Source: Myxococcota bacterium
Lineage (GTDB): Bacteria > Myxococcota_C > UBA6777
Length of the DNA stretch: 64,000 nucleotides
Direction of reading: 5' to 3'
Assembly: GCA_963169055.1 (NCBI GenBank)
Contig: CAUJFU010000170.1
Location: 202-64,201, forward strand
A program made the position numbers and the translations under genes. Positions within the stretch are counted from its first letter, which is position 1. Every line of letters starts with the position of its first letter. The notes under the pieces are model-generated. The model ran no database searches and had not been told where the DNA came from. It was given only the letters and a program-made list of their open reading frames with translations. Of the stretch, positions 1 to 64,000 are shown in pieces.

Positions 1-304
1 GGGCTTTGCGGTCGCTGCCGATCTCCATGTAGCAAGCACCGATGTAATAGAGAAGCTCGTTGCGTGCGCGTTGGTAGCGGCGAGATTGCGGGAGGGCCTC
101 ACGAGATCGCAAAAAGGCGGATAGAGCGTCAGGATAGCGTTGTTGTCGAAAGTGTGCGTAGCCTTTTTTGTAGAGAGCGACCGCGACTTCGATATCGCCG
201 CCCGTATCGGATGCTTGGGCGGGTACAGGCAAGAGCGACAACGAAAAAAGCAGCACAAGAAAATTAGAAGATATTTTCAGCGAGATGGATCTTGCGTCGT
301 TCAT
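1..304 (-). CDS. Secreted TPR-like protein, N-terminal fragment (the gene runs off the window start)
   Basis: Absent from the ORF track because it has no stop codon inside the window. A reverse-strand ATG at 304 (plus-strand CAT at 302-304) opens MNDARSISLKISSNFLVLLFSLSLLPVPAQA/SDTGGDIEVAVALYKKGYAHFRQQRYPDALSAF... This reads as a charged n-region, a hydrophobic core and an AQA cleavage-like site, followed by TPR-like helices. The frame stays open to base 1. It overlaps the 3' end of the kinase gene by 41 nt. Confidence 0.45.
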   Translation of the reverse strand, partial: MNDARSISLKISSNFLVLLFSLSLLPVPAQASDTGGDIEVAVALYKKGYAHFRQQRYPDALSAFLRSREALPQSRRYQRARNELLYYIGACYMEIGSDRKA

Positions 305-2183
305 GGCGCTTGGCTTTCCAGAGGATCTGCTGGCTGAGGTAGCCCTCTTTGCGGATGAGGATGCGAAGGGTTTGGCCTTCTGGGGCTTGGAGTTTGGTTT
401 GAGTGTAGGCTTTTCGGACGCCATCGACAAGGATCTCGGCCCCTTCGGGAGTGACTTGGATTTGGAGAGCAAAGCGTTGTAGGGAAGCGGGGGAGGGCTG
501 TGGTGGGAGTGGACGTGGCGGAGGGGTGGGTGCGGCGCGTCGTTTGCGTGGCGTGCGGGGGCGGCGTTGAAAAGGGCGATCAGCCGGGCGTTTTGAGGTG
601 GTGTGCGTGGGGTTGGTGGTTGTGTTGGGAGAGGTGGATGGGGTGGAGTGTGAGGGATCGGTGGATGGGGTGGAGTGCGTGGGATCAGTGGATGGGGTGG
701 TTCGAGCCGAATTGGAGGGGGGAGTGGGGTCGTTGGTGGTGGATGCGTCGGGTGTGACGGGGAGAAATTGGATCGCGCCGTATCCTTGATGGGGGGAAGG
801 GAGGGAGCGATAAGGTGCGGGAGGAGCGGGCAGATCGATGTGTTTGCGGGCGGGTTGTCGCCCAGAAGTGCCAAGGAAGAAGACGATTAAGGTAGCGGCG
901 AGGCCACCGATGAGGCCGACGGTTCCCCACAGCCAGTTGCGAGGCGGAGAGGGAGGTGCGGGAGGTGCGGGTTCATGGAGCCATTCGCGGTCGCCTGTGG
1001 AGAGTTTTTCACCGTTGTAACGTTCGGCGGTGTGTTGTGGGCGTTCGTCAGGGAGGCTGGGTGCTTTGAGTGCGCGGGTCGAGCCGGGAGAGGCGGTTGC
1101 GTTGGGAGGGGTGCGTTGAGGGAGATGGATGGGGGCGGGATTGTGCATGGGTGCAGCGGCGGCGGGATCGATGCGGACGCCTTGGCGGATGGCAGAGAGG
1201 GCGATGGAAACACCGGAGTGTGCGGGCAATCCGATCTCTTCAAGCAAGAGGGGGATGAGGGATTCGGAAAAGGCGCGTGCGGTGGGGAAGCGGGCGTGTT
1301 TGTCTTTGGCGAGAGCGCGGTCTACGACGGCTTGGAGGCGGGGATTGATGTACATCTGGGGGGCGAGGGCTTGGAGGGAAGGGGGTTGGGCTTCGATTTG
1401 CTGGATCAATATCTCGTTGGTGGTGCCGCCGTAGAGGGTGCGTCCCGTGAGGAGTTCGACGAGCAATACACCAGCGGCGTAGATATCGGTACGGCCATCG
1501 ATCTCTTCGATATCGCCGCGAGCTTGTTCGGGAGACATATAACGCGGAGTGCCGACAGCAAGGCCCGTTTCGGTGAGGGATGGGGCATTTTCATCGCGGT
1601 GGGTGAGGATGCGAGCGACGCCGAAGTCGAGGATCTTGAGGGTGCGCCGGTCGTTGGAACCTTCGATCAGGATGAGGTTTTCGGGTTTGAGATCGCGGTG
1701 AACGATGCCTTGGCGGTGGGCAAAATCGAGGGCACCGAGAAGTTGCTCGAAGATCTGGATCAAGATGTGGCGGGGTGGGATACCAAAGCGTTGGATATGC
1801 CACTGAAAGGTTTTGCCTTCGAGCCACTCCATGATCAAGAAAGAGCCGAGACCGGGCATATGACCGAAGTCGATGATCTGAACGATATTTTCGTGGCGGA
1901 GTCCAGCAAGAAGGCGGGCTTCGCGTTTGAATCGCTCGACCATGAGGGGGTTTCCGGCAAAGTGCGGATGGAGGATCTTGATGGCAAAAGGGATGGGGAG
2001 GTCGATATGTTCGGCGCGGTAGACGGAGCCAAAGCCTCCGCCACCGATCTTGTCTTTGAGGCGATACTTTCCGATGATTCGGTCGATCAGGGGATTTTCT
2101 GCGCCGCGCAGGTGGGAGCCACAGCGATTACAAAAGGTCGCTTCGGGGCTATTGGGTTCTTGGCATCGCGGACAGGGCTGCAT
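264..2183 (-). CDS. Ser/Thr protein kinase with N-terminal zinc ribbon, Pro/Thr-rich linker, TM segment and C-terminal PEGA domain
   Basis: Zinc-ribbon CPRCQEPNSPEATFCNRCG. Intact kinase motifs GGGGFGSVY, FAIKIL, HRDLKPENL, DFGVA and SPEQ. TM segment WLWGTVGLIGGLAATLIVFFLG. C-terminal LQIQVTPEGAEILVDGV...LRILIRKEGY carries a literal PEGA motif. Confidence 0.9.
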   Translation of the reverse strand: MQPCPRCQEPNSPEATFCNRCGSHLRGAENPLIDRIIGKYRLKDKIGGGGFGSVYRAEHIDLPIPFAIKILHPHFAGNPLMVERFKREARLLAGLRHENIVQIIDFGHMPGLGSFLIMEWLEGKTFQWHIQRFGIPPRHILIQIFEQLLGALDFAHRQGIVHRDLKPENLILIEGSNDRRTLKILDFGVARILTHRDENAPSLTETGLAVGTPRYMSPEQARGDIEEIDGRTDIYAAGVLLVELLTGRTLYGGTTNEILIQQIEAQPPSLQALAPQMYINPRLQAVVDRALAKDKHARFPTARAFSESLIPLLLEEIGLPAHSGVSIALSAIRQGVRIDPAAAAPMHNPAPIHLPQRTPPNATASPGSTRALKAPSLPDERPQHTAERYNGEKLSTGDREWLHEPAPPAPPSPPRNWLWGTVGLIGGLAATLIVFFLGTSGRQPARKHIDLPAPPAPYRSLPSPHQGYGAIQFLPVTPDASTTNDPTPPSNSARTTPSTDPTHSTPSTDPSHSTPSTSPNTTTNPTHTTSKRPADRPFQRRPRTPRKRRAAPTPPPRPLPPQPSPASLQRFALQIQVTPEGAEILVDGVRKAYTQTKLQAPEGQTLRILIRKEGYLSQQILWKAKRHERRKIHLAENIF

Positions 2184-2339
2184 GACGTGTGGCCTTTTTT
2201 ACAGTAAGCAATGGAGGGACGTGGACTGTCGCTCCATCAAAAAGATTCTTGCAGGGTGACGAGGCAATACATCGCTACGATAGGATCGCGGCAAACGCAA
2301 AAAGTGTTGCCTGTTGTAGAAGAAAACAAGAGCAGATTC

Positions 2340-3707
2340 CTACGTGAAAGAATACAAGAACAACCATGCCCACCAGAGGGCAAAAAACAACAGGAATCCA
2401 AGCAGAGTCCACGCAAAGCGTGTGCTTCGTTGGGTGCGTTTGAGAGTCGAGAGAGCGTGTTCGGGTTGGAGCGATGGGTGGCTTGGGTGCGCTGTTGTGG
2501 GAGAGGACAAGAGTTGCGAGGCGCGAAGCCATTGAGAAGAAAAGAGAGAGGGTGAACGCTCGTAAGCAGGAACACGCGTCTCGGGGAGTCGCTGGAACGC
2601 TGCACGGGCGGCGTTTAATGCCTCAAGCTTTTGGGTGTTGTCAAGATCTTTTTGTGCATTCCAAAAGGCGTGATCCCATCCGAGGGCAAGATGGCGCAGG
2701 GGAGGCTCGAAGGGCAAGGCCGCGATCTCACGGAGGAAGGCGTCTGCTGTAGAGAACCGCTGGTGGGGTTCTTTGGCGAGAGCGCGAAGGAACAGGGCTT
2801 CGAGGGGTTCGATGTAGGAGACAGGGGGAGCGAGGTCTCGGAGTGGAGGCAGCGGGGCGTATCGCTGTTTCTTATAAAGCTCTTCCCAGTGATGGGAGCG
2901 AAAGGGCAGGCGTCCTGTGATCATTTGAAATAGCAGGATGCCTGTGCTGTAGAGATCGCTGTAAGCTTCGATCGGTGTGGGGAGGGGGGTCATCTGTTCG
3001 GGCGGTAGATAGGCTCCGATCGCAAGCAGTTTGTGAGGAGAGGGCAGGGTTTGGAGCTTGCGCGTCCACAGCAAGGGTCCGCAACCGATATCGATCAATT
3101 GGAGTTGGAGGCGTCGTCCTCTTGGGGAGAGTAGGAGATGTTCGGGGCGGAGCTGACCGACGATGAGATGGGAGGTATGGAGATGATCGAGAACACGCAG
3201 CAGTTGTTGGAGGATATCGAGCCACAAGTCGTCAGGAAGGCCGCCTGCAAAGTCACGCAGCAGTTGTTGGAGGCTGAATCCCTCGATCCATCGGGTGGCC
3301 CAATAAAAACCATGTTCGGAGTGTCCGAAGGCTTCGACGGAAGCGACACTGGGGTGCATGATGCCAGCCCATGCTGCGACGCGCTCGCGTAGTGCTGCGG
3401 GATCGTCGAAGTATTCGAGGTTTGCAGGGCGCAGGATGTGAAATGCGCTGAGTTCGGAACGACCCGAAGATTGGGCAAGATAGACGGTTCCACATAGGCT
3501 TTCACGGGCGCGTTCCATCAACACATAACCGCCGATCTGACGGCCAAGTAGCGGGTCTTTTCCGCTGCGTTCAAAGCCGCACAACCCACATCGCTTGCCT
3601 TGATGGAGGCACTGAGAGAACAGGCGCGGGCAAGCATCCCAAAGTTCGGGAGAAGGCGAGGGGGCCGTCGGAAGGGGAGAATGGGAAGGACGACGGAACC
3701 ACCACAT
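2340..3707 (-). CDS. Membrane-anchored pseudokinase (Ser/Thr-kinase-like fold with degenerate catalytic motifs)
   Basis: A kinase-like core is recognisable (LGRQIGGYVL...GTVYLAQ, PPEQ, GRLPF), but the catalytic signatures are replaced. VAIK reads SAFHIL, HRDxKPEN reads VGQLRPEH, and DFG reads DIG. N-terminal Cys pair CLHQGKRCGLCG. C-terminal hydrophobic helix WTLLGFLLFFALWWAWLFLY. Confidence 0.75.
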   Translation of the reverse strand: MWWFRRPSHSPLPTAPSPSPELWDACPRLFSQCLHQGKRCGLCGFERSGKDPLLGRQIGGYVLMERARESLCGTVYLAQSSGRSELSAFHILRPANLEYFDDPAALRERVAAWAGIMHPSVASVEAFGHSEHGFYWATRWIEGFSLQQLLRDFAGGLPDDLWLDILQQLLRVLDHLHTSHLIVGQLRPEHLLLSPRGRRLQLQLIDIGCGPLLWTRKLQTLPSPHKLLAIGAYLPPEQMTPLPTPIEAYSDLYSTGILLFQMITGRLPFRSHHWEELYKKQRYAPLPPLRDLAPPVSYIEPLEALFLRALAKEPHQRFSTADAFLREIAALPFEPPLRHLALGWDHAFWNAQKDLDNTQKLEALNAARAAFQRLPETRVPAYERSPSLFSSQWLRASQLLSSPTTAHPSHPSLQPEHALSTLKRTQRSTRFAWTLLGFLLFFALWWAWLFLYSFT

Positions 3708-3725
3708 CGCAGGGCCTTTCGTGCG

Positions 3726-4907
3726 CTATCGCCTCGGATCTTCGGGGATGTTGTGGGCGGTTTGCTGTTGTTCGAGTTTGTGGACAGCTTGTTGGATCTC
3801 TTGTAGGTGCGGAGGATGGGGGAGGGGGTGCAACCAAGGGGGAGCGGAGGTGTGAGCGGTCGAAGAGAAGATCAGGACTTGGAGGGCAGGGCTGGCAAGG
3901 CGCAAGGTATCGAGTGTTTCGGGGGTGAGGGTGCAAGCAGCTTCGGTGATCAGCAGGTGGACTTCGTTTTGGAAGCGGCGTTGGATCTGGAGGATCTCCA
4001 TGCTGTCCTCGGCTTCGAGGGTGGTGTAGCCTTGTTCTTCGAGGCGGCTGCAAAGTTGATCGCGTTCTGCAAAGGACAGAGAAGGGAGGCAAAGCATGAT
4101 GTGGCGCATGATCTGGGGGCGTGGAACGGCGATGTGGTTGTTGGAGGTGCTGTATTGAAGGAGGGGGAGATAGAGGCGAACTTCGGTGCCGAGATCTTCT
4201 TGAGAACGCAGATCCATCCATCCGCTGAGTTGGCGAAGAGTGCTGTAGACCAAAGCGAGGCCCATGCCGCTGCGTTGTGTGCGCGGGTGGTGGGTGGCGA
4301 GAGGTTCGATGGCGATCTCTTGGAGGTCGTGAGGGATACCACGTCCTTCGTCTTGAACCGTGATGCAGACGTAAGGTCCGGCAGGGATGCGTGACCATGC
4401 TTCTTGGGGGGTGACCTCGGTGTACTCGGTGCTAAGGCGGATGGGGCCACCTTGGGGGAGGGCTTCTTTGGCGTTGTCAAACAGGGGAACGAGCAGTTCT
4501 TCGATGCGAGCGGGGGGAAGCAAGACAAAGAAGGATTGTTGGCTTGGGAGGAAGTGCAAGGGATGTTGGGGGCCGAGATGTTCTTGCCAACGAGCGAGGT
4601 GTTGAGACAGAAGGGTATGGAGATCGAGTTCGACGGGAGGGCCGCTTTGGCCGTCGCGGCTAAAGCGTTGGAGTTGCTGAACGATATCGAGTCCGCGTCG
4701 TGCGGTACGCTCGATGATATCGGCATCGTTTTGGTGGGGGGTGTCTTCAAAGTGCTCTCTGAGCATCAGCGAGTAGTTGAGGATGATCATGAAGAGATTG
4801 TTAAGATCGTGAGACAGCCATCGTGAGAGGCGGATCTGGGCTTGGATGCGCTCGTCTTGAAGAAGATAGCGTTGGAGCGTTGGATCGAGGTGTTCACGCG
4901 AAGCCAT
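3726..4907 (-). CDS. Soluble histidine kinase with C-terminal receiver-like domain lacking an obvious acceptor Asp
   Basis: H-box LSRWLSHDLNNLF, N-box LFDNAKEAL, G1 QDEGRGI and G2 SGMGLAL. No TM or sensor domain. The C-terminal ~120 aa has receiver-like alternation (IMLCLPS...EAEDSMEILQ...VHLLITEAAC), with E where the phospho-Asp is expected. It sits 18 nt upstream of the pseudokinase gene. Confidence 0.8.
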   Translation of the reverse strand: MASREHLDPTLQRYLLQDERIQAQIRLSRWLSHDLNNLFMIILNYSLMLREHFEDTPHQNDADIIERTARRGLDIVQQLQRFSRDGQSGPPVELDLHTLLSQHLARWQEHLGPQHPLHFLPSQQSFFVLLPPARIEELLVPLFDNAKEALPQGGPIRLSTEYTEVTPQEAWSRIPAGPYVCITVQDEGRGIPHDLQEIAIEPLATHHPRTQRSGMGLALVYSTLRQLSGWMDLRSQEDLGTEVRLYLPLLQYSTSNNHIAVPRPQIMRHIMLCLPSLSFAERDQLCSRLEEQGYTTLEAEDSMEILQIQRRFQNEVHLLITEAACTLTPETLDTLRLASPALQVLIFSSTAHTSAPPWLHPLPHPPHLQEIQQAVHKLEQQQTAHNIPEDPRR

Positions 4908-5077
4908 GAGACCCTACTTTGTGTGTCGGTGTGTGGGTAGCCAAGCGCCTTGCGGGTGGAGGCTTGGATCTTCTTGAGGGGTGTAGCACAAACAGGCGGG
5001 TTTGCCAAGTTTTCTTGGGCAGGGGCGTAGGCGAGAGAGGGCTTGCGTCTTGTTGACTCAAGCGAGAGGGAGATGAA

Positions 5078-6250
5078 TCAGGCTTCGATGGGTCCGAGAT
5101 CTTCGGCGTTTGGGAGATTGAACAGGACGTCTTCGAGAAGATAGCGGAGGTATTCGAGCATCTCTTGGGGATCATCGGAGCCGACTTCGCGTTCGACGTT
5201 GCGTTGGTAAAAGACGCAGCGGATCTGTGGATCGTCCTCCTCTTTTTGAGTGATCTCGATACGCAACGGAGACCACGGATTGAAGGGGCTATCGTGGGGT
5301 GCTTGTTCGAGGAGGTCGGCACTAGGGAAGTCTTCGGTGGCGACTTCAAAGGGAGGGAGGGGTTCTTCGAGCATCTCCATCAGAGCGCTTTCAAGGGTAT
5401 GCCAGACTTCACGTGTCATCTCAGCGAATTCGGTGCGTGAAAAGTCCATCCCATCGGGTTCTTCGTTGGTTTCGACTTCGTAGAGGGCGCGATAACATTT
5501 GCGAGCTTCGTCATAGCGTTCGGCGATCTCGCAGGCAAGGCCCATATCGTGGAGGAAGTCGGGGCGATCGGGTTCGAGGCGCAAGGCTTCTTCGTAGCAT
5601 TGGATGGCTTCGTCGCTTTGTTCGAGATCCATCAACACGCCAGCGCGAAGGTGCCACAGATCGGCGAGTTCGGGGTTGAGGTTGATCGCTTTTTGGGTGA
5701 GTTCAAGGCCGCGTTCAAACTGTTCGCGGATCTCGGGAGGCATCGTCAAGGTCGGTGGTTCCGAGCCTTCTTCGACAACTTCGGACATTTCTTCCATCAG
5801 TTGGGTGAGTGCTTCGCGACCGAGATGGATCTCTGCTTCGGCCCACATAAAATAAGCATCGCGTTCATCAATCGGATCTTCGGTGAATTGGAGGGCTTGT
5901 TTGAGGGTGCTGATGGCGTCCTCGTATCGGCCCAATTCGATCAGAAAACCTGCTTTGTACAGTTGGGGTTCGGCCATGCCGGGTTCGAGTTGGCAGGCGC
6001 GTTCAAAGGCCCGCTCTGCGGCTTGTTCTTCGCCGAGCATTTGACGGATCTTGCCTTCGAGGCACCAAAAGTGGGGGTTTTGATCGTCTTGAGCGAGCAG
6101 GTTGCGGCTTTCTTCGAGCGCTCCTTCGAGTTCGTCTTCGTCGATCATCTCAAGTGCGCGTTGGTAGCGTTGTTCTAAAGCGTCCATTTTATCGTCTTTT
6201 CGTTTACCGAAGCTCATCGGCATCTCCAAATTGTGAGTCATCGAAATCAA
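5078..6250 (-). CDS. TPR-repeat protein with an acidic C-terminal domain
   Basis: Several TPR-like units (e.g. AERAFERACQLEPGMAEPQLYKAGFLIELGRYEDAISTLKQAL and DEAIQCYEEALRLEPDRPDFLHDMGLA). No signal peptide. The start is uncertain: the in-frame ATG at 6217 (MSFGKRK) has the better-spaced GGAG. Confidence 0.75.
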   Translation of the reverse strand: MISMTHNLEMPMSFGKRKDDKMDALEQRYQRALEMIDEDELEGALEESRNLLAQDDQNPHFWCLEGKIRQMLGEEQAAERAFERACQLEPGMAEPQLYKAGFLIELGRYEDAISTLKQALQFTEDPIDERDAYFMWAEAEIHLGREALTQLMEEMSEVVEEGSEPPTLTMPPEIREQFERGLELTQKAINLNPELADLWHLRAGVLMDLEQSDEAIQCYEEALRLEPDRPDFLHDMGLACEIAERYDEARKCYRALYEVETNEEPDGMDFSRTEFAEMTREVWHTLESALMEMLEEPLPPFEVATEDFPSADLLEQAPHDSPFNPWSPLRIEITQKEEDDPQIRCVFYQRNVEREVGSDDPQEMLEYLRYLLEDVLFNLPNAEDLGPIEA

Positions 6251-6435
6251 AAGTCGGCCCTCTTCAACACGCTTTTCTATGGTTTGTCAAGATCGAAAGA
6301 CGTATCGCGACAACAAAGCGTGCTGTGGCGCATCTTCTTGTTGTGAGAGCAAGGTGTGCTAGGATAGGCATCGTTTGGCGCGTGTCAAAGGCTGTTTGTT
6401 TTTGTGCGTGGAGAGCATCAGAAAGGATCGGTGGG

Positions 6436-8316
6436 ATGGTGCTGTTGAGGCGATATCGAAGGATGTTGTTGTGGTGTGTGTGTTGTCTGCCGTATTGGGT
6501 GGGGTGTTCGTACGGCTGGAGAGAGGTGCGGCAAGACGCCAAGAGTGACGATATGGTGGCGCGAAATCGTGCGCTCGATTATCTGATCGACTACATCAGC
6601 AAGACCACAGGTTCACGCGAAGCGTTGGGGCAGCGACAAGAAGCTGTGCAGCTTGTGACTGATACAGGATTACCCCGATCCATCGGCCCTTTGCGTATGA
6701 TCTTAATGCACGAAGCGGATTCGCTGTTGCGGCGCGATGCGATCCGTGGTTTGGCGGTGTTGCGTTCTCCGCAAGCCCTCGCCGAACTGCGCGGAGCGCT
6801 CAAAGATCGCGATATCGACGTCCGAATGACCGCTGCTGCGGCGCTTGGCAAGCTCGGCGATCAACGTGCGCTGCGTTCTCTTGTCGAGGCGACACGAGAT
6901 CCAAGTCCTGCGGTGCGTGCGTCCGCAGCATCGGCACTTGCGGAGCTTGGGGCAGATCGCGCCATCCCGTTTTTGATCCGTGCGCTTGATGATGAAAACG
7001 ATGATGTTCAGCGCGCTGCCCAAAAGTCTTTGCTGCGTTTTGGCGAAAAAGCCATCGCACGTTTGCTGCCCATCCTCTCGCAGCCTTCGTCTTCTCTCCA
7101 AGATCGCGTCGTTCGATTTTTGCCAGAATTTGGGCAACCTGTCTTTGTCCCCTTGATCCAAGCTTTTCGACAACGCATCAGCCAAGAAAACGCAAAACGC
7201 GCACTTTCCGAACTCACTCGCGATGGCCAAAGTTGGCCGCTGTTGGTGCGTTTGGCGCAAGTCCAAGACAAAAAAGAAGCGGATGCTGTGATCCGAGATC
7301 TGTCTGCGGTGGGGTCGCTGGCGGCGGTGCATGCGGTGTTTTTGATGTGGGATGATATGCCTGTTGTTGCCAAGCCGTTCTTTCGGACTTGTTTGGGACA
7401 GATCGCGCAACGCAGCGGAGAAGAAGGGCGGCGGTTGCTGTCCCGCTATACCAACGAAGGCGATGATCTTGCGCGCCGTACGACCGCGTTGTTGGCGCTT
7501 GGACAAGCCGGTACACCGGCTATCGATCTGATCCGTCCGCATCTCTCGTCTCAAACGCGTGCGATGGTGATCGCCGCCATTCGGGCGCTTGGACAGATTA
7601 AACGCCCCGCACTTTCCACGTTGTTGCCTTATACAGAAGTCGAAGACGAAGAACTCCGCTACACCGCGATCCAGCAATTGGGGGCGATCCCCTCTTCCAA
7701 CGCTGTATCCGCCTTGATCAAACAACTCAAACATCCCTCGGCCAAGATCCGCATCGTGGCCATCGAAGCCCTTGGGCAACAACGCGATCGCGCCGCGATC
7801 CCACACGCCCGCGATCTGCTGACCGACCCCGTGAACAACGTTGTCTTGGCGGCCATCCAAACGCTGCTTTTGCTCGGCGATCAACAAAACGTCCAAGTCT
7901 ACATCGCTGCTCTCAAATACGGGCCTTATCCTCCCGAACCCACTTATATCGAAACCCTCGGACGACTCGCCGATACCAAAGTCGTTCCGTTGCTACGGCA
8001 GATCACGCGGCGTTATACACGCGATTGGAAAGCGTATCTCCAAACCAGTCAACGGATGTTGCGACAAAAACGCCGCAAAGCCAAATCCATGACCTCCGAA
8101 CAATTGGAAGAAGCTGTGAGCCTCGATCTCGCTTCTCATCCCGCACGCAATGTTCTTGCGCTGTGCAGTTTTGTTGAGGCTGTGCGCGCACTCCAGCGCT
8201 ACGGCCAACCTGTGCCTGCTTTACTCAAAAAGTATGGCTATCGTCACAAAGCCCCGATGAATCCGCTGCTCAAACCACCCGAACGCTGCCCTTGGCCCGC
8301 GATCGCGCCTGAGTGA
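6436..8316 (+). CDS. HEAT-repeat (PBS-lyase-type) protein with N-terminal hydrophobic/Cys segment
   Basis: Repeated HEAT units of the form D.....VR..AA.ALG.LGD.RA...L (DIDVRMTAAAALGKLGDQRALRSLVEATRDPSPAVRASAASALAELGADRAIPFLIRALDDENDDVQ...). I start the gene at ATG 6436 (MVLLRRYRRMLLWCVCCLPYWVGC). The upstream 94 codons of the track ORF overlap the divergent TPR gene and look non-coding. Confidence 0.8.
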   Translation: MVLLRRYRRMLLWCVCCLPYWVGCSYGWREVRQDAKSDDMVARNRALDYLIDYISKTTGSREALGQRQEAVQLVTDTGLPRSIGPLRMILMHEADSLLRRDAIRGLAVLRSPQALAELRGALKDRDIDVRMTAAAALGKLGDQRALRSLVEATRDPSPAVRASAASALAELGADRAIPFLIRALDDENDDVQRAAQKSLLRFGEKAIARLLPILSQPSSSLQDRVVRFLPEFGQPVFVPLIQAFRQRISQENAKRALSELTRDGQSWPLLVRLAQVQDKKEADAVIRDLSAVGSLAAVHAVFLMWDDMPVVAKPFFRTCLGQIAQRSGEEGRRLLSRYTNEGDDLARRTTALLALGQAGTPAIDLIRPHLSSQTRAMVIAAIRALGQIKRPALSTLLPYTEVEDEELRYTAIQQLGAIPSSNAVSALIKQLKHPSAKIRIVAIEALGQQRDRAAIPHARDLLTDPVNNVVLAAIQTLLLLGDQQNVQVYIAALKYGPYPPEPTYIETLGRLADTKVVPLLRQITRRYTRDWKAYLQTSQRMLRQKRRKAKSMTSEQLEEAVSLDLASHPARNVLALCSFVEAVRALQRYGQPVPALLKKYGYRHKAPMNPLLKPPERCPWPAIAPE

Positions 8317-8324
8317 TTCCTCTG

Positions 8325-8395
8325 AACCGCTGGGACGGTGTAGATCGTAGGCTTTGCCGCTTTAACCGTTGGGGCGGTGTAGATCGTAGGCTTTG
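8325..8395. repeat. 32-bp direct duplication of the 3' end of the sigma-54 regulator gene
   Basis: AACCGCTGGGACGGTGTAGATCGTAGGCTTTG (8325-8356) versus AACCGTTGGGGCGGTGTAGATCGTAGGCTTTG (8364-8395), with 3 mismatches. The second copy encodes the last residues [10 protein letters not shown] plus the stop. The first copy is intergenic. Confidence 0.7.
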
Positions 8396-9744
8396 ATTTT
8401 TTTGTGAAGGTTGGTTCGTTCGATGCCGAGGACATCGGCGGTTCGTGAGATATTCCAATCGTTTTCTTGTAATTTGAGCATAATGTAGCTGCGTTCGACC
8501 TCATCGCGCACTTCTTTGAGGGTTTGATTCCCGAGTGCTTTGATATCCACAACAGCCTTTTTCTCTTTGAGATCTTCGGGCAGATCGTGTACGTCGATCT
8601 GCTCGCCGCTGAGGATAACCAAGCGCTCGACGAGGTTCTTGAGTTCGCGCACATTTCCCGGCCATGCGTATTGGCAGAGCTGGCGCATGGCGGTGGGGGT
8701 GAAGCTTTTGGTGGGGTAGTTGTATTCTTGGCAAAAGTGGCGTGTGAAACTATCGAGCAGTAGGGCGATATCTTCTCGCCGTTCGCGAAGAGGCGGTAGA
8801 TGTAGGGGGATCACATTCAACCGAAAGAACAGATCTTCGCGGAATCGGCTTTTGCGGATCTCGTCTTGAAGATCGCGGTTGGTTGCAGCGATCACGCGCA
8901 CATCGACTTGGATGGTGCGATCGCCTCCTACCCTCGAAAACTCCCCTGTATTGAGGACACGCAACACTTTGGCTTGAGCGTGGAGGGACATATCGCCGAT
9001 CTCATCGAGAAAGATCGTGCCTGTGTGGGCGCGTTCAAACTCTCCTTGCTTGGTGCGGATTGCGCCCGTAAAAGCGCCTTTTTCGTGACCAAACAATTCA
9101 GACTCGATCAATTCCTCGGGGATCGCGGCACAATTGACTTTGACAAAGGGGCGTGGGTGGCGTGGGCTGTTGTTGTGGATGGCGCGGGCGACCAGTTCTT
9201 TCCCTGTCCCAGACTCCCCTGTGATCAACACCCATCCTTTGGTGGGAGCGACTTTTTCGATCTGTTGAAAGATCGTCTTCATGGTGGGGGTATCTCCGAC
9301 CATCTCGAAGCGATCGGCATATTCTTTCTCAAGGTTTCGTACCTTGTGCAACATCTCCCTTCGTTCGAGCGATTGGCGAACGGACAGCAACAAACGCTCT
9401 CGTTCAAGCGGCTTTTCGATAAAGCTATACGCGCCCAATTTGACGGCTTCTACAGCATCTGAGATCGTCCCATGCCCCGAGATCATAATCACCTCGATAT
9501 CAGGATCGAATCGCTTGATCGCTTCGAGGACTTTGAGGCCGTCCATCCCGGGCATATAGATATCCAACAGCACCAGATCGATCACTTCGCGCTGGATCAC
9601 TTCGAGGGCTTGTTCGCCTTGCAAGGCGGTGAGGACGCGATATCCTTCGCCTTCGAGAACCATCTGTACGGTGCGGCAGATATTTTTCTCATCATCCACC
9701 ACCATCACTTGAAAATAAGAAGGGTTCCAATCTCTTGCACTCAA
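8362..9744 (-). CDS. Sigma-54-dependent response regulator (NtrC/NtrX family: REC + AAA+ + Fis-type HTH)
   Basis: Receiver domain (VVDDE...[11 protein letters not shown]). Walker A GESGTGKE, the sigma-54 contact loop EKGAFTGA, Walker B FLDEIG, and C-terminal [23 protein letters not shown]. Confidence 0.95.
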
Positions 9745-11270
9745 CGTTTTGCTCCGTGTGGGTTGCTTGACGCGGGGGCTATGGGCACAGGATCAGCGAG
9801 AGCATCGCCGATTTGGGGGCGAGGGCGAAGGGCGGGGCCTCGGACATTTGCGCTAGAGGCGGCTTCAGGCAACAAGATCGAAAAGGTCGCTCCACCCGAT
9901 TCATTGGAACCTACGGTGATGCTTCCGTTGTGATCGATCACGATCTTCTTGGTGATCGCGAGTCCCAGTCCTGTTCCGAGTTGTTTGGTCGTGAAGTATG
10001 GGGTGAAGATCTTGCTCTGTAAATGGACGGGGATCCCCGGGCCTTGGTCTTCGACTTGGCAGATCACTTGTTGTGGCGGGAGGCGTCCTGTTCGCAAGAG
10101 CACGATCGGAGAACCCGCTTCGATCGCATTTTGTACCAAATTATGCAATACGCTGCGAAACAACATCCGATCGGCCATCACCCACAACGAACCCTCCGAT
10201 GTATCGAGGTGGATCTTGGCCTTGCCTCGAAACCAGTCGTACGCATCAAGGTATTCGCGCAGCAAGGCATTGAGATCCAAAAGGCTCGGCTCGACTGGAG
10301 GCAACTTGGCAAAGGATGAAAACTCTTCGACCAAACGCCGCAAGGTTTGGATCTCTTCTTGGATGATCTCTTGGGCGATCTGTAGGTTGCGCAAAAAGGC
10401 CGCATCTTCGCCTTTGTAAGCGCGAGCCAATTGCTGAATCGATAGCTGGATCGGGGTCAATGGATTCTTGATCTCGTGGGCCAAGCGCCGTGCGATATCT
10501 TGCCACCGCGCCACTTGCTCCTTAAACACTTCGTTTTGCTGTTGTTGTTGAAGATGGCGAATCATCAAGGCGATATCGCGCTGCAATCCTTCTAATTCGT
10601 CGCGGGGTGCGCGTTTTCGATCCATGAGCGTTGGCATTTGAGGGGTCACTTGCCAGATGAGCTGTCGCAACTCCCGCAACTCCCGCAGCAAAAATCGCGT
10701 CAAGGCGATCCCCAACAACATTGCCAACAGCATCGTTGCACCAAACATCGAAACGGCTGCCCAAAAAAATCCCGTCCTTCCGGCATATTTGGCGTCAAGG
10801 CGTTGGCTGAGCTGTTGCAACAATACGCGCCACTGCGAGATCTCAACCAGCGGAACCGAACGCCAAACCCGCAAGATCAATTTTTTCCCACGAACAGGAA
10901 CGACGCGCTCTTCCATCGAAGATCCCGATGGCAGCGCACTTTGATCCACGAGGTAATGTTTTTCTCCCCACCGAACTTCCCGCAGCCACGCCGCTTGGGC
11001 TTGTAGTACACGAAACCCCCGTTCGCGCTGTGTTTCCTCGATACGACCAAGGCACAGGCCGACCGCTTGTTTTTCTAACTCCGCGATCTGTTTCTGCCAC
11101 GCCCGATCATTCGCCTCCAACGCTCGCTTTAATTCTTTACCGTGCCGCTCAAAGGTCTGCGCAAGTCCCGATCCCTCCAACAACGCCCACGCCACGATCA
11201 AGCATACGCTCAGCGGAACCAAGCCCACAAGCATCAACGTCCATAACTCTCTTTGTTGATAAGAGCGCAT
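9741..11270 (-). CDS. Membrane sensor histidine kinase (NtrY-like: 2 TM + HAMP + HisKA + HATPase)
   Basis: H-box AHEIKNPLTPIQLS, N-box HNLVQNAIEA, G1 DQGPGI and G2 GTGLGLAI. Two hydrophobic helices flank a ~130-aa periplasmic segment. Its stop overlaps the start of the downstream regulator by 4 nt (9741-9744). Confidence 0.9.
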   Translation of the reverse strand: MRSYQQRELWTLMLVGLVPLSVCLIVAWALLEGSGLAQTFERHGKELKRALEANDRAWQKQIAELEKQAVGLCLGRIEETQRERGFRVLQAQAAWLREVRWGEKHYLVDQSALPSGSSMEERVVPVRGKKLILRVWRSVPLVEISQWRVLLQQLSQRLDAKYAGRTGFFWAAVSMFGATMLLAMLLGIALTRFLLRELRELRQLIWQVTPQMPTLMDRKRAPRDELEGLQRDIALMIRHLQQQQQNEVFKEQVARWQDIARRLAHEIKNPLTPIQLSIQQLARAYKGEDAAFLRNLQIAQEIIQEEIQTLRRLVEEFSSFAKLPPVEPSLLDLNALLREYLDAYDWFRGKAKIHLDTSEGSLWVMADRMLFRSVLHNLVQNAIEAGSPIVLLRTGRLPPQQVICQVEDQGPGIPVHLQSKIFTPYFTTKQLGTGLGLAITKKIVIDHNGSITVGSNESGGATFSILLPEAASSANVRGPALRPRPQIGDALADPVPIAPASSNPHGAKR

Positions 11271-11292
11271 CTGTTCTGCCTTCTTTGGTCTT

Positions 11293-11406
11293 TCGCCCGA
11301 TACAACGAGAGATCCCGCTCTTCGTTGCTTTCTGATGCGGGGCGCATCCTCGCCCGAAACAACGAGGACTCACGTGCTTCGTTGTTTTCGGATGTGGGGC
11401 GCATCG
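11293..11406. repeat. 57-bp tandem direct repeat (2 units), each unit holding two hairpins
   Basis: Unit 1 is 11293-11349 and unit 2 is 11350-11406: TCGCCCGA(T/A)ACAACGAG...CTTCGTTG...GATG(C/T)GGGGCGCATC. The internal inverted repeats are AACAACGAG/CTTCGTTGTT and GATGCG-GGG-CGCATC. The repeat sits 23 nt upstream of the NtrY-like start codon. Confidence 0.7.
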
Positions 11407-12025
11407 GCGAGTCGGTGGGGTTCTACTCCAACCCTGTGGAGGCATCTTCTACCACAGATCGCAAGCCGAGCGGCAGACATCCCAAAAGAAATCCTCGTCA
11501 AGAAGCCGATCCCACCTACGAATCCCACCTCTCCTTTGGTATCGGGGTCTCTTGGTCTGATCTTTGCGCTAGTGTCGAGGCGGTAAACAAACACGCTTCG
11601 CTCTACGCGAAGAGGTGTCGCATGGTGCGGGTTGGAAAGATTGTGCGCGTTTTTGCCGTGTTCGTCATTCGGCGAGCAGGCAAGGTATAGGTTGCGGGCT
11701 TCACAACGAACACAGTCTTTCTTTCTTACATCAAGCGCATGGACGGCAAAAAGCGAAGCCATCGGTGTGAATTTTTGAATAGGTTGCGGGCTTCATTCTT
11801 TTCATCGGTGTGCTTCCTTTTTGCCGGTACATGGTCTTCTTTTGCTGCTCTCCCCCCCTCAGCCTCTCGCTTTCTCCTGCGTCTCGATCTTCCTCTCGTT
11901 CTCTTCTTTTCCATGTCTCCAACAAAAACAGGTGGCCACCGCGAGTTTTTCAAGTTTTCCTTGTTTGGCTTTGTGGTATATTCCGCCCGCATGGGCCGAC
12001 GTATCATGGAGGAGAAGAAGGAAAG

Positions 12026-14053
12026 ATGTTGGTGTTGAAGGATCTTTCGTTGTTTTTGGGTGGGCGCGCACTGATCGACGAAGTGAATTGGCAGATGAAG
12101 CCACAAGAGCGCGTTGCGTTGATTGGGGGCAACGGTGCGGGGAAATCCACCTTTATGAAGGTGATCGCAGGCTTGATGGAACCCGATGCAGGGGCGATCT
12201 TGGTTCCGAAAGGAACCAGTTTTGGCTACCTGCCACAAGACGGCATCCATTTTCGAGCGCGCACGTTGTACGAAGAAGTGGTTTCGGCCCAACAAGAAGT
12301 GTTGCAGATCGAAAAGCAGATCAAGTCTCTCGAAGCGGCGATGGAGATCATCCAAGATGAAAACGAACAATCCCAACTGATGGAGCGTTACGACGTTTTG
12401 TCAGAGCGTTTTCGTTATCTGGGTGGGTACAACTTGGAAGCAGAAGTCGGCAAAGTTCTCGATGGATTGGGCTTTTTGCGCGCTGATTGGGAACGTTCGT
12501 GCGAAAACTTTTCGGGGGGATGGCAGATGCGGATCGCGCTTGCGCGCCTTTTGCTCCAACGCCCCAACTGGCTGCTGCTCGACGAACCCACCAACCACCT
12601 CGATCTCGACGCACGCAACTGGCTCGAAGGCTACCTCAAAGAATATCCCTCTGGGATCTTGATGGTTTCTCACGACCGCTTTTTTATCGACTCCTTGGTG
12701 CGCCGATGCACCGAGATCTACAACGGAAAGTTATCTGATTACGAAGGCAACTTCTCTTATTACGAAGTCGAGCGCGAGCGCCGTTACGAAGCTATCGAAG
12801 AAAAAGCACGTCGCCAAGCCGAAGAGATCGAAAAGATCGAGCGCTTTATCGATCGCTTTCGTTATCAGGCTTCCAAAGCCTCACAAGTCCAAAGCCGCGT
12901 CAAACAACTCGAAAAGATCGAGCGGATCGTCTTGCCTCCCCGCCCTTCAAAGACGATGAGTTTTTCGTTCCCCAAACCCCCTCGTTCGGGACGCGAAGTC
13001 CTTCAAATCACCCACGCCACCAAGCATTACGGTGAGCTTTGCGTCTTGGAAGATATCAGCGTCACCGTCGAACGCGGCGAACGCCTCGCTTTGGTTGGAG
13101 TCAACGGCGCTGGAAAGTCCACCTTGATGCGGATGATGGCGGGCGGTGAACCTTTTGTCGGCGAGCGCCAAGAAGGCTATCAAGTCAAACTGAGCTTCTT
13201 CGCCCAAGATCAAACGCAAGTGCTCATCCCCCAACATACGGTGCTTCAAAGCCTCGAAGAGGTCGCCCCTTACGAGATGATGCCGCAACTTCGGACGTTG
13301 CTTGGTTGCTTTTTGTTCCAAGGAGACGATGTCTTCAAAAAGATCAGCGTCCTTTCGGGGGGCGAGAAAAGCCGCGTTTCTCTCGCACGCATGCTGATGC
13401 AGCCTGCCAACTTGCTGTTGATGGACGAACCCACCAACCACCTCGATATGTCCTCACAACAAGTCCTTTTGCAGGCTCTCAAACAATACGATGGCACCAT
13501 CGTGTTTGTCTCGCACGACCGCTTCTTTATCGATCAATTAGCCACCCGCATCATCGAGATCAAAGATCGAAAAACCACCAGTTATCTCGGAAACTACGAA
13601 GCTTATATCGAAAAGAAGATCAGCCTTGGTTTGCTCGAAGGCGAAACGGGTGTCCGTTTTACGACAGAAACCACCCGTAGCAACGAAGAAACCAACAAAC
13701 CCAAAGCCGTTGCTTCTCCTACAACCACCGCATCAAAAGAACCTTCGGGACCGCGAGAACAGCGCCAACAACAGTACTTTGAAACCCAGCAACAACGGCG
13801 GGAGTTTGAACGAAAACGCCGCATCGTCACCGATGAGATCTCCAGCATCGAGTCTGCTCTTGCACGCAAAGAAGAACGACTGGCTGTGTTGGAAGTCATG
13901 ATGTCCGAAAGCGGATTTTACGAAGACTTTGAACGATCAGGGCCGATTATCGAAGAGTACGACGGACTCAAAGAAGAGATCGCACAAGCCTATGCTTTGT
14001 GGGAACAACTCCAAGAAACGCTTGAAACCCTCGACAACGGCGCGGCAGCCTAA
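12026..14053 (+). CDS. ABC-F family ATPase with C-terminal charged coiled-coil extension (Uup-like)
   Basis: Two ABC cassettes without TM domains: Walker A GGNGAGKST and GVNGAGKST, signatures FSGGWQ and LSGGEK, Walker B LLLDEPTNHLD and LLMDEPTNHLD. The tail is K/E/R/Q-rich. The start is set at ATG 12026, preceded by GGAGGAGAAGAAGGAAAG. The longer track ORF (from 11810) is low-complexity. Confidence 0.95.
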   Translation: MLVLKDLSLFLGGRALIDEVNWQMKPQERVALIGGNGAGKSTFMKVIAGLMEPDAGAILVPKGTSFGYLPQDGIHFRARTLYEEVVSAQQEVLQIEKQIKSLEAAMEIIQDENEQSQLMERYDVLSERFRYLGGYNLEAEVGKVLDGLGFLRADWERSCENFSGGWQMRIALARLLLQRPNWLLLDEPTNHLDLDARNWLEGYLKEYPSGILMVSHDRFFIDSLVRRCTEIYNGKLSDYEGNFSYYEVERERRYEAIEEKARRQAEEIEKIERFIDRFRYQASKASQVQSRVKQLEKIERIVLPPRPSKTMSFSFPKPPRSGREVLQITHATKHYGELCVLEDISVTVERGERLALVGVNGAGKSTLMRMMAGGEPFVGERQEGYQVKLSFFAQDQTQVLIPQHTVLQSLEEVAPYEMMPQLRTLLGCFLFQGDDVFKKISVLSGGEKSRVSLARMLMQPANLLLMDEPTNHLDMSSQQVLLQALKQYDGTIVFVSHDRFFIDQLATRIIEIKDRKTTSYLGNYEAYIEKKISLGLLEGETGVRFTTETTRSNEETNKPKAVASPTTTASKEPSGPREQRQQQYFETQQQRREFERKRRIVTDEISSIESALARKEERLAVLEVMMSESGFYEDFERSGPIIEEYDGLKEEIAQAYALWEQLQETLETLDNGAAA

Positions 14054-14233
14054 TTTTCTGTGGGCTTGTGGGCGGGCTGCACGCCGACATCTTGCTTTTT
14101 GCCGTGTGAACGTGCTAAGAAAGCTACCACAGCGGGCCAGATGTGCTTTTGGGACGCCTATTGTTGGGCTTGTCTTGCTGTTCGTGCTTTGTTGGGCATA
14201 TCGTGTTGTTTATGTTTGGGATGGCGAAGAAAG

Positions 14234-14662
14234 ATGCGAACCTCTCTTTGGTGGGTGCTGATCCTGATCGTCTTGGCGGCGATGGCTTCGTGCATCGTTG
14301 AACCACTTCGTTACGATTGGTTGGCTTGTTCAAAAGCAGGCGACTGTTCGAGCGGCTACGGCTGTTATGTGGTCTCTCAATTACCCAACGGTGTTTGCCT
14401 CCAAGACGGTAACGGCCTCGAACCGTTTCAGGCCAGTGATGCTTCTCCTCAGGAACCTGCACAAGAACCCACCACCGAACAAAGCGAGGTACTCGCCCCC
14501 GAGGAATCCCTTGTTTCCGAAGAGGCTACACCCGAAGAACCCCTTGTTTCCGAAGAGACCGCACCCGAAGAACCCGCGCAAGAAGTTACATCCGAAGAAC
14601 CCGCGCAAGAGGCTACACCCGAAGAACCAACACCCGAAGCAGACGGAGGCTCGGACCCCTAA
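14234..14662 (+). CDS. Small acidic Pro/Glu-repeat lipoprotein
   Basis: ATG 14234 gives MRTSLWWVLILIVLAAMASC (signal peptide plus lipobox-like AAMASC). A Cys-containing stretch follows, then repeats EEATPEEPLVSEETAPEEPAQEVTSEEPAQEATPEEPTPE. Confidence 0.55.
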   Translation: MRTSLWWVLILIVLAAMASCIVEPLRYDWLACSKAGDCSSGYGCYVVSQLPNGVCLQDGNGLEPFQASDASPQEPAQEPTTEQSEVLAPEESLVSEEATPEEPLVSEETAPEEPAQEVTSEEPAQEATPEEPTPEADGGSDP

Positions 14663-14809
14663 TGGCTTGTGAGCGAATCGACTCGATGGAAGTCGGCCCC
14701 TGTTTGTGGGCGTTGTGTGAAAGCAAAAGAACAAGAAAAACAGCGACTTGCTTGGCAAGTCAACACGGTTCGTAACGAATCGTATGTCTGCTTTGAAGAA
14801 TACCAAGGG

Positions 14810-14825
14810 CGGCATTTGGCTTGCC
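14810..14825 (+). promoter_or_regulatory. Candidate sigma-54 (-24/-12) promoter upstream of the 14871 gene and the long plus-strand array
   Basis: cGGCAT-TTGGC-TTGCc aligns with TGGCAC-N5-TTGCW at the correct GG-N10-GC spacing (GG at 14811-12, GC at 14823-24). It lies ~47 nt before the GTG start. A perfect palindrome GACTTGC-TTG-GCAAGTC at 14745-14761 sits ~50 nt upstream and could be an activator site. Confidence 0.35.
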
Positions 14826-14870
14826 TCGAATCTTTTCACACAAATTGAGTGATCTTGAAGGAGAGTCGTC

Positions 14871-15395
14871 GTGCAAAAGACGAAAAACATATCCATCGCA
14901 TGGGCGATCTGTTTGTGCAGCGTGTTGTTTCTACATTGTTCTGGAAAGACGCAAACCAAAAACGACGCAAATCCCGATCCCAAGGGCGATGCCAATACCA
15001 CCATTATCAAACAGCGCGGATGTATTCGTGGCCGTGTTGTGAACGAAGACGGACAAGGTTTCTCGGGAGTCCTCGTCAGCACCGATCCTCCCACCAGCCC
15101 CGAAGTCACCGACAGTCGGGGATTTTTTGAGATCTGCAACCGCCGCGTGATCAAAAATGAAGAGACGGGCGAAACCGCCAAAGAAGCCATCAAGGACTCC
15201 AATTACACCCTGAAACTCAACAAAGATGGCTACCATGCGCGACCGCTCAAATTCGACTACAGCGGCACCAACATCAAACTGCGCAAATTGGTGATGGTGG
15301 AAAAAACACGACCCCTACCCACCGTTGTGCAAACCAAAGTCAAAGAAGGGAAGCGCGATTCGGGATTGGAACCCAAAGCTCCGATCTCGGAATGA
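14871..15395 (+). CDS. Secreted protein with carboxypeptidase-regulatory-like (CarboxypepD_reg) beta-sandwich
   Basis: GTG start after GGAGAG. N-terminal hydrophobic signal (ISIAWAICLCSVLFLHC). GCIRGRVVNEDGQGFSGVLVSTDPPTSPEVTDSRGFFEI fits the G.I.G.V.d..G.p..ga.V...t..Td..G.F pattern. Confidence 0.6.
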   Translation: MQKTKNISIAWAICLCSVLFLHCSGKTQTKNDANPDPKGDANTTIIKQRGCIRGRVVNEDGQGFSGVLVSTDPPTSPEVTDSRGFFEICNRRVIKNEETGETAKEAIKDSNYTLKLNKDGYHARPLKFDYSGTNIKLRKLVMVEKTRPLPTVVQTKVKEGKRDSGLEPKAPISE

Positions 15396-15550
15396 ACGGT
15401 ACATCCGAGGCGAGGAGCTTTGGATCGCGCCGATCTTGGCGACAAACCCTTGCGTTCCATATCCCCCAAAGTGTTTCATCCCATGATGCGTTCTCTCGAA
15501 CCTTCGCGTATCCGATGGGAGCGATGTCCACTTATTTTGGAGACGTTTGA

Positions 15551-18304
15551 ATGAGACAGATGCGTGATAGACAAAGGCTTGCTCTCCTCCAAAAGCCTTT
15601 TGCTGGATGGGTGCTTGCTCTTTTTGTAGCCGCATTGAGCGTTGCAACGCTCGGATGCATCGGATGCAAGGGCAGTACCGCTCCCCAAGTAGGCGTCTTT
15701 CCGATCAAGGTGGTTGCCCTCACAAGCGACAAAGTCGGTATCCCCAAAGCCAAAGTCAGCATCAATAACAAAATGCTCGGAGAAACCGACCAATTCGGCA
15801 CTTTTGTGGGAACTTATCGTGGAAAAGTTCAAGACAAGATCCGCATCAAAGTCGAAGGCGCAGGCCAAGACAACTACATGATCATGACCAGCCGTTTGCG
15901 CTTGCGAAAAACCGCGCATGGCCTTGCTCCCGCTGAGATCAAAGTCGAAGCCTTCCTGCGTCAACCCCCTCCTGACGCGGAAACCTCCCCCAACCCCCCC
16001 TCTGGCGATCCAAACGCCACCGCCAACAACGCCACAGCCTCCAACACAAGCAATTCCGCCCCTCCCTCAAAAGGCCCCGACCCCACCCCCGAAAGACCTG
16101 CCCCTCGGCCCGAAGAGCGAGGCACAGATTCCCCTCCCATCCGAACCCCTCGACCTATCGGTCCTGAAACCCCACCTAAGCCACGCATCAGCGGAAAGTA
16201 CCGCATCAAGGTCATCGCCAACGTCAGCGGTATCCAAGTGTTCAAAGGGAAGAAACCACAAGGCGTCATCCGTATCCCCGAAGGCATCGTCTCTGTCAAA
16301 CATACCGACAAAAGCGAATCCCCACAGCCCGTCACCATCACACTCAAAGCCCGTAAACCGTGGCTTTACAAAACGCCTGAAGTCACACGAGATGTCGCAA
16401 TCAATGCTTCCCAAGAAGAATACGAGATCCGTGTAGACTTTGAAAAAGCCCCCCCGTTTAAGATCATGGCCCGCGCAAATATCGCTGGAATCCGCGTATC
16501 CATGGGCAAAGACAAACAAGAGATCGCCGATCCCAACAATCCCGTTGCTTTCGAATATGCTGGCAAACCCAAGACCCTCACCTTGGTCTTTGTCCCTGCT
16601 GATCGAAAAGTCAAACCTCGACGAATCACCAAAAAAGTCAAACTTGAAGCCGGAAAGTTCGAATACACCGCCGACACCGCCGAATTCAAAGCCCCTGAAC
16701 CTGCTGCGGCCCCCCGTGATCCTGAACCGCCCGCTCGTGATCGTGAGCCTGCTGTCGCCACTCGCGACCCCGAACCACCCGCTCGCGATCGCGAACCTGC
16801 CGTCGCCGTTCGTGATCGTGATCCTGCTGCTGCAACTCGCGACCCCGAACCTACGGCCCGTGAACCCGTCGCCACCCGCGATCCTGCTGCTGCCACTCGC
16901 GATCCCGAACCTGTCGCACCTCTCCCCATCCGCGAACCCGCCAAAACATTCAGCGGAAAGTTCGCCATCACCGTCACCAGCACCGCCAAAGGGGCCGTCT
17001 ATAAAAATGGCCGAAAAGTTGGTTCGATCTCCTCCGATGGCGGAAGTTACGTGGTCAAACACACCGACAAAAGCTCCTCTCCCAAACCCATCACCATCAA
17101 AGTTCGCGCAGCCAAAGCCGATGCCTTCAAAAAACGCGATGCCGAACAAGAGGTCGCACTCGAAGCCGGTCGCGAAACCTACACCACCGAGATCCAATTC
17201 GAAAAACGGCCCGGCATCGTCATCAAAGCCTACGCCAACCAAAAAGGCACTCGCGTCTCGCTCAAAGGAAAACCCCAAGGCGAGATCGTCGAAGTTGAAA
17301 AGCCCCTCTCCATGGACTATGACGGCTCTCCTCGTGGCAGCCTCACTGTCTTGTTTGTTCCTCCCGGAAACAGCTTTAAACCCCGCAAAGTCACCAAAAC
17401 TGTCCGCCTCCAAAGCGGTGTGTTTGAGTACGAAGTCCGCGCCGAGTTTAGCGAAGTCGACACAGGCTCCGAAGTCACCCTCAAACCCAACTGCTTCCGC
17501 CGTTCCAAAGGCAAAAAACGCGTTGTTGTGTTGAAAGCCTCGGCAGGTACGGCGTTTTCGCTCAAAAGCTCCGAAGGCGTCGATTGCGAAGGCGAGTCTC
17601 TCTCTAAAACAGGCAAGGCTGGCTTGATCAAAGTGCAGATGCCTACGGGCTTTGTGCGTGTGATCGCTCAGTTCCCCGACGGAGCCAAAAGCGAAAAGAC
17701 CTTTGAAGTCGGCGACGGTGGCGGCAATATGACCGTTTCTTTCTCCCAAGGCGGCAAGCGTTGCAACCTCGACCGCATCCAAGCCAAGATCCGCAACAGC
17801 ATCTTCCTCGAAGAAGAAGAAGTGGCCTGCCTGCGCAATGTTCAAAAATCCAACTCCCAGCACTTTTCTGCACACACCTCGCTTTCTCGTTTCTACTGCC
17901 ACAAACGCGCCTACAAGAACGGCATCAGCGTTCTTGATGAACTCTACAAAGACCCGAGCAATCGCTTTCAACCCTATCCCGCCATGAGCCTCGGTATCGA
18001 GTACAGCCGCTGCAAAAGCTACGATCGATCGCTTGATCTTCTTCGTCAGGCCGAACGCACCGCCAACCGCTTCGCCTCCGCAGACAAGTACGTCAACCAG
18101 AAATCTCTCTACAAAGCCCTTGCAGAAGTCTATGAACGCCGATACTACAGCAAAAAGAATATCACCGACCTTCGTCGCTCACTCAAATCCTTCGAACGCT
18201 TGGGCGATATCTTGCGCGGAGATGATGAAGATAAGTCTTATGCGCAAAAGAACATCACGCGCCTCAAATCCCTGCTCAGCAAACGCGGCGGCTTGGAAGA
18301 ATAA
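15551..18304 (+). CDS. Large secreted/lipo-protein with two ~170-aa duplicated beta modules, Pro/Arg/Asp-rich linkers and a C-terminal helical (TPR-like) domain
   Basis: Signal WVLALFVAALSVATLGCIGC. Module 1 (SGKYRIKV...VKHTDKSESPQPVTITLKARK...LTLVFVPADRKVKPRRITKKVKLEAGKFEYTADTAEF) is clearly homologous to module 2 (SGKFAITV...VKHTDKSSSPKPITIKVRAAK...LTVLFVPPGNSFKPRKVTKTVRLQSGVFEYEVRAEF). The linker between them is RDPEPPARDREPAVA repeats. Confidence 0.8.
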   Translation: MRQMRDRQRLALLQKPFAGWVLALFVAALSVATLGCIGCKGSTAPQVGVFPIKVVALTSDKVGIPKAKVSINNKMLGETDQFGTFVGTYRGKVQDKIRIKVEGAGQDNYMIMTSRLRLRKTAHGLAPAEIKVEAFLRQPPPDAETSPNPPSGDPNATANNATASNTSNSAPPSKGPDPTPERPAPRPEERGTDSPPIRTPRPIGPETPPKPRISGKYRIKVIANVSGIQVFKGKKPQGVIRIPEGIVSVKHTDKSESPQPVTITLKARKPWLYKTPEVTRDVAINASQEEYEIRVDFEKAPPFKIMARANIAGIRVSMGKDKQEIADPNNPVAFEYAGKPKTLTLVFVPADRKVKPRRITKKVKLEAGKFEYTADTAEFKAPEPAAAPRDPEPPARDREPAVATRDPEPPARDREPAVAVRDRDPAAATRDPEPTAREPVATRDPAAATRDPEPVAPLPIREPAKTFSGKFAITVTSTAKGAVYKNGRKVGSISSDGGSYVVKHTDKSSSPKPITIKVRAAKADAFKKRDAEQEVALEAGRETYTTEIQFEKRPGIVIKAYANQKGTRVSLKGKPQGEIVEVEKPLSMDYDGSPRGSLTVLFVPPGNSFKPRKVTKTVRLQSGVFEYEVRAEFSEVDTGSEVTLKPNCFRRSKGKKRVVVLKASAGTAFSLKSSEGVDCEGESLSKTGKAGLIKVQMPTGFVRVIAQFPDGAKSEKTFEVGDGGGNMTVSFSQGGKRCNLDRIQAKIRNSIFLEEEEVACLRNVQKSNSQHFSAHTSLSRFYCHKRAYKNGISVLDELYKDPSNRFQPYPAMSLGIEYSRCKSYDRSLDLLRQAERTANRFASADKYVNQKSLYKALAEVYERRYYSKKNITDLRRSLKSFERLGDILRGDDEDKSYAQKNITRLKSLLSKRGGLEE
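16715..16920 (+). repeat. Coding degenerate tandem repeat encoding RDPEPPARDREPAVA-type units
   Basis: The protein reads PRDPEPPARDREPAVATRDPEPPARDREPAVAVRDRDPAAATRDPEPTAREPVATRDPAAATRDPEPVAP. The DNA units CGTGATCCTGAACCGCCCGCTCGTGATCGTGAGCCTGCTGTCGCC and CGCGACCCCGAACCACCCGCTCGCGATCGCGAACCTGCCGTCGCC show synonymous drift. Confidence 0.85.
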
Positions 18305-18462
18305 TTCTCCGCTTCGATCCACGCGAGGGAAGCTTTCCGCCGCTCGCTCTCTTTCTCTCGCTGCGATACGCCGATCTCCTTTGACCAAATAAACCGCCCT
18401 TGTATGGGGTGTTTGCGCATGGTTCTTCTTCTCGGCGTTTTGGGGCGACTCTTCTGAAATGG

Positions 18463-20238
18463 ATGTTCGATCTCTGGAGGTGGTTTGAATTGCGCTATGC
18501 ACAGTGGTTTTTGATCGGGTTGTTTTTGGCCCACATCGGATGCACAAAAACGGATCCTCCAACAACGAATACAACGAATACAACGAGTCCACCCAACACG
18601 CGCAAAGCAGCCTCTTCAAACGCATCTTCTCAACCTGCTCTGCCGCGTGCTGTTTTGCCCAAAGCAACGCTCGATCCAACATGGTGGCCGCAAAGTTGGC
18701 TGGCCGCCATCGTCTCCGACTACAAGGTGCTGTTTCCTTTGCTCGGCCCCCAAGTCCGGGGAACAGAGACACATCGAGCCGCGATGGCTTTGCGCAAAAA
18801 CGATCTGATGGCTTATCTCAAAAAGCCCGTCGATCCGAAGAAAAAGATGTCTCGTGATGCGCACATCCTTCGCGGACGACTGTTGCTCCGTGCCGCACGT
18901 TTTTACGCAGAACTTTCCGAATTGGTGCTTGCTCTCAGCGAGGATGTTTTTTCTCAACGCTTTGCTCTTCGTAATCGCCTTCAAATCGGCCAACTGCTTC
19001 CTCTTTACCGAGGCCGCTTGTTCTGCCTCCGCAAAAACTTCAAAGCCGCACAAGAACAGTGGACCCTTGCAGAAAAAATCACCCCTCCCAACCGCCGATC
19101 CCGCCTTGCTTTTTGGAAGGCCCTCTGCCAAGACACTCCCCTCGCTCAAAAAAATAGCCTCCTCGAACAATCCGACTTTTCCAAAGATCCCGATAATTGG
19201 GCGGATTGGAGCCTTGCCCGCGCTTTTTTTGGCCTCTCTCCAAACAACAAACCGCAAACCCCCACCCCCCGCGCCGAACTCTACCTCGCTTTGACTCAAG
19301 ATGCCAAAACGATCGCTTATGATGCCCTTCGCTCCGTCATGGACGAAGAAACCATCAAAGAAGGCGACGTCGACGCAACGCTCGAATACTACGATCCCGG
19401 CCTGCCTTGGTTGCTTGCACAATACCACGCCCGCAAAGCCCTTCACGCTTTCCAACAGATCGATCCCTCCGATCCCAGCGCTGCTTTAGGCCAAGCCGAA
19501 GCCTTCGCTTTGCTCGGCTCGCACAAACAAGCTACACAGGCCGTCCACCTCTTTCTCAAAACACCACCCAAACAGATCGATTGGGCGATGCAAGTCTTTT
19601 CGCCTTTCCTCACTCCCAACGATCTGCTGCTGCGTGCGCGTTTGCTGCATCTGCGCCTTCTTTCCTCCACTGACAAAACTGCACACAAAACCGCGCAGGA
19701 CGGCCTCCAACAACTTCACCAACAATACCCACATTGCCCTGCTCGCCTTTGGATCGCTGAAACGTCCTTGTATCGGGAAAATACACCCAAACATTACAAC
19801 ACGATCCTCGCTTGTGCAGACCTTTCAACCGATCTGCTCAAACAATTGCAAACCTCGATCGATCAACAGACCGATGGGGCCAAGTACGTCGCCCAAAATC
19901 GCCTCACTCGTTATGCTTTGCGAGCCTTCTTTCAAACTGCCGCACAATCCGCACTTTTCCACGGTGACCGCGAACGTGCTGTCCGTTGGTTCGAGTTTTT
20001 GCACCAAAAAGATCAACCTTACCAGATCGGCGGCGACAACCAAGCCGCGCAGATCCTCTCCACCACACGCGCTTATCTGCGTATGTCGCGTTGGGGTGTC
20101 GCTTACTTCTTCCTCGGTAAAAATCGCCAAACCTACCCTTCGCTTACACAGCCGTGGGCTTTGCTTGGAACTCTTCGGATCTTCCGAGGCATGAGCGCAA
20201 ATGACGGTGGTGGCGGACCGGGACCCAAAGGCGATTGA
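18463..20238 (+). CDS. Secreted all-helical repeat protein of unknown function
   Basis: ATG 18463 gives MFDLWRWFELRYAQWFLIGLFLAHIGC, a signal with a possible but atypical lipobox. A Thr/Asn/Pro linker follows, then ~550 aa of helix-rich, TPR-like sequence. Its stop lies 26 nt before the SBP start. Confidence 0.7.
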   Translation: MFDLWRWFELRYAQWFLIGLFLAHIGCTKTDPPTTNTTNTTSPPNTRKAASSNASSQPALPRAVLPKATLDPTWWPQSWLAAIVSDYKVLFPLLGPQVRGTETHRAAMALRKNDLMAYLKKPVDPKKKMSRDAHILRGRLLLRAARFYAELSELVLALSEDVFSQRFALRNRLQIGQLLPLYRGRLFCLRKNFKAAQEQWTLAEKITPPNRRSRLAFWKALCQDTPLAQKNSLLEQSDFSKDPDNWADWSLARAFFGLSPNNKPQTPTPRAELYLALTQDAKTIAYDALRSVMDEETIKEGDVDATLEYYDPGLPWLLAQYHARKALHAFQQIDPSDPSAALGQAEAFALLGSHKQATQAVHLFLKTPPKQIDWAMQVFSPFLTPNDLLLRARLLHLRLLSSTDKTAHKTAQDGLQQLHQQYPHCPARLWIAETSLYRENTPKHYNTILACADLSTDLLKQLQTSIDQQTDGAKYVAQNRLTRYALRAFFQTAAQSALFHGDRERAVRWFEFLHQKDQPYQIGGDNQAAQILSTTRAYLRMSRWGVAYFFLGKNRQTYPSLTQPWALLGTLRIFRGMSANDGGGGPGPKGD

Positions 20239-20264
20239 ATTCGCGCAAACAAGGAGAACTTGCT

Positions 20265-21824
20265 GTGAGAGCTAGAGATCGATGGCAAAAAGGGCATCGC
20301 CCCTTGATCTGCGTTGTGGTGGTTCTGTGTCTCGGATGGACGATGGGATGGGCTGCACCTCCTCCCCTCAAATACGCCGAAGACCGCGCCCCTTCAAGCC
20401 TCAATCCCATCTATGCGGATGATATGTATTCTGAGCGCGCCTCCGAATTAATCTTCGAACGTTTGATCGGCTTTGACAAAGTTCAAAAGCCCGCTCCCAT
20501 GCTCGCCACCAAGTGGGTCGTGGGTGAGGACAAAAAATCCATCACGATGACCCTTCGACAAGGCGTCAAGTGGCACGATGGCGAAGCCTTTACCGCCCAA
20601 GATGTCGACTTCACCATCAAGATGATGACCAGCCAACGCTCTCAGATCGCCGACCGTTATCTGGCGCAGATCATCAAAAAAGTGACGGTCTCTGATCCTC
20701 ACACCATCCGCATCGAATTCAAAAAAGCGCTCAGCAAGCCCGAGCGCTGGTTTCAATTCAAGATCATCCCCAAACACCGCTTTAAATCGGGGATGGTCAC
20801 TCGTACCGATTACTTTAGTCAAAAACCCTTCGGTACTGGGATCTTTCAGTTCAACAAGTGGGACGGTCGAAAGATTATCCTTCGGCGCAACTCTAGCCAC
20901 TGGGGCCCCAAAAAGACCAAACTGTCCGGCGCAACACTCCAGATCATCCCCGACAAAAACATCCAAGTCGAAGTCCTCCGCTACGGTGGTATCGACGCGA
21001 TTATCCGCGTTCGTCCCAAAGATCTCCCAACCTTCGAGCGCGATCAAAACGTCCGCTTGTATCCGTATTCGACCAACGACTGGTGGTATATCGGCCTCAA
21101 TCACAAAGGCGTATTTCGTGATCGCGGTGTCCGCGAAGCTTTTGTGTATGCCCTTGATCGCGAATCCTTGCGCAGCGCCCACCTCGGCGACGGGCAGGTG
21201 ATCAGCGGCCCTTTTTCGCCCAACGATCCGCTCTACAACTTTTCGATCGCACCACGCAGTCAAGATGCCGAAAAGGCCGGCCAATTGCTCGATAGCGCGG
21301 GTTGGAAAAAAGCCGGCGAGTTCCGCAAAAAGGGCGGTAAAACCTTAAAAGTCCGTATGGTCTTGCCCAAAAGCAAAGATTCTTACAAGCCGTTGGTCTT
21401 GGGGGTTCAAGGCGAGCTTCGCAAAATCGGCGTGGATGTCGAATTGGTGTGGCTCAATGATGCTGCATGGTCGCGTGAGATCTTCATCAAAAAAGGTTTC
21501 GATATGACCCTTCATATCTGGAACTTTGACGATCTCTCCACCATCTACCCGCTCTTTCACTCCCGTGGTTCGCGCAATTACATCGGCTACAAAAGCAAAG
21601 AAGTCGACAATCTCTTGCGCAAAGCCACCCTCACCACCGACCCCGTGATCTACAAGGCCATCTACGGAAAACTCCATAAGATCCTCCACGACGAAGTCCC
21701 TTATATCTTCCTTTGGTCCCTCACCAACTATTCGTCGGTGGTATCGCGTGTCGAAAAAGTGACGATCCATCCCTTCAATTATTTTCATTACGTGTCGGAG
21801 TGGAGAAAGCGCGTCGCAGAGTAG
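20265..21824 (+). CDS. ABC transporter substrate-binding protein, family 5 (Opp/Dpp/Nik-type), paralog 1
   Basis: Family-5 SBP hallmarks: LNP...D..S..ASELIFE.LIG, KW...DKKSIT.TLRQGVKWHDG..FTA.DV.FT, WW..G.N. GTG 20265 is preceded by AAGGAG at the right spacing, so I prefer it to the TTG at 20235. Confidence 0.9.
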   Translation: MRARDRWQKGHRPLICVVVVLCLGWTMGWAAPPPLKYAEDRAPSSLNPIYADDMYSERASELIFERLIGFDKVQKPAPMLATKWVVGEDKKSITMTLRQGVKWHDGEAFTAQDVDFTIKMMTSQRSQIADRYLAQIIKKVTVSDPHTIRIEFKKALSKPERWFQFKIIPKHRFKSGMVTRTDYFSQKPFGTGIFQFNKWDGRKIILRRNSSHWGPKKTKLSGATLQIIPDKNIQVEVLRYGGIDAIIRVRPKDLPTFERDQNVRLYPYSTNDWWYIGLNHKGVFRDRGVREAFVYALDRESLRSAHLGDGQVISGPFSPNDPLYNFSIAPRSQDAEKAGQLLDSAGWKKAGEFRKKGGKTLKVRMVLPKSKDSYKPLVLGVQGELRKIGVDVELVWLNDAAWSREIFIKKGFDMTLHIWNFDDLSTIYPLFHSRGSRNYIGYKSKEVDNLLRKATLTTDPVIYKAIYGKLHKILHDEVPYIFLWSLTNYSSVVSRVEKVTIHPFNYFHYVSEWRKRVAE

Positions 21825-21857
21825 TCCTCTCCTCGCGGAGCGATGGTGCTTGGGATG

Positions 21858-21995
21858 GCCTTGGCTGCCCCTTTGGCCTATCCTTCGGCGCAGCACCACG
21901 GAGTGCCTTTTTGTCTCTCTGGATCATCCCCGATGTAGCGCGTTTTTGTGCCTTGGCTGCCTCTCTGGTTCATCCCTCAACGGAGCGATCTCGAC
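21858..21995. repeat. Degenerate ~46-bp tandem repeat (about 3 units) in the SBP1-permease spacer
   Basis: GCCTTGGCTGCCCCTTTGGCCTATCCTTCGGCGCAGC, then TCTCTCTGGATCATCCCCGATGTAGCGC, then GCCTTGGCTGCCTCTCTGGTTCATCCCTCAACGGAGCG. The units share the GGCTGCC(C) seed seen in the dispersed repeat. Confidence 0.5.
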
Positions 21996-21998
21996 GTC

Positions 21999-23003
21999 AT
22001 GGAAATCCTTCGCATTATCGCAAAAACCGTCTTTTTTTATCTGTTGGTGATCCTTGGGGCGACTTTCGTCATGTATGCTCTTTTGTGGGCCGCCCCGGGC
22101 GATCTGACGGATGTGCTTTGCCCCAAGGGGTGCGAGCCAGAGATGCGCCGAGAACTGATCAAAACATGGGGCCTCGATAAACCCATGATCGTTCAATATG
22201 GCCGATGGTTGGGGGATGCTGCGCGTTTTCGCTTTGGAACTTCGGTCTCCTTGCGACAGGGAGCGCCTGTCACCGAACTGCTCGCACCTGCCGTACGAAT
22301 CACTGCATGGATGGTGTTGGGGGCTGCTTTTTTGACGCTGCTGCTGGCCTTTTTTTTGTGCTGGCGGCCCTTGCGCTTTTTTTCTCGGTGGTTGCTGCGG
22401 TTGGGCCAATTTCCTTTGGTCGTATTGTCCTTCGCCCCGTTGTATATCCTCGCCTATTGGTCCGTGATGCTAACGAGCCGTGGACCCGCTTGGTTGGTTC
22501 AACAAGGGTGGCTTGACCCCAAAACTCTCGGACGTTGGCGCGATTTAGACTTGATCCCTTTCGGGCAACAAGTCAGCGATGAGGCCGGATGGCTGGCCTT
22601 GATCCCGTTTTTTGTTTCGATGGTGTTGCTTGCCATCGGCAACAACAATCTCGCCGAACAAGCGTCAAGTTTGCGCGGCGAGATCGAACATCTCAAAGGG
22701 CAGGACTTTATGCGGGCTGTTCGGGCGAAAGGTGCGTCTTTTTGGGCGCATTTTCTCCACAACTTGCTCCTGCCGATCACGCAGTTCTTTAGTACGCGTG
22801 CAATCCTTTTGCTCGGTACAGTGGTGATTATCGAAACCATCATGAGCATCAACGGCGTGGGATGGCTGCTTTGGCAAGCTGCGGAGATGCGCGATACACC
22901 CGTTGTCCTCGCCATCGCCTTGTTTGCGACAGTCCTTGCGAGCCTCCTTCAGATGCTCAACGAGATCGCGCTCAAACTGATCGACCCACGTCTGCGCCGA
23001 TAA
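21999..23003 (+). CDS. ABC transporter permease (OppB/DppB-type)
   Basis: N-terminus MEILRIIAKTVFFYLLVILGATFVMYALLWAAPGD is typical of OppB/DppB. Multiple TM helices, and C-terminal LNEIALKLIDPRLR matches the conserved DPR tail. Confidence 0.9.
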   Translation: MEILRIIAKTVFFYLLVILGATFVMYALLWAAPGDLTDVLCPKGCEPEMRRELIKTWGLDKPMIVQYGRWLGDAARFRFGTSVSLRQGAPVTELLAPAVRITAWMVLGAAFLTLLLAFFLCWRPLRFFSRWLLRLGQFPLVVLSFAPLYILAYWSVMLTSRGPAWLVQQGWLDPKTLGRWRDLDLIPFGQQVSDEAGWLALIPFFVSMVLLAIGNNNLAEQASSLRGEIEHLKGQDFMRAVRAKGASFWAHFLHNLLLPITQFFSTRAILLLGTVVIIETIMSINGVGWLLWQAAEMRDTPVVLAIALFATVLASLLQMLNEIALKLIDPRLRR

Positions 23004-23057
23004 GCGCTTCCATGAGTCGATACGAGTCATATCGTATCCATACGAGGAGATCCATCC

Positions 23058-24614
23058 GTGCAAAACATCAAGAGAGGTCTACCGTTTGTTCGTTTGTTCT
23101 CTGTGTGGGCGGGCATGGCGTTGCTTGCGATGGTCCTCCCTGTCTCCGCCACCCCGTTAAAATACACCGAAGATCGGACGCCTTCGGTGCTTAACCCACT
23201 ATTTGCGGAGGACATGTACTCTGTGCGTGCTTCCGAGCTGATCTTTGAAAGCCTGATCGGTTGGGACAAAGATCAAAAACCAGCCCCGATGTTGGCGACC
23301 GAATGGTCTGTTGCTCCCGACAAAAAATCCATCACGCTGACCCTTCGACAAGGAGTGAAGTGGCACGACTCCAAGCCCTTTACCGCCGAAGATGTCGACT
23401 TTACCATCAAAGCCATGACCAGCCGCAGCACTCAGATCGCCGACCGTTATCTCGCGCAGATCATCAAAAACGTTTCTGTTCTCGGTACACACCAGATCAA
23501 AATCGATTTCAAACAGCCTTTGAGCAAACCTGAAAAATGGCTGCAATTCAAAATCATCCCCAAACATCGCTTCAAAAGCGGCACGGTTCAGCGCTCTGAT
23601 TACTTCAACCAAAAACCCTACGGTACAGGACCGTTTCAATTCCGCTCGTGGATCGGGCGAAAGATCCAATTGCGCCGCTTTTCTGGGCATTGGAGAGGCG
23701 ACCAGATCGGCCTTGATGGCGTCGCCCTCCAAGCCATACCCGACAAAAATATCCAACGCGAAGTCCTTCGCTACGGCGGCCTTGATACCATCATTCGCGT
23801 CCGTCCGAGAGATATCCCCCTCTTTGAACGCGACCAAGGTGTCGGCTTGATGCCTTATTCCACCAACGATTGGTGGTATCTCGGCATCAATCATCGAAAA
23901 GGCAGTCTGTTTGCGGATCTGCGCGTTCGCCAAGCCTTTATTTATGCCCTCGATCGGGCCGGATTGCGCGACGCCCACCTTGGCGACGGTCAGATCATCA
24001 GCGGACCTTTCTCTCCCAACGATCCCCTCTACAATTTCTCCGTAGAAGTCCGCACCCAAGACACCGAAAAAGCCACCAAACTCCTCGATGCTGCGGGGTG
24101 GAAACTCTCTTCTGGCCAACCTTATCGCAAAAAAGCCGGCAGAGTCCTCAAAGTGGATTTTCTCTTGCCGCGTAGCAGAAATTCATACAAAGAGCTTTGT
24201 CTCGCGATCCAAGGCGAGATGCGCAAGATCGGCGTCAACGTCGAGTTGATCTGGGTCGATGATGCTGCATGGGACCGCCAAGTCTTCACCCAAAAGCGCT
24301 TCGATATGGTCCTCCACATCTGGAACTTTGATGAACTCTCTACCATTTATCCGCTCTTTCATTCACGCGGAAACCGTAACTACATCAGCTACAAAAACAA
24401 AGAAGTCGACCGCCTCCTCGAACAAGCCACCCGCACCACCGACCCCGTGATCTACAAAGCCATCTACGGAAAACTCCACAAGATCCTCCACGATGAGCTC
24501 CCCTACCTCTTCCTGTGGTCCCTCACCAACTACTCCGCGATGTCTGTGCGCGTGAAAAAAGTGACGATCCATCCTTTTAATTATTTCCATTACGCGCATT
24601 CATGGGTAAAATAG
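23058..24614 (+). CDS. ABC transporter substrate-binding protein, family 5, paralog 2
   Basis: GTG start after GAGGAG, with a signal peptide (FVRLFSVWAGMALLAMVLPVSA). By my eye count it is about three-quarters identical to paralog 1 over the first ~100 aligned residues. Confidence 0.9.
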   Translation: MQNIKRGLPFVRLFSVWAGMALLAMVLPVSATPLKYTEDRTPSVLNPLFAEDMYSVRASELIFESLIGWDKDQKPAPMLATEWSVAPDKKSITLTLRQGVKWHDSKPFTAEDVDFTIKAMTSRSTQIADRYLAQIIKNVSVLGTHQIKIDFKQPLSKPEKWLQFKIIPKHRFKSGTVQRSDYFNQKPYGTGPFQFRSWIGRKIQLRRFSGHWRGDQIGLDGVALQAIPDKNIQREVLRYGGLDTIIRVRPRDIPLFERDQGVGLMPYSTNDWWYLGINHRKGSLFADLRVRQAFIYALDRAGLRDAHLGDGQIISGPFSPNDPLYNFSVEVRTQDTEKATKLLDAAGWKLSSGQPYRKKAGRVLKVDFLLPRSRNSYKELCLAIQGEMRKIGVNVELIWVDDAAWDRQVFTQKRFDMVLHIWNFDELSTIYPLFHSRGNRNYISYKNKEVDRLLEQATRTTDPVIYKAIYGKLHKILHDELPYLFLWSLTNYSAMSVRVKKVTIHPFNYFHYAHSWVK

Positions 24615-24621
24615 GGACGTT

Positions 24622-25566
24622 TTGAGTCTGGCCCTCGTTCTCCCTCGTTGCCCTGCGTGCGGAAGGTTCGGTACTTTGTTTCAGCGACTCCATGTTCTCT
24701 TGCGCGAGAATCCTCACTTGTTTTTTGGCCTCGCCTTCGTTTTGCTCCTGCTTGCATCTTGCTTGATCGGAGCCTTGTATCCGTACGATCCCGTCTTGGC
24801 TCGGATGCAAGGCCACCCCCCATTGCAAGTCCCTTCTTTGCTCTTTTGGCTCAACACCGATCCGCGCTTTTGGCTCGGTACCGATCACTCCGGGCAGTCT
24901 CTCTTGATCTTGCTGATCAAAGGCACGCAGGCTTTCTTTTTCCCCGGTATCCTCGCCTCTCTCCTTGCCCTTTTCGGTGGGATCTCCCTCGGAGCTTTCT
25001 CTGGCTTTTATGGCGGATGGATCGAGCAGATCGGGCGCTATCTCAGCACCCTGATCAACTCTTTCCCCAACCTCATCCTTGTTCTCTTGTGTACCACCGT
25101 CTTTGGACCCAACGTCTATCTGATCGCGGCCATCGTCGGCATCACTTTTGTCCCCCATATCGCCGAAGAGATCCGACGCAAAGTCGCCCAACTCAAAGCC
25201 GAAGAATTCGTCATGGCCGCCGAAGCTCACGGCCTACAAGAACGACGTATCCTCTTTTTGCATATCGTTTGGTTGCACTGCCTTCCCCTGATCCTCCGCC
25301 AATTGGTGTTTCTATGGAGCGCCTTGATCATCCTCGAAACCAGCCTCAACTACCTCGGACGCGGTGTTTTGCAAAAAGGCATCTCATGGGGAAAGATGCT
25401 CTATGATTATCGCAGCGGACTTTTTCGCGGCGAGATCTGGAGTCCGTTGGTGGTCACTTTGGTTGTAATGCTTACGATGAGCGGCCTTTATCTCTTTGCA
25501 GAAGGACTCCAACGATGGAGCCAAGGGAAGGGCGTTTTGCACCAAGAACAACCGTTGGACAGCTAA
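24622..25566 (+). CDS. ABC transporter permease (OppC/DppC-type)
   Basis: ENPHLFFGLAFVLLLLASCLIGALYPYDP is an OppC-type N-terminus. Six predicted TM helices. The start is uncertain: a TTG at 24622, with no in-frame ATG before the first TM. Confidence 0.8.
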   Translation: MSLALVLPRCPACGRFGTLFQRLHVLLRENPHLFFGLAFVLLLLASCLIGALYPYDPVLARMQGHPPLQVPSLLFWLNTDPRFWLGTDHSGQSLLILLIKGTQAFFFPGILASLLALFGGISLGAFSGFYGGWIEQIGRYLSTLINSFPNLILVLLCTTVFGPNVYLIAAIVGITFVPHIAEEIRRKVAQLKAEEFVMAAEAHGLQERRILFLHIVWLHCLPLILRQLVFLWSALIILETSLNYLGRGVLQKGISWGKMLYDYRSGLFRGEIWSPLVVTLVVMLTMSGLYLFAEGLQRWSQGKGVLHQEQPLDS

Positions 25567-25630
25567 TCCAATACCTTCCAAATCCCCCCAATCCACGGTG
25601 CTTTGAGACGATCGTGTCGAAGGGATCTCC

Positions 25631-26596
25631 ATGCGCGAACAACCGCAAACACAACCCCATCCACCCCCCAAACCTTTGCTCGAAGTGGAACAACTCAAGA
25701 TCCATTTTCGTAGCCGTGGGCGTTTGGTGCGGGCTGTCGATGGCGTGTCTTTTTCCGTCGGATCTGGCGAAGGTATCGCCGTGATCGGAGAGTCGGGTAG
25801 CGGAAAAACCCTCTCCGCACTCGCAACTTTGGCCTTGGTTGGCGGCGAACCGGGCGTTGTTTCGGGGGCCATCCGCTACCAAGACGACACGCTCCAAACC
25901 AATCTGCTCGAAGGCATCGAGGCTTGCTTCCGACAAGAACAAGGCACCTACAAACCAACGTGGAAGGCCGAAGGATGGCGTTCTGCGTATCGTGAACGCG
26001 CAACCGCTCTCGCAGGCCGAAAGATCGGCATTATCTTTCAAAATCCCATCTCCTCCCAAGATCCGCTGTGGTCGGTCGGGCGCACTCTCAGCGAGTCCAT
26101 CCGTTTGCACAACCCCAAAGCCACACGCAAAGAAGCGTCGCAAGAAGCCGAACATTGGCTCGAACGCGTTCATATCAAAAATCCCGCAGGTGTCATGCGC
26201 TCTTATCCGCACCAGCTATCGGGGGGGATGTGCCAGCGCGTGATGATCGCCTCGACTCTTGCGATGCACCCCCGTATCATTATCGCCGACGAGCCGACCA
26301 CTGGCTTGGATATGACCACCAAGGCCCAAGTTCTTTATTTGCTCCACGAAGCCCGCGAAAAGTACGGTAGCAGCTTGATCTTTGTCACCCATGAGATCGG
26401 CTTGATCTCGGGTTTAACTGAGCGAGTCGTCGTAATGCGGCGCGGCCATGTCGTCGATCAGTTCGCAACATCCGACCTCTTGGATGTCAAGATGCGCGGG
26501 GAGACGCTCGAAACCTCCCACGAATTCGCAGAACACACACAAGATCTTTTGCGTTGCAGCCTTGCGCTCGAAGAGCGCCGCGCACGCGTGTTGTAA
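25631..26596 (+). CDS. ABC transporter ATP-binding protein (OppD/DppD-type)
   Basis: Walker A GESGSGKT, signature LSGGMCQR, Walker [12 protein letters not shown], and the H-loop in FVTHEIG. Confidence 0.95.
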
Positions 26597-26609
26597 AGAG
26601 GGCGAGATC

Positions 26610-27689
26610 ATGGAAGAAAAAGTCGAGCCGATGCAAGACTCCAGCAGCCAAAACGCTGCGCCCCTCGCCACACAGGCGGACCCTCAACCCATCCTCGTCG
26701 CCGAAGCCGTCTGTAAGTTTTATCCGATCCGCCGTTCTCTCCTCGAACGCCTCCGCCGCCAACCGCCTCGTTTTGTCCGCGCCGTCGATCATACTTCTTT
26801 GCGCTTGATGCCCGGTGAAGTCGTCGGATTGATGGGCGAATCCGGCTGCGGGAAAACCACTCTTGGCAAGATCATCTGCCGTCTGATCCCCCCCACCTCT
26901 GGCAAGATCCAACTCCTTGGAAAAGATATTACTTCTCTTCATGGCGAAGAACTCCGTCGACTCCGACCCCGTTTTCAGATGCTTTTCCAAAATCCCTATT
27001 CCACGCTCAACCCCAAAATGAACGTCCACAACACCCTCCTCGAAACGCTGCGTGTGAACCTCAACCTCGCTCCTTCCGAAGAAGATCAACGCATCCAAGA
27101 AGTTCTCGCACAAGTCGGACTCCCTCACAAACGCTACAGCTTCCCCACCGAAATGTCCGGTGGAGAACGCCGAAGAGTCGGCTTGGCGCGCTTGTTGCTG
27201 CTGCGCCCCTCGCTGATCGTCGCTGATGAACCCGTCGCCGGCCTAGATGCCTCGATCAAGGCCAAGATCGTGGATCTGATGATGGAAACGCGCACCCCCG
27301 AAGTCGCTTATCTTTTTGTCTCCCATGATCTCCATGTCATACGCTACGTCGCAGATCGGGTCTTGGTGATGTTTTTGGGGATGATCGTCGAAGAGTTGCC
27401 CATCGCCACCTTCGAGGAAGATCTTCATCATCCCTACACCAGCACGCTCCTCCACGCGGCTCGTCAAGTCAGCCTCCACAACTCTTCCCAATCCAAAGTG
27501 GATTTCTCTGACTTGCCCTCCCACAACGAAGCGGTTGGCGCAGGATGCCCCTATGTCCACCGCTGCCCTTGGGCCGGACATGAAGTCCCTAAGGTCCGCT
27601 GCCTTGAAGAGAGGCCACCCTTGGTGCCTGTCGCTGCAAACCATCGCATCGCCTGTCACCGCTTTTCCCCTACACCGGAGAGTCTTTGA
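26610..27689 (+). CDS. ABC transporter ATP-binding protein (OppF/DppF-type) with Cys-containing C-terminal extension
   Basis: Walker A GESGCGKTT, signature MSGGERRR, Walker B IVADEPVAGLD, H-loop FVSHDL. The C-terminus carries CPYVHRCPW...C...C (oligopeptide-ATPase C-terminal type). ATG 26610 lies 13 nt after the oppD-like stop. Confidence 0.95.
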   Translation: MEEKVEPMQDSSSQNAAPLATQADPQPILVAEAVCKFYPIRRSLLERLRRQPPRFVRAVDHTSLRLMPGEVVGLMGESGCGKTTLGKIICRLIPPTSGKIQLLGKDITSLHGEELRRLRPRFQMLFQNPYSTLNPKMNVHNTLLETLRVNLNLAPSEEDQRIQEVLAQVGLPHKRYSFPTEMSGGERRRVGLARLLLLRPSLIVADEPVAGLDASIKAKIVDLMMETRTPEVAYLFVSHDLHVIRYVADRVLVMFLGMIVEELPIATFEEDLHHPYTSTLLHAARQVSLHNSSQSKVDFSDLPSHNEAVGAGCPYVHRCPWAGHEVPKVRCLEERPPLVPVAANHRIACHRFSPTPESL

Positions 27690-28612
27690 TGTTTCGCATC
27701 TCTACTTTCTTCTTTTATCCCCTCTCTCTCGGCTTTGTTCTTGTTCTTTCTCTTTCTTCAGCTTCCGCTCAAGACTTCCGTCAGATGGCTGAAAAGGGAA
27801 AAGTTCTCCTTGAGCGACAGCTTTATTCAGATGCAATTCAAGAGCTTTTGGCGGCATCTCAGACGCCCGAAGGCAAACAAAACGCCGAGGTTCATTACCA
27901 TCTAGGCTTGGCTTATTATCGAGTCGCGATCATCGATCGTGCGATCCTTGCGCTCGAACGAGCGGTCTCGCTCGCCAAAGCAGATCCCGAACGCCAGCGT
28001 CCCGCCCTGTTGCTCGAACAAATCAAGCAGCTTTTTACCAAAGTTCAGATCACCCTCGAAGTGGACCCCGATGAACTTGGAAAGGTCGTGGTTCAACTCG
28101 AACCTACCGAACCCTTTAGCAACCTACAAAAACGCCGCGCTCACGCCATGCTCGCCAAAAAATGGAGACAAGGCACTCCACTCAAAACAGGCGCTTATTA
28201 CCTACCCAAAGGAACTTACCGCTTTGGCATGCAACAGCCTGCTTGTCTGAGTTATGGGTTTTTCCTGAACAACCAACCGATCAAAACACTCGATGTCGCC
28301 GATGCCACCGTTCAATTGGCAATCAAAGACAAACCAACCTGCGTCTGCGAAGGCGGGCAAGTCCTCAAACAAGACGCCAAAAAACGTTATTGCACTTGCC
28401 CCGAAGGCACTTTGTGGTCGCAACGCGAAAACCGTTGCGAGATCCCCAAAAATGCCGCTGCTGCGCCATCTTGGATCTCCAAAAACTGGCCTTGGGTCAC
28501 CGCCTTGACGGTGATCGTTGTGGCTGCGGGTGTGACGGTTCCTGTTTTGCTTGTGATGAACAACAACAGCCCGCAAAAGGCTGAGTTTTCCAAAGGGTTT
28601 GACTTCAAATAA
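27689..28612 (+). CDS. Type-I membrane protein: signal peptide, TPR-like region, beta region, 6-Cys module, C-terminal TM anchor (paralog A)
   Basis: Signal FFFYPLSLGFVLVLSLSSASA. LGLAYYRV helix pair, then YLPKGTYRF...QPACLSYGF. Cys module CVCEGGQVLKQDAKKRYCTCPEGTLWSQRENRC, then NWPWVTALTVIVVAAGVTVPVLLV. The ATG at 27689 shares one base with the TGA of the ATPase gene. Confidence 0.7.
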   Translation: MFRISTFFFYPLSLGFVLVLSLSSASAQDFRQMAEKGKVLLERQLYSDAIQELLAASQTPEGKQNAEVHYHLGLAYYRVAIIDRAILALERAVSLAKADPERQRPALLLEQIKQLFTKVQITLEVDPDELGKVVVQLEPTEPFSNLQKRRAHAMLAKKWRQGTPLKTGAYYLPKGTYRFGMQQPACLSYGFFLNNQPIKTLDVADATVQLAIKDKPTCVCEGGQVLKQDAKKRYCTCPEGTLWSQRENRCEIPKNAAAAPSWISKNWPWVTALTVIVVAAGVTVPVLLVMNNNSPQKAEFSKGFDFK

Positions 28613-28740
28613 CCGTACGCCATCTTGGTATGGTTTGACACATACGCCACAAGAAGGCGATCGGTGCGGCCTTCAACGCCACACAAGAGAACGCATCACC
28701 TTCACCCTGCGGGGTTGATCGTGCGAAAAGGAGAGATTCG

Positions 28741-29826
28741 ATGAAGAGAGTTTGTGCTCGATGGCTTTTGTTGCTTGGATATCTCGTGCTTTCCACAGCA
28801 CCCGCGAAAGCCAGCCTCAAAGAGATCTCGGTGGATGCGACCAAAGCACATTGCCAACACCCCAAGTTCTCCCCTGACGGCACGCTGATCGCCTTTGAAG
28901 TCCGCCACGTTGAGAAACGTGCCATCGATTTGCGGATCTACGATGTGCGTTCAGGTGAAACCAAGATCATCCGTGCCGGAACCACCGTTCTCGACGAAGA
29001 TTCCGATAAACGCGGTATGGTCGCACGGGAGTTGTCTTGGGCTCCTACAGGCCATCGTTACCTCTACACCAGCAACGGCAGCGGCAACGTCTATGACATC
29101 TATATGTCCCGCGAAGGCCGCTTAAAATGGAGTTCGCGTTCCAAAAACGACGGACAGCCTGCATGGTCACCCGACGGAAAACGCATCGTCTTCACTTCCG
29201 CTCGCACAGGAAAAGGCGACTTGTACTGGGTCAACGTTAGCAAAATGAACCCTCGACGATTGACCAAAAACCCCGAAAGCACCGAGTTTTTTGCTGCATG
29301 GGATCCCTCCAACAGCAAGCGCCTCGCTTACGTCCGACACACCGACCAAAGCGATCGCATCTACCTGATCGACAACATCTTTGCCCCTTCTCCTGTCCGC
29401 CTCACTTCGTGGAAAAGCAACATCTCCGAAGTCAATCCTTCGTGGTCTTTGGATGGCAAATCCATCGCCTTTTTTGGCGTCCGCGAAGATGGTAGCGCAA
29501 ACCTCTATCTCAGCGGCGTTGGAGAAAAACCAACACTCCTCGCACGAAACATCGCAAAAAGCGATCAATCCGGCCCTGCTTGGTCTCCTGATGGCAAACA
29601 CATCTTTTTTGTTCAAAAAAGCAGCGCAAATGCCGACGTGATCACCGCGATCAACATTGAAACCAAGGCCACACGCACGATCGACACGGGAACCCAAGTC
29701 AACAACGAGCTTTCCGTCGTAGCGCGTGGTGGAAAGTGGCATATCGCTTTTTCTTCCCAAGGGAAAACTTCCTCCAACGATAAAGTCTACCGCAAACTCT
29801 ATATCAAAACTATCGATCCCCTGTGA
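28741..29826 (+). CDS. TolB-like periplasmic beta-propeller protein (PD40/WD40-like repeats)
   Basis: Signal peptide, then repeated PD40 signatures: FSPDGTLIAFE, WAPTGHRYLYTS, PAWSPDGKRIVFTSARTGKGDLYWV, AAWDPSNSKRLAYV, PSWSLDGKSIAFF, PAWSPDGKHIFFV. Confidence 0.85.
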   Translation: MKRVCARWLLLLGYLVLSTAPAKASLKEISVDATKAHCQHPKFSPDGTLIAFEVRHVEKRAIDLRIYDVRSGETKIIRAGTTVLDEDSDKRGMVARELSWAPTGHRYLYTSNGSGNVYDIYMSREGRLKWSSRSKNDGQPAWSPDGKRIVFTSARTGKGDLYWVNVSKMNPRRLTKNPESTEFFAAWDPSNSKRLAYVRHTDQSDRIYLIDNIFAPSPVRLTSWKSNISEVNPSWSLDGKSIAFFGVREDGSANLYLSGVGEKPTLLARNIAKSDQSGPAWSPDGKHIFFVQKSSANADVITAINIETKATRTIDTGTQVNNELSVVARGGKWHIAFSSQGKTSSNDKVYRKLYIKTIDPL

Positions 29827-29872
29827 ACAAGGCGACCTCTTGCCCAAGATCGCCCACCGAAAGGAGCCGAAT

Positions 29873-30829
29873 ATGCGGAAGAAACCTACCCGATGCGGGA
29901 TCGCCTTGGTGGCTTGGGTGGCCGTATGGCTCGGCTGCCAAACCGCTTTCGCACAAGATGAAGTGGACTTTGACGAAAATTATCGTTCGGGTCGAGAGAT
30001 GGTCAGCCAGAACCTTTACATGGACGCTGTACGATTGCTTTACCCGGCTGTTTTTAAAACGTCTCGCGGCAAAAAACACTTTGGCGCCAACTACTTCCTT
30101 GGGATGGCCTATTATCACGTCGGTAGCGTGACCCAAGCCATGAAAGTGCTCACCACAGCGCGAGCGCTTGCCCGAAAACGCAACCAACGCGAGCTGTTGT
30201 ATCCTTTGCTCAAAAAGATCAGCAAAAACTTTGGTGAGCTTCAGGTGATCTCCGAAGCAGGCGCGGACAGCCCAAAGATCCTCAAGATCGCCCTTACTCC
30301 ACAAAAAGCCTTCACGGACTCGATCCAACGCCGCGCCTTTTCGATCATCGCCGACCTTTGGAGCAAAAAGGGCATTCAGTTCGAAAATACCAAGACGCTT
30401 TGGTTGCCTAAAGGCGAGTATTTCTTGCAAATACCTCAGCCGATGTGTCTGTCGTATGCTTTTACCATCGGTGGCTCTGTGGTCAGCGACCTGAGCATCG
30501 GCGATAGCGCCGTAAGCATCGGCCTCAAAGATCTGCCTAGCTGCAAATGTCTTGGGGGGCAAGTTTTAAAAACGGAAGCGAAAAAGCGCTATTGCACTTG
30601 TCCAGACGGCAAGATCTGGGCGTCCGAACGCAAGCGTTGTATCCTCCAACAATCGACGGACAACCGAAGCTGGCTTGCGCGCAATTGGCCTTGGTTGACG
30701 GTCGTTGGGGTGGTCGTCGTCGCTGCTGCCGTCGCCATCCCTGTGGGGTTGGTGGTGGCTCAAAATCAAGATCGTGACATTAGCTTCGGAAAAACCGACC
30801 TCTTTTTGCGCCGCGATCTTCCGCGTTGA
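29873..30829 (+). CDS. Type-I membrane protein, paralog B of 27689-28612
   Basis: ATG follows AAGGAG. It carries the same landmarks as paralog A: LGMAYYHV, WLPKGEYFL, QPMCLSYAF, CKCLGGQVLKTEAKKRYCTCPDGKIWASERKRC, and NWPWLTVVGVVVVAAAVAIPVGLVV. Confidence 0.7.
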   Translation: MRKKPTRCGIALVAWVAVWLGCQTAFAQDEVDFDENYRSGREMVSQNLYMDAVRLLYPAVFKTSRGKKHFGANYFLGMAYYHVGSVTQAMKVLTTARALARKRNQRELLYPLLKKISKNFGELQVISEAGADSPKILKIALTPQKAFTDSIQRRAFSIIADLWSKKGIQFENTKTLWLPKGEYFLQIPQPMCLSYAFTIGGSVVSDLSIGDSAVSIGLKDLPSCKCLGGQVLKTEAKKRYCTCPDGKIWASERKRCILQQSTDNRSWLARNWPWLTVVGVVVVAAAVAIPVGLVVAQNQDRDISFGKTDLFLRRDLPR

Positions 30830-30840
30830 GGAGACAACTT

Positions 30841-32409
30841 ATGCGTCTGTGGCCCTCTCTACACGGGACTCTTCGTCTGTGGATCGTGATCTTGGCCGTT
30901 GCTGCGCCTTTTGTGGCATACGCCAAAGACCGCACCGCGATCTTTGTGCAAAGCCTCGAACCCAAAAACTCAAACGCCCAAAAAACCAGCGGCGAAATCA
31001 ATTGGCTCTTGCGTGCCTTGAGCCGAGCCTCTCTTGCGGATAAAGGCGAGGCTTTGTTGGATCGCGGCTTGTTTTTCTCGAACGCAGAAGCCCTTGCTGC
31101 GGGGAGCTGGCTTCGTCGAGCGCAGACGGCTCTCAACGAAGGTATGCAAAACTACGCTTCTGATCCTTCCGCTGCTTTGGAGCCTTTGCTCAAGGCCAGC
31201 CGTTTTCTCGAATACACCTTCGCTTATTTTCCTGTGATCGAGCAGATGCGCGTCTCTCGGCTTGCTTCGGGATTGCTTTATTGGCGAAAGGGTGAAAAAG
31301 CCGCCGGGATGAAGATGATGCAAACAGGTATCCTCCTCGATCCCAAATCCGCTGAGATGCCCGAAGCGTTCTCCGATGCAGAGAAAGAGATGATCGCTGC
31401 GGTGCGTTGCAAACTCTCGACGCAACGGACTTCTACTCTGACGATCCAAGCCTTTGATCCCCGCACCGAGCTTTATCTCAACGATAAATTCGTTGGTTTG
31501 GGCAAAGTCGACCTCAAGGACCTTCGTTCGGGCGAGTACATGATCAAGACGATGCTCGATGGATACCGACATTACAAACGCAAGTTCTTGCTTGGAAAAA
31601 GCGGACGAGTGTTTGCGAGAAATCGTCCCGGTCCAAGGATTCATTTTTATGAAGAGCTTTGTAAAAAGTTCCCCAGCATCTCGAACGACGAACAACTCAA
31701 AGACGAATTGAAAGCGGCGACCTCCACCCTGCGCCTCAAAAAAGACCATGTCACGCGCTTTTTGGTGGGGTGCTTTCAACCTTCGGGCAACGGCAACGTC
31801 GGAACCCTCAAATGGTTTGCCCTCGAAGGCGACAAGATGCAAAAAGGCAGTTGGAGTGTTCCCCCCTCCACAAAAGCCCGTATCCGTGGCCTTAACAAGC
31901 TGGTCTCCGCGCTAGGACTCCAAGCCAGCAGCCAAGAACCCTCGATGTCGCAATACGCTTCGCTCGCTCCACAAGATGGCTGCAAAGAACCCAACAACAT
32001 CGAACTTCCGCCGTTGATGCCCCCCAAAAGCGACCCGCCGATGTGGACCGTCTCTCCGGGGGATGCGATCACGCTTAGCACGCACCACGGCTTCCGCTTG
32101 CAGGGCACCGTGGTTGCCATCGACGGCGAAACCCTCACCCTCGAAGTCTCCAAAAACAAAAGCGATCCCGCTGTGTTGAGGCAAGTCAAGATCCAGCGCA
32201 AAGAAGTCAAATGGACATTTATTCTCGGACCCAAGCAAGAAGGTGGGTTTCGCATCGGAGAACGTCTGATCGTTATCTCCGTCTTTGGTCTAGTGATTCA
32301 TGGGGTTCTTGCTTCGGATGATGGGGAGAAAATGCGCTTACAAACCAAACACGGCAGCGAAGTCATTCCTTGGTCGATGATTCGGCGTGTGATCCGCCGT
32401 GATTCTTAG
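30841..32409 (+). CDS. Secreted protein with TPR-like region and PEGA-like domain
   Basis: ATG 30841 follows GAGGAG. Signal LRLWIVILAVAAPFVAYA. KDRTAIFVQSL resembles the KIAIIPY motif of the 45-48 kb paralogs. PEGA-like segment: LTIQAFDPRTELYLNDKFVGLGKVDLKDLRSGEYMIKTMLDGY. Confidence 0.7.
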   Translation: MRLWPSLHGTLRLWIVILAVAAPFVAYAKDRTAIFVQSLEPKNSNAQKTSGEINWLLRALSRASLADKGEALLDRGLFFSNAEALAAGSWLRRAQTALNEGMQNYASDPSAALEPLLKASRFLEYTFAYFPVIEQMRVSRLASGLLYWRKGEKAAGMKMMQTGILLDPKSAEMPEAFSDAEKEMIAAVRCKLSTQRTSTLTIQAFDPRTELYLNDKFVGLGKVDLKDLRSGEYMIKTMLDGYRHYKRKFLLGKSGRVFARNRPGPRIHFYEELCKKFPSISNDEQLKDELKAATSTLRLKKDHVTRFLVGCFQPSGNGNVGTLKWFALEGDKMQKGSWSVPPSTKARIRGLNKLVSALGLQASSQEPSMSQYASLAPQDGCKEPNNIELPPLMPPKSDPPMWTVSPGDAITLSTHHGFRLQGTVVAIDGETLTLEVSKNKSDPAVLRQVKIQRKEVKWTFILGPKQEGGFRIGERLIVISVFGLVIHGVLASDDGEKMRLQTKHGSEVIPWSMIRRVIRRDS

Positions 32410-32822
32410 CTTCGGCAAATCACATAGATTTGAAGGCGGTATTGGCGGCGATTTCGATAAAAGGCAACATTGATTCCGCTCCATCCGCTCGAAGAATTGA
32501 GGCTACGGAGGTGATAAGCACTGACGTGGCGCAGGACAAAAAGCCGACGCAATTTGTAATTCTTTCCATCACTTCCGTACACTTTGCGATAAAATTTCAA
32601 GATCCCATCGATATCTTCGTAACCACCAGAACTATAACGCCCACCGCCTAGATCTTCGGAGCCTTTGGGGACCATCGCTCCGCAGCTTCCGCGCTTGGAG
32701 CTTGGGTTCGCTTGGGCGGCGTGTTGTCCTCCAAGCCATAGCACAAGACACAATGCGCCGAGAGCGCGGAGGGTAGGATGAGATCGTCGAGCAGGGATGT
32801 GGGGAACCGTCCATATTTGCAT
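32406..32822 (-). CDS. Small secreted protein of unknown function
   Basis: An internal ATG at 32822 gives MQIWTVPHIPARRSHPTLRALGALCLVLWLGGQHAAQA/NPSS, which is signal-peptide-like, leaving a ~100-aa mature part. It is the last gene of the minus-strand array. The longer track ORF (to 33173) runs into the 3' end of the neighbouring gene. No recognisable domain. Confidence 0.4.
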   Translation of the reverse strand: MQIWTVPHIPARRSHPTLRALGALCLVLWLGGQHAAQANPSSKRGSCGAMVPKGSEDLGGGRYSSGGYEDIDGILKFYRKVYGSDGKNYKLRRLFVLRHVSAYHLRSLNSSSGWSGINVAFYRNRRQYRLQIYVICRS

Positions 32823-33060
32823 GATGTTTCCGTAAAAAACAGAAGGGGGTGTTTGATGTGCAGAGCAGGGATATCCATGCAGACACCGAAGGCATGGCGT
32901 CTGCGTGGCTTTGGCTGCGTCTACAAGAGACGGAAGCAGGGATGTTTGCGCCATCCATGCCCCTCTATATCGTGCTGAGCGAGATCGCGATGACAAAAGG
33001 GGAGGAGAAGGAGAGAGGCATGGAAAGAAGGCGATCGGTTTGAGGCGGCAAAGAGGTCGA

Positions 33061-35232
33061 TCAGCCCGCCACTTTGAAAATGAAGGGGTAGTTGACGTCG
33101 ACAACACCACCACCTTGGGGAACGGGAAACTTCCAGCGGATGATACGGCGCGTGATGCAGTTTTCCACGGCATCGTTGTTCATGGTGGTCGATTTGACGT
33201 TGGCCGTTTCGACAGCGCCTGTTCCTCCGATGCGCCATGCGATCACGACCTTCCCGCCGAGTTTGGGGTTTTTCGTGAGTTCTTTTTCGTAGCAATAACG
33301 GATCTGCGCCCAGTGCATCTGGATAACGCGAGCGATCTGCTCTTTGGTCAGAGCGCCTTTGAGGATCAAGCGGCCCGGTTGGATCTGTGTGATGGTTTTG
33401 CCGCGCCCTTGCCCGCGAAGGTTCATTCCGCCGCGACCGTACACGCGCTTGCGGCCACCGTATCCCCAGCTACCGCCGCCATAACCACCGCCGCCGCCAC
33501 CGCCACCTGCACCAAAGCCACGGCCTGCGCCGCCCATCCCAAAGGATGCACCACCCGCAGAGCCAAGCAGCTTGCCAAGAAACTGTTGATCTTGAGCTTT
33601 CCCAAACAGATCGCCACCGGGACCCATATCGCCCATCCCGCTAGAGAGAAGGCCCAACAGACCCGACTTCTTCACCCGCTGCATGTCTCGTTGTTTTGGA
33701 TCCGCAGGGGCATCTTCTTTCGGGGCTTCTTTGGTCTCGTCCGTCTTCTTGTCTTCTTTGATATCTTCGTCTTTTTTCTCTTCTTTTTTCAGCTCAAACT
33801 TCTTTTCTTGCTTCTTTTTGATCTCGGGTGGTGGAACCACGATCATCTTGGCAAAGCGGCCTTTGAGGACGGTTTCACCGAGCGCCATCGGTCCAAGCGG
33901 AACGAATTGAAACATCAAGATCATCGCTGAGTGAACGATCGCAGAAAAAGCAATCACGCGCCAAAACAGATAGTCGCGGTTGCGGTATGCGTCGCTGTTG
34001 TAAGCCTTGGTGGGGTAAGTGTAAGAGAATTCGATGTTGAGGCTTTGGCCTTCAAGAGCGAAAACCTCGCCCGGAGCCACCGCATACACTTGTCCGTCGA
34101 GTCCATGGACACTTTTGCTGCTAAACTGGCCTTTGAGCGCGTCTGCGGAAACCACCGTCCCATCGGCTTTTGTCAAAACTGGATGGAAGGCGTTGGTAAA
34201 GAACACCCCAAAGCTCCCTTGGAAGGGGATAACGAGGGGATAGTTTTGATCGGGGAACTTTTCATCGGCGAACGAAAAGTCGTTGAGAGGGTGGGTTCCG
34301 ACGGTCACGATGCGGGGGCGATCGAAGTGGCCGACCTCGACGGGGGTTCCGTCCAAAAGAAAGCGCACTTGGAAAAGGCGTTCGCCTTTGCTTTGATCTT
34401 CTTGAACGAGATCTCGGCGGATACTTGGGGGAAGTTGATCGTCTGGAATCGGCGTGGTGTCGATCAGGATCGGGGCTGCAGGTTCTGCGATCAGCGGAGC
34501 GCCATAGTCACTCGCAGGAGGAGCCGCTGCTGCCGATGGGATGCGCATCTCGTCGCGGACAAAATTGGCCATGATCACGCTGCTTGGGGCGGGAGGTAGT
34601 GGTTCGTCTGTGACGGGGAAATCGGGTTCTTGGTCGAGTTCGGCTTCGCCGCCAAAGTCCCCGTCGTTGTCAAAGGGAGAAGATTTGATTCCTGCGAAGG
34701 GATCGGCTTTTTTGTCGAATGCGAAGTCTTCTTCTTCCATCACAGGCGGAAGCAGCAAATCGTCATCTTCGCGCTTGCTTTTGGCCGAAACAGCCTTGCC
34801 AAAGTCAGGCAACGGGCGCTTGACGGTCGGGCCTTCAGCTTCGCCGGGCGCACCGAATACATTGAGGATATCATCGTCGGCATCTGCGATGTTTCCGAAC
34901 ATGGGAGCCGCAACTTCGCCGGGAGGGTTTCCAAACACGCGGATGTACGAGCTTCCGATCTGAACGAGATCGCCGTCTTCGATCTGGGCCTCACCATCGA
35001 TCTTTCTGCCGTTGTGGAGGGTTCCTTCGCTGCTCCATCCAAGATCGCTCAAAAGGATCTCGCCATGTTCGTTGACTTTGAGCATGGCATGGATGCGGGA
35101 GACTTGCGGATCTTCCATGCGCAAGTGCGCTGCGGGGCCGCTCCCGATGATGATGTTTTCTTGGGAATATTTGTTGGTGTCCACCACACTATCCCCATCC
35201 AAGATCTGGATATAAACCGTTTTCTTTTCCAT
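33061..35232 (-). CDS. FHA-domain / single-TM / AgmX-PglI C-terminal-domain protein (GltG/NfsG-like)
   Basis: N-terminal FHA (IIIGSGPAAHLRMEDPQVSRIHAMLKVNEHGEILLSDLGWSSEGTLHNGRKI...GDLVQIG). TM WRVIAFSAIVHSAMILMFQFV, a K/E-rich segment and a Gly-rich segment. The C-terminus IRYCYEKELTKNPKLGGKVVIAWRIGGTGAVETANVKSTTMNNDAVENCITRRIIRWKFPVPQGGGVVDVNYPFIFK fits the TonB_C-like AgmX/PglI C-terminal pattern as I remember it. Confidence 0.85.
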   Translation of the reverse strand: MEKKTVYIQILDGDSVVDTNKYSQENIIIGSGPAAHLRMEDPQVSRIHAMLKVNEHGEILLSDLGWSSEGTLHNGRKIDGEAQIEDGDLVQIGSSYIRVFGNPPGEVAAPMFGNIADADDDILNVFGAPGEAEGPTVKRPLPDFGKAVSAKSKREDDDLLLPPVMEEEDFAFDKKADPFAGIKSSPFDNDGDFGGEAELDQEPDFPVTDEPLPPAPSSVIMANFVRDEMRIPSAAAAPPASDYGAPLIAEPAAPILIDTTPIPDDQLPPSIRRDLVQEDQSKGERLFQVRFLLDGTPVEVGHFDRPRIVTVGTHPLNDFSFADEKFPDQNYPLVIPFQGSFGVFFTNAFHPVLTKADGTVVSADALKGQFSSKSVHGLDGQVYAVAPGEVFALEGQSLNIEFSYTYPTKAYNSDAYRNRDYLFWRVIAFSAIVHSAMILMFQFVPLGPMALGETVLKGRFAKMIVVPPPEIKKKQEKKFELKKEEKKDEDIKEDKKTDETKEAPKEDAPADPKQRDMQRVKKSGLLGLLSSGMGDMGPGGDLFGKAQDQQFLGKLLGSAGGASFGMGGAGRGFGAGGGGGGGGYGGGSWGYGGRKRVYGRGGMNLRGQGRGKTITQIQPGRLILKGALTKEQIARVIQMHWAQIRYCYEKELTKNPKLGGKVVIAWRIGGTGAVETANVKSTTMNNDAVENCITRRIIRWKFPVPQGGGVVDVNYPFIFKVAG

Positions 35233-35358
35233 ATTTGTTCGTCAGCCTCGCGGGGTCAAAAAGATACAAAGAAGGTGTCGCGTTTTGGATAAACGCGGGG
35301 TGTTCGAATCGATTCGAGAAGAGAGGAGAAGTGCAGAGTGGGTCAAGAGGATCGATGG

Positions 35359-35643
35359 TTAGAGCTTGAGAGCGTTTTGCATCAGTTCGGGATTAAAGTC
35401 TTTGCGTGGCTGGATCAAACTGTCGAACTTCACGCGGCTGCGTTGAACCATGTAGCTTCCTTCGGGCTTGATCAATTCACCTTCCACCGCGCTGCCATCG
35501 AAGTCGATCTTCGTGTTCTTTTTGTACATCACGCGATCTTCGCCTTTGATGATCTTGACACGGGTTTGGGCCATCGCTGAACCCGTTGCCATCGCGGACA
35601 TTGCAAAAAACACAGCCATTGCGGTCAACATGCTTTTTTTCAT
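35359..35643 (-). CDS. Small secreted protein (GltF/NfsF-like by size and position)
   Basis: ATG 35643 follows AAGGAG. MKKSMLTAMAVFFAMSAMATGSAMA/Q is a signal peptide, and the mature part is ~68 aa. It occupies the slot between the GltE-like and GltG-like genes. The assignment rests on synteny and size only. Confidence 0.55.
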   Translation of the reverse strand: MKKSMLTAMAVFFAMSAMATGSAMAQTRVKIIKGEDRVMYKKNTKIDFDGSAVEGELIKPEGSYMVQRSRVKFDSLIQPRKDFNPELMQNALKL

Positions 35644-35715
35644 CGGTCGCTCCTTTTTCTCGTTGTATCCGAGTGAATCAACGATTCCCCGAATCCTCTG
35701 TGCATAATCCGGCAA

Positions 35716-35745
35716 AGTGTAAGTCGGTTCTGCCGCCCTTGTCAA
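35716..35745 (-). promoter_or_regulatory. Candidate sigma-70-type promoter for the GltF-like/GltG-like genes
   Basis: The minus strand reads TTGACA-N18-TACACT: a perfect -35 hexamer and a 4/6 match to the -10 hexamer. It lies ~75 nt upstream of the ATG at 35643. Confidence 0.3.
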
Positions 35746-35897
35746 GTCCTGATCGGCTCTTCTCTTCTCTTGCGCTTGGACAACCACTTTCTTGTCGGGT
35801 TCCGATCTTTTTTTCCCTATAGGGGTGACATCGTTTGGTGGTTTTTGTGGGGCGCGACCTCATCCGAAATCCGCCCGTGATATGCACGAAACATGGT

Positions 35898-36006
35898 GGG
35901 GCAGCAAGGCATGATGGCCGCCCAAGAACAGGCACCAAGCCTTTTGCAGAACGGAGTGCGCGCAAGGCAGCAAGGTGTGGCTGCCCAAGAACAGGGCGTC
36001 TACAGC
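35898..36006. repeat. Two tandem copies (one degenerate) of an intergenic palindromic repeat; core GTGGCTGCCCAA-N5-GGGCGTCTAC
   Basis: Copy A reads GGGGCAGCAAGGCATGATGGCCGCCCAAGAACAGGCAC (35898-35935). Copy B reads GGCAGCAAGGTGTGGCTGCCCAAGAACAGGGCGTCTAC, with its core at 35977-36003. Each has a GGCAGC/GCTGCC stem. Both lie in the 430-bp spacer between the GltE-like and GltF-like genes. Confidence 0.6.
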
Positions 36007-36072
36007 AAATCGTTTCAACGTTTCGATCACATCTCTCGGAGATCGTACAAGTCTGACAGAAGAAAAGCGTGA

Positions 36073-37377
36073 TTAAGAGCGAGGGGCAGGGGCAGGAGCG
36101 GTAGGTGCGAGAGTCGTAGGCGCGGGGGTCGTAGGCGCGGGAGTCGTAGGTGCGGGAGTCGTAGGCGCGGGAGTCGTAGGCGCGGGAGTCGTAGGCGCGG
36201 GAGTCGTAGGTGCGGGTTTGGGGGTGGCTTTTTTGGGTTCTTTTTTGGGTTCGGTGCCGATCTTCGAGAGACGGTCTTTGGCTTGTACGATAAACTTGCG
36301 CGCATCTTCGAAGCTTTGGAGCTTTTTGGCGTCAGGATGAGCAAGGAACTTATCGAACAATTTTTCTGAGCTTTTTTGGGTTTCTGTATTCTTGCTGTTG
36401 AAGAGGATGACACCGTGTTGAAAGACGGCTTCGGGATCGTCTGGGCGAAGGGTGAGGATGCGATCATACACTTCTTTGGCTTCGTTCATGCGTTCCATGC
36501 CCATCAAAGCGACGCCGTAGTTGCGGTTGGCGTAGAGATTGTTGGGCTGTTGTTTCAGAACTTTGCTGAAGTGATCGATGGCTGTTTTCCAAGCGCCGTT
36601 TTGGATAGCGATGGTTCCGAGGTTCATGTGCGCTTGGGTGTTCATCGAATCGTGTTTAAGGGCTTCGTGGAACTGCGCTGCTGCACGGGTGAGGTCTTGT
36701 TTCTTCATGTAGACCATCCCGAGGTTGTTGTAAAAGCCGGGGTCTTTTTTGTCGACTTGTTGAAGGGCGATGGTCGCGACAAGTTCGGCTTGGTTGTAGC
36801 GCTCCCATTCGTAGTAAAGCAGAATTAGGTTGCGATAGGCTTGAACATTTTTGTCATCGCGAGAGAGAACAAGTTGGGCTAACTTTTCAGCCTGATCGTA
36901 TTTTTTGGCTTTTCGATACAACATCGCGAGGTTATTTTTGAGTTCAAGATTGTCGGGGTTGTTCTTACTGAAATCTTCAAAGATGGTGAGCGCTTTGTCG
37001 ATCTTGTTTGCGCGGATATAGGCTTGTGCGAGTTCTCCGCGAACTTCTTGGTTGCCGGGGTTTGCGGTGGCGTATTTCTCGTAGTGACCGAGGGCTTCGT
37101 CATGGCGCTCTTGTTTTTCGTAGAGCTTGCCAAGAAACAGAGAGGCTTTGGTCAGGTTGGGGTCTTTGTCGAGGGCTTTTTTGCAAAGTTCCGTTGCCGC
37201 AGTGACGGAAGCAGCGGAATCATCGCCCATTTTGGCTTTGCACTCGATCAGATATTCTTGTGCGCTTTTTTCTTGGACGACCGTCTTGATCGGGTCTTTT
37301 TTGACCTGCGTACCCGTACAAGCGGGTCCGACGGCAAGGGCGGCAGCGCATCCGAGGAAAAGAACAAAGCGTTGCAT
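36073..37377 (-). CDS. TPR-repeat lipoprotein with C-terminal (APTTP)n tail (GltE/AglT/NfsE-like)
   Basis: MQRFVLFLGC lipobox. There are at least 7 canonical TPR units (e.g. ASLFLGKLYEKQERHDEALGHYEKYATANPGN, LKNNLAMLYRKAKKYDQAEKL, FYNNLGMVYMKKQDLTRAAAQFHEALKHD). The tail is K-rich and then APTTP x7. Confidence 0.8.
   Translation of the reverse strand: MQRFVLFLGCAAALAVGPACTGTQVKKDPIKTVVQEKSAQEYLIECKAKMGDDSAASVTAATELCKKALDKDPNLTKASLFLGKLYEKQERHDEALGHYEKYATANPGNQEVRGELAQAYIRANKIDKALTIFEDFSKNNPDNLELKNNLAMLYRKAKKYDQAEKLAQLVLSRDDKNVQAYRNLILLYYEWERYNQAELVATIALQQVDKKDPGFYNNLGMVYMKKQDLTRAAAQFHEALKHDSMNTQAHMNLGTIAIQNGAWKTAIDHFSKVLKQQPNNLYANRNYGVALMGMERMNEAKEVYDRILTLRPDDPEAVFQHGVILFNSKNTETQKSSEKLFDKFLAHPDAKKLQSFEDARKFIVQAKDRLSKIGTEPKKEPKKATPKPAPTTPAPTTPAPTTPAPTTPAPTTPAPTTPAPTTLAPTAPAPAPRS
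36103..36206 (-). repeat. Coding 15-bp tandem repeat x7 encoding (APTTP)7
   Basis: The plus-strand unit GTCGTAGG(C/T)GCGGGA repeats seven times. It translates on the minus strand to APTTPAPTTPAPTTP... at the C-terminus of the GltE-like lipoprotein. Confidence 0.9.
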
Positions 37378-37439
37378 ACAAATCGATCCTTCTTTTTACA
37401 GGTTAGCCCACAGATTCCGAGCCATTCGGCTTGGTGGAT

Positions 37440-40400
37440 TCACATCCCCAACACAGAGTCGCCGTCTTTTTTGGGCTGCTTTGATTCAGCGGCTTTGTCG
37501 GCTTGGGGGGTGGTGTCCTTGGCGTCTTTTCCGTCATTGGCCGGTGCTGCGGGTTTTTTGAGCATATCTGGTGTGGCTTTTTTCGAAAGATCGAGCTTGG
37601 AGAGGGTGGGTTCGATCAACCAGAAGCGGGTTTCGCGTTTGCTGAGGACGGTATAAGGGTTCACTTGGTTAAGTTTGCGTGTGATCTGGTTGCGGCGCAG
37701 TTCGACTTGGCGGGTCCATTCGTTGTAGAGGCCGAGTTCTGCGGCTCTCTTCAACACAGCGGAATACCCTTCGATGGCGGCGTCTTCGTAGCGCAGCGCA
37801 ACGTTTTCGATCTCGCTTTTGTACATCTGTTGGAGGTCGGGAGACAGGTCTTTGGGGACGGGGGCGGCGAAGATCTTTTCCACGAAGATGTGGGTGATCT
37901 CGTTCATGCGAAAGACCGCAGCAAGCGTCCATTTGGCGACGCCGTACCCTGCAACGGCGGAGTAGTCGCCTCGCAGAGCCGTTCCTGTTTTGATGATGTT
38001 TTTGAGAACACCTTTGTCTTTGCGGCTGTTCCCCGTGAATTGGATGGAGATATAAGAGCGTCGTCGTCGTTCTGCCAAGAAGAATCGGGCTTGAGCGAGG
38101 GATTCAAGGGCGGGGCCTTGGCCCATAATGCCCTTGATCTTGTGGCGAACCATCTGATCACCGAGCGCAACGACGATCATGTAGCGTTTTTCAGTTTCGG
38201 CGTTGTTTCCGAGTTTTTCGTTGGCGGCGGCGATGTGCGCGTGTGCGTACAACAAGAGATCGTTTTCCACCAAGTCGTTCTTCAGCGTGTTCAGGGTTTT
38301 CAAGACGGCGGGTGCCCCCTTGGCATCGAGATCCCGCTCAAAGCGCCGAACTGCGGTCGTTAAGAACGTGGAGACTTTGGCGTCTTGATACTTGGCGAGG
38401 TACACTTCAAAGGCTTCGATGGCGGCTTTCCATGCTTTGTTGTCTTCGTGGACGGTGGCGATGGCAAGGTAAAGTTTCGCGACTTCCTTGTCATCGGGGA
38501 AACGGCGGATGAAGTCCTTGTAAAGGATGATAGCGCGCTCGCTTTGTTGGAGGCCGCGACGATACAGGGCTGCGCTGTAGATAGCGCGATTTTGTTGGGC
38601 GAGCTTTTTCTTTTCGGTGTCTTCAGAGGATTCTTTGGCAACAACTTTGCCTTTTTTTCCTCTCTTTTTGGCGACTTTCTTTTTAACGACTTTTTTCTTT
38701 TTGCCTTTTTTCGGCGCGGCACCGTTTTCTTCGGCACTCTCAAGAATCTTCATCACGTCTTTGTCGCCGTACACATATTTTTCATACCACGACGCGGACT
38801 TGTCGTAGTTGGCGATCTGCTCGTAGTGACCGCCGAGTTCGAACTTGATCTGATCAACGAAATTGGTTTCGGGATAGCGGCTCACCATCAGTTCGCGGTA
38901 CTTGATGGCATCGAGGATGCGCTTGGAGTTGTTGAAGTTGTTTCCTGCGATGGCAAGGGCGTTTGGGGCGCGAGGGCTCATCACAAAGCTTTTCTTGGTG
39001 ACCCAAGGGCCTGTTTTCCCAAATTCATCTTCGTATTTGACGAGTTGTTCGGCGGTTTTGAGTGCGCCGAGCGTTTTTTGTTCAACGAAGATGCGCTGCC
39101 ATGCGGAGCGGATCACCATCTGGTACATCTCTTCTTTGAACTTGGCGTTTTTGGTGAGTTGTGGATCTTCGATGAAGATGCGTGCGTTTTGCTCCAATTG
39201 AGGCCAGTCTTGGAGGTCTTCGTAAGAATAGAGGATCATAAACGCCGCACGACGGCTGAGTTCGTGGGTGGGGAACTCTTTTGCCATCATGGAAAAGATG
39301 TTCATCGACTTACGGTAATGCTTGTAAGAATAGTAGATCGCGCCTGTCTTAAAGAAGCTTTGTAAGCGTTCTTCTTTGTCGGACTCTTTTTTGGGATCAA
39401 GGATGGTCAAATAACGCTCGTAGGCTTTCATTAAGCGTTGATCCCATTCTTTGATCGTGAGGCGAGTCCATGTGATCTTGCCGTCTTTGTCTTTGGTTAG
39501 ACCCTGAAGTTTTTTTCCGGCCCCTTTTAACTCGACGCTACCGGTACGTCCAGCAAGTGCTTCATAACAGAGGATCTCGGAGAAGGCCGCTTGTTTTTTA
39601 AACTGCCCTTGGATCTGGGTGCTGCGTTGGACCGTTTGGTCGTATTGGTAAGCAGCACGGGCGTAAACCTTGCGGGCATCTTCGGGAGGATTGTTCTTGC
39701 GGGTTTTGGGAGTGAGTTGTTGAGCTTTGCGGTAGAGCAGTTCAGCAAGGTAAAAGCGCAATTCATAAGCACTTTCCGAACTAGGATAATATTCTAGATA
39801 TTTTCCATAAAGTTGGATCGCAAAGTCGTAATAAAGTTCTTGGCGCTTGAGATTCTCTTTTTCTTTTTGGGCGTCTTGGTGGTAGCGCGTCGAGTATTCG
39901 AGCAGCGTTTGTTCTGCGGATTCGTTGGCTTCCTGCCAAACTTTCTTATCGCCGTTCCATCGTTTGTGCCAAGGGTTTTTATCATCAAAGTAAGCCATGA
40001 GGTTTTCAACTTCTTTGAAGATCTCTTGGGGTTTGGCGATTTTGGCGATGGAGCGGAGGACTTCGTTTTGGAAGAGAGGTGCTTCGGGGCCGAAGTTGTC
40101 GGGTTCGCCTTGGGGATTCATGGTCATCAAGAGCTTGTAGGTCTTGATGGAGAGGGGATAGTTGCCTTGGTTGTAGTAGCGACCCGCGAGGCGGCGTGTG
40201 GCTTTGTAGGCGTACACGGGCCCCATGATGGATTTGAAGTAATTGTAAGCGTCGTCCGAAACATCCAAACGTGCGAACACAAGGACAAGATCGCGCAAGG
40301 CTTCGTCGCGCAGGATCACTTTGCTTTCTTTGGTTTTGGCGTAGCGGATGGAGAGTTTGATCACGTGTTTGAATTGTTGGAGGGCTTTTTCGTACTCGCC

Positions 40401-41348
40401 GACGTTGAATTGACACCAGCCGATCATGTACATTGAACGAAGGTTGATGCCGCGCAAGTTGGCCTTGTCATCGAGAGAAAGATTGGGATCTTTGGCGCGT
40501 TCTGCGGTGATACGAAGGGCGGATTGGTAATTTTCGAGAGCGAGCTGGACTTTGTTTTTGGTGTTGTTGAAATAGTAGTCTGCAAGAGCCGTATAAGCAT
40601 CTGGAACATAACGACTATTTGGGTAATCTTTTAACAACCGAGTGAACATGGTGAGAGCTTCTTGCTTTTTGTCCATGTCCATGAAGTTGAAGCCGAGGTT
40701 GTAGACGACTTCGTCGGCGCGCTCGTATTTGGGGTAGAGTTGAAGCAGTTTTTTGTAGACGTTGACAGCGTTGGTGCGGTACACGTCGGCTTTGGAGAGT
40801 TCAGCTTTGGGAGCGGGAGGGCAGTTTTGGTTGTTGCGTTTGCGACAATCTTGGTCCCACTCTTCCATTTTTTTGTTGTGTTCTTCCATGGACAAGAATC
40901 GGAGATATTTGGATTCTTCCCAGTATTCTTCGGCCAATTGGTAGCGCAACTGTGCGTTGCGGGCGGGATCTTCTTCGTTGGGGATGAGGGTTTTGTAGGT
41001 GTTAATCTTTTGTTGGCGGATCTCGGCTTTGGCTTTGTCGGCAAAGACGCCAGCGGTGAGTCCTTTGATCTTTGCGGGGCGCTGGACTTGTTTTTTGGCT
41101 TCTTCTGCGCGGCGGCGCTCTTCTTCAAGTTCGCGTTGGGTTTTTTTGCGTTTGAGGTCGATCAGCAGCTTATCTTTTTGCTTGCGCTGAAGCTTGAGTT
41201 TTTGAAACGAGCCTTCCCGCTTGCCTTTTCGTTCAAAGTCTTTTTGGTCGTAGTTTTGCGCGGAAGCAAGGCCCAAAGAGAGTGCCCAGAGGGCGGCACA
41301 TCCAAGGCCGAGCAGCCACGCATACAACGAGTTATTTTGGCGGATCAT
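37440..41348 (-). CDS. Very large secreted TPR/coiled-coil protein (GltD/AgmU/NfsD-like)
   Basis: 1302 aa. Signal LYAWLLGLGCAALWALSLGLASA, a K/E/R coiled-coil segment, and TPR-like repeats throughout (e.g. ADEVVYNLGFNFMDMDKKQEALTMFTRLLKDYPNSRYVPDAYTALADYYF). An internal KKGKKKKVVKKKVAKKRGKKGK patch. The start overlaps the upstream stop (ATGA at 41345-41348). Confidence 0.85.
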   Translation of the reverse strand: MIRQNNSLYAWLLGLGCAALWALSLGLASAQNYDQKDFERKGKREGSFQKLKLQRKQKDKLLIDLKRKKTQRELEEERRRAEEAKKQVQRPAKIKGLTAGVFADKAKAEIRQQKINTYKTLIPNEEDPARNAQLRYQLAEEYWEESKYLRFLSMEEHNKKMEEWDQDCRKRNNQNCPPAPKAELSKADVYRTNAVNVYKKLLQLYPKYERADEVVYNLGFNFMDMDKKQEALTMFTRLLKDYPNSRYVPDAYTALADYYFNNTKNKVQLALENYQSALRITAERAKDPNLSLDDKANLRGINLRSMYMIGWCQFNVGEYEKALQQFKHVIKLSIRYAKTKESKVILRDEALRDLVLVFARLDVSDDAYNYFKSIMGPVYAYKATRRLAGRYYNQGNYPLSIKTYKLLMTMNPQGEPDNFGPEAPLFQNEVLRSIAKIAKPQEIFKEVENLMAYFDDKNPWHKRWNGDKKVWQEANESAEQTLLEYSTRYHQDAQKEKENLKRQELYYDFAIQLYGKYLEYYPSSESAYELRFYLAELLYRKAQQLTPKTRKNNPPEDARKVYARAAYQYDQTVQRSTQIQGQFKKQAAFSEILCYEALAGRTGSVELKGAGKKLQGLTKDKDGKITWTRLTIKEWDQRLMKAYERYLTILDPKKESDKEERLQSFFKTGAIYYSYKHYRKSMNIFSMMAKEFPTHELSRRAAFMILYSYEDLQDWPQLEQNARIFIEDPQLTKNAKFKEEMYQMVIRSAWQRIFVEQKTLGALKTAEQLVKYEDEFGKTGPWVTKKSFVMSPRAPNALAIAGNNFNNSKRILDAIKYRELMVSRYPETNFVDQIKFELGGHYEQIANYDKSASWYEKYVYGDKDVMKILESAEENGAAPKKGKKKKVVKKKVAKKRGKKGKVVAKESSEDTEKKKLAQQNRAIYSAALYRRGLQQSERAIILYKDFIRRFPDDKEVAKLYLAIATVHEDNKAWKAAIEAFEVYLAKYQDAKVSTFLTTAVRRFERDLDAKGAPAVLKTLNTLKNDLVENDLLLYAHAHIAAANEKLGNNAETEKRYMIVVALGDQMVRHKIKGIMGQGPALESLAQARFFLAERRRRSYISIQFTGNSRKDKGVLKNIIKTGTALRGDYSAVAGYGVAKWTLAAVFRMNEITHIFVEKIFAAPVPKDLSPDLQQMYKSEIENVALRYEDAAIEGYSAVLKRAAELGLYNEWTRQVELRRNQITRKLNQVNPYTVLSKRETRFWLIEPTLSKLDLSKKATPDMLKKPAAPANDGKDAKDTTPQADKAAESKQPKKDGDSVLGM

Positions 41349-43174
41349 CGCTTACATTCTCCCTGAATAAATTGACGGTAGTGGGCCACTTCATCGAGCC
41401 AGAACTCGCCTTGGTAGGGCCAAAAGATATGGCTTTGTTCTGTGATCAAGGTGTAGCGGTATTCGTCTTGTTCGATACCGCCGCCTTGTGCGTAGCGATC
41501 GAGTTCTTGCTTTTGTTTTTGCAAGGTTTCGAGCTTGATGACTTGGGCCTGATTGACTTGTTTGGTGACATCCTTGCGGATGGACTCGAGGGCTGCGTGG
41601 ATGCTGAGGCCCGCTCGACGTTTGAGGGCTTCGCGGGTTTTGAGGGCCGTTTCAAGCAAGGCACGTCCGAGGTTTGAGGTCTTCCATGCGGAGCCGCGAG
41701 TGCGGATGATCTCGATCTCAGCGTCGGTTTTGTCCATGAGGCTTTGGTAGTTGCGCAGCGATTTGTCTTGTTCAACAAGTGCAATGAGAGAGGGGAGAAG
41801 ATCCGTGGTTTTGCCTTCTTTGAGCAGCGTTTGTTGGCTTCGGAAGTACTCGTAGTATTGGGCGATCCAGTTCTCCTTGGTGCGTCGGGCAACCAATGCT
41901 TTGAGTTTGTCTTGGAGCGGTTTAAAGAACGCTTCAAAGCGTGCGATGGATTGTTTGGTTTCTTCGTATTTGCAGTTTTGGAAGTAGATCAGCGATTGGA
42001 GGATCTGGAGTTCGGGGAAGAAGCTGATCTGATAAAAGGCCGATTGGAGGCCCAAGATGCGGCCCAGCGAGAAGTGGTAGTACTTGAGCATGTAAAACAC
42101 CCAAGACGTTTCAAAGAGGACTTCTCCTTTGGTCAGGCCGCGTTGCTTGGGGACTTTGCGGTATTCCCGAAGGGAGGCGACAAGGTGTTCTTGGCCTTTG
42201 GGGTTGTCGAGGTTAAAAACACCGAGTGCGTAATAAGAGCGGGCGATACCGAGTTGTGCGAATTCTTTGATTTGAAGGAGTTCTTGGCGTAGTGCTTTAT
42301 CTTCGGGCTTGTCGCCTGTGGGCAGGGGGAGATCGATGATGCGCTGGAAATATTCGATGGCGCCGTCGTTGTATCCGACCTGAGCGTTGCGTGTGCCCAT
42401 GAGATAAAGGGCTTTTGCAAAGTAGTTGAAGGGAGCGCGTTTGCGGACTTGGCTTAGCAGCACGATGGGCATGTAGACGTATTCGGTGTTGGTGCGGCCA
42501 AAGACGAAGTAGTAGCGGCCCATGAGGTAGGAGAAGGAATCCTTAAAATCATCAATGCGTTTGTGCCAGCGTTGGGTGAGGTCGGGATTGCGTTTGACGC
42601 TCGCAGGAACGGGGAAAAGATAGGGTATGGGGTCGGTCAATGCGGGGATTTCGATTTTTTTGCTTGTGCGTGTCAATCGAAGAGCGCGGATGTTTGGGGG
42701 GATCCGTCGAAGGATCTGGATCAGCCCGAGGCGTCCGAGGATCAAGGTTTCATCGCCTGTCGCGGAGGCTGTTTGGATCATGCGATCGAGTGCAAGCAGG
42801 AAGTTGCCGTCAGGGCGTCGTTTTTTGGGGTCAGCGATATCGAGGGTTTGGGTCTCGCGCAAGACGTCATTGAAATACCCTGAGGAGACGATACCGAGCT
42901 GCATCCGAAAGAGAGCGCGTGCGAGCAACAGACGGGCAGCGCGTTGAAATTTGGGGAGGGCGGTACCGTTTTCGATGATATCGAAGAAGTCGACGGAAGC
43001 GCCCTCGAAGTCGTTGCTTTTGTACTTGACGCGGGCGCGGCTAAAGAGGCTTCGGATCTCGCGTTCGGTCATCATGGCTTGTGCAGCCACAGGTTCAACA
43101 TACAAACAAGAGGTGAGAAGGACGGCAGCAAGCGCCAGCATCCACCTCGACATACGTCTGGTTTTTTGCAACAT
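41345..43174 (-). CDS. Secreted TPR-like protein (GltC/NfsC-like)
   Basis: 609 aa. AGGAG RBS, signal MSRWMLALAAVLLTSCLYVEPVAAQA, then helical repeats. It lies directly between the barrel gene and the GltD-like gene. The assignment rests mainly on position and architecture. Confidence 0.7.
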   Translation of the reverse strand: MLQKTRRMSRWMLALAAVLLTSCLYVEPVAAQAMMTEREIRSLFSRARVKYKSNDFEGASVDFFDIIENGTALPKFQRAARLLLARALFRMQLGIVSSGYFNDVLRETQTLDIADPKKRRPDGNFLLALDRMIQTASATGDETLILGRLGLIQILRRIPPNIRALRLTRTSKKIEIPALTDPIPYLFPVPASVKRNPDLTQRWHKRIDDFKDSFSYLMGRYYFVFGRTNTEYVYMPIVLLSQVRKRAPFNYFAKALYLMGTRNAQVGYNDGAIEYFQRIIDLPLPTGDKPEDKALRQELLQIKEFAQLGIARSYYALGVFNLDNPKGQEHLVASLREYRKVPKQRGLTKGEVLFETSWVFYMLKYYHFSLGRILGLQSAFYQISFFPELQILQSLIYFQNCKYEETKQSIARFEAFFKPLQDKLKALVARRTKENWIAQYYEYFRSQQTLLKEGKTTDLLPSLIALVEQDKSLRNYQSLMDKTDAEIEIIRTRGSAWKTSNLGRALLETALKTREALKRRAGLSIHAALESIRKDVTKQVNQAQVIKLETLQKQKQELDRYAQGGGIEQDEYRYTLITEQSHIFWPYQGEFWLDEVAHYRQFIQGECKR

Positions 43175-43193
43175 GCGTCACTCCTGCCAAGGT

Positions 43194-43907
43194 TTAAAAG
43201 AAGAAGCTAAAGCCGAGATTGAGTGCCATATCGACACGAAACAAGTCTTGTTTTCGGCTTTCAAAGTGATCCGGCATAAACAGCACACGAAACTCCCATC
43301 GGAAGGCGAGAAAGCGCAGCAAAAAGTAGCGTTGTCCGAGGCCGACGCCGCCAAAGGGGGCAAAGCCGGGGCTGCCTTTGGCCCCTTTTTCGGTCAACAC
43401 GTTTTCGGCTGCGGGTAGATCGCTAGGCGGGGGGAAGGTCAAAAAGACGCCACCAAGGACGGTAAAGAAGATATCGTAATGGATGATCGCTTGGCTAAAG
43501 AGGTTGAATTTCCCGTAAAACGGGGCGAATCGAAACTCGGCACCGACGGTTGAGAAGAGGAAGGGGCGGCGAACATCGGGTTTGACGCGGAAGGTTCCGG
43601 CGTCGTTTTGGAGTTGGTTCGTGAGTCCGGTGGGGACGTCAAAGCTGCCTGTGGCGAGGAGGCCAAGCGCAAACCATTCGTTGATATGATACATGTAGCC
43701 GAGGTTGACGTTATAGACTTGATAGAAAGGATCGTTGGTGACGAGACCAAGGCTGAGGTTGAGTTCTTGTTTTTGGGTCTTGGTGTAGAGGCGCTTTTTG
43801 AGGGCGTCGTCACCGGGGCGAAAGCGATCAGATGGACTGTCTGCGTGAGATGTGCGGGGGAGGCAGAGGAAGCCGAGAACAACAAGCACAAGCGTGAACT
43901 TTTTCAT
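43194..43907 (-). CDS. Outer-membrane beta-barrel protein (GltA/GltB/NfsA/NfsB-like)
   Basis: Signal MKKFTLVLVVLGFLCLPRTSHA. The pattern of alternating hydrophobic residues is typical of amphipathic beta strands (LNLSLGLVT, YNVNLGYMYHI, FALGLLATGSF, FRFAPFYGKFNLF). It ends LNLGFSFFF, a C-terminal aromatic OMP signature. Confidence 0.7.
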   Translation of the reverse strand: MKKFTLVLVVLGFLCLPRTSHADSPSDRFRPGDDALKKRLYTKTQKQELNLSLGLVTNDPFYQVYNVNLGYMYHINEWFALGLLATGSFDVPTGLTNQLQNDAGTFRVKPDVRRPFLFSTVGAEFRFAPFYGKFNLFSQAIIHYDIFFTVLGGVFLTFPPPSDLPAAENVLTEKGAKGSPGFAPFGGVGLGQRYFLLRFLAFRWEFRVLFMPDHFESRKQDLFRVDMALNLGFSFFF

Positions 43908-44209
43908 GACTGAACCTTATAGCGTAAGGGTCCGAGAGCATCGTGCATTCGCGTCAATCTCGCGGTCAAGGATTGCGTGTCGAACAATGAAGACTTGCGA
44001 GCAAAAAGTCAGGAGACAAAACAAGCCGTAGTGAGGTCATCAAGAACCCCGAAAGAGGGGCCACACGCGAAGTCGAGAGTGTCTAGCACAATTCGACAGG
44101 CATTTCAAGAAGCAGCGTGCGGTTTTGTGTGCCAACGCGGCGATGTCCTTTCGGGCAAGGGTGAGAGCCACGCACCCCATTAGGGGGAATGAAGACGATA
44201 GACAAGACG

Positions 44210-44968
44210 TCATGGGGTGTTTGGGTTAAAGGTGAGGGCCAAACGGGCAGCCATCTTGTCGGCGGAACCTTGTTCGATGGTATAGCTGATTTCTTCGGAA
44301 GAAGCGATCTGGTTTTGCCCTGCGTCAAGGGCGCGGGCAAAGACGTTACGGTTGTTTGCGAAAGGGACGTTGGTCAAGATCGCGAACTTGGGCTTAGGCT
44401 GTCCATCGATCAGTCGGACGAAGAGATTTTCTTCTTTGGCGTCGTTGAGGGCTTTGAGTACAAATTGCAAGCGTTTGGCGGCTTCGGGGATATCGTTTGT
44501 GAAGCGGATGATCAGGGTTCCGGTGGTTACGCCTTGTCGGCGACCGAGAGAGAGCGTGACAGCGCTTTGGATGTCGTCGCCTGATTTTTCGACTCGAAAG
44601 GCTGGGGTGCTGCCGTTTGACACGGAGCGACCGCTGGAATCGTACGTTACGATCGTGAGTTTGCGTTCGCCGCCGTAGGGGATTTGTTTGAGGGGGATGG
44701 GTGGGATCTGACACTTCCCTGTTTGGGAATTCCAAAACAGGTCGGTGGGTTGAAAGCCTTCGGTGAACTTGGCGTTAACGATCTCTTCTTGTTGTTCGGT
44801 GAGTTTTTCGACAGTAAATTCCATCTGATAGACGCCAACACATGGAAGGTCGGCTTTTTCTTCGACGCGGATCACAAACCGTTCGATATAAGAGCAACTG
44901 CCGAGTTGGGTGAGGGCCAAAACAAACAACAAAACAGAAGACAAAGAGGGAGCAGCGAAGCGTTTCAT
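44210..44968 (-). CDS. Lipoprotein of unknown function (occupies the GltK-like position)
   Basis: ATG 44968 gives MKRFAAPSLSSVLLFVLALTQLGSC with a good lipobox (LGSC). The mature part is ~230 aa and beta-rich. No recognisable motif. Confidence 0.6.
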   Translation of the reverse strand: MKRFAAPSLSSVLLFVLALTQLGSCSYIERFVIRVEEKADLPCVGVYQMEFTVEKLTEQQEEIVNAKFTEGFQPTDLFWNSQTGKCQIPPIPLKQIPYGGERKLTIVTYDSSGRSVSNGSTPAFRVEKSGDDIQSAVTLSLGRRQGVTTGTLIIRFTNDIPEAAKRLQFVLKALNDAKEENLFVRLIDGQPKPKFAILTNVPFANNRNVFARALDAGQNQIASSEEISYTIEQGSADKMAARLALTFNPNTP

Positions 44969-45088
44969 TTTTATTCCATCATACTTTATCGGTACATAGG
45001 AGGCGTTTTTGAGAGAGCCTTTCTTTGTAAACCACCCAAGGCGGAGGCTTTGGGGCTTGACGGGCGAACCGATCAAGCGTCGATGAGT

Positions 45089-46651
45089 TTATTGGGTGCC
45101 GGAAGCGGTGGTGGTCACAATAAAAGTCGCATTCGGTGGTGCGCTGTTTTGCGCGATAAGGACGCCAGCGGTGACGGCTCCTGCGCCGACGACGGCGACG
45201 ACGATGATGGTCCAAAACCACCATTTTTGTGCGATGGATTCGCCCTTGGGTTCGGGCTTTTGGGGTTTTTCGGTAATACGTTTTTCGGGTTCGCTGCGTG
45301 GTTCGATGGCAGCGACGCGGCGTTCGGGTTCAGGATCGGGTTCGGTGCGTCGTTCGGGTTCGGTGCGCCGTTCGGGTTCGGTGTGTCGTTCGGGTTCACG
45401 TCGAGCGATAGGTTCGGCGCGTCGTTCGGGTTCGGGTTCGCGTCGGATAACGGGGGGTGGGTCAGGGCGGCGGACGGGTTCAGCAACGGGAGAGAGTTGC
45501 TGCTCGAGTTGTTGGGCGTATGCGACGATGGCGCTGCGATGCTCATCCCGAGACAGGCCGATGGTGAGTTTGTGGTAAGTGATATTTTTGGCGTCTTTTT
45601 GGTATTTGGCGATGTAGAGCAGGATGACGCTACCGCCATCCGTTTTGGAAAAACGTCTGGGTTCAAGCATATAGAGGTGATCTGCGCCAAGTTTGTCGCG
45701 GATCGACTCAAGGCGATCAAGGACGAGGGGATCGACGGCAGCGGCTTTGTCGAAGATGGGGATACCGTCGAGGGAAAGGGCTTTGGGATCGCGTTCGAGG
45801 GAGACGTTGTTTTTGAGGCTGGTGCGGCTGCCGAGCTTTTTTTTGTCAAAGTTGGCGATACTTTTCCACATCTTGTAGCCGTTGTATTCGATGCGAAAGA
45901 GGTGACGGCCAAGAGGGATCTCGCGGATGGTGACGGGAGTTTTCCCGACAAGGCGTTGATTGTAGTACACTTTTGCGTTGTTGGGGGTGGAGTCAAGAGA
46001 AAGTGAGTAGTTGGCGCTGCGTTTGACCCAGTCACGGATTGTGTTGAAATATTTTACGAATTGCTCGGGATATTTGCCTTCGTCTGGCTGATATTCGGGG
46101 TTGAATTGAGCTGCTCGGATCACATATTCCCGTGTTTTTGGGCCATTGCGCATCTGGAGGTAGGCAAGGCCGTGGAGCAAGTAAAGTTCGGTGAAGAGGT
46201 TGGGATCGGTGATCCAATCTTCGATGTGGGGGGCAAGTTTGTTGGCTTTTTCGAGGGCTTTGAGGGCAAAGCCGGCGTAGCGGGGTTGATTGAAGGAGCA
46301 GAGCTTTTGGCCTTTTTCGAGATAACGGCGGAAGTATGTAATGCGGATCTCTGTTTTTCGGTCGATGGTTTGGACATTATTGAGGCGGTTGGTGAGATCA
46401 GCTTCTTCCATGACGTCGAGACGGGGGCGTTGTCGGAGCGCCCAACGATAGAGGCGTTGGATCCATTCGGCCTCGGTGCTGTCGAGGTTTGTGTTGGATT
46501 TGTAGGGAATGATCGCGATCTTGGGCTTGGTGTTTGCGTGGGAGTTGGAGATCCAAGTCAAAGGGAGAAAAAAGAGCAGGGGTAAAACTGCGCAGCGAAA
46601 GAAGGTGCGTTGTGGTGGTGGGGGAAGTGTGGAGGCAAACCGTGGGACCAT
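45089..46651 (-). CDS. Secreted KIAIIPY / TPR-like / PEGA protein with (EPERR)n linker and C-terminal TM anchor
   Basis: ATG 46651 follows AGGAG, so I prefer it to the TTG at 46708. Signal CAVLPLLFFLPLTWISNSHA, then KPKIAIIPYKSN. PEGA: SLDSTPNNAKVYYNQRLVGKTPVTIREIPLGRHLFRIEYNGY. Repeats EPERRAEPIARREPERHTEPERRTEPERRTEP. TM WWFWTIIVVAVVGAGAVTAGVLIA. Confidence 0.75.
   Translation of the reverse strand: MVPRFASTLPPPPQRTFFRCAVLPLLFFLPLTWISNSHANTKPKIAIIPYKSNTNLDSTEAEWIQRLYRWALRQRPRLDVMEEADLTNRLNNVQTIDRKTEIRITYFRRYLEKGQKLCSFNQPRYAGFALKALEKANKLAPHIEDWITDPNLFTELYLLHGLAYLQMRNGPKTREYVIRAAQFNPEYQPDEGKYPEQFVKYFNTIRDWVKRSANYSLSLDSTPNNAKVYYNQRLVGKTPVTIREIPLGRHLFRIEYNGYKMWKSIANFDKKKLGSRTSLKNNVSLERDPKALSLDGIPIFDKAAAVDPLVLDRLESIRDKLGADHLYMLEPRRFSKTDGGSVILLYIAKYQKDAKNITYHKLTIGLSRDEHRSAIVAYAQQLEQQLSPVAEPVRRPDPPPVIRREPEPERRAEPIARREPERHTEPERRTEPERRTEPDPEPERRVAAIEPRSEPEKRITEKPQKPEPKGESIAQKWWFWTIIVVAVVGAGAVTAGVLIAQNSAPPNATFIVTTTASGTQ
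45318..45445 (-). repeat. Coding 18-bp-type tandem repeat encoding (EPERR/TEPERR)n
   Basis: The plus-strand unit CGTTCGGGTTCGGTGCG is iterated. It encodes REPEPERRAEPIARREPERHTEPERRTEPERRTEPDPEPERR. Confidence 0.8.
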
Positions 46652-46697
46652 GCTTTTTTCTCCTGCCGCAAACGAGAGGGTGTACTCAAGAGGCGGA

Positions 46698-47840
46698 CTA
46701 TCGGGCAATAAAACGCTCTAACTTTTTAATGTAGGAAAAGATGGCGCGTTGTCCTTCCGCGTTGCTGTCGCCGACGCGGATGCTTTTGTATTCGATACGT
46801 TTTGCGCCTTTGCGGTAGGTAGCGATTTGAAGGACGCTGAGAGTATCGCCTTTGAGGGTGATATTTTGGGGTTGGGCGATGAAGAGGTATTCGGCGTTGA
46901 GGCGGTTGCTGATGGATTCGAGGCGATCGAGGACGATGGGGTCTTCGCCCGTACCTTTTTCAAACATGGGGATGCCGTCAAGGTTGAGGGCTTGTGGATC
47001 TCGGCTCAAGGGGACGGTGGTGCGGAGGCTGCGTCGGTCTCGGAGTTTGGCTTTATCGAAATTCGCGGCGGTGTTCCAGCGGTTGTAGCCGTCCAGCTCG
47101 ATGCGCAAAAGATGGCGTCCAAGAGGGATGTTGGGGATGGTGGCAGGAGTTTTTCCGACAAATCGATGGTTGTAGTACACATTTCCTCCGGGCGGATTGG
47201 AGGAGAGAGTGAGGGAGTATTGTGCGCTTTCTTTGACTTCTTTGCTAATGCCACCGAAGAAGTCGACGAATCCAGCGGGAAAAGCATCACCGAGGCGTTG
47301 GAAGTCAGGATTGAATTGGACTGTTTTCATGACGTAGGTGCGGGCTTGATCTTGGTCTTTGCTGATGAAGTGGGCGAGCGCGGTGTAGAGATAGAATTCC
47401 GTCATGAGTTGCGGATCGGTGAGTTCGTTTTGGAGGTCGGGGATCATCTCTTCGGCCTTGTTGAGGGCTTTGAGTGCGAATTTGCCGAAGCGGGGCTGAC
47501 CGATCGCGCACAATTTTTTGCCTTTGTCAAGGTACTCTTGGAATCGCTTGATTTGTTCGCGGGTTTCGTTGCTGACGGGTTTCACGTTATTGAGCGAATC
47601 AAGGACTTGCTTTTTGCCGAGCAGATCAAGGCGCGAGCGGCCTTCCATGGCGCGTTGGAAGTAGAGTTTGAGGATGCCAACGCGAGCAGAGTCGAGATTG
47701 GAAGGGGCGGAATAGGGGAGGATCGCGATGCGTTTTTTGGCGGCGGAGGCGGGGGCTTGTAGTGCGAGCAAGAGGGCAAGAGAGGCCAAAAGCCCGACTG
47801 GTATGTTGAGGGTTTGTTTCCATCCACCCGAAAGCTTCAT
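46698..47840 (-). CDS. Secreted KIAILPY / TPR-like / PEGA protein (tandem paralog of 45089-46651, no TM tail)
   Basis: ATG follows GAGGAG. Signal VGLLASLALLLALQAPASA, then KKRIAILPYSAP. PEGA: TLSSNPPGGNVYYNHRFVGKTPATIPNIPLGRHLLRIELDGY. It is collinear with the downstream paralog along its whole length. Confidence 0.75.
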   Translation of the reverse strand: MKLSGGWKQTLNIPVGLLASLALLLALQAPASAAKKRIAILPYSAPSNLDSARVGILKLYFQRAMEGRSRLDLLGKKQVLDSLNNVKPVSNETREQIKRFQEYLDKGKKLCAIGQPRFGKFALKALNKAEEMIPDLQNELTDPQLMTEFYLYTALAHFISKDQDQARTYVMKTVQFNPDFQRLGDAFPAGFVDFFGGISKEVKESAQYSLTLSSNPPGGNVYYNHRFVGKTPATIPNIPLGRHLLRIELDGYNRWNTAANFDKAKLRDRRSLRTTVPLSRDPQALNLDGIPMFEKGTGEDPIVLDRLESISNRLNAEYLFIAQPQNITLKGDTLSVLQIATYRKGAKRIEYKSIRVGDSNAEGQRAIFSYIKKLERFIAR

Positions 47841-48061
47841 GCTTGTTCTCCTCGTGGTTGCCTTGGTCTTGTGGTCGGATCCGCAGGGGCCGTGTGTTGA
47901 TCGGTGCTGTGTTTGGCAGCTTTTGCGCTAGAAATCCAGCGTTCGATCATCTGCGCTGGTCTGTTGTATCGAAATCACCTGCGAAGATCAAGCGGATGGT
48001 GAGAGCAAACAAGCGAGGAGAGCGAAACCGAGAGCGCAAGAGGGGGAGCGGATGGAGGGTT

Positions 48062-49861
48062 TCAGGGGTATTGAAAGCGGTATGTATTGGTTTTTCCTGC
48101 CTCTACAGAGATTTGGTATTGTTTCGTTGTGGTGTCGGCTTGCTTTTTGGGGACTTGGTATTGGAGTTGGATGGTGTACTCTCCGATAGGTAGTTCTTTT
48201 TCAAAGGGAATTTGAGTGTGATCGATGAGTTTTCCTTGAAAAAAGATATAAGCCCAAGGGACAGAGCGGATGATCACGCGGCCTTTTTGTGGAGGGGAGG
48301 CGATCGGACGGAGGGCGGGTTGTTGTGTGGAGGAGGCCGATGGAGGGATACGAGCGGCGACTTGGGTGGGTGAGGAGGGCAAGAACCATTGGGCGAGAAC
48401 GAAGAGCAACAAGAGTCCCGTTGCGAAGGTGCCGAGGCCGATCCAAAGAGGAGCATGTTGTTTTTGAGAAATCGCGGTTCCAGCGAACAGTTCTTCGTCT
48501 TCTTGCATCTCAAGCAGAGCGGGAGAAGCTGTCCATGTGCTTGCGCTAGGAGTTTCTTGCGTGTGTTTTTGCGGTGGTTCGGTCTTTTGCGAACGCATCG
48601 GCAAAGGATCTTTGGGTGGAGGTGCATCCTCGGAAACGGCCTGAACGTCTGGTAAAGTCGGTTCATCATGTTCAAGGCGTGCATGGATTTGCAGTTGCGG
48701 AGGAGATGCTCTGAATGGGTGTGGATGGTTGTGTGGTTGAGAAAAAGGTGTTGCTCCGGCGAATACTTCGACGGGTTGTGAGCGCGAGCCGTCAAGAGCG
48801 AGAGGCGGTTTGACGGTGGGTGGTGCAGGTGTATTGAGCGGGCGTCCTGCGGCGATCTGCTTGGCGTGTACTTCTCGGGCGATCTTGGTTTCCTCCATAA
48901 TGGCGGTACTATCGCGCTCGAATACGTCTTCAAACAATTTGCGGATAAAGGCCGAGAGATGCGCACGCGAAGGAAACAGGTGAGAGCGGCTGAGGAAGCG
49001 CAGAAGATCGAGGCGCATCTCTGCGACGCTGGCGTAGCGATCTTCGGGATAGCGCGTCAAAGCTTTCATCAGGATGTGATCGAGATCAGGCGGAAGGCTG
49101 GGGTTGATATGGCGCAAGGGTGTAAACAGAGCTTCACGGACTTTTTCGAGGATGACGTAGTCGTTGGGTCCGTCGAACATCTTTTGGCAGGTCAAGAGTT
49201 CCCATGCCACCACACCAAGCGAAAAGATATCGCTACGGTGATCCATGCGATCACCGCGCACCTGTTCGGGCGACATATAGGCGAACTTGCCTTTCAAGAC
49301 ACCGCCTGTGGTGTCGTCGCGTCCGAGGACTTGAACGCGTGCGATGCCAAAATCCGTGATTTTGACCTCGCCTTCGTAGGAGATCAAGATATTTTGCGGC
49401 GTGATATCGCGATGAACCAAGTTGAGGAAGTTGCCCATATCATCGTGTTTTCGGTGAGCATAATCGAGTCCGTTGCAGATCTCGATCAGAACCCAAACAG
49501 CGAGGCCAAGCGGGATATGTTGTTGATATTCGCGACACCTGTAGAGCAACGCAGCCAGATCGCAACCGCGCACATACTCCATCGCGATGAAGTAGAGTTC
49601 GTCTTGCAGGCCGAAATCGTAGATGGGGACTGTGTTGACGTGATTCAGGGTGGCGGCGAGCTTCGCTTCGTTGATAAACATCTGAACAAAAGAGGGATTT
49701 TCCGTCAAATGTGGATAAAGCCGCTTGATCGCGATGAGCTTTTCAAAGCCTTCTGCGCCAAAAGATTTGGCTCGAAAGACTTCGGCCATCCCTCCCACAG
49801 CGACCTTGTTGAGAAGGATGTAACGTCCGTATACCAAGGGATCGAGTTGAGCTGCTTGCAT
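48062..49861 (-). CDS. Ser/Thr protein kinase with TM segment and C-terminal PEGA-like domain
   Basis: VGGMAEVFRAKS, IAIKRL, HRDITPQNIL, DFGIA and YMSPEQ are all intact. TM LWIGLGTFATGLLLLFVLAQWF. The C-terminal GRVIIRSVPWAYIFFQGKLIDHTQIPFEKELPIGEYTIQLQY is PEGA-like. Confidence 0.9.
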   Translation of the reverse strand: MQAAQLDPLVYGRYILLNKVAVGGMAEVFRAKSFGAEGFEKLIAIKRLYPHLTENPSFVQMFINEAKLAATLNHVNTVPIYDFGLQDELYFIAMEYVRGCDLAALLYRCREYQQHIPLGLAVWVLIEICNGLDYAHRKHDDMGNFLNLVHRDITPQNILISYEGEVKITDFGIARVQVLGRDDTTGGVLKGKFAYMSPEQVRGDRMDHRSDIFSLGVVAWELLTCQKMFDGPNDYVILEKVREALFTPLRHINPSLPPDLDHILMKALTRYPEDRYASVAEMRLDLLRFLSRSHLFPSRAHLSAFIRKLFEDVFERDSTAIMEETKIAREVHAKQIAAGRPLNTPAPPTVKPPLALDGSRSQPVEVFAGATPFSQPHNHPHPFRASPPQLQIHARLEHDEPTLPDVQAVSEDAPPPKDPLPMRSQKTEPPQKHTQETPSASTWTASPALLEMQEDEELFAGTAISQKQHAPLWIGLGTFATGLLLLFVLAQWFLPSSPTQVAARIPPSASSTQQPALRPIASPPQKGRVIIRSVPWAYIFFQGKLIDHTQIPFEKELPIGEYTIQLQYQVPKKQADTTTKQYQISVEAGKTNTYRFQYP

Positions 49862-50107
49862 TGGTTGTTGAACGGCTGGAATGTTTTTTGCTCGAAAATA
49901 AAACGAAGTTCACTTGTGTTCGTAATAGAGAGAAGTCAGGATCTATCGTTTCACATCAGAAAGCAAGGTGTCATGTAAGAAAGGCCACGCGAGAACGATA
50001 GAGGAGATGGGTGGTCAATTTGTCAAGAGCCTGTGCCGTATGGGTAAGGGCAAGAGAAGAAGAAACGGGGTGCGAGGCCCCTTGAACCGAGATATAAGGA
50101 GGATGGG

Positions 50108-51022
50108 ATGAAGAGGTCACTACCGATTCCGTCCGGTTCGCTGGAACGTTACCTTCAAGAGATCAACCGTTATCCGTTGCTTTCGGCAGAACAAGAAAAG
50201 ATGCTTGCGAGGAAGTGGGCCGATCTGGGGGATCGCGATGCAGCGCGTATGTTGACGACGAGCAACTTGCGTTTCGTTGTGAAGATTTCTTATGAGTATC
50301 GGCGTTATGGGATTCGCCTTTCGGATCTGATTCAAGAAGGAAACATTGGTTTGATTATGGCGGTCAAGAAGTTCGATCCAGATCGCGGTGTACGATTGAT
50401 CTCGTATGCGGTGTGGTGGATTCGGGCGCAGATCCAGAACTTTATTTTGCAAAGTTGGCGTTTGGTGAAGATCGGGACGACACAAGCGCAACGCCGTTTG
50501 TTTTACAAATTGGAAAAGACGAAGCGGATGTTGGCTCGGATGCACGGGGGCCGCGACAAAGTGGATCGCAAGTTGGTGGCCGACGCTTTGAATGTCAAGG
50601 AAGAGTTAGTCGAGGAGATGGAGCAGCGTTTGGGTGCGCAAGAAGTCTCGTTGGATAGCCGCTTTCAGATGGAAGGTGAAGAAGGGCGAAGCTTGACGGA
50701 GATTTTGCCGGACAATGGGCCAAGTCAAGAAGAGATGATGGGCGATGCAGAGTACGAAGATGTACGTCGCCAGCATCTTTATGACGCGTTGGAGCAGTTG
50801 TCTGATCGCGAGCGTCTGATTATCCGTCGCCGCCGCTTGATCGAAGAGCCTCAAACGTTGAGCGAGATCGGCAAGGATCTTGGGATTACACGCGAGCGCG
50901 TGCGTCAGCTCGAAGCGCGTGCGTTGCGCAAACTACGCAGCTTTTTGGAAGATGGTGGACTGATCGATCTTTTCGAGGAGATCGAGATCTTCACGGAAGA
51001 GCCAGCCGAAGCGCGGGTATGA
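50108..51022 (+). CDS. RNA polymerase sigma factor, sigma-70 family, RpoH (sigma-32)-like
   Basis: Region 2 DLIQEGNIGLIMAVKKFDPDRGVRLISYAVWWIRAQI. An RpoH-box-like GTTQAQRRLFYKLEKTKR. Region 4.2 TLSEIGKDLGITRERVRQLEARALRKLR. Strong RBS AAGGAGG. Confidence 0.9.
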   Translation: MKRSLPIPSGSLERYLQEINRYPLLSAEQEKMLARKWADLGDRDAARMLTTSNLRFVVKISYEYRRYGIRLSDLIQEGNIGLIMAVKKFDPDRGVRLISYAVWWIRAQIQNFILQSWRLVKIGTTQAQRRLFYKLEKTKRMLARMHGGRDKVDRKLVADALNVKEELVEEMEQRLGAQEVSLDSRFQMEGEEGRSLTEILPDNGPSQEEMMGDAEYEDVRRQHLYDALEQLSDRERLIIRRRRLIEEPQTLSEIGKDLGITRERVRQLEARALRKLRSFLEDGGLIDLFEEIEIFTEEPAEARV

Positions 51023-51093
51023 TGTGTCTTGTGTGTGTTTCCTCTTGATGTTAGAAGCTTCTACTCAAATAGGCGGGTGGATAGGGGAATTGG

Positions 51094-52134
51094 ATGCACT
51101 TGTCTTCGTTTTTGTACGATCTACCAGACGAATTGATTGCTCACAGTCCGGCGCGTGAGCGCGGAGAATCGAGGTTGATGTGTTTGTCACGGGAACAGGA
51201 CACACCCGCGTCGCATCATTTTTTCCGTGATCTACCGTCTTTTTTGCGAGCGGGTGATCTTTTGGTCATGAACGACACGAAGGTGTTTCCTGCGCGACTT
51301 TTTGTCAAAAAGCCGTCAGGTGGGCGTGTTGAGCTGTTGTTCTTGCAGCGAGAACAAGGGGAGGATGGGCAAGTTTGGAGGGCGATGGCGCGTTCTTCTC
51401 GTTCGATCCGTGTTGGGATGGAGTTGGCTTTTCCAGAAGAACATGGCGCGGATGTCATAGGTCGGACAGAAGATGGAGCAGTGCTACTCCGTATCCCTGA
51501 AACGCTCGATCTATTCGGTCTATTAGAGCGTCATGGAGAGATCCCTTTGCCACCCTATATTAACCCACGCCAAGGAACGGTGGATCATGCCACGCGTTAC
51601 CAGACGGTGTATGCGAGAGAGCGAGGGGCCGTTGCTGCGCCCACGGCAGGGTTGCATTTTAGCGAGGCGTTGTTGGAGACCTTGTTGGGGATGGGGGTTG
51701 GCTTGTCTTGGGTGACGTTGCATGTAGGGGCGGGTACCTTTTTGCCTGTGCGGGTGGAAGATATCCGCGAACATCGGATGCACGCGGAACGCTATCAGAT
51801 ATCGGATGAAACCGCGCAGGCTTGGCAAGAAACCAAGGCCAAAGGAGGGCGCGTTATCGCTGTGGGGACGACCTCTTTGAGGGCATTGGAAGCGTCCGCG
51901 CTGGGTGATCATCGCGTGGTGGCGGGAGAAAAGGAAACAGATATCTTCATCTATCCGGGATTTTCGTTTCGTGCGGTGGATGGTTTGATCACCAACTTTC
52001 ACTTGCCTGCTTCGACGTTGTTGATGTTGGTTTCTGCGTTTCACGGTCAAGAACGGACGTTGCGAGCCTACGAAGAAGCGGTTCGGTTGGGGTATCGTTT
52101 TTACAGTTATGGCGATGCGATGTTGATCTTGTGA
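51094..52134 (+). CDS. queA: S-adenosylmethionine:tRNA ribosyltransferase-isomerase
   Basis: F.YDLPDELIA..P...R..SRLM at the N-terminus, plus PLPPYI, RYQTVYA...GAVAAPTAGLHF, GTTS.RALE and ITNFHLP.STLLMLVSAF. These are characteristic QueA motifs, and the length is ~345 aa. Confidence 0.95.
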   Translation: MHLSSFLYDLPDELIAHSPARERGESRLMCLSREQDTPASHHFFRDLPSFLRAGDLLVMNDTKVFPARLFVKKPSGGRVELLFLQREQGEDGQVWRAMARSSRSIRVGMELAFPEEHGADVIGRTEDGAVLLRIPETLDLFGLLERHGEIPLPPYINPRQGTVDHATRYQTVYARERGAVAAPTAGLHFSEALLETLLGMGVGLSWVTLHVGAGTFLPVRVEDIREHRMHAERYQISDETAQAWQETKAKGGRVIAVGTTSLRALEASALGDHRVVAGEKETDIFIYPGFSFRAVDGLITNFHLPASTLLMLVSAFHGQERTLRAYEEAVRLGYRFYSYGDAMLIL

Positions 52135-52237
52135 AGAAAGCGAACGAAGGTGTTTGAGTCGGCGGGGTGGGGAAGAGCGGTGTTGGGTTGCGGATTCGTT
52201 GGGTTGAAAAAAGCAACAGCGTCGAGACAAGGGGTAG

Positions 52238-53764
52238 CTAGTTGTTTTTTGCGCCTTGGCAGATCCAGTTTTTGATCATCGTGATCTCGGCGGTGGTAAG
52301 GGTTCCTCCACGCGGCATGCGTGCGCCACAGGTTGGTGTTGCGGACTCCACTTTTTCGACGACATAGCTTTGAGCGGCGTTTCCGCTCACGACAAAGGTT
52401 TTGTTGCTGCATGTGCTTTTGCCCGTTGTAAGCGAGCCAAAGGATTTGGCCGCCTCAAGGCTGAGTCCTCCTGACGGAGTGTTGCCGCTGTGACAGCCGA
52501 TACAACGGGAGTTCAAGATGCTTTGGATGTTGGTTGCGTAACTGACGGTTGTTCCGCAAGGATCACCGCATTTCCCTGCGACGCAGGCTTGCCCTGTGGC
52601 GCACTTGTTGTTGCAAGTGCCGCAATGATCGAAGTCTGTTTGAAGGTCAAGACAAGTGGTGTTTGTGCCGCAGAGAGTTCTTCCTGTGGGGCAGCCGCAT
52701 TTGCTGTTGGCGCATACTTGCGATGTCGGGCATTTGGCGTTGCAGGCGCTGCAATGGCTTGCGTTATTTGTGAGGTTGACACAGGAAGTTCCGCATTTGG
52801 TGGTCCCTGTGGGGCAAGTGCAAACACCATTTTGGCAAGCGTTTCCCCCCGTACATCGGTTTCCACAAGCGTTACAATGGTTGCTGTCCGTTTTAAGATC
52901 CACGCAAGCCCCGTTACAATCGGTTTGTCCTGTGGGGCAGGTGCATTTTCCTGAAACGCAGGTTGCACCTGTGGGGCAGGTTCCACCGCATTTTCCGCAG
53001 TGTTGGGCATTGGTTTGTGTGTTGATGCACTGGCTGTTGCAGTCGGTTTGTCCTGTGGGGCAGCCGCATCGACCATTGAGGCATTGGGTGGGGCATTTTT
53101 CCCCGCATTTTCCGCAATGATCTGTGTTGGATTGCGTATCGACGCATTGATCGCCGCAAAGCACTTGTTGATCTGGGCAAAGGCAAGTCGCTTGTTGGCA
53201 GATCTGGCCGGTGGGACAAGCGTTGTTGCATTTTCCACAATGGCGGGCGTTGTTTTGTGGATCGACGCACTCCGCAAGGCAGAGCAGTTTTCCGCTCGGG
53301 CAGGAGCATAAGCCTTGTTTGCAGGTGGTTTGGGCCGGACAAGCATTGTTGCAAGCACCGCAGTGGAGGCTACTTGTTTGAAGATCGATGCAAGCATCGG
53401 CGCAGCGGGTTGTTCCCGTTGGGCAGGCTACGCTGCTTAGGCACGCACCGTCGAGGCAGATTTCGTTGTTTGCACAGGCGTTGTTGCATTTTCCGCAATG
53501 TTGGGGGTTGGTCTTGAGATCTTTGCAACCTCCCACACAAGGCGTTTGAGGACTCGGGCAAGATTCAGGGGGGAAGCCGCCGTCTTCGGGGGAAGTTTCT
53601 GCGGACATTTCGAGAGGTGTTTCGCTGTTGGGTTCGGAGGCGGATTCTTGTTGACCTTCGGGCTGTGGGGGGGGGCCGCATTGGACAAAGAACGTGAGCG
53701 GAATCGCAAGAAAAGAAAGCAAAAGAAGTCCGCGTCGGATAAGCCGTGTGGGGTGCATCGGCAT
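52238..53764 (-). CDS. Secreted protein with 8 tandem ~40-aa Cys-rich (Stig1-like) repeats and a C-terminal CxxCH (PSCyt1-like) module
   Basis: ATG 53764 follows GGAGGAG, with signal LLLLSFLAIPLTFFVQC. The unit CP.G.T.C...C.DLQT...HCG.C.N.CP.G..C..G.C occurs eight times. The C-terminal NSRCIGCHSGNTPSGGLSL carries a c-type haem-binding CxxCH motif at 52490-52504. Confidence 0.8.
   Translation of the reverse strand: MPMHPTRLIRRGLLLLSFLAIPLTFFVQCGPPPQPEGQQESASEPNSETPLEMSAETSPEDGGFPPESCPSPQTPCVGGCKDLKTNPQHCGKCNNACANNEICLDGACLSSVACPTGTTRCADACIDLQTSSLHCGACNNACPAQTTCKQGLCSCPSGKLLCLAECVDPQNNARHCGKCNNACPTGQICQQATCLCPDQQVLCGDQCVDTQSNTDHCGKCGEKCPTQCLNGRCGCPTGQTDCNSQCINTQTNAQHCGKCGGTCPTGATCVSGKCTCPTGQTDCNGACVDLKTDSNHCNACGNRCTGGNACQNGVCTCPTGTTKCGTSCVNLTNNASHCSACNAKCPTSQVCANSKCGCPTGRTLCGTNTTCLDLQTDFDHCGTCNNKCATGQACVAGKCGDPCGTTVSYATNIQSILNSRCIGCHSGNTPSGGLSLEAAKSFGSLTTGKSTCSNKTFVVSGNAAQSYVVEKVESATPTCGARMPRGGTLTTAEITMIKNWICQGAKNN
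52568..53560 (-). repeat. Eight tandem ~120-bp coding repeats (Cys-rich modules)
   Basis: I counted the repeats in the translation: eight units, each beginning CP.G and ending G.C(T/G/S). Each unit holds 8 Cys except unit 4 (CPDQQV...NGRCG), which holds 7. Confidence 0.85.
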
Positions 53765-54021
53765 GGTCTCCTCCGTTGGCAGTGTTATGTTGCAAAGTCT
53801 CGGATGTTCGGTTGGAATGAACATCTTCGTTTCAAACGAAGGGAGTATACCACGCACGCAAAAGATCGAGGCTTTTTTCTAGGGCGCTGTCACGGTTTTG
53901 GGTTGCGTTCACCGAGCATCGTGTAAGGTTGCTTTGGATCGTCGTGAGTATGCAATCCAAAACCTCCGCGTTCGCGGCACTTCAAGCGACAGAGTCGTCT
54001 GTCTGAAAAACGCTGAGCTCT

Positions 54022-56565
54022 TCAACGGACAGAAACGATGACTGGGGGAGAGCGAAAGCGCCCGTCGGGTGTGGTTGCGAAGATGCGAAATTGTCCGCGA
54101 CGCAGCGGCCAGCGCATCCGATAGGGCCAAGACTTACGTCCGATCTCGTGGCCGTTTGCGTACCAGATCACCGAATCGATCGGCTTTGAGATATCCACTT
54201 CAAGAGAAAGTGTCGAATAATCCGAGGGGATCGTTTCATCAAGGATATAGCGTGCGCCATCTGTGGGGCTGCGAATACTCATCCACAACGTGCGAGAAGA
54301 AGCGGCCTGTTTGGGCGGACAGGCCGGGCTGTAGCGATGAGGGGGTTGCGGAAGCTGCATCACATGGGCCCAGAGTTGATAGGCCGGTGGAACCAAGACA
54401 AAGGGGCGTTCGATCGTCTCCTTCGAGGAGCAGGTGGATCCTGCAAGAAGACCGTTGCGTGGGTCGATGCGCAGGTTGCGATGAAAAGGGCAATGCTCGT
54501 GGAGATGTTTGTGGGTGGGCGGAAACCATTCTTCGACCGTTCCCGGGCATTGTGAAGAAGCCGGAAATCCCGACATTGCACAGATCATCTTGTGCTTCCA
54601 TGCCGCAGGTGGTTGCGGCGGTTGTATCGGCTTTTCAGGTTCGAGGTGTTTCATCGCCTCGATCATCACTTCACGAAATATCGAGCCACAACCTATTCCT
54701 CCCGATACTCGGCGCATTCTTCGCTGATCGTGGTTTCCTACCCAACACCCTACTGTGACACGATCACTAAACCCAAGCGTCCAAGCATCCCGATGTCCTT
54801 GGCTTGTGCCTGTTTTGACAGCCGTTGGGAAGGGCAGTTCAAGTGCGCTATAACGTCCGAATGATGGGAGTCTTGCGATCGGGTCTGCGAGGATGTGGGC
54901 AATCATCTGTGTGGCCTCTTTTGGCAAAATCTGTTCTTTGGCGAGGGGGGGCGTCAGCAGGTGGCCTCGCCATTGCGTCGTTGGGACGGGTCGTTGGAGA
55001 CTGTCTCGCGCTTGATGAAGCCAACGCAACGGCAGGCTTTGACCACTACGCGCAAGGACCGCATAAGCGCGGGTCAGATTCAATAGGCTTTCCGCTCCAC
55101 CCCCCAGTGCTAGCCCCAGTCCGTAATATCCGGCGCTTTTGTCGTAATGGTGCATGCCGACTTTGCGCAGTTGTTGGAGGACTTCGGGGACGCCTACTTT
55201 GGCGAGCGCGTGCAAAGCAGGGATATTGCGGGAGTTTCCAAGCGCCACACGCATCCGCAACGGCCCAAGCGAACGGTCGTCGTAGTTTTGCGGATGGTAC
55301 GCCCCCTTTTTCCAGAGGAAAGAGGCCGATATGTCGGATAAAAGTGTGGCCCCTGTATATTGGCGCGTTTGGATCGCTTGGATATAGATAAACGGTTTGA
55401 GTGTTGAACCCGGGGCGCGTGGTGTGCGCACATAGTCGATGGCACCGTGCTTTTCTTTGTCGAGATAAGCATGCGATCCGACATAGGCCAGTATCTCCCC
55501 CGAGCGATGGTCGATCACGATCACTGCGCCTGTTCCGACGCCATAGGATGTGAGTTGGGACAGATGTTGGCGCAAGATCCGCGCTGTGGATTTTTGAAGT
55601 CGCAAGTCGATCGTCGTGCGGATCGTTGCGATCTGGCGTCGAAGAGAGGGCGCGGATTGGCGTTTCCACGCAGCCGCGATCTGTTCGGTCAGATGGACGC
55701 TTTCGATCGATCGTCGGGGTTTTTGACGCAAGTGCAAGGGATCGCCCAAGGCTTCAAGATACTGACGTTGTGTGATCAAGCCCAAGGTGCGGGCGCGTTT
55801 GAGGATACGTTGGGCGCGTTTCCATGCTTTGCGTTGGCCGGACAAGCGGAAGGGGTTGAGTTGGCTCGGAGACCACGGAAGGGCCGCAAGAAACGCGGCT
55901 TGGGCGAGGCTGAGATCGGATGCAGGGCGATCGAAGTAGAGCAGAGAGGCGCGTTGGACGCCTTGAACGCGATTGCCATAGGGAGCGCGGTTGAGGTATT
56001 CGCGGAGGATGCCTTCGGCCTCCAGATCGCGTTGTAAAACCAAGGCCCAGTACATCTCTTTGATCTTGTTGGCGTAAGTGCGCGCAGCAGGGCGAAGCTG
56101 GCGAACCAATTGCATCGAAAGTGTGCTGGCCCCCGATATCCGACGGCCTTTGCTGGTATTGCTCCACAACGCCCGAAGCACCGCCCACGGATCTACTCCA
56201 TGATGGCGGTAAAGTCGGTGATCTTCGGCGGCGAGCGTGGCGATACGGATCGCGGATGGAAGGCGATCGCCCGGAAGCCACGTACCAAAACGATCGTTGG
56301 CAGCAGGTTCTTCGTGCATAAACCGACCGTTGCGATCTTGGATGCGCAAAGATATCGTCCCCGCCGCAAACCAATCGTGCGGAAAGGGCTGCCACCACAA
56401 CGCCACCATCAAGCTGATCGTTGCGAGTAGCGCAAGGTTGATCCCCCAAGCCGCCGAATATCCGCACACTTGAGCGATGCGCTTTTGTCTTTGGCGTTGC
56501 CTCTTCTTTTGCAAGACCTTGGGAGGTAGGGGGAGCGGAGCGGAGCGCATCGGTAATGTCGACAT
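54022..56565 (-). CDS. pbpC: Penicillin-binding protein 1C (bifunctional transglycosylase/transpeptidase with PBP1C C-terminal domain)
   Basis: GT51 motifs LAAEDHRLYRHHGVD and GASTLSMQL. Transpeptidase motifs STLKPF (SxxK), NSRN (SxN) and KTGTS (KTG). A ~150-aa C-terminal extension as in PBP1C. The start is uncertain among in-frame ATGs at 56583, 56565 and 56550; I chose 56565 for its AGGAAG spacing. Confidence 0.9.
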   Translation of the reverse strand: MSTLPMRSAPLPLPPKVLQKKRQRQRQKRIAQVCGYSAAWGINLALLATISLMVALWWQPFPHDWFAAGTISLRIQDRNGRFMHEEPAANDRFGTWLPGDRLPSAIRIATLAAEDHRLYRHHGVDPWAVLRALWSNTSKGRRISGASTLSMQLVRQLRPAARTYANKIKEMYWALVLQRDLEAEGILREYLNRAPYGNRVQGVQRASLLYFDRPASDLSLAQAAFLAALPWSPSQLNPFRLSGQRKAWKRAQRILKRARTLGLITQRQYLEALGDPLHLRQKPRRSIESVHLTEQIAAAWKRQSAPSLRRQIATIRTTIDLRLQKSTARILRQHLSQLTSYGVGTGAVIVIDHRSGEILAYVGSHAYLDKEKHGAIDYVRTPRAPGSTLKPFIYIQAIQTRQYTGATLLSDISASFLWKKGAYHPQNYDDRSLGPLRMRVALGNSRNIPALHALAKVGVPEVLQQLRKVGMHHYDKSAGYYGLGLALGGGAESLLNLTRAYAVLARSGQSLPLRWLHQARDSLQRPVPTTQWRGHLLTPPLAKEQILPKEATQMIAHILADPIARLPSFGRYSALELPFPTAVKTGTSQGHRDAWTLGFSDRVTVGCWVGNHDQRRMRRVSGGIGCGSIFREVMIEAMKHLEPEKPIQPPQPPAAWKHKMICAMSGFPASSQCPGTVEEWFPPTHKHLHEHCPFHRNLRIDPRNGLLAGSTCSSKETIERPFVLVPPAYQLWAHVMQLPQPPHRYSPACPPKQAASSRTLWMSIRSPTDGARYILDETIPSDYSTLSLEVDISKPIDSVIWYANGHEIGRKSWPYRMRWPLRRGQFRIFATTPDGRFRSPPVIVSVR

Positions 56566-56917
56566 CGCGTCTTCCTGTGGCATGGCGTGGGTGGAATACC
56601 CAAAGCAGGCAAAAAAGCGAGCGCGTTGCTTGTACAAAAAAGCGAGCGCATCGCCCATCCAAGAGGCATCTACATTCTCGACAAGAAAGAGAGATGCGCG
56701 CAAGATGGGTGTTCTGTGAATTTTGTTGGGGTGGCTTGCTTGGGCTTGTTTTGGTGGGGTTTCACCCCACACACCGCCATAGACTGTCGCCCCTTGACCC
56801 CGTGAGGGGCGAAAAGATCACCGCTTTCCAAACCAACGACGCTCTCGCTTGGAGGGGCGCGAACATGGGGTTTTTTGTCAACTGCGTAAGTCCTATACAA
56901 ATAAGGAGTGGTAAAGA

Positions 56918-57289
56918 ATGCACGATCTGTTGGAATTGGGACGGAGTTGGATCGCGATCTACGGACGCCCTGCGCTGTTCGGGATCGTTTTGGTGTGGGC
57001 CTATTGTTCGGGCTTGGTGCATCTCGCAGATGATCAAGGCAAGCGTATTCGGGAACATCTGTTTGCACCCGCGATCTTGTTGATGACGATCGTTTGGGCC
57101 GCTGTGTGGGGCTTTGTGGTGCCTGAAGCTGTGCTGTTCTTGCTTGGCCGCTCGCGTGGAATTCTCTCACCACTCACAAGCAAGACGCTTTGGGTGGTCG
57201 GGTTTGGGGCCTACTTGTTTTGGTGGATCTGGACGATGGTGTACATCATCACTCCGTTTCGTCGGATCATGCGAAAACAGCGGCGTTAA
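56918..57289 (+). CDS. Small integral membrane protein (3-4 TM helices), unknown function
   Basis: AAGGAG RBS. Hydrophobic helices ALFGIVLVWAYCSGLV, APAILLMTIVWAAVWGFVVPEAVLFLL and LWVVGFGAYLFWWIWTMVYII. Confidence 0.55.
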   Translation: MHDLLELGRSWIAIYGRPALFGIVLVWAYCSGLVHLADDQGKRIREHLFAPAILLMTIVWAAVWGFVVPEAVLFLLGRSRGILSPLTSKTLWVVGFGAYLFWWIWTMVYIITPFRRIMRKQRR

Positions 57290-57343
57290 CGAAAGGAACC
57301 CATAAACAGATGGAGAGGGATAAGATGATGGAGGCGGATACAA

Positions 57344-57925
57344 GTGAGGGTGTTGGTGCATCTTGTGTGTGGGTGGCGTGGCGTTGGAAAGACCCGATGG
57401 ATCGGAGAAAAGATTGATCGCAAGCCACAGGGGGAACGTTGGCAAGTGTGGTTTTCCGCGCAAGCTGCGGTGCGTTTGGAGTCGTTGAAAAAAGCGAATG
57501 AGCAGGTGCGTTGGCGATCTTTGCCGAGTGCGTGTGCTTGCTGTACAGGGCGCGTTGCGTTTCAGGTGGCGTTTGTGCGGGCATTGCGAGAAGATCGACC
57601 GGCGTGTGTGTGGATCGAAGTGGGCGCAGGAGTCGATCCAAAGGGCCTCTTGGGAGTCTTGCAGGAAGAAGGATTGAGAGAAAGTGTGCGGGTGGAATCG
57701 GTGGTGGCGTTGGTCGATCGGGAGCAATGGAAGCAGCCGCGTTTGCAAGCACACGAGGGATATCGAGCGCATCTGGAAGCCGCCGACACGCTGTATCTGC
57801 GCAGCGCGTTTGAGGCCGATACAACCGAAGAATCCGAAGCATGGGCGGAGTTTCGCAAACAATGGCGAGGCAAACGCATCGTGATGTGGCCGGAGGAAGT
57901 GATACGAAATGCGCCCGTTGTGTGA
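57344..57925 (+). CDS. Short COG0523/CobW-like G3E P-loop protein (no CobW_C domain)
   Basis: GTG start. Walker A-like CGWRGVGKT (GxxGxGKT), a CxCC metal motif (SACACCTG), and IEVGAG resembling the IETTG switch. At 193 aa it covers only the N-terminal GTPase domain and is divergent. Confidence 0.55.
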   Translation: MRVLVHLVCGWRGVGKTRWIGEKIDRKPQGERWQVWFSAQAAVRLESLKKANEQVRWRSLPSACACCTGRVAFQVAFVRALREDRPACVWIEVGAGVDPKGLLGVLQEEGLRESVRVESVVALVDREQWKQPRLQAHEGYRAHLEAADTLYLRSAFEADTTEESEAWAEFRKQWRGKRIVMWPEEVIRNAPVV

Positions 57926-57934
57926 TCGTAAAGA

Positions 57935-57977
57935 GGTAGCCCCCCGTGGCTGCCCAATAATAGGGCGTCTACGTGCG
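57935..57977. repeat. Third copy of the same intergenic repeat
   Basis: The core at 57946-57972, GTGGCTGCCCAATAATAGGGCGTCTAC, differs from the 35977-36003 core at 2 of 27 positions. It is preceded by GGTAGCC, which forms an imperfect stem with GGCTGCC. It lies just after the COG0523-like stop. Confidence 0.6.
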
Positions 57978-58028
57978 ATCCTTTGTGTACCGCTCGGATA
58001 TCGTATGAGCTGATAGAGCGGAGGTAGG

Positions 58029-58055
58029 CCCGCTGGTTTGAGCGGGGGTGTTTTT
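58029..58055 (+). terminator. Candidate rho-independent terminator after the COG0523-like gene
   Basis: CCCGCT-GGTTTG-AGCGGG (6-bp GC-rich stem) followed by GGTGTTTTTGG. The stem is short and the T-run is 5 nt. Confidence 0.35.
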
Positions 58056-58112
58056 GGCGGGGGGCTGTGGTATGTTGCGCGAGGCCGAAACAGCAAAAGG
58101 GAGAAGAAAGCG

Positions 58113-58571
58113 ATGGGCAAGAAAAAAGAGGAGTGGAAAAAGATCTTGCGGGAGGCGGGTTTGCGTTCGACGGCTCCGCGTGTTGCGGTGTTGCAGCTTT
58201 TGTGTACGTCTGGTCGCCCTCTGTCGCATGGCGAAGTTCTCGAAACATTGGGCCACGACGATTGGGATCAAGCAACGCTGTACCGCAACTTGCTCAAGTT
58301 AGAAGAAGCGAAACTGATCCGTGTGGCCAGTCGCGCAGGCGGGATCACTCACTACGAATACATACAGCCGGGTGAGGAAACGCACCATCATCCGCACTTT
58401 GTATGTGGGGATTGTGGGCAGGTCTCGTGCCTTCCGTGTGATCAAGTCAGCCTCAAGGTGGATGAAAAATGGCGGACATTGCTTGCGGAAAGCGAACTGC
58501 AATTTGTTGGAATTTGCACCCATTGCCGCGAAGAACGCCCGCACGAAGACCTCGAAGAAGTCGAAGGGTAG
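58113..58571 (+). CDS. Fur-family metalloregulator (Zur-like by context)
   Basis: Winged helix LRSTAPRVAVLQLLCTSGRPLSHGEV. The metal sites HHHPHFVCGDCGQVSCL plus CTHC are typical of the Fur family (HHxH, CxxC...CxxC). Confidence 0.85.
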   Translation: MGKKKEEWKKILREAGLRSTAPRVAVLQLLCTSGRPLSHGEVLETLGHDDWDQATLYRNLLKLEEAKLIRVASRAGGITHYEYIQPGEETHHHPHFVCGDCGQVSCLPCDQVSLKVDEKWRTLLAESELQFVGICTHCREERPHEDLEEVEG

Positions 58572-58739
58572 GCGATCTTCGGCGATGAAGAGAGCCGCTG
58601 CGGGTGAAAAAAGTTGCAAGGCTGTAGAAGAAAAAGTCAACACCGAAGGGGCGATGCGGAAAAGAGGCTTGTTTTGTGGGGGGGGATGGCCTAAGCCTTG
58701 TTGGATGATTCCAAGGATGCACAGGACGGAGGATCGAGT

Positions 58740-61472
58740 ATGTCGAAGAAAAACAAGCCAGTCGAACAGGGGGGGCGTGAAGCCTTACACGAGATCGAAG
58801 GGATCAAAGGTTTAAGCCGTCAGGAAGTCGCGCAGCGTGTTGCAGAGGGCCGAATCAACGCGGTGAAGCGTGAGACCTCTCGAACTTACCAAGGGATTGT
58901 TCTCTCGAATTTGTTCAACGTCTTTAACTTGGTGGTGTTTTCGATTGCAGCGGTGCTGGTTGCGTTGTTCTTTGTATTTGGCGACAAGCGAACGCTGTAC
59001 GATAGCCTTGCGATCGGGACTGTGGCGATCGTGAATTCCGTCATTTCCATGATCCAAGAGATCCGAGCGAAGATCGCACTGGACAAGATCGTGGCGTTAT
59101 CACGCTCGATGTCCTCGGTGGTTCGGGAGGGATCAGCACAGGATATCGCGATGGATGATATCGTGGCGGGGGATGTGGTGTGGGTGAAGCGAGGTGATCA
59201 AGTCCCCGTAGATGGGGAGGTTCTGGCTTCGAGGCATTGTGAGGTGGACGAGTCGCTGTTGACGGGAGAATCCGAGTACATCTTCAAAGAAGGCGGAGAT
59301 GCGGTGCGTTCGGGTTCGTTTTGTGTGGCGGGGATGGCGCTGATTCGCGCAGAAAAAGTGGGGGCGGAAAGCTATATCCACAAGCTTGCGCGTGAAGTGC
59401 GTTCGTACAAACGGTTTGTGTCACCGTTGCAGCGAAGCATCGACCGTTTGGTGCAGGTGATGATCGGTTTGGCGGTGATCTTGGGTGTGTTGGTGGTGGG
59501 GCGTGCATTATCCGACTTTTTGCTGAAGAGTGCGGCAGCATTGCCCGCGAGCCTACCGATGACGGCGGCAACAAGCGCAGCGACGGCGGCTGCGGTGCAA
59601 GAGATCGCGATCGAGACGACCCGTTCGGTCGCTTCGATCGTCACGTCGATGGTTCCGATCGGCTTGATCTTGTTGACAACGGTGGCCTTTGCGCTCGGTG
59701 TGTTTCGGATATCGCAGCAAGGTGCGCTGATCCAAAAGCTGAATGCTGTCGAATCCTTCGCTCACATCGACACCTTGTGCATGGACAAGACAGGCACACT
59801 GACAAAGAACGAGCTGCAACTGGCCGAAGTGACGCCGCTCGACGATGCGTTGGATCAGACGACGATGCGTGTGTTGTTGGGAGCCTTTGCTCATGGGGCG
59901 ACCGATCAAAACGCCACGTTAGTGGCGATCGCAAAGTCCCAAGAAGCCCCTGCGATGGATATCTCCGAAGAAGTCCCCTTCAACTCAAAGGAAAAGTACA
60001 GCGGTTTGCGCGTGGAGATCCTCGATGTTTCGGACGCACAGGCTGAGGGAGCTTCTTCGGACGTACAGGCTAAGGGAGCCTCTACGGAGGCGAAGAAAGA
60101 GCCTTCGGAAAAAACCAAGGAGCAGGCGTGGACGGGTCGCCCGTTGCGTTTGGTGATGGGGGCCTACGAGCGGCTGCGCCAAGGATTCGCCGAAGAGGCG
60201 AAGCAGCGGGGTGATGCGTTGTTGGCATCCAAACACGGGCTGCGCAATCTGGCCTTCGCGTGTGTGGATGGCGATGCGGGAGATTTTCGTGAGATCGTGA
60301 AGGAGCGGAAGGACGGGTCGTTGCGGTTGCTGGGGATCTTTTCTTTGGTGGATGAGGTACGCCCCGATATCAGCGAGGTGTTGGGGAGGTTTGCGCAGCG
60401 CGGGATTCGGTTGAAGATTATCTCGGGTGATGCGGCAGAAACAGTGCAAGCGGTGGCGCGAGCCTCAGGTTGGCAGGAGTCGACGGAGCGCGTGGTGACG
60501 GGGCCTGAGTTGGATCAGATGACACCCGCGCAGATCGGCGAAGTTGCGCAGCAGCACTCGTTGTTTGCGCGGGTTTCGCCGCAAAACAAGAAAGCATTGA
60601 TCAGCAGCTTACAAGCGCAGAAGCGGTATGTGGCGATGGTGGGAGATGGTGTGAACGATGTGCTTGCGTTGAAGCAAGCACAGTTGGGCGTGGCGATGGG
60701 CGATGGAAACCGCATGTCCAAGGATGTTTCGGATATCGTGTTGCTTAACAATGATTTTGCGATCATGCCGCAAGTGCTGGCCGAAGGCGAGACGATCATC
60801 GGAAACGTCCAATCTTCGGCGAAATTATTTTTGACCAAGAATGTGTATGCTGCAATCTTGATCCTTGCGACGGGGTTTTTGGGCTTGGCCTTTCCGTTTG
60901 TTCCGCGCCATGTGACGATCATCGGCTTTTTTTCGATCAGCGTACCCGCGTTGTTGATCACGTTTAGCAAGCGGATGAGTGGCCTGCCATCGTATTTTTT
61001 GCGAGATGTGTTGCGTTTTACCGCAACGTCAGGATCGATGATCGCGGGTGCTGCGTTGGTTTCCTACTTTCTGTCTCTGGTGGTGTTTCGACAGCCGGTG
61101 GAAGTGGCGCGAGTGGCGTTGTTGACGCAGGTCGTGCTGCTGAGCTTGTTGAACTTTTTGATCATCATCGGACGCGAGCGGATGTGGGAACTTGTGCGGA
61201 AGAACTGGGAGTTGTCGAGCTTCGCCTTGGGATTTGCGGTGTTGTACTTTGTGCTGTTGTTTGTGGTGACCAAGGTTTCGTGGTTGTCGGGATTGGCGTC
61301 GTTTTTGGAGCTTCATCCCTTGTCTTTGCGCGATATCGGCGTTGCCTTGGGTCTTTCGGTGGGGGTGGGGATGGCGATGATCTTGACGCATCAGCGGATC
61401 TTGCGCGATGAACGTGTGCGCGAAGAAGAAGAGCGCCAAGAAGCCGTCGAGTCAGCGAAGTGGACGGCTTAA
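58740..61472 (+). CDS. Cation-translocating P-type ATPase (HAD-IC superfamily)
   Basis: TGES (LTGESEY), phosphorylation site CMDKTGTLT, hinge VGDGVNDVLALKQA, and about 10 TM helices. The TM4 motif reads VPIGL. There is an Ala/Ser/Lys/Glu-rich insertion in the N domain (DAQAEGASSDVQAKGASTEAKKEPSEKTKEQ). ATG 58740 follows GGAGG. Confidence 0.9.
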   Translation: MSKKNKPVEQGGREALHEIEGIKGLSRQEVAQRVAEGRINAVKRETSRTYQGIVLSNLFNVFNLVVFSIAAVLVALFFVFGDKRTLYDSLAIGTVAIVNSVISMIQEIRAKIALDKIVALSRSMSSVVREGSAQDIAMDDIVAGDVVWVKRGDQVPVDGEVLASRHCEVDESLLTGESEYIFKEGGDAVRSGSFCVAGMALIRAEKVGAESYIHKLAREVRSYKRFVSPLQRSIDRLVQVMIGLAVILGVLVVGRALSDFLLKSAAALPASLPMTAATSAATAAAVQEIAIETTRSVASIVTSMVPIGLILLTTVAFALGVFRISQQGALIQKLNAVESFAHIDTLCMDKTGTLTKNELQLAEVTPLDDALDQTTMRVLLGAFAHGATDQNATLVAIAKSQEAPAMDISEEVPFNSKEKYSGLRVEILDVSDAQAEGASSDVQAKGASTEAKKEPSEKTKEQAWTGRPLRLVMGAYERLRQGFAEEAKQRGDALLASKHGLRNLAFACVDGDAGDFREIVKERKDGSLRLLGIFSLVDEVRPDISEVLGRFAQRGIRLKIISGDAAETVQAVARASGWQESTERVVTGPELDQMTPAQIGEVAQQHSLFARVSPQNKKALISSLQAQKRYVAMVGDGVNDVLALKQAQLGVAMGDGNRMSKDVSDIVLLNNDFAIMPQVLAEGETIIGNVQSSAKLFLTKNVYAAILILATGFLGLAFPFVPRHVTIIGFFSISVPALLITFSKRMSGLPSYFLRDVLRFTATSGSMIAGAALVSYFLSLVVFRQPVEVARVALLTQVVLLSLLNFLIIIGRERMWELVRKNWELSSFALGFAVLYFVLLFVVTKVSWLSGLASFLELHPLSLRDIGVALGLSVGVGMAMILTHQRILRDERVREEEERQEAVESAKWTA

Positions 61473-61534
61473 AAACGCCCTCACTTACCCCACACAATCG
61501 ATCGACCAAGCGAGTTCAGCAGGAGCGGAAAGCG

Positions 61535-62281
61535 ATGTTGCGAAGGCCGAAACAAGAGCAGTTGGAAGCGTTGTTGGAAAAGTGGCAAGAGGAGATGCAG
61601 AAGCTCGATGCAGAAAGCTTAGAGCGTCCGGCCTTTTCATCGAAGCGCGCCGAAGTGTTGACGGGAGCGTTGGTGCGGCAATTTGTGACGATTACACCGA
61701 TCGCGGTGAAGAACTTTGATCGCCAACAATGGAAAGAGTACGGGGGTGTGTGGATCTCGATGCACGATCGGCTGTGGTTGTTTGTGGCGGCAGAGCGGGC
61801 GTTTGTGGAGGCTTTGGGAGAGGAGGGGGAAGAATACTTGCGGTTGGTAGAGGAAGTGAGCGGGCGGATGCAAGGCTTGATGCCGTGGGCGCGTGTACTT
61901 GCGCAAGTGGACGAGCAGATCGCAGAGACGCTTGCCGATCTGCAAAGGCCGCGAGACTTGCGCGATCCTGCCGATGAAGCGGTGCGTTTGGTGAGTTTGC
62001 TGCGAGCCAACCAAGGCTTGCTTGGCGATGCGCTGCAATTGCCGGAATCTGCGCTGTTGCCGCTAGATCAAGCAGCGGAAGCGTTGTTGCTGGTTTCCGA
62101 AGAAGCGTTGATGGAGCGCCTTTCTGCGCTTCAAGATACGATGTTTCGGGCCTATACGATCTGGACTCGTGCGTATCGCTTGCTTGCGGTGATGGGGCGC
62201 TTTTTGTTGCGCGAACAAGCCGATGCAGCGGTGAAATTCCCTGATGCCCTGCCTGTACCGATCCTGCCCGTTGTGCCGTGA
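61535..62281 (+). CDS. Hypothetical helical protein
   Basis: ATG 61535 follows AGGAG. The 248-aa protein is helix-rich and acidic. No signal peptide and no motif I recognise. Confidence 0.5.
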   Translation: MLRRPKQEQLEALLEKWQEEMQKLDAESLERPAFSSKRAEVLTGALVRQFVTITPIAVKNFDRQQWKEYGGVWISMHDRLWLFVAAERAFVEALGEEGEEYLRLVEEVSGRMQGLMPWARVLAQVDEQIAETLADLQRPRDLRDPADEAVRLVSLLRANQGLLGDALQLPESALLPLDQAAEALLLVSEEALMERLSALQDTMFRAYTIWTRAYRLLAVMGRFLLREQADAAVKFPDALPVPILPVVP

Positions 62282-62332
62282 AGTTGTACGATATTCGAGA
62301 GAAGTGTGTATGAAGGGTAGGTGTGATCCGCT

Positions 62333-62383
62333 GTAGATGCCCGATGGTTGGGCAGCCACAGGGGGCTGCCCCTACAAATGCGG
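62333..62383. repeat. Fourth copy, inverted, fused head-to-head with a partial copy to form a long hairpin
   Basis: 62333-62359, GTAGATGCCCGATGGTTGGGCAGCCAC, is the reverse complement of GTGGCTGCCCAA-CCATC-GGGCATCTAC. It is followed by ACAGGG-GGCTGCCCCTACAAATGCGG. GGGCAGCC/GGCTGCCC form a perfect 8-bp stem. The element lies between convergent genes. Confidence 0.6.
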
Positions 62384-62428
62384 ATTACACCGTGGGCGGA
62401 TTTCGTATTCGTGAGATTCTCGGAAAGA

Positions 62429-64000
62429 TCAGGGGATCTCTTCGAGGATCTCGACATAACCGAGATCACCGTTAACGCGCACGCGCTGGCCTGTTTTGAT
62501 CAGCTTGGTGGCGTTTGGAACGGAGACGACCGCAGGGATGCCGTATTCGCGTGCGACCACCGAGCCATGCGTCATCAACCCCCCCACCTCCATCACAAGG
62601 CCCGCTGCGTGGATAAACAGCGGTGTCCAGCCCGGATCGGTAAACGGAGCCACCAAGATCTCGCCGTGGTGAAGGCTCGATTCGGAGGGGTCGAGGATCA
62701 CACGTGCGATCCCTTCGACGATTCCGGCACTTGCACGACTACCCACCAATGCTCCTGCCGGGAGATTTTCACGCCGAAGCTCTGCGATCACGATCTCTCC
62801 ATGTTGGGTGAGGATGCGTGGGGGCGATAACTGCGTAAACCGCTCATGTTCGGCTTTCCGTTGTTGGATGATCTTTTTCCAATCCGCTGGTGGGGTGGAT
62901 GGGAGGGCGGGCTGAGAGGGATGTTGCGCGTGCTGCTGGACGATCTCTTGGATATCTTCGAGTGTGAGAAAGTCGATGTCTTTGGGATCGTCGAGCCATC
63001 CGCTGTGATGGAGTGCTTTGGCTTCTTGGGAAAGAAGCTCGCGCAAAAGGCCCATCAAACGGATCAAACAGAACTTGGGATGTTCGCGGATGCCCATGAG
63101 ATCGCGGTGAACGCGCACCCAACGCTTGACCAACGGACCACGCCACCAACCTCCCGACATCTGTCGAGCGTGGGCAATCAAGCGTTTTCCGGCTTCTTCG
63201 GCTTCTTGGATCAGTCTGTGGTGACGCTGGCGGTGCTGGCCTGCGGCTTCACTTTTGAGATTGCCTGCGATGGTTTGCAAGAGAGGACTCGGATCATCGG
63301 ACCAGCGCGGTCGTGTGATATCGATCTCGCAAGCCCCACGCATCCCATAATTGCGCAAAAAATCCGTAAGAGCCTCGCAAAAAGCCTCGCCGCCTTCGAC
63401 CTGCTTGAGCGTCGAAAGCACCGATGCCTTGGGCTCTTTTTGAATCTTTTCGGATACGGCAGGAAAGCGCCTTGCGACCTCTGCAAGATCCGCGACATGC
63501 AGATCCATCTCTGTGGTGACGTTGCCTTCGTATCCCCTTGTTAAGTCGATGATATCTGGATCGTGAGCGTCTTTCTTGCACAACGTCGCGACCAAGCGCT
63601 GCGAGAGAATGCCGCCCATCATCAACGGCAAGAACTTTCGTGCAAGGTGCGTGCGGAAAATAGAACGAAGGATCTCCAACATCCGCCCGAAGCGAGCAGG
63701 GCCTTGTGCAAAAGAAGAAAGGTCGCGCTGAACATCGGCGATCAATTGATGGAGTTCGTTGGTTTTGGTGGGGACGAGATTGCGGGTGTTCGACCACAAA
63801 AGCAACGACAGAGCGCGCAAGAAAGCGGGGCCGATGATGCGCAAAGGCCGAGACAGAGCGATCTTGTGTCCTGAGCGAGTTTGTTCGAGAAATTCTGGGC
63901 GTTCGACAAAAGCCTCCAAAGAGGCGGACATCCGTTCATCGGCAAGAAAGATCAGCTTGGGAAAGCGCGTGCGCAAGCGCGGATGGTTGAGTAGCGGCGT
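62429..64000 (-). CDS. PEP-utilising enzyme (PpsA / rifampicin-phosphotransferase-like), C-terminal part; the N-terminus lies beyond the window end
   Basis: The C-terminal swivelling phospho-His domain GIVEGIARVI...GEILVAPFTDPGWTPLFIHAAGLVMEVGGLMTHGSVVAREYGIPAVV is a PEP-utilisers mobile-domain signature. The reading frame is still open at base 64000 (upstream of the ATG at 63976 it reads ...TPLLNHPRL). Confidence 0.85.
   Translation of the reverse strand, partial: TPLLNHPRLRTRFPKLIFLADERMSASLEAFVERPEFLEQTRSGHKIALSRPLRIIGPAFLRALSLLLWSNTRNLVPTKTNELHQLIADVQRDLSSFAQGPARFGRMLEILRSIFRTHLARKFLPLMMGGILSQRLVATLCKKDAHDPDIIDLTRGYEGNVTTEMDLHVADLAEVARRFPAVSEKIQKEPKASVLSTLKQVEGGEAFCEALTDFLRNYGMRGACEIDITRPRWSDDPSPLLQTIAGNLKSEAAGQHRQRHHRLIQEAEEAGKRLIAHARQMSGGWWRGPLVKRWVRVHRDLMGIREHPKFCLIRLMGLLRELLSQEAKALHHSGWLDDPKDIDFLTLEDIQEIVQQHAQHPSQPALPSTPPADWKKIIQQRKAEHERFTQLSPPRILTQHGEIVIAELRRENLPAGALVGSRASAGIVEGIARVILDPSESSLHHGEILVAPFTDPGWTPLFIHAAGLVMEVGGLMTHGSVVAREYGIPAVVSVPNATKLIKTGQRVRVNGDLGYVEILEEIP

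What the first reader, a model, noticed from the sequence alone, without database searches (positions are those of the whole stretch)
33061..44968. Compact, single-locus Glt/Nfs-type trans-envelope machine
Seven consecutive minus-strand genes run in this order:
- lipoprotein (252 aa)
- OM beta-barrel ending ...FSFFF (237 aa)
- secreted TPR protein (609 aa)
- giant secreted TPR/coiled-coil protein (1302 aa)
- TPR lipoprotein (434 aa)
- 94-aa secreted protein
- FHA / TM / Gly-rich / AgmX-PglI C-terminal protein (723 aa)

This order and these architectures mirror NfsA/B-C-D-E-F-G of Myxococcus xanthus. They also mirror GltK/B/A/C plus GltD-E-F-G, which in M. xanthus are split over two loci. Two junctions are tightly packed: ATGA at 41345-41348, and a 19-nt gap at 43175-43193.

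It differs from the models in four ways:
- only one barrel gene
- no TolQ/TolR/ExbBD-like (AglRQS) motor gene in the window
- no GltJ-type (zinc-ribbon/GYF) partner
- no recognisable GltH/GltI

It could be a minimal or ancestral variant, or a functionally different relative of the gliding and spore-coat machines.
Basis: partly seen in the sequence, partly recalled or inferred. Interest (0 to 1): 0.75.

Follow-up and report, generated by a model that had tools for sequence, protein, structure and literature searches.

The report
Glt/Nfs-type envelope machine gene cluster
This is a real, intact gene cluster for a cell-envelope-spanning complex of the family that powers gliding and spore-coat assembly in Myxococcus, found here in an uncultured myxobacterial lineage; single-locus versions without the motor or the cytoplasmic parts are already described, so it is a new member of a known kind.

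Summary
Seven intact minus-strand genes lie at the stated coordinates, and both tight junctions are confirmed. Six products are homologues of Glt/Nfs parts by curated NCBIfam models:
- an OM barrel (TIGR04565, above cutoff)
- GltC (E 5e-59)
- GltE (1e-36)
- GltF/CglF (3e-17)
- GltG (7e-84), whose AgmX/PglI C-terminal domain scores above cutoff and which also carries an FHA domain
- the 1302-aa TPR protein, for which no NCBIfam model matched. It matches the gltD-position protein of collinear clusters, including a Nannocystis punicea cluster that carries a GltI-sized giant gene.

The 252-aa lipoprotein shows no demonstrable link to GltK. It is specific to this lineage and predicted as two beta-sandwiches.

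The 64-kb window has no motor, GltH, GltI, GltJ or second barrel. The source is an uncultured Myxococcota lineage. The locus is conserved in relatives (about 48-98% identity) and is under purifying selection (dN/dS 0.05-0.13).

Single-locus, motor-less clusters lacking I/J/K are already published: nfsA-H, G4/G5, the Bdellovibrio sets and Anaeromyxobacter. The most likely mechanism is a periplasm-spanning transducer that docks through GltG on a TolQR-like AglRQS motor encoded elsewhere. Whether the output is gliding or polymer handling is open. Verdict: new member of a known kind, moderate-to-low interest.

The parts
44210..44968 (-). 252-aa outer-membrane lipoprotein candidate (signal peptide ending LGS-C). 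Predicted as two beta-sandwich domains. Specific to this lineage. It sits where gltK/cglC or a second barrel would be, but homology to either is not shown.
   Evidence: ORF. No Pfam or NCBIfam hit. Only 6 homologues in 5.8e9 proteins, all in relatives' loci. AF2 pLDDT 68.5, all-beta. Foldseek returns only generic tandem Ig/FN3/pilin-adhesin folds, TM about 0.25. dN/dS 0.06.
43194..43907 (-). 237-aa outer-membrane beta-barrel of the GltA/GltB/NfsA/NfsB-type family. It is the only one in the window.
   Evidence: TIGR04565 OMP_myx_plus at 79.5 bits (cutoff 60). The same model hits the barrels of Glt-like loci L008 and L009. Collinear tblastn hits. No second copy in the window. C-terminal ...FSFFF.
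41345..43174 (-). 609-aa GltC/NfsC homologue, a periplasmic protein associated with the OM module. It starts 19 nt after the barrel gene and overlaps the gltD-like start by 4 nt.
   Evidence: NF033756 gliding_GltC, E 5e-59, 200.6 bits (equivalog cutoff 450). Junctions. Collinear hits to L008, L009 and L015.
37440..41348 (-). 1302-aa secreted TPR/helical protein, the GltD/NfsD-position scaffold.
   Evidence: TPR/YbgF-type hits only; no NCBIfam model matched it as GltD, even at E<=10. Homologues include Haliangium ochraceum, Nannocystis punicea, Bdellovibrionota and Chitinispirillaceae proteins. The Nannocystis homologue P0052 lies between gltC-, gltE-, gltF- and gltG-like genes and upstream of a 4053-aa giant. 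tblastn E-values: 4.6e-35 to L015, 2.7e-92 to L009, 5.8e-54 to L008.
36073..37377 (-). 434-aa TPR protein, a GltE/NfsE homologue, with a C-terminal Pro/Thr-rich tandem-repeat tail.
   Evidence: NF033758 gliding_GltE, E 1.2e-36, 126.5 bits (cutoff 225), the top hit among many TPR models. 15-nt repeat x7.7 at 36101-36216.
35359..35643 (-). 94-aa secreted protein, a GltF (CglF) homologue.
   Evidence: NF033764 gliding_CglF, E 3.3e-17, 62.3 bits (cutoff 90). CglF = GltF (PMC4488436). Collinear hits in L008, L009 and L015.
33061..35232 (-). 723-aa GltG/NfsG homologue. Domain order: N-terminal FHA, disordered linker, second FHA-like beta domain, one TM helix (about 419-444), about 180-aa disordered Lys/Glu- and Gly-rich linker, TonB-C-like AgmX/PglI domain.
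   Evidence: NF033760 gliding_GltG, E 7e-84, 282.6 bits (cutoff 650). NF033768 at 116 bits (cutoff 40). Pfam FHA 2.4e-12. AF2 domain map. Foldseek FHA TM 0.85-0.89. TM segment. Same three-domain plan as M. xanthus GltG (PMC11761067).
32406..32825 (-). 139-aa small secreted protein (signal peptide plus about 100 aa) directly downstream of the gltG-like gene, at the position held by gltH/nfsH in other clusters. It is not a GltH homologue, and whether it belongs to the system is uncertain.
   Evidence: The mature part is conserved in L002. Called as a 138-aa gene in L007. No Pfam or NCBIfam hit. L008 and L009 instead carry CglE/GltH (NF033755 above cutoff) at this position.

Best explanation
The locus encodes the envelope 'transducer' half of an Agl-Glt/Nfs-family machine in an uncultured Myxococcota bacterium.

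Inferred working, by analogy with M. xanthus:
- The GltG-like protein sits in the inner membrane. Its TM helix and membrane-proximal FHA-like domain dock on a TolQ/TolR-type proton channel (AglR5-AglQ-AglS type) encoded elsewhere in the genome.
- Its long disordered Gly-rich linker crosses the periplasm.
- Its TonB-C-like end binds the large GltD-like TPR scaffold. That scaffold also holds the GltE-, GltF- and GltC-like proteins.
- The GltC-like protein couples the scaffold to an OM module. Here that module is one GltA/B-type barrel plus a lineage-specific two-beta-sandwich lipoprotein.
- Proton-motive force would then move or tension a surface-exposed cargo.

No GltI, GltJ or GltH is present. 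In gene content the machine therefore resembles the Nfs, G4/G5 or Bdellovibrio-type paralogues more than the focal-adhesion gliding machine of M. xanthus.

Shown here: homology, gene order, domain architecture, conservation and selection. Inferred: the motor partnership, the protein contacts and the output.
For: - NCBIfam and Pfam assignments for barrel, GltC, GltE, GltF and GltG, including the above-cutoff AgmX/PglI domain.
- GltD-position homology to Glt clusters of Nannocystis punicea (L015), L009 and L008, with collinear C-D-E-F-G hits.
- The AF2 model of the GltG-like protein reproduces the FHA / FHA-like / TMH / disordered / TonB-CTD plan described for M. xanthus GltG (PMC11761067).
- Translational coupling of barrel-C-D.
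- Locus conserved in at least five relatives at about 48-98% identity.
- dN/dS 0.05-0.13.
- Motor encoded apart from the transducer genes is the norm. M. xanthus aglRQS serves both Glt and Nfs from a separate locus, and AglR binds both GltG and NfsG (PMC3169522; PMC3858216).
- A related GltG-like gene is followed directly by MotA_ExbB + ExbD + ExbD in L012.
Against: - No motor gene in 64 kb, and its presence elsewhere in the genome could not be checked.
- All Glt model scores are below NCBI's equivalog cutoffs. A Nannocystis cluster with a GltI-sized gene scores no better, so this does not discriminate.
- No direct comparison with M. xanthus GltD/NfsD sequences was possible.
- The OM module departs from the models: one barrel, no GltH, and an unrelated lipoprotein.
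- The N-terminal FHA lacks the canonical phosphothreonine-binding Arg and Asn (GS and SSEGT in place of GR and STNGT). Its cytoplasmic partner is unknown.
Confidence: 0.75

Rival explanations
1. It is this organism's bona fide adventurous-gliding (Agl-Glt) machine. GltI/GltJ-type cytoplasmic parts, an adhesin and the aglRQS motor would be encoded elsewhere, and the output would be surface motility.
For: - All periplasmic and IM core parts are present.
- Bdellovibrio glides with sets that lack GltH, I, J and K (PMC3169522). That paper suggests any bacterium with AglRQS plus GltA-G is a potential glider.
- The N-terminal FHA of GltG is retained. In the M. xanthus model it binds GltI.
- Model scores are similar to those of a Nannocystis cluster with a GltI-sized gene.
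- An orphan GltG paralogue with the same TonB-C-like domain exists in relatives' genomes. It could play a GltJ-like second-anchor role.
Against: - In the G1-type clusters seen here (L015, L016) the giant GltI-like gene follows gltG within one or two genes. Here the next genes are a 139-aa secreted protein and then convergent envelope genes.
- No GltH, GltK, GltJ, CglB-like VWA, MglA or AglZ hit among the window's long ORFs, each scanned with Pfam or NCBIfam.
- In the rough NJ tree the GltG-like protein lies outside the clade holding true GltG equivalogs.
Confidence: 0.3
2. It is an Nfs-like or G4/G5-like paralogue that handles a surface polymer (spore coat, capsule or slime) rather than driving motility.
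For: - The single-locus order barrel-C-D-E-F-G matches nfsA-H. Like Nfs, it lacks GltI and GltJ (and shows no GltK homologue) (PMC3169522; PMC3858216).
- Nfs works without MreB or a cytoplasmic platform.
Against: - NfsH/GltH and the second barrel are missing.
- No Wza/Wzy/exo-type polysaccharide export genes were seen among the window's ORFs.
- Sporulation in this lineage is unknown.
- Nfs is a recent Glt duplicate within Cystobacterineae according to Luciano 2011, so orthology to Nfs itself is unlikely.
Confidence: 0.35
3. The seven genes are one part of a larger lineage-specific envelope system. That system would also include the flanking membrane Ser/Thr kinase, three PEGA-domain paralogues, a TolB-like beta-propeller and two TPR-TM paralogues, with the kinase controlling the machine through GltG's FHA domain.
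For: The block queA-sigma-STK-PEGA(-PEGA)-lipoprotein-barrel-C-D-E-F-G, followed by convergent PEGA-like, TolB-like and TPR genes, is kept in L002, L003, L007, L010 and L011 at about 48-82% identity. The flanking products carry signal peptides or TM segments. A TolB (AglW) was reported in pull-downs with GltD/E/I/J (PMC3169522).
Against: - Housekeeping genes (queA, a sigma factor, an opp-type ABC transporter) are conserved in the same block. The synteny may simply reflect relatedness.
- More distant Glt-like loci (L008, L009, L015) have no PEGA or TolB-like neighbours.
- The FHA lacks two canonical pThr-binding residues.
- Kinases are very common in Myxococcota.
Confidence: 0.15

Closest known systems
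Myxococcus xanthus Nfs system (nfsA-H, G3 cluster)
   Same: A single locus with the same order (barrel(s)-C-D-E-F-G). No GltI or GltJ, and no demonstrable GltK. Motor encoded elsewhere. The GltG-type protein has FHA, TM and a TonB-C-like end (PMC3169522; PMC3858216).
   Different: Here there is one barrel instead of NfsA+NfsB, and no NfsH/GltH-type (CglE) barrel. An unrelated 252-aa lipoprotein lies upstream and a 139-aa secreted protein downstream. The lineage is distant, and orthology to Nfs was not tested and is unlikely.
Myxococcus xanthus Agl-Glt gliding machine (gltD-J + gltK/B/A/C + aglRQS)
   Same: Homologues of GltB/A, C, D, E, F and G. The GltG three-domain plan is the same. The periplasmic TPR scaffold is the same size class: 1302 aa against 1191 aa.
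   Different: No GltH, I, J or K homologue or motor in the window. The G1 and G2 parts are fused into one locus. All scores are below equivalog cutoffs. The FHA lacks the canonical pThr residues.
Bdellovibrio 'expanded core' sets (e.g. Bd0828-0838) and similar loci L008/L009
   Same: Compact clusters with barrel(s), C, D, E, F and G and without GltI/J/K. L008 also has a single barrel. No motor lies next to L008 or L009 (PMC3169522).
   Different: L008 and L009 keep a CglE/GltH barrel after gltG. Luciano 2011 ties Bd0828-0838 to the agl genes closest to aglRQS. Protein identity to the window is only 21-41%.
Core complex GltC-D-E-G + AglRQS of Gammaproteobacteria, Geobacter and Fibrobacter
   Same: The same four Glt core proteins. 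The 1302-aa protein even finds a Chitinispirillaceae homologue.
   Different: Core complexes keep the motor in the same operon and lack GltF and the barrels. The window has GltF and a barrel but no motor.
Tol-Pal / TonB-ExbBD systems
   Same: The general logic is shared: an IM-anchored protein with a long periplasmic linker and a TonB-C-like domain, energised by a MotA/TolQ/ExbB-type channel, plus YbgF/CpoB-like TPR hits in the 1302-aa protein.
   Different: No TolQ, TolR, TolA or Pal here. The neighbouring propeller protein matches only the beta-propeller part of TolB, at 122.8 bits against a cutoff of 343.

Membership tests
Agl-Glt/Nfs family of envelope transducer clusters (Luciano 2011 'expanded core') | GltG-type protein: cytoplasmic FHA, one TM helix, periplasmic linker, AgmX/PglI (TonB-C-like) C-terminal domain | tested here: met
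   NF033760 E 7e-84. NF033768 116 bits (cutoff 40). FHA 2.4e-12. TM segment. AF2 domain map.
Agl-Glt/Nfs family of envelope transducer clusters (Luciano 2011 'expanded core') | GltC, GltE and GltF homologues encoded with it | tested here: met
   NF033756 5e-59, NF033758 1.2e-36, NF033764 3.3e-17, each the best or only specific hit.
Agl-Glt/Nfs family of envelope transducer clusters (Luciano 2011 'expanded core') | GltD-type secreted TPR scaffold of more than 1000 aa between gltC and gltE | tested here: met
   Homologous to gltD-position proteins of L015 (Nannocystis punicea, P0052, E 3e-27; tblastn 4.6e-35), L009 (2.7e-92) and L008 (5.8e-54). Not compared directly with M. xanthus GltD/NfsD, because no sequence or model was available.
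Agl-Glt/Nfs family of envelope transducer clusters (Luciano 2011 'expanded core') | GltA/GltB-type OM beta-barrel(s) | tested here: met
   One barrel, TIGR04565 79.5 bits against cutoff 60. The same model hits the barrels of L008 and L009. The usual pair is reduced to one.
Agl-Glt/Nfs family of envelope transducer clusters (Luciano 2011 'expanded core') | Partner AglR/AglQ/AglS (TolQ/TolR-like) proton motor in the genome | not testable with these tools
   Absent from the 64-kb window and from all fetched relatives' loci.
M. xanthus-type gliding machine proper (Agl-Glt, equivalog level) | Scores at or above NCBIfam equivalog cutoffs for GltC, GltE, CglF and GltG | tested here: not met
   200.6/450, 126.5/225, 62.3/90 and 282.6/650. 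True equivalogs score 692-792. Caveat: a Nannocystis cluster with a GltI-sized gene also fails (233, 87, 57, 363).
M. xanthus-type gliding machine proper (Agl-Glt, equivalog level) | GltI (giant cytoplasmic TPR protein) and GltJ (ZnR-GYF-TM-TonB-C) present | tested here: not met
   No such ORF in the window. The GltJ model hits only the shared C-terminal domain of the GltG-like protein (36.8 bits against 450). L015 and L016 show the giant gene close downstream of gltG. Elsewhere in the genome was not testable.
M. xanthus-type gliding machine proper (Agl-Glt, equivalog level) | GltH (CglE) barrel and GltK (CglC) lipoprotein | tested here: not met
   No NF033755 hit for any window protein scanned, and no tblastn hit with the L008/L009 GltH. 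The 252-aa lipoprotein has no family hit at E<=10 and only a generic fold.
Nfs spore-coat machine | nfsA-H gene set in one locus (two barrels, C, D, E, F, G, H) | tested here: inconclusive
   The order and C-G content match. The second barrel and H are missing. No Nfs-specific model or sequence was available.
Nfs spore-coat machine | Functional link to Exo polysaccharide export and sporulation | not testable with these tools
   No exo-type genes among the window ORFs scanned. The biology of the lineage is unknown.
Tol-Pal system | tolQ-tolR-tolA-tolB-pal gene set | tested here: not met
   No MotA_ExbB, ExbD or Pal hits. The neighbouring propeller protein scores 122.8 against 343 for TolB and lacks the N-terminal TolB domain.

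The most novel reading that the evidence does not exclude
This lineage may have rebuilt the outer end of the machine. The changes are a single barrel, a lineage-restricted two-beta-sandwich (adhesin-like) lipoprotein in place of GltA/B/K, and a small secreted protein in place of GltH. In addition, relatives' genomes carry an orphan, N-terminally truncated GltG paralogue that could supply the second TonB-C-like anchor that GltJ supplies in Myxococcus. Together with the conserved PEGA, TolB-like and TPR-TM neighbours, this would define a third functional class of Agl-type surface transporter, with its own cargo.
Probability: 0.15. Interest if true: 0.55.

Novelty: new member of a known kind. Interest (0 to 1): 0.3.

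Why it matters
The locus adds a deep-branching, uncultured Myxococcota lineage (MAGs labelled Myxococcota, Myxococcales or Deltaproteobacteria) to the set of Agl-Glt/Nfs-type machines. It also shows a trimmed outer-membrane module: one barrel, no GltH, and a new lipoprotein. That is useful comparative material for two questions: which parts are indispensable for force transmission across the envelope, and how the OM end is swapped between functions. It does not open a new class, because compact, motor-less, I/J/K-less clusters were described in 2011-2013.

Tried and rejected
- **Looking for a GltD model.** The NCBIfam scan of the 1302-aa protein at E<=10 gave only YbgF/BamD TPR hits. GltD identity therefore rests on synteny and homologues.
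- **Testing GltK identity of the lipoprotein.** No family hit. The shallow-MSA AF2 model (pLDDT 68.5) and the Foldseek PDB search gave only generic tandem beta-sandwich matches.
- **PDB sequence search with the GltG-like protein.** Only FHA domains were found.
- **Genome-contig scan with the GltG alignment.** The rest of the MAG could not then be searched for aglRQS.
- **Extending the window.** Exact look-up of the edge gene 264-2183 found nothing on record. Haliangium P0045 was not on record either.
- **Getting a true GltD.** The contig carrying true GltG equivalog P0143 holds no gltD.
- **Naming representatives.** Cluster look-ups returned almost no names, so Nfs and G4/G5 clades could not be labelled. 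The NJ tree is unbootstrapped and midpoint-rooted and is only indicative.
- **Promoter and terminator scan.** Not above shuffled expectation.
- **Rfam.** No hits in the window.
- **Reading the 32406-33173 ORF as a 255-aa protein.** Rejected. Only the last 139 aa (signal peptide plus mature part) are conserved.
- **Pathak & Wall 2012.** Not held. The name equivalences were taken from PMC9946355 and PMC4488436 instead.

Full report
**Observation.**
The seven minus-strand ORFs are present at the stated coordinates. Two of them, the 252-aa lipoprotein and the 94-aa protein, start at internal ATGs of longer mechanical ORFs. The chosen starts give clean signal peptides, and gene calls in relatives have the same lengths. 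The 19-nt barrel-gltC gap contains GGAG, and the ATGA overlap of gltC and gltD was read directly. The other gaps are 62 nt (D-E), 429 nt (E-F), 126 nt (F-G) and 302 nt (lipoprotein-barrel). Only barrel-C-D(-E) is therefore tightly coupled. The promoter/terminator scan was not above chance.

**Identity of the parts.**
Curated NCBIfam models gave specific hits:
- 237 aa: TIGR04565, a Myxococcota-type OM barrel. Score 79.5 against a cutoff of 60.
- 609 aa: GltC (5e-59).
- 434 aa: GltE (1.2e-36, the top hit among many TPR models).
- 94 aa: CglF (3.3e-17). CglF is GltF (PMC4488436).
- 723 aa: GltG (7e-84), plus the AgmX/PglI C-terminal domain at 116 bits against a cutoff of 40.

Pfam adds an FHA domain in the 723-aa protein.

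The AF2 model of the 723-aa protein has these segments:
- FHA at 1-105. Foldseek TM is 0.85-0.89 to solved FHA domains.
- A disordered stretch at 106-283.
- A second all-beta, FHA-like domain at 286-405.
- A TM helix at 419-443.
- A disordered Lys/Glu- and Gly-rich stretch at 444-626.
- A confident alpha/beta domain at 630-720.

This is the plan described for M. xanthus GltG by Cambillau & Mignot 2025 (PMC11761067).

No NCBIfam model matched the 1302-aa protein as GltD. Its homologues include proteins of Haliangium, Nannocystis, Bdellovibrionota and a Chitinispirillaceae (Fibrobacterota) MAG. That spread mirrors the published taxonomic range of GltD. In Nannocystis punicea the homologue P0052 lies in gltC-[P0052]-gltE-gltF-gltG-TPR-4053-aa giant, which is a G1-type cluster with a GltI-sized gene. 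The window's C, D, E, F and G proteins hit that locus collinearly, with E-values of 4e-17, 5e-35, 2e-21, 7e-10 and 3e-25. The same collinearity holds for two other Glt-like loci, L008 and L009. NCBIfam confirms those loci as barrel(s)-GltC-D-E-F-G-CglE(GltH).

**What is not there.**
- No MotA_ExbB or ExbD hit appears in any long ORF of the window. AglR/Q/S-like proteins taken from a related GltG-motor locus (L012) find nothing by tblastn in the window or in relatives' loci.
- There is no second barrel and no GltH (CglE).
- There is no GltI-sized ORF.
- The GltJ model touches only the C-terminal domain it shares with the GltG-like protein.
- The 252-aa lipoprotein cannot be equated with GltK/CglC. 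It has no family hit even at E<=10. It has six homologues in 5.8 billion proteins, all from this lineage's loci. Its predicted fold is two beta-sandwiches that match only generic pilin, adhesin and FN3 folds.

**Source and conservation.**
- The closest record is a Myxococcota MAG at 98% identity (JAKLKB01; L001).
- An 82%-identical 'Myxococcales bacterium' MAG (GCA_020633035.1, L007) carries the same locus.
- Relatives at about 48% identity (L002, L003, L010, L011) carry it too.
- The same wider neighbourhood is kept in these loci: queA, sigma factor, membrane Ser/Thr kinase, PEGA protein(s), the cluster, then convergent PEGA-like, TolB-like propeller, TPR-TM and an opp-type ABC transporter.
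- dN/dS against L007 is 0.05-0.13 for all seven genes. dS is near saturation, so these ratios are approximate.

**Placement.**
- A full HMMER search with the GltG profile found 2294 50%-identity clusters at E<=1e-30. This is a large family.
- The window's lineage stands apart: 1196 and 769 bits for its own representatives, then 471 bits for the next.
- True GltG equivalogs (P0143 at 792 bits, P0086 at 692 bits) were identified among the hits. Other full-length members score 330-407, and the window's protein scores 282.6.
- In a rough NJ tree, the nearest relatives of the window's lineage are about 460-aa paralogues that lack the N-terminal FHA. The next group out contains the L009 protein. The true GltG equivalogs lie one clade further out.
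- Two of the short paralogues are orphans. One is in the same MAG as L007; the other comes from the same sample as L010. Neither sits near any glt or motor gene.
- The equivalog cutoffs do not separate gliding clusters from others. The Nannocystis cluster with a GltI-sized gene also scores below them.

**Mechanism.**
By homology with the M. xanthus system, the products should form the envelope-spanning transducer:
- The GltG-like protein docks in the inner membrane on a TolQR-like AglRQS channel.
- It reaches across the periplasm with its disordered linker.
- It clamps its TonB-C-like domain onto the GltD-like scaffold, which also holds the GltE-, GltF- and GltC-like proteins.
- The GltC-like protein links the scaffold to the OM barrel.

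The motor being elsewhere is normal. M. xanthus aglRQS is unlinked and serves both Glt and Nfs.

The absence of GltI, J and H and the single-locus order make the gene content closest to Nfs, G4/G5 and the Bdellovibrio sets. Whether the output is gliding or handling of a surface polymer cannot be decided from sequence. The N-terminal FHA lacks the canonical Arg and Asn of the phosphothreonine pocket. That weakens the appealing idea that the neighbouring kinase controls it.

**Novelty.**
Luciano et al. 2011 and Wartel et al. 2013 already describe the following:
- the single-locus nfsA-H cluster lacking I, J and K;
- further paralogous clusters (G4, G5) of unknown function;
- four Bdellovibrio sets lacking H, I, J and K;
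- fused G1+G2 clusters in Anaeromyxobacter;
- an unlinked, shared motor.

The window adds a member from an uncultured lineage with a trimmed and partly replaced OM module. That is a new member of a known kind, of modest interest.

Noticed in passing
window 32406-32825 (-): A 139-aa secreted protein (signal peptide plus about 100 aa, with Cys near both ends) lies directly after the gltG-like gene. It is conserved in relatives and has no family hit. It occupies the slot where other clusters have GltH/CglE.
   Followed up: partly
window 45089-46708 (-), 46698-47840 (-), 30826-32409 (+): Three paralogous PEGA-domain envelope proteins flank the cluster on both sides. The third has only a weak PEGA hit (E 0.014). 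The first two overlap by 11 nt and follow a membrane-anchored Ser/Thr kinase (48062-49861). The arrangement is conserved in relatives.
   Followed up: partly
window 27686-28612 (+), 28741-29826 (+), 29726-30829 (+): Two paralogous proteins (signal peptide, TPR-like region, Cys-rich region, C-terminal TM helix) bracket a TolB-like PD40 beta-propeller. That propeller lacks the TolB N-terminal domain (122.8 bits against a cutoff of 343). L002 has only one copy of the TPR-TM gene.
   Followed up: partly
L013 10001-11386 (GCA_020633035.1) and L014 10001-11395: Relatives' genomes (or, for L014, the same sample as relative L010) carry an orphan paralogue of the GltG-like protein. It is 461-464 aa and 37-45% identical over residues 274-723. 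It has the FHA-like domain, TM helix and AgmX/PglI end but no N-terminal FHA, and it lies far from any glt or motor gene. It might act as a GltJ-like second anchor.
   Followed up: partly
L012 469-4455 (Logan SRR26831663): A more distant GltG-like gene (28% identity) is followed directly by MotA_ExbB (222 aa) and two ExbD genes (159 and 190 aa). This is a GltG-AglRQS arrangement.
   Followed up: partly
window 36101-36216 and 45336-45435: There are two in-frame tandem repeats. A 15-nt unit x7.7 encodes the PAPTT tail of the GltE-like protein; the L007 orthologue is 36 aa shorter. An 18-nt unit x5.6 encodes the EPERRT-like repeats of the 539-aa PEGA protein.
   Followed up: no
window 34918-35232 (-), residues 1-105 of the GltG-like protein: The N-terminal FHA has GS in place of the canonical GR, and SSEGT in place of STNGT. 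Two usual phosphothreonine-contact residues are therefore missing. The substitutions are conserved across the lineage alignment A1.
   Followed up: partly
window 52238-53857 (-): A 539-aa protein carries four Stig1-type Cys-rich repeats (Pfam PF04885, E 8e-41). This family is named after plant stigma proteins.
   Followed up: no
window 1-64000: GC skew follows gene orientation, with the coding strand C-rich. Values are about -0.1 to -0.2 over the plus-strand genes at 16-32 kb and +0.1 to +0.3 over the minus-strand genes from 34 kb on. The sign change near 33-34 kb coincides with the convergent gene boundary.
   Followed up: no
L004 (JAPKGU010000096, labelled Phycisphaerales MAG): A contig end 98% identical to the first 218 residues of the GltG-like protein sits in a MAG labelled Phycisphaerales. 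This is probably a binning error, since all other relatives are labelled Myxococcota or Deltaproteobacteria.
   Followed up: no

Follow-up and report, generated by a model that had tools for sequence, protein, structure and literature searches.

What are two adjacent genes for secreted PEGA-domain proteins doing at the head of a Glt/Nfs-like gene array? The Glt and Nfs machines serve as models of focal-adhesion gliding in bacteria and of the assembly of the spore coat. Still open is how different machines grew out of a conserved TolQR/TonB-like core through lineage-specific 'add-on' modules (Luciano et al. 2011, PMC3169522). The DNA analyzed here, a 64,000-nucleotide stretch from an uncultured Myxococcota bacterium (the window), carries a compact, single-cluster version of a Glt/Nfs-like system (K-like, A/B, C, D, E, F-like, G), and a preliminary description made from its letters had proposed that the paired genes immediately upstream encode accessory subunits. 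All carriers of these genes are metagenome-assembled, and the evidence is genomic only. The features discussed below are collected in Table 1.

Table 1. Features of the PEGA gene pair and its surroundings, in window positions and in the order of minus-strand transcription, with the convergent gene last.
Feature	Coordinates	Strand	Remarks
Ser/Thr kinase	48062..49861	minus	Pkinase 118 bits; one TM helix (aa 470-495); about 75-aa C-terminal ectodomain
Promoter-like element	47963..47992	minus	CTTGATC-N17-TACAAC; about 120 nt upstream of the short gene's ATG
Short paralog	46698..47840	minus	380 aa; signal peptide, N-terminal beta-alpha-beta-alpha module, five helices, PEGA, alpha-beta3-alpha C-terminal domain; without anchor
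PEGA domain, short paralog	about 47049..47219		aa 208-264
Long paralog	45089..46651	minus	520 aa from ATG 46651; same four modules plus spacer, membrane anchor and conserved tail
PEGA domain, long paralog	about 45836..46009
Pro/Glu/Arg-rich spacer, long paralog	45242..45496	minus	aa 386-470; 85 residues, 66% P/E/R
18-bp tandem repeat	45336..45435		encodes part of the spacer
C-terminal anchor and tail	45092..45223	minus	WWFWT-(small-residue hydrophobic helix), then PPP[SN]AT[FL]I[IV]TT
Lipoprotein (LGSC lipobox)	44210..44968	minus	about 252 aa; in GltK's place in M. xanthus; without family match; 33-43% identity across all long-type loci
GltA/GltB-type outer-membrane beta-barrel	43194..43907	minus	TIGR04565 OMP_myx_plus 79.5 bits, cut-off 60
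GltC-like periplasmic protein	41345..43174	minus	NF033756 E 5e-59, 200.6 bits, below equivalog cut-off 450
TPR protein, GltD position	37440..41348	minus	1302 aa; TPR matches; assigned by size, position and TPR content
GltE-like TPR lipoprotein	36073..37377	minus	NF033758 E 1.2e-36, 126.5 bits, cut-off 225
Small secreted protein, GltF position	35359..35643	minus	about 94 aa; by position only; 51-58% identity to about 90-aa genes in L008 and L010
GltG-like protein	33061..35232	minus	N-terminal FHA, TM, AgmX/PglI (TonB-C-like) tail; NF033760 E 7e-84, 282.6 bits, cut-off 650
Distant relative ('third member')	30841..32409	plus	signal peptide, N-strand, helical region, PEGA-like domain, unrelated C-terminal half; convergent with the array

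The preliminary description held the two genes to be adjacent, collinear and secreted, and this is borne out: both minus-strand ORFs lie at the positions given, and their products can be aligned along their whole length (344 residues, 45% identity, E 4e-107). Both signal peptides, read from the sequence and a hydropathy scan, have a basic n-region, a hydrophobic core of 11–16 residues and an AxA-type site (ASA|AKK, SHA|NTK), and both proteins match the Pfam PEGA model (50.6 bits for the short and 44.4 bits for the long paralog; gathering score 20.8). The long gene most likely begins at the ATG at 46651, which has a GGAG ribosome-binding site, rather than at the TTG at 46708, to which the frame stays open (539 aa). 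Orthologs of the short paralog were found at 94, 90 and 72% identity over their full length. The dN/dS ratio is 0.078 for the short gene (against L003) and 0.068 for the long one, equal to the 0.07–0.08 of the GltC-like, kinase and lipoprotein genes; purifying selection acts on both paralogs. The AF2 model of the short paralog built from a 19-sequence alignment, used in place of a poor five-sequence model (pLDDT 66), reached a pLDDT of 88.9 and places five consecutive helices at residues 91–205. The notion that these ORFs are not real genes, or that one copy is a decaying pseudogene, has as its sole point the overlapping alternative-frame ORFs that a program lists mechanically; it is almost certainly wrong, and we consider it ruled out by the full-length orthologs, the dN/dS values and the confident AF2 fold.

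The family to which the pair belongs was defined by an HMMER search run exhaustively over 1.84 billion representatives, which yielded about 16 full-length clusters, all from metagenomes or metagenome-assembled genomes; word-indexed homology searches gave four or five proteins each and added little. It is a small, undescribed family of exported envelope proteins that comes in two forms, an anchored one of 470–540 aa and an unanchored one of 367–415 aa. Its alignment of 19 sequences contains no conserved 7–10-mer. The PEGA domain (PF08308), which has a transthyretin-like or carboxypeptidase-regulatory fold, is matched at or above the gathering score in 19/19 members, and the sole confident Foldseek match of the AF2 model pairs the PEGA module with the transthyretin-like domains of carboxypeptidases D, N and M (E 5e-4). 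Most PEGA proteins are surface proteins with several repeats, whereas here the domain is present in a single copy and accounts for about 60 of 380 residues.

The rest of the head has no recognized relatives. No Pfam, NCBIfam or PDB sequence family matched the N-terminal, helical or C-terminal module; phmmer found no relative of the two terminal modules in the PDB, and a profile of the concatenated N- and C-terminal segments returned noise only against the PDB and Pfam. The structure check proposed at the outset for these terminal domains has thus given a confident model and a PEGA fold match but no relative for either of them. The term 'TPR-like', used in the preliminary description, has behind it the five predicted helices and sub-threshold matches to TPR_2, TPR_1 and TPR_8 in 5, 2 and 2 of the 19 family members (best E about 5e-4); the Pfam scan found no TPR match in either PEGA paralog of the window. 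The C-terminal motif DGIP.F.K...DP.VLDRLESI, picked out in the preliminary description, is the best-conserved stretch of the whole family; the N-terminal KIAI(I/L)PY motif survives as a basic-then-hydrophobic beta-strand that is conserved across the family, but its 'PY' is not. An N-terminal 'basic-IAxLP' strand is typical of small alpha/beta lipoprotein domains of the PelC, PqiC, LpoB and TolB-N type. Foldseek matches to such domains are weak and non-significant (PelC, 5t0z, E 0.06; PqiC, 8q2c, E 0.12; TM 0.1–0.3), as are those to CinA and dsRBD, and the proteins studied here have neither a sequence signal for these domains nor a lipobox. We make no claim of a single PelC/TolB-N-like domain built from the N- and C-terminal strands.

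Beyond this shared head, the long form continues into the (EPERR)n spacer and membrane anchor that the first reading had assigned to one copy, and both are present. The spacer, which recurs in every long-type member with variable length and sequence, is followed by a hydrophobic segment, WWFWTIIVVAVVGAGAVTAGVLIAQN, with a hydropathy of 2.6 over aa 477–502. The WWFW and AT[FL]I[IV] motifs of this region are kept in 9/9 long-type sequences. The anchor has basic residues before it, on the N-terminal side, but none after it. Such an arrangement is unusual in stop-transfer anchors, so that the topology is not certain. The predicted single membrane helix, the Pro-rich charged spacer and the globular, putatively periplasmic head liken the long form to TonB, TolA, GltG and GltJ, and it is encoded in an array together with a GltG-like TonB-type protein. 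It would cross the periplasm with the same device as TonB, TolA and GltG, but turned around, with a cleavable signal peptide at the N-terminus and the anchor at the C-terminus. Unlike members of the TonB family, the long form has the Pro-rich spacer only: it has no TonB_C or AgmX/PglI match, no N-terminal anchor and no cytoplasmic domain.

The genes downstream make up a Glt/Nfs-like array, with a barrel and GltC-, GltD-, GltE- and GltG-like proteins, the last with a TonB-like tail, encoded in one co-directional cluster. The GltC, GltE and GltG equivalog models were matched below their cut-offs, which makes these proteins distant relatives rather than orthologs; the AgmX/PglI tail of the GltG-like protein reaches 116 bits with NF033768 (cut-off 40). 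The protein in the GltD position gave no match to the GltD model; it is 44–52% identical across distant lineages and 82% identical to its counterpart in the close relative L001. Judged by these matches, the label 'Glt-like' is sound but distant. Genes for an AglRQS motor (MotA/TolQ/ExbB and ExbD/TolR families) are absent among the scanned ORFs, which comprise most long ORFs of the window, and a motor may have its genes in another part of the genome.

The place of the anchored form in front of this array is fixed. In 6/6 lineages with readable context it lies directly upstream of, and co-directional with, the Glt-like genes, in the order rpoH-like sigma factor (divergent), Ser/Thr kinase, anchored PEGA gene, lipoprotein, GltA/B-type barrel, and GltC-, GltD-, GltE-, GltF- and GltG-like genes; the contigs of the distant GltC-like proteins P0161 and P0162 end short of the upstream genes and do not enter this comparison. 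A locus search with an 8-sequence alignment recovered two genome loci and two metagenome loci, each pair consisting of a close relative of the window and a copy of the NP119-type locus. The lineages are well separated, with QueA 52–59% identical where queA is readable (L019 left out) and the anchored PEGA protein 32–38% identical. The synteny block also reaches queA, rpoH and PBP1C, so the carriers all belong to a single clade in which gene order is conserved, and linkage by itself is no proof of function.

The inclusion of these unrelated genes in the block speaks for a family of general periplasmic envelope proteins, for example cell-wall or polysaccharide binders, whose adjacency to Glt-like genes is an inherited accident of one clade. 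PEGA domains at large are found in otherwise unrelated surface proteins (5258 matches), and the unanchored members in L007, L009 and L012 are scattered among unrelated genes, with neither a Glt-like nor a kinase neighbor. A comparison of the neighbors of these dispersed genes, both among themselves and against the window, gave no match; there is hence no alternative conserved neighborhood, and the head evidently works in other contexts too. Set against this, the anchored form occurs outside the Glt-like slot in 0 of 6 lineages, and its close, co-directional spacing behind its own promoter-like element has been kept despite the divergence of the protein, so that we regard an accident of inheritance as rather unlikely. 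The preliminary description had named homologs scattered without Glt linkage as the outcome that would count against it; such homologs exist, but they are the unanchored members at three loci, whereas the linkage that it expected holds for the anchored form throughout.

The short gene has a different history. Two copies are present in the window's lineage alone, and in a neighbor-joining tree these two, short and long, group as sisters. The long form is ancestral, and the short gene is a recent, lineage-specific tandem duplicate of it that has lost the tether, not an independent conserved component. The third protein, across the convergence point, had been credited with the same plan as the pair, and in part it has it: its N-strand, helical region and PEGA-like domain align with the family profile (hhalign probability 93%, E 2.6e-7, 216 columns; BLASTP E 2e-6 over 99 aa), but its PEGA score of 15.8 bits is below the Pfam cut-off and its C-terminal half differs.

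Upstream of the pair, the promoter-like element is invariant in four relatives despite diverged flanks. In 334 kb its pattern recurs solely in front of family genes, at a distance of 120–200 nt, in L005, L008, L019, L006 and L012; as CTTGAYC-N17-TAnAAn, it stands in the gap that separates the kinase from the PEGA gene in 4/6 lineages (the window's own, L005, L008 and L019). A scan with consensus terminator and promoter rules returned nothing useful, and its -10 rule excludes TACAAC. Within the putative operon, the short and long genes are separated by 46 bp that include a ribosome-binding site, the long gene and the lipoprotein gene by roughly 120 bp, and the barrel gene is preceded by a gap of 302 bp, which could hold an internal promoter.

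This arrangement bears on the Ser/Thr kinase, the immediate upstream neighbor in every long-type locus. Its constant adjacency suggests that the PEGA proteins might partner the kinase, as co-sensor or substrate in envelope sensing, with the Glt-like genes merely downstream. The ectodomains of the kinase orthologs in L005, L008 and L010 match PEGA at 24–27 bits, above the gathering score, and the conserved, putatively cytoplasmic tail of the anchored form has an invariant Thr; the window kinase's own ectodomain gave no PEGA match, and the assignment rests on the orthologs. The promoter-like element, however, parts the kinase from the PEGA gene, as does a gap of 200–300 bp in the window and in 4/5 other lineages (38 bp in L011), while the downstream genes follow the PEGA gene closely, and the dispersed unanchored paralogs do without a kinase. 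A partnership with the kinase in place of the machine is therefore unlikely.

The reading that we prefer, to which we give about an even chance, makes the anchored PEGA protein a clade-specific accessory or scaffold subunit of the Glt/Nfs-like machine and the short copy its untethered, soluble duplicate. After cleavage of the signal peptide, the head of the long form would lie in the periplasm, held to the inner membrane by the C-terminal helix through a Pro/Glu/Arg spacer of 70–100 residues. The long gene would be the first gene behind the conserved promoter, in an operon that runs on through the genes of the outer-membrane module (lipoprotein, GltA/B-type barrel, GltC-like) to those of the module for the periplasm and inner membrane (GltD-, E-, F- and G-like). 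The anchored protein might thereby link the inner membrane to the outer-membrane platform of the machine, or to the cell wall. In the window's lineage, tandem duplication with loss of spacer and anchor has given a version that would be soluble in the periplasm, its gene probably co-transcribed with the long gene across the short gap between them.

The proposal of accessory subunits in the preliminary description is thus sustained for the anchored form and its fixed slot, but not for the family as a whole, which is not tied to Glt genes, nor for the short gene, as a duplicate. Its statement that no known Glt or Nfs component has this architecture agrees with our searches: the Glt component models (NCBIfam gliding_ series and OMP_myx_plus) gave no match to the short, long or third protein at E ≤ 0.01, and no mention of a PEGA protein was found in the Glt/Nfs literature searched. 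The nearest parallel is provided by the Group A accessory Glt components of Myxococcus xanthus (GltK, GltF, GltH, GltI and GltJ), which are likewise lineage-restricted additions to a GltC/D/E/G core, encoded beside outer-membrane module genes (Luciano et al. 2011, PMC3169522; Commun Biol 2025, PMC11761067). These components have no sequence relationship to the PEGA proteins, whose carriers are uncultured and have only distant Glt homologs.

In a further and very unlikely scenario, the anchored PEGA protein and the kinase with its PEGA ectodomain would work together with the GltG-like protein's FHA domain as a phospho-dependent assembly switch: the kinase would phosphorylate the tail Thr, the FHA domain would dock there, and both PEGA parts would read the same cell-wall or surface cue. 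The canonical FHA residue at the phosphate-binding position is the Arg of a Gly-Arg pair. The GltG-like FHA domain has a Ser in this place (IIGSGPAAH) in the window, L008 and L010, and the scenario is weakened by this replacement. The tail PPP[SN]A-T-[FL]-I-[IV] has a pT-x-x-I/V spacing that resembles classical FHA ligands. If true, such a switch would represent a previously unrecognized structural and regulatory subunit class of Glt-like machines.

The locus presents a compact Glt/Nfs-like cluster with two extra conserved neighbors that are undescribed for Myxococcus or Bdellovibrio, a tethered PEGA-head protein and a Ser/Thr kinase with a PEGA ectodomain. Should the tethered protein prove to be a genuine subunit, the TonB-like GltG would be joined by a second kind of strut across the periplasm, of inverted build, and PEGA, a widespread domain without an assigned function, would gain a concrete context.

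The two adjacent PEGA-domain genes of the window, here called short and long, encode collinear secreted paralogs, as the preliminary description had proposed. Both are open reading frames whose products share 45% identity across 344 aligned residues (E 4e-107) and match the Pfam PEGA model at 50.6 bits (short) and 44.4 bits (long), with a gathering score of 20.8. By sequence and hydropathy, both N-termini are shaped like a cleavable signal peptide, with a basic n-region, a hydrophobic core of 11-16 residues, and cleavage-type sites that read ASA↓AKK and SHA↓NTK in the two paralogs. The junction DNA reads ...CGA TAG, then 46 nt with GGAGAAAAAAGC, then ATG GTC CCA; this gap with its own ribosome-binding site makes the ATG at 46651 (520 aa) the most likely start of the long gene. 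The Pro/Glu/Arg spacer and transmembrane-type segment described for one copy are found in the long protein. The spacer has 85 residues (66% Pro/Glu/Arg) and is encoded in part by an 18-bp tandem DNA repeat (45336-45435). After it come a WWFWT...LIAQN segment of strong hydrophobicity (mean hydropathy 2.6) and a tail of 18 residues. Purifying selection acts on both genes: compared with L003, a 90%-identical relative, short has a dN/dS of 0.078 and long one of 0.068, a range shared by the GltC-like, kinase, and lipoprotein genes nearby.

Features of the PEGA genes, the Glt-like array and the upstream kinase (window coordinates unless a related locus, L, is named)
Feature	Location	Strand	Basis or remark
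Short gene	46698-47840	-	380-aa ORF, ATG start
Long gene	45089-46708	-	539 aa if TTG start; adjoins short gene
Promoter-like element CTTGAYC-N17-TAnAAn	47963-47992	-	pattern match
Ser/Thr kinase	48062-49861	-	one TM helix; C-terminal ectodomain ~75 residues
Kinase orthologs	L005 7660-9621; L008 7675-9753; L010 7643-9799		ectodomain matches PEGA
Lipoprotein	downstream of PEGA genes, first in array		no family match
OMP_myx_plus barrel	array		79.5 bits vs cut-off 60
GltC-like	array		E 5e-59
TPR protein, 1302 aa	GltD position in array		placed by position
GltE-like	array		E 1e-36
Small secreted protein	GltF position in array		placed by position
GltG-like, with FHA and AgmX/PglI tail	array, 33061-35232	-	E 7e-84; tail 116 bits vs 40

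An AlphaFold2 model of the short protein, built on a 19-sequence alignment, is confident (mean pLDDT 88.9, pTM 0.74). It predicts an N-terminal module (β 36-40, α 51-66, β 71-73, α 76-83), five long helices (residues 91-205), a β-sandwich that is the PEGA domain (208-277), and a C-terminal module (α 301-314, three strands in 318-355, α 360-379). The helical region had been termed TPR-like; the helices are predicted, but TPR models give only sub-threshold matches, in 5 of the 19 family members. The sole significant Foldseek matches in the PDB pair the PEGA part with transthyretin-like domains of carboxypeptidases D/N/M (E 5e-4 to 1e-3). Matches to PelC, PqiC, CinA, and dsRBD/protein-Y folds were non-significant (E 0.05-0.3, TM 0.1-0.3) and were rejected. 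Neither a whole-protein sequence search nor a profile of the N- plus C-terminal modules found a match in the PDB and Pfam. The family is exported, constrained, and built of four modules, among which PEGA is the only one with an assigned family or fold.

HMMER, run exhaustively against 1.84 billion cluster representatives, returned thousands of PEGA-only matches and only ~16 clusters matching over the full length. All family members come from MAGs or metagenomes, annotated at most as 'PEGA domain-containing protein', 'hypothetical protein', or 'TPR repeat protein'. Their alignment splits into an anchored form (470-540 aa) and an unanchored form (367-415 aa). All anchored members carry a Pro/Arg-rich spacer whose sequence varies, together with a WWFW(T/A)-small-residue helix and a PPP[SN]AT[FL]I[IV] tail, whose AT[FL]I[IV] core is kept in 9/9 sequences.

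The array downstream is Glt/Nfs-like. The array proteins are distant relatives of the Myxococcus Glt proteins because all of their scores against the Glt equivalog models fall under the cut-offs. No TolQ/TolR/AglRQS-type motor gene was found among the scanned ORFs of the 64-kb window, so any motor for the array would have to be encoded elsewhere; apart from the kinase of the block, these ORFs do include two more Ser/Thr kinases (264-2183, 2340-3707), a sigma-54 activator (8362-9744), and a pair of histidine kinases. The anchored gene occupies the same slot wherever its context is readable, in six lineages: the window's own (L001, L003, L004), L005/L014 (MAG NP119), L008, L010, L011, and L019. 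Upstream lie a divergent queA and rpoH-like sigma gene and a Ser/Thr kinase gene; downstream follow the lipoprotein, barrel, GltC-, GltD-, GltE-, (GltF-), and GltG-like genes. The L019 contig stops inside rpoH, and queA is not visible there. Identity to the window across lineages is 52-59% for QueA, 71-84% for RpoH, 44-52% for the GltD-like protein, and 32-38% for the anchored protein; by these sequences the lineages are well separated, and the anchored PEGA and lipoprotein genes are the fastest-evolving of the block.

Several features of the surrounding genes are recorded here. In L019 the anchored PEGA and barrel genes are separated by two ~270-aa genes, not one (4328-6012); only the first matches the window lipoprotein, and the second is perhaps its duplicate or an additional component. 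The window GltE-like protein ends in a low-complexity (APTTP)n repeat (36073-36200, minus strand; PAPTTPAPTTPAPTTP...). Flanked by queA and the gene for a penicillin-binding protein of PBP1C type (54022-56772) is a gene for a 539-aa protein (52238-53857, minus strand) with three strong matches to a cysteine-rich plant family, 'Stigma-specific STIG1-like' (E 8e-41).

Between the kinase and PEGA genes lies a block, GCTTGATCTTCGCAGGTGATTTCGATACAACA, which four relatives share without change despite diverged flanks. Generalised to CTTG[AT][CT][CT]-N17-TA.AA., it reads TTGAYC-N17-TAnAAn, near the sigma-70 consensus. The window, L001-L004, L005/L014, L008, and L019 each have one copy of the pattern, always on the coding strand and 134-200 nt ahead of the PEGA gene. 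Two loci not used in deriving it, L006 (1008-1037) and L012 (7851-7880), carry it too, 140 and 120 nt before their dispersed short genes. Further matches in 334 kb on both strands number zero, where shuffles expect ~1, and L007, L009, L010, and L011 have no exact match. This distribution supports a transcription unit that would start at the PEGA gene, with the kinase as a separate unit, and a promoter type probably kept by at least some dispersed paralogs. In all six lineages the anchored form stands directly before the Glt-like array, and in four of them (the window's own, L005, L008, and L019) the conserved element lies between the kinase and PEGA genes. The CTTGA -35 also resembles sigma-32-type promoters, and the conserved divergent neighbour is an RpoH-family sigma gene (50108-51022); the two together offer a lead.

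The linkage to the array proposed earlier holds for the anchored form in all six lineages but not for the unanchored members of L007 (P0024), L009 (P0033), and L012 (P0019). Unrelated genes surround these, including HMG-CoA synthase and an amino-acid permease; a porin-like gene, RNase III, and RecA; and MOSC and TPR genes. Compared with the window and with each other, the three neighbourhoods have no common neighbours. Directly upstream of the P0033 gene (L009 ~9760-9960) are four tandem copies of a ~47-nt unit with the palindrome GAGACGCCAAAATTGGGCGTCTC. That the linkage reflects descent only is an alternative we consider rather unlikely; the scattered unanchored genes speak for it and the constant anchored slot against it. 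Since L012 (unanchored) and L019 (anchored) come from the same sample with similar GC content, one organism may hold an anchored copy linked to the array as well as a soluble copy dispersed elsewhere. Two copies occur at the slot in the window's lineage only, the other five having the anchored gene alone. In a neighbour-joining tree the window short and long clades are sisters, and other unanchored proteins fall elsewhere, beside different anchored proteins. The sister clades and the restriction of the pair to one lineage show the short gene to be a lineage-specific tandem duplicate that lost its spacer and anchor; within the family, the anchor has been lost more than once.

The upstream kinase adds a second PEGA domain to the block. 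The ectodomains of its L005, L008, and L010 orthologs match PEGA at 24-27 bits, over the gathering score; that of the window kinase has no Pfam PEGA match and is too diverged for one. By these orthologs, the conserved block pairs a PEGA-ectodomain kinase with a tethered PEGA-head protein. That the PEGA protein is a partner of the kinase is, in our estimate, improbable; the separate transcription units suggested by the promoter-like element speak against it. More speculatively, the kinase could phosphorylate the invariant tail Thr of the anchored protein, which would then dock on the GltG FHA domain; the tail fits T-x-x-I/V spacing. A canonical FHA motif has its phosphate-binding Arg in Gly-Arg. 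In three lineages (window GltG-like N-terminus; L008 21189-21497; L010 21337-21500) the domain reads IIGSGPAAHLR..VSRIHA, with Ser at the expected position of this Arg, and it may not bind phosphothreonine classically. This substitution, and a tail that starts only ~8 residues from the membrane, weaken the phospho-switch reading.

Across the convergence point, the protein at 30841-32409 (plus strand) had been described as a third member of the same plan. Profile-sequence comparison aligns 216 columns of the family profile to it (probability 93%, E 2.6e-7), covering the N-terminal strand, helical region, and PEGA, but its C-terminal region differs; BLASTP with this protein found only the PEGA-proximal 99 residues. 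Beyond PEGA come a possible α-β3-α segment, judged by eye, and a different beta-rich region of ~110 residues; hydropathy reveals no anchor. It is a distant relative sharing part of the plan, not a paralog of the same rank. Directly upstream, a 319-aa secreted protein (29870-30829, plus strand) ends in NWPWLTVVGVVVVAAAVAIPVGLVVAQNQ, an anchor (W-x-W / small-residue helix / AQN) much like that of the long protein, with an unrelated remainder. In its makeup, first anchored and then soluble, this pair on the plus strand resembles the minus-strand pair, which has the soluble (short) protein before the anchored (long) one. Further upstream are genes for a TolB-like PD40 beta-propeller protein (28741-29826, plus strand), a TPR protein (27686-28612, plus strand), and an oligopeptide ABC transporter (20235-27689). 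The genes at 27686-30829 may form a second envelope complex.

The preliminary description regarded the tandem genes as encoding uncharacterised accessory subunits. We put at about even the chance that the anchored protein is a membrane-held periplasmic scaffold or strut of the Glt-like machine. Its head would be periplasmic, with the C-terminal helix tethering it to the inner membrane, and the spacer, whose composition is TonB-like, would give the head reach to the cell wall or to the lipoprotein, barrel, and GltC-like protein of the outer-membrane module. The protein belongs to neither the TonB family nor any Glt component family; it seems closest to a periplasmic tether of the TonB/TolA type, with inverted topology. 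The finding is coherent, but its basis is the genomic context of a single clade, and some family members demonstrably lack any link to Glt genes. The Glt machinery comprises at least 17 proteins (GltA-K, AglRQS, CglB, and others) in the Glt literature; the Glt papers searched never mention a PEGA protein, and the few PEGA-domain papers found do not concern Glt. That machinery consists of a conserved core with lineage-specific 'Group A' additions (Luciano et al. 2011, PMC3169522), and the anchored PEGA protein fits the same add-on pattern in a different, uncultured clade of Myxococcota.
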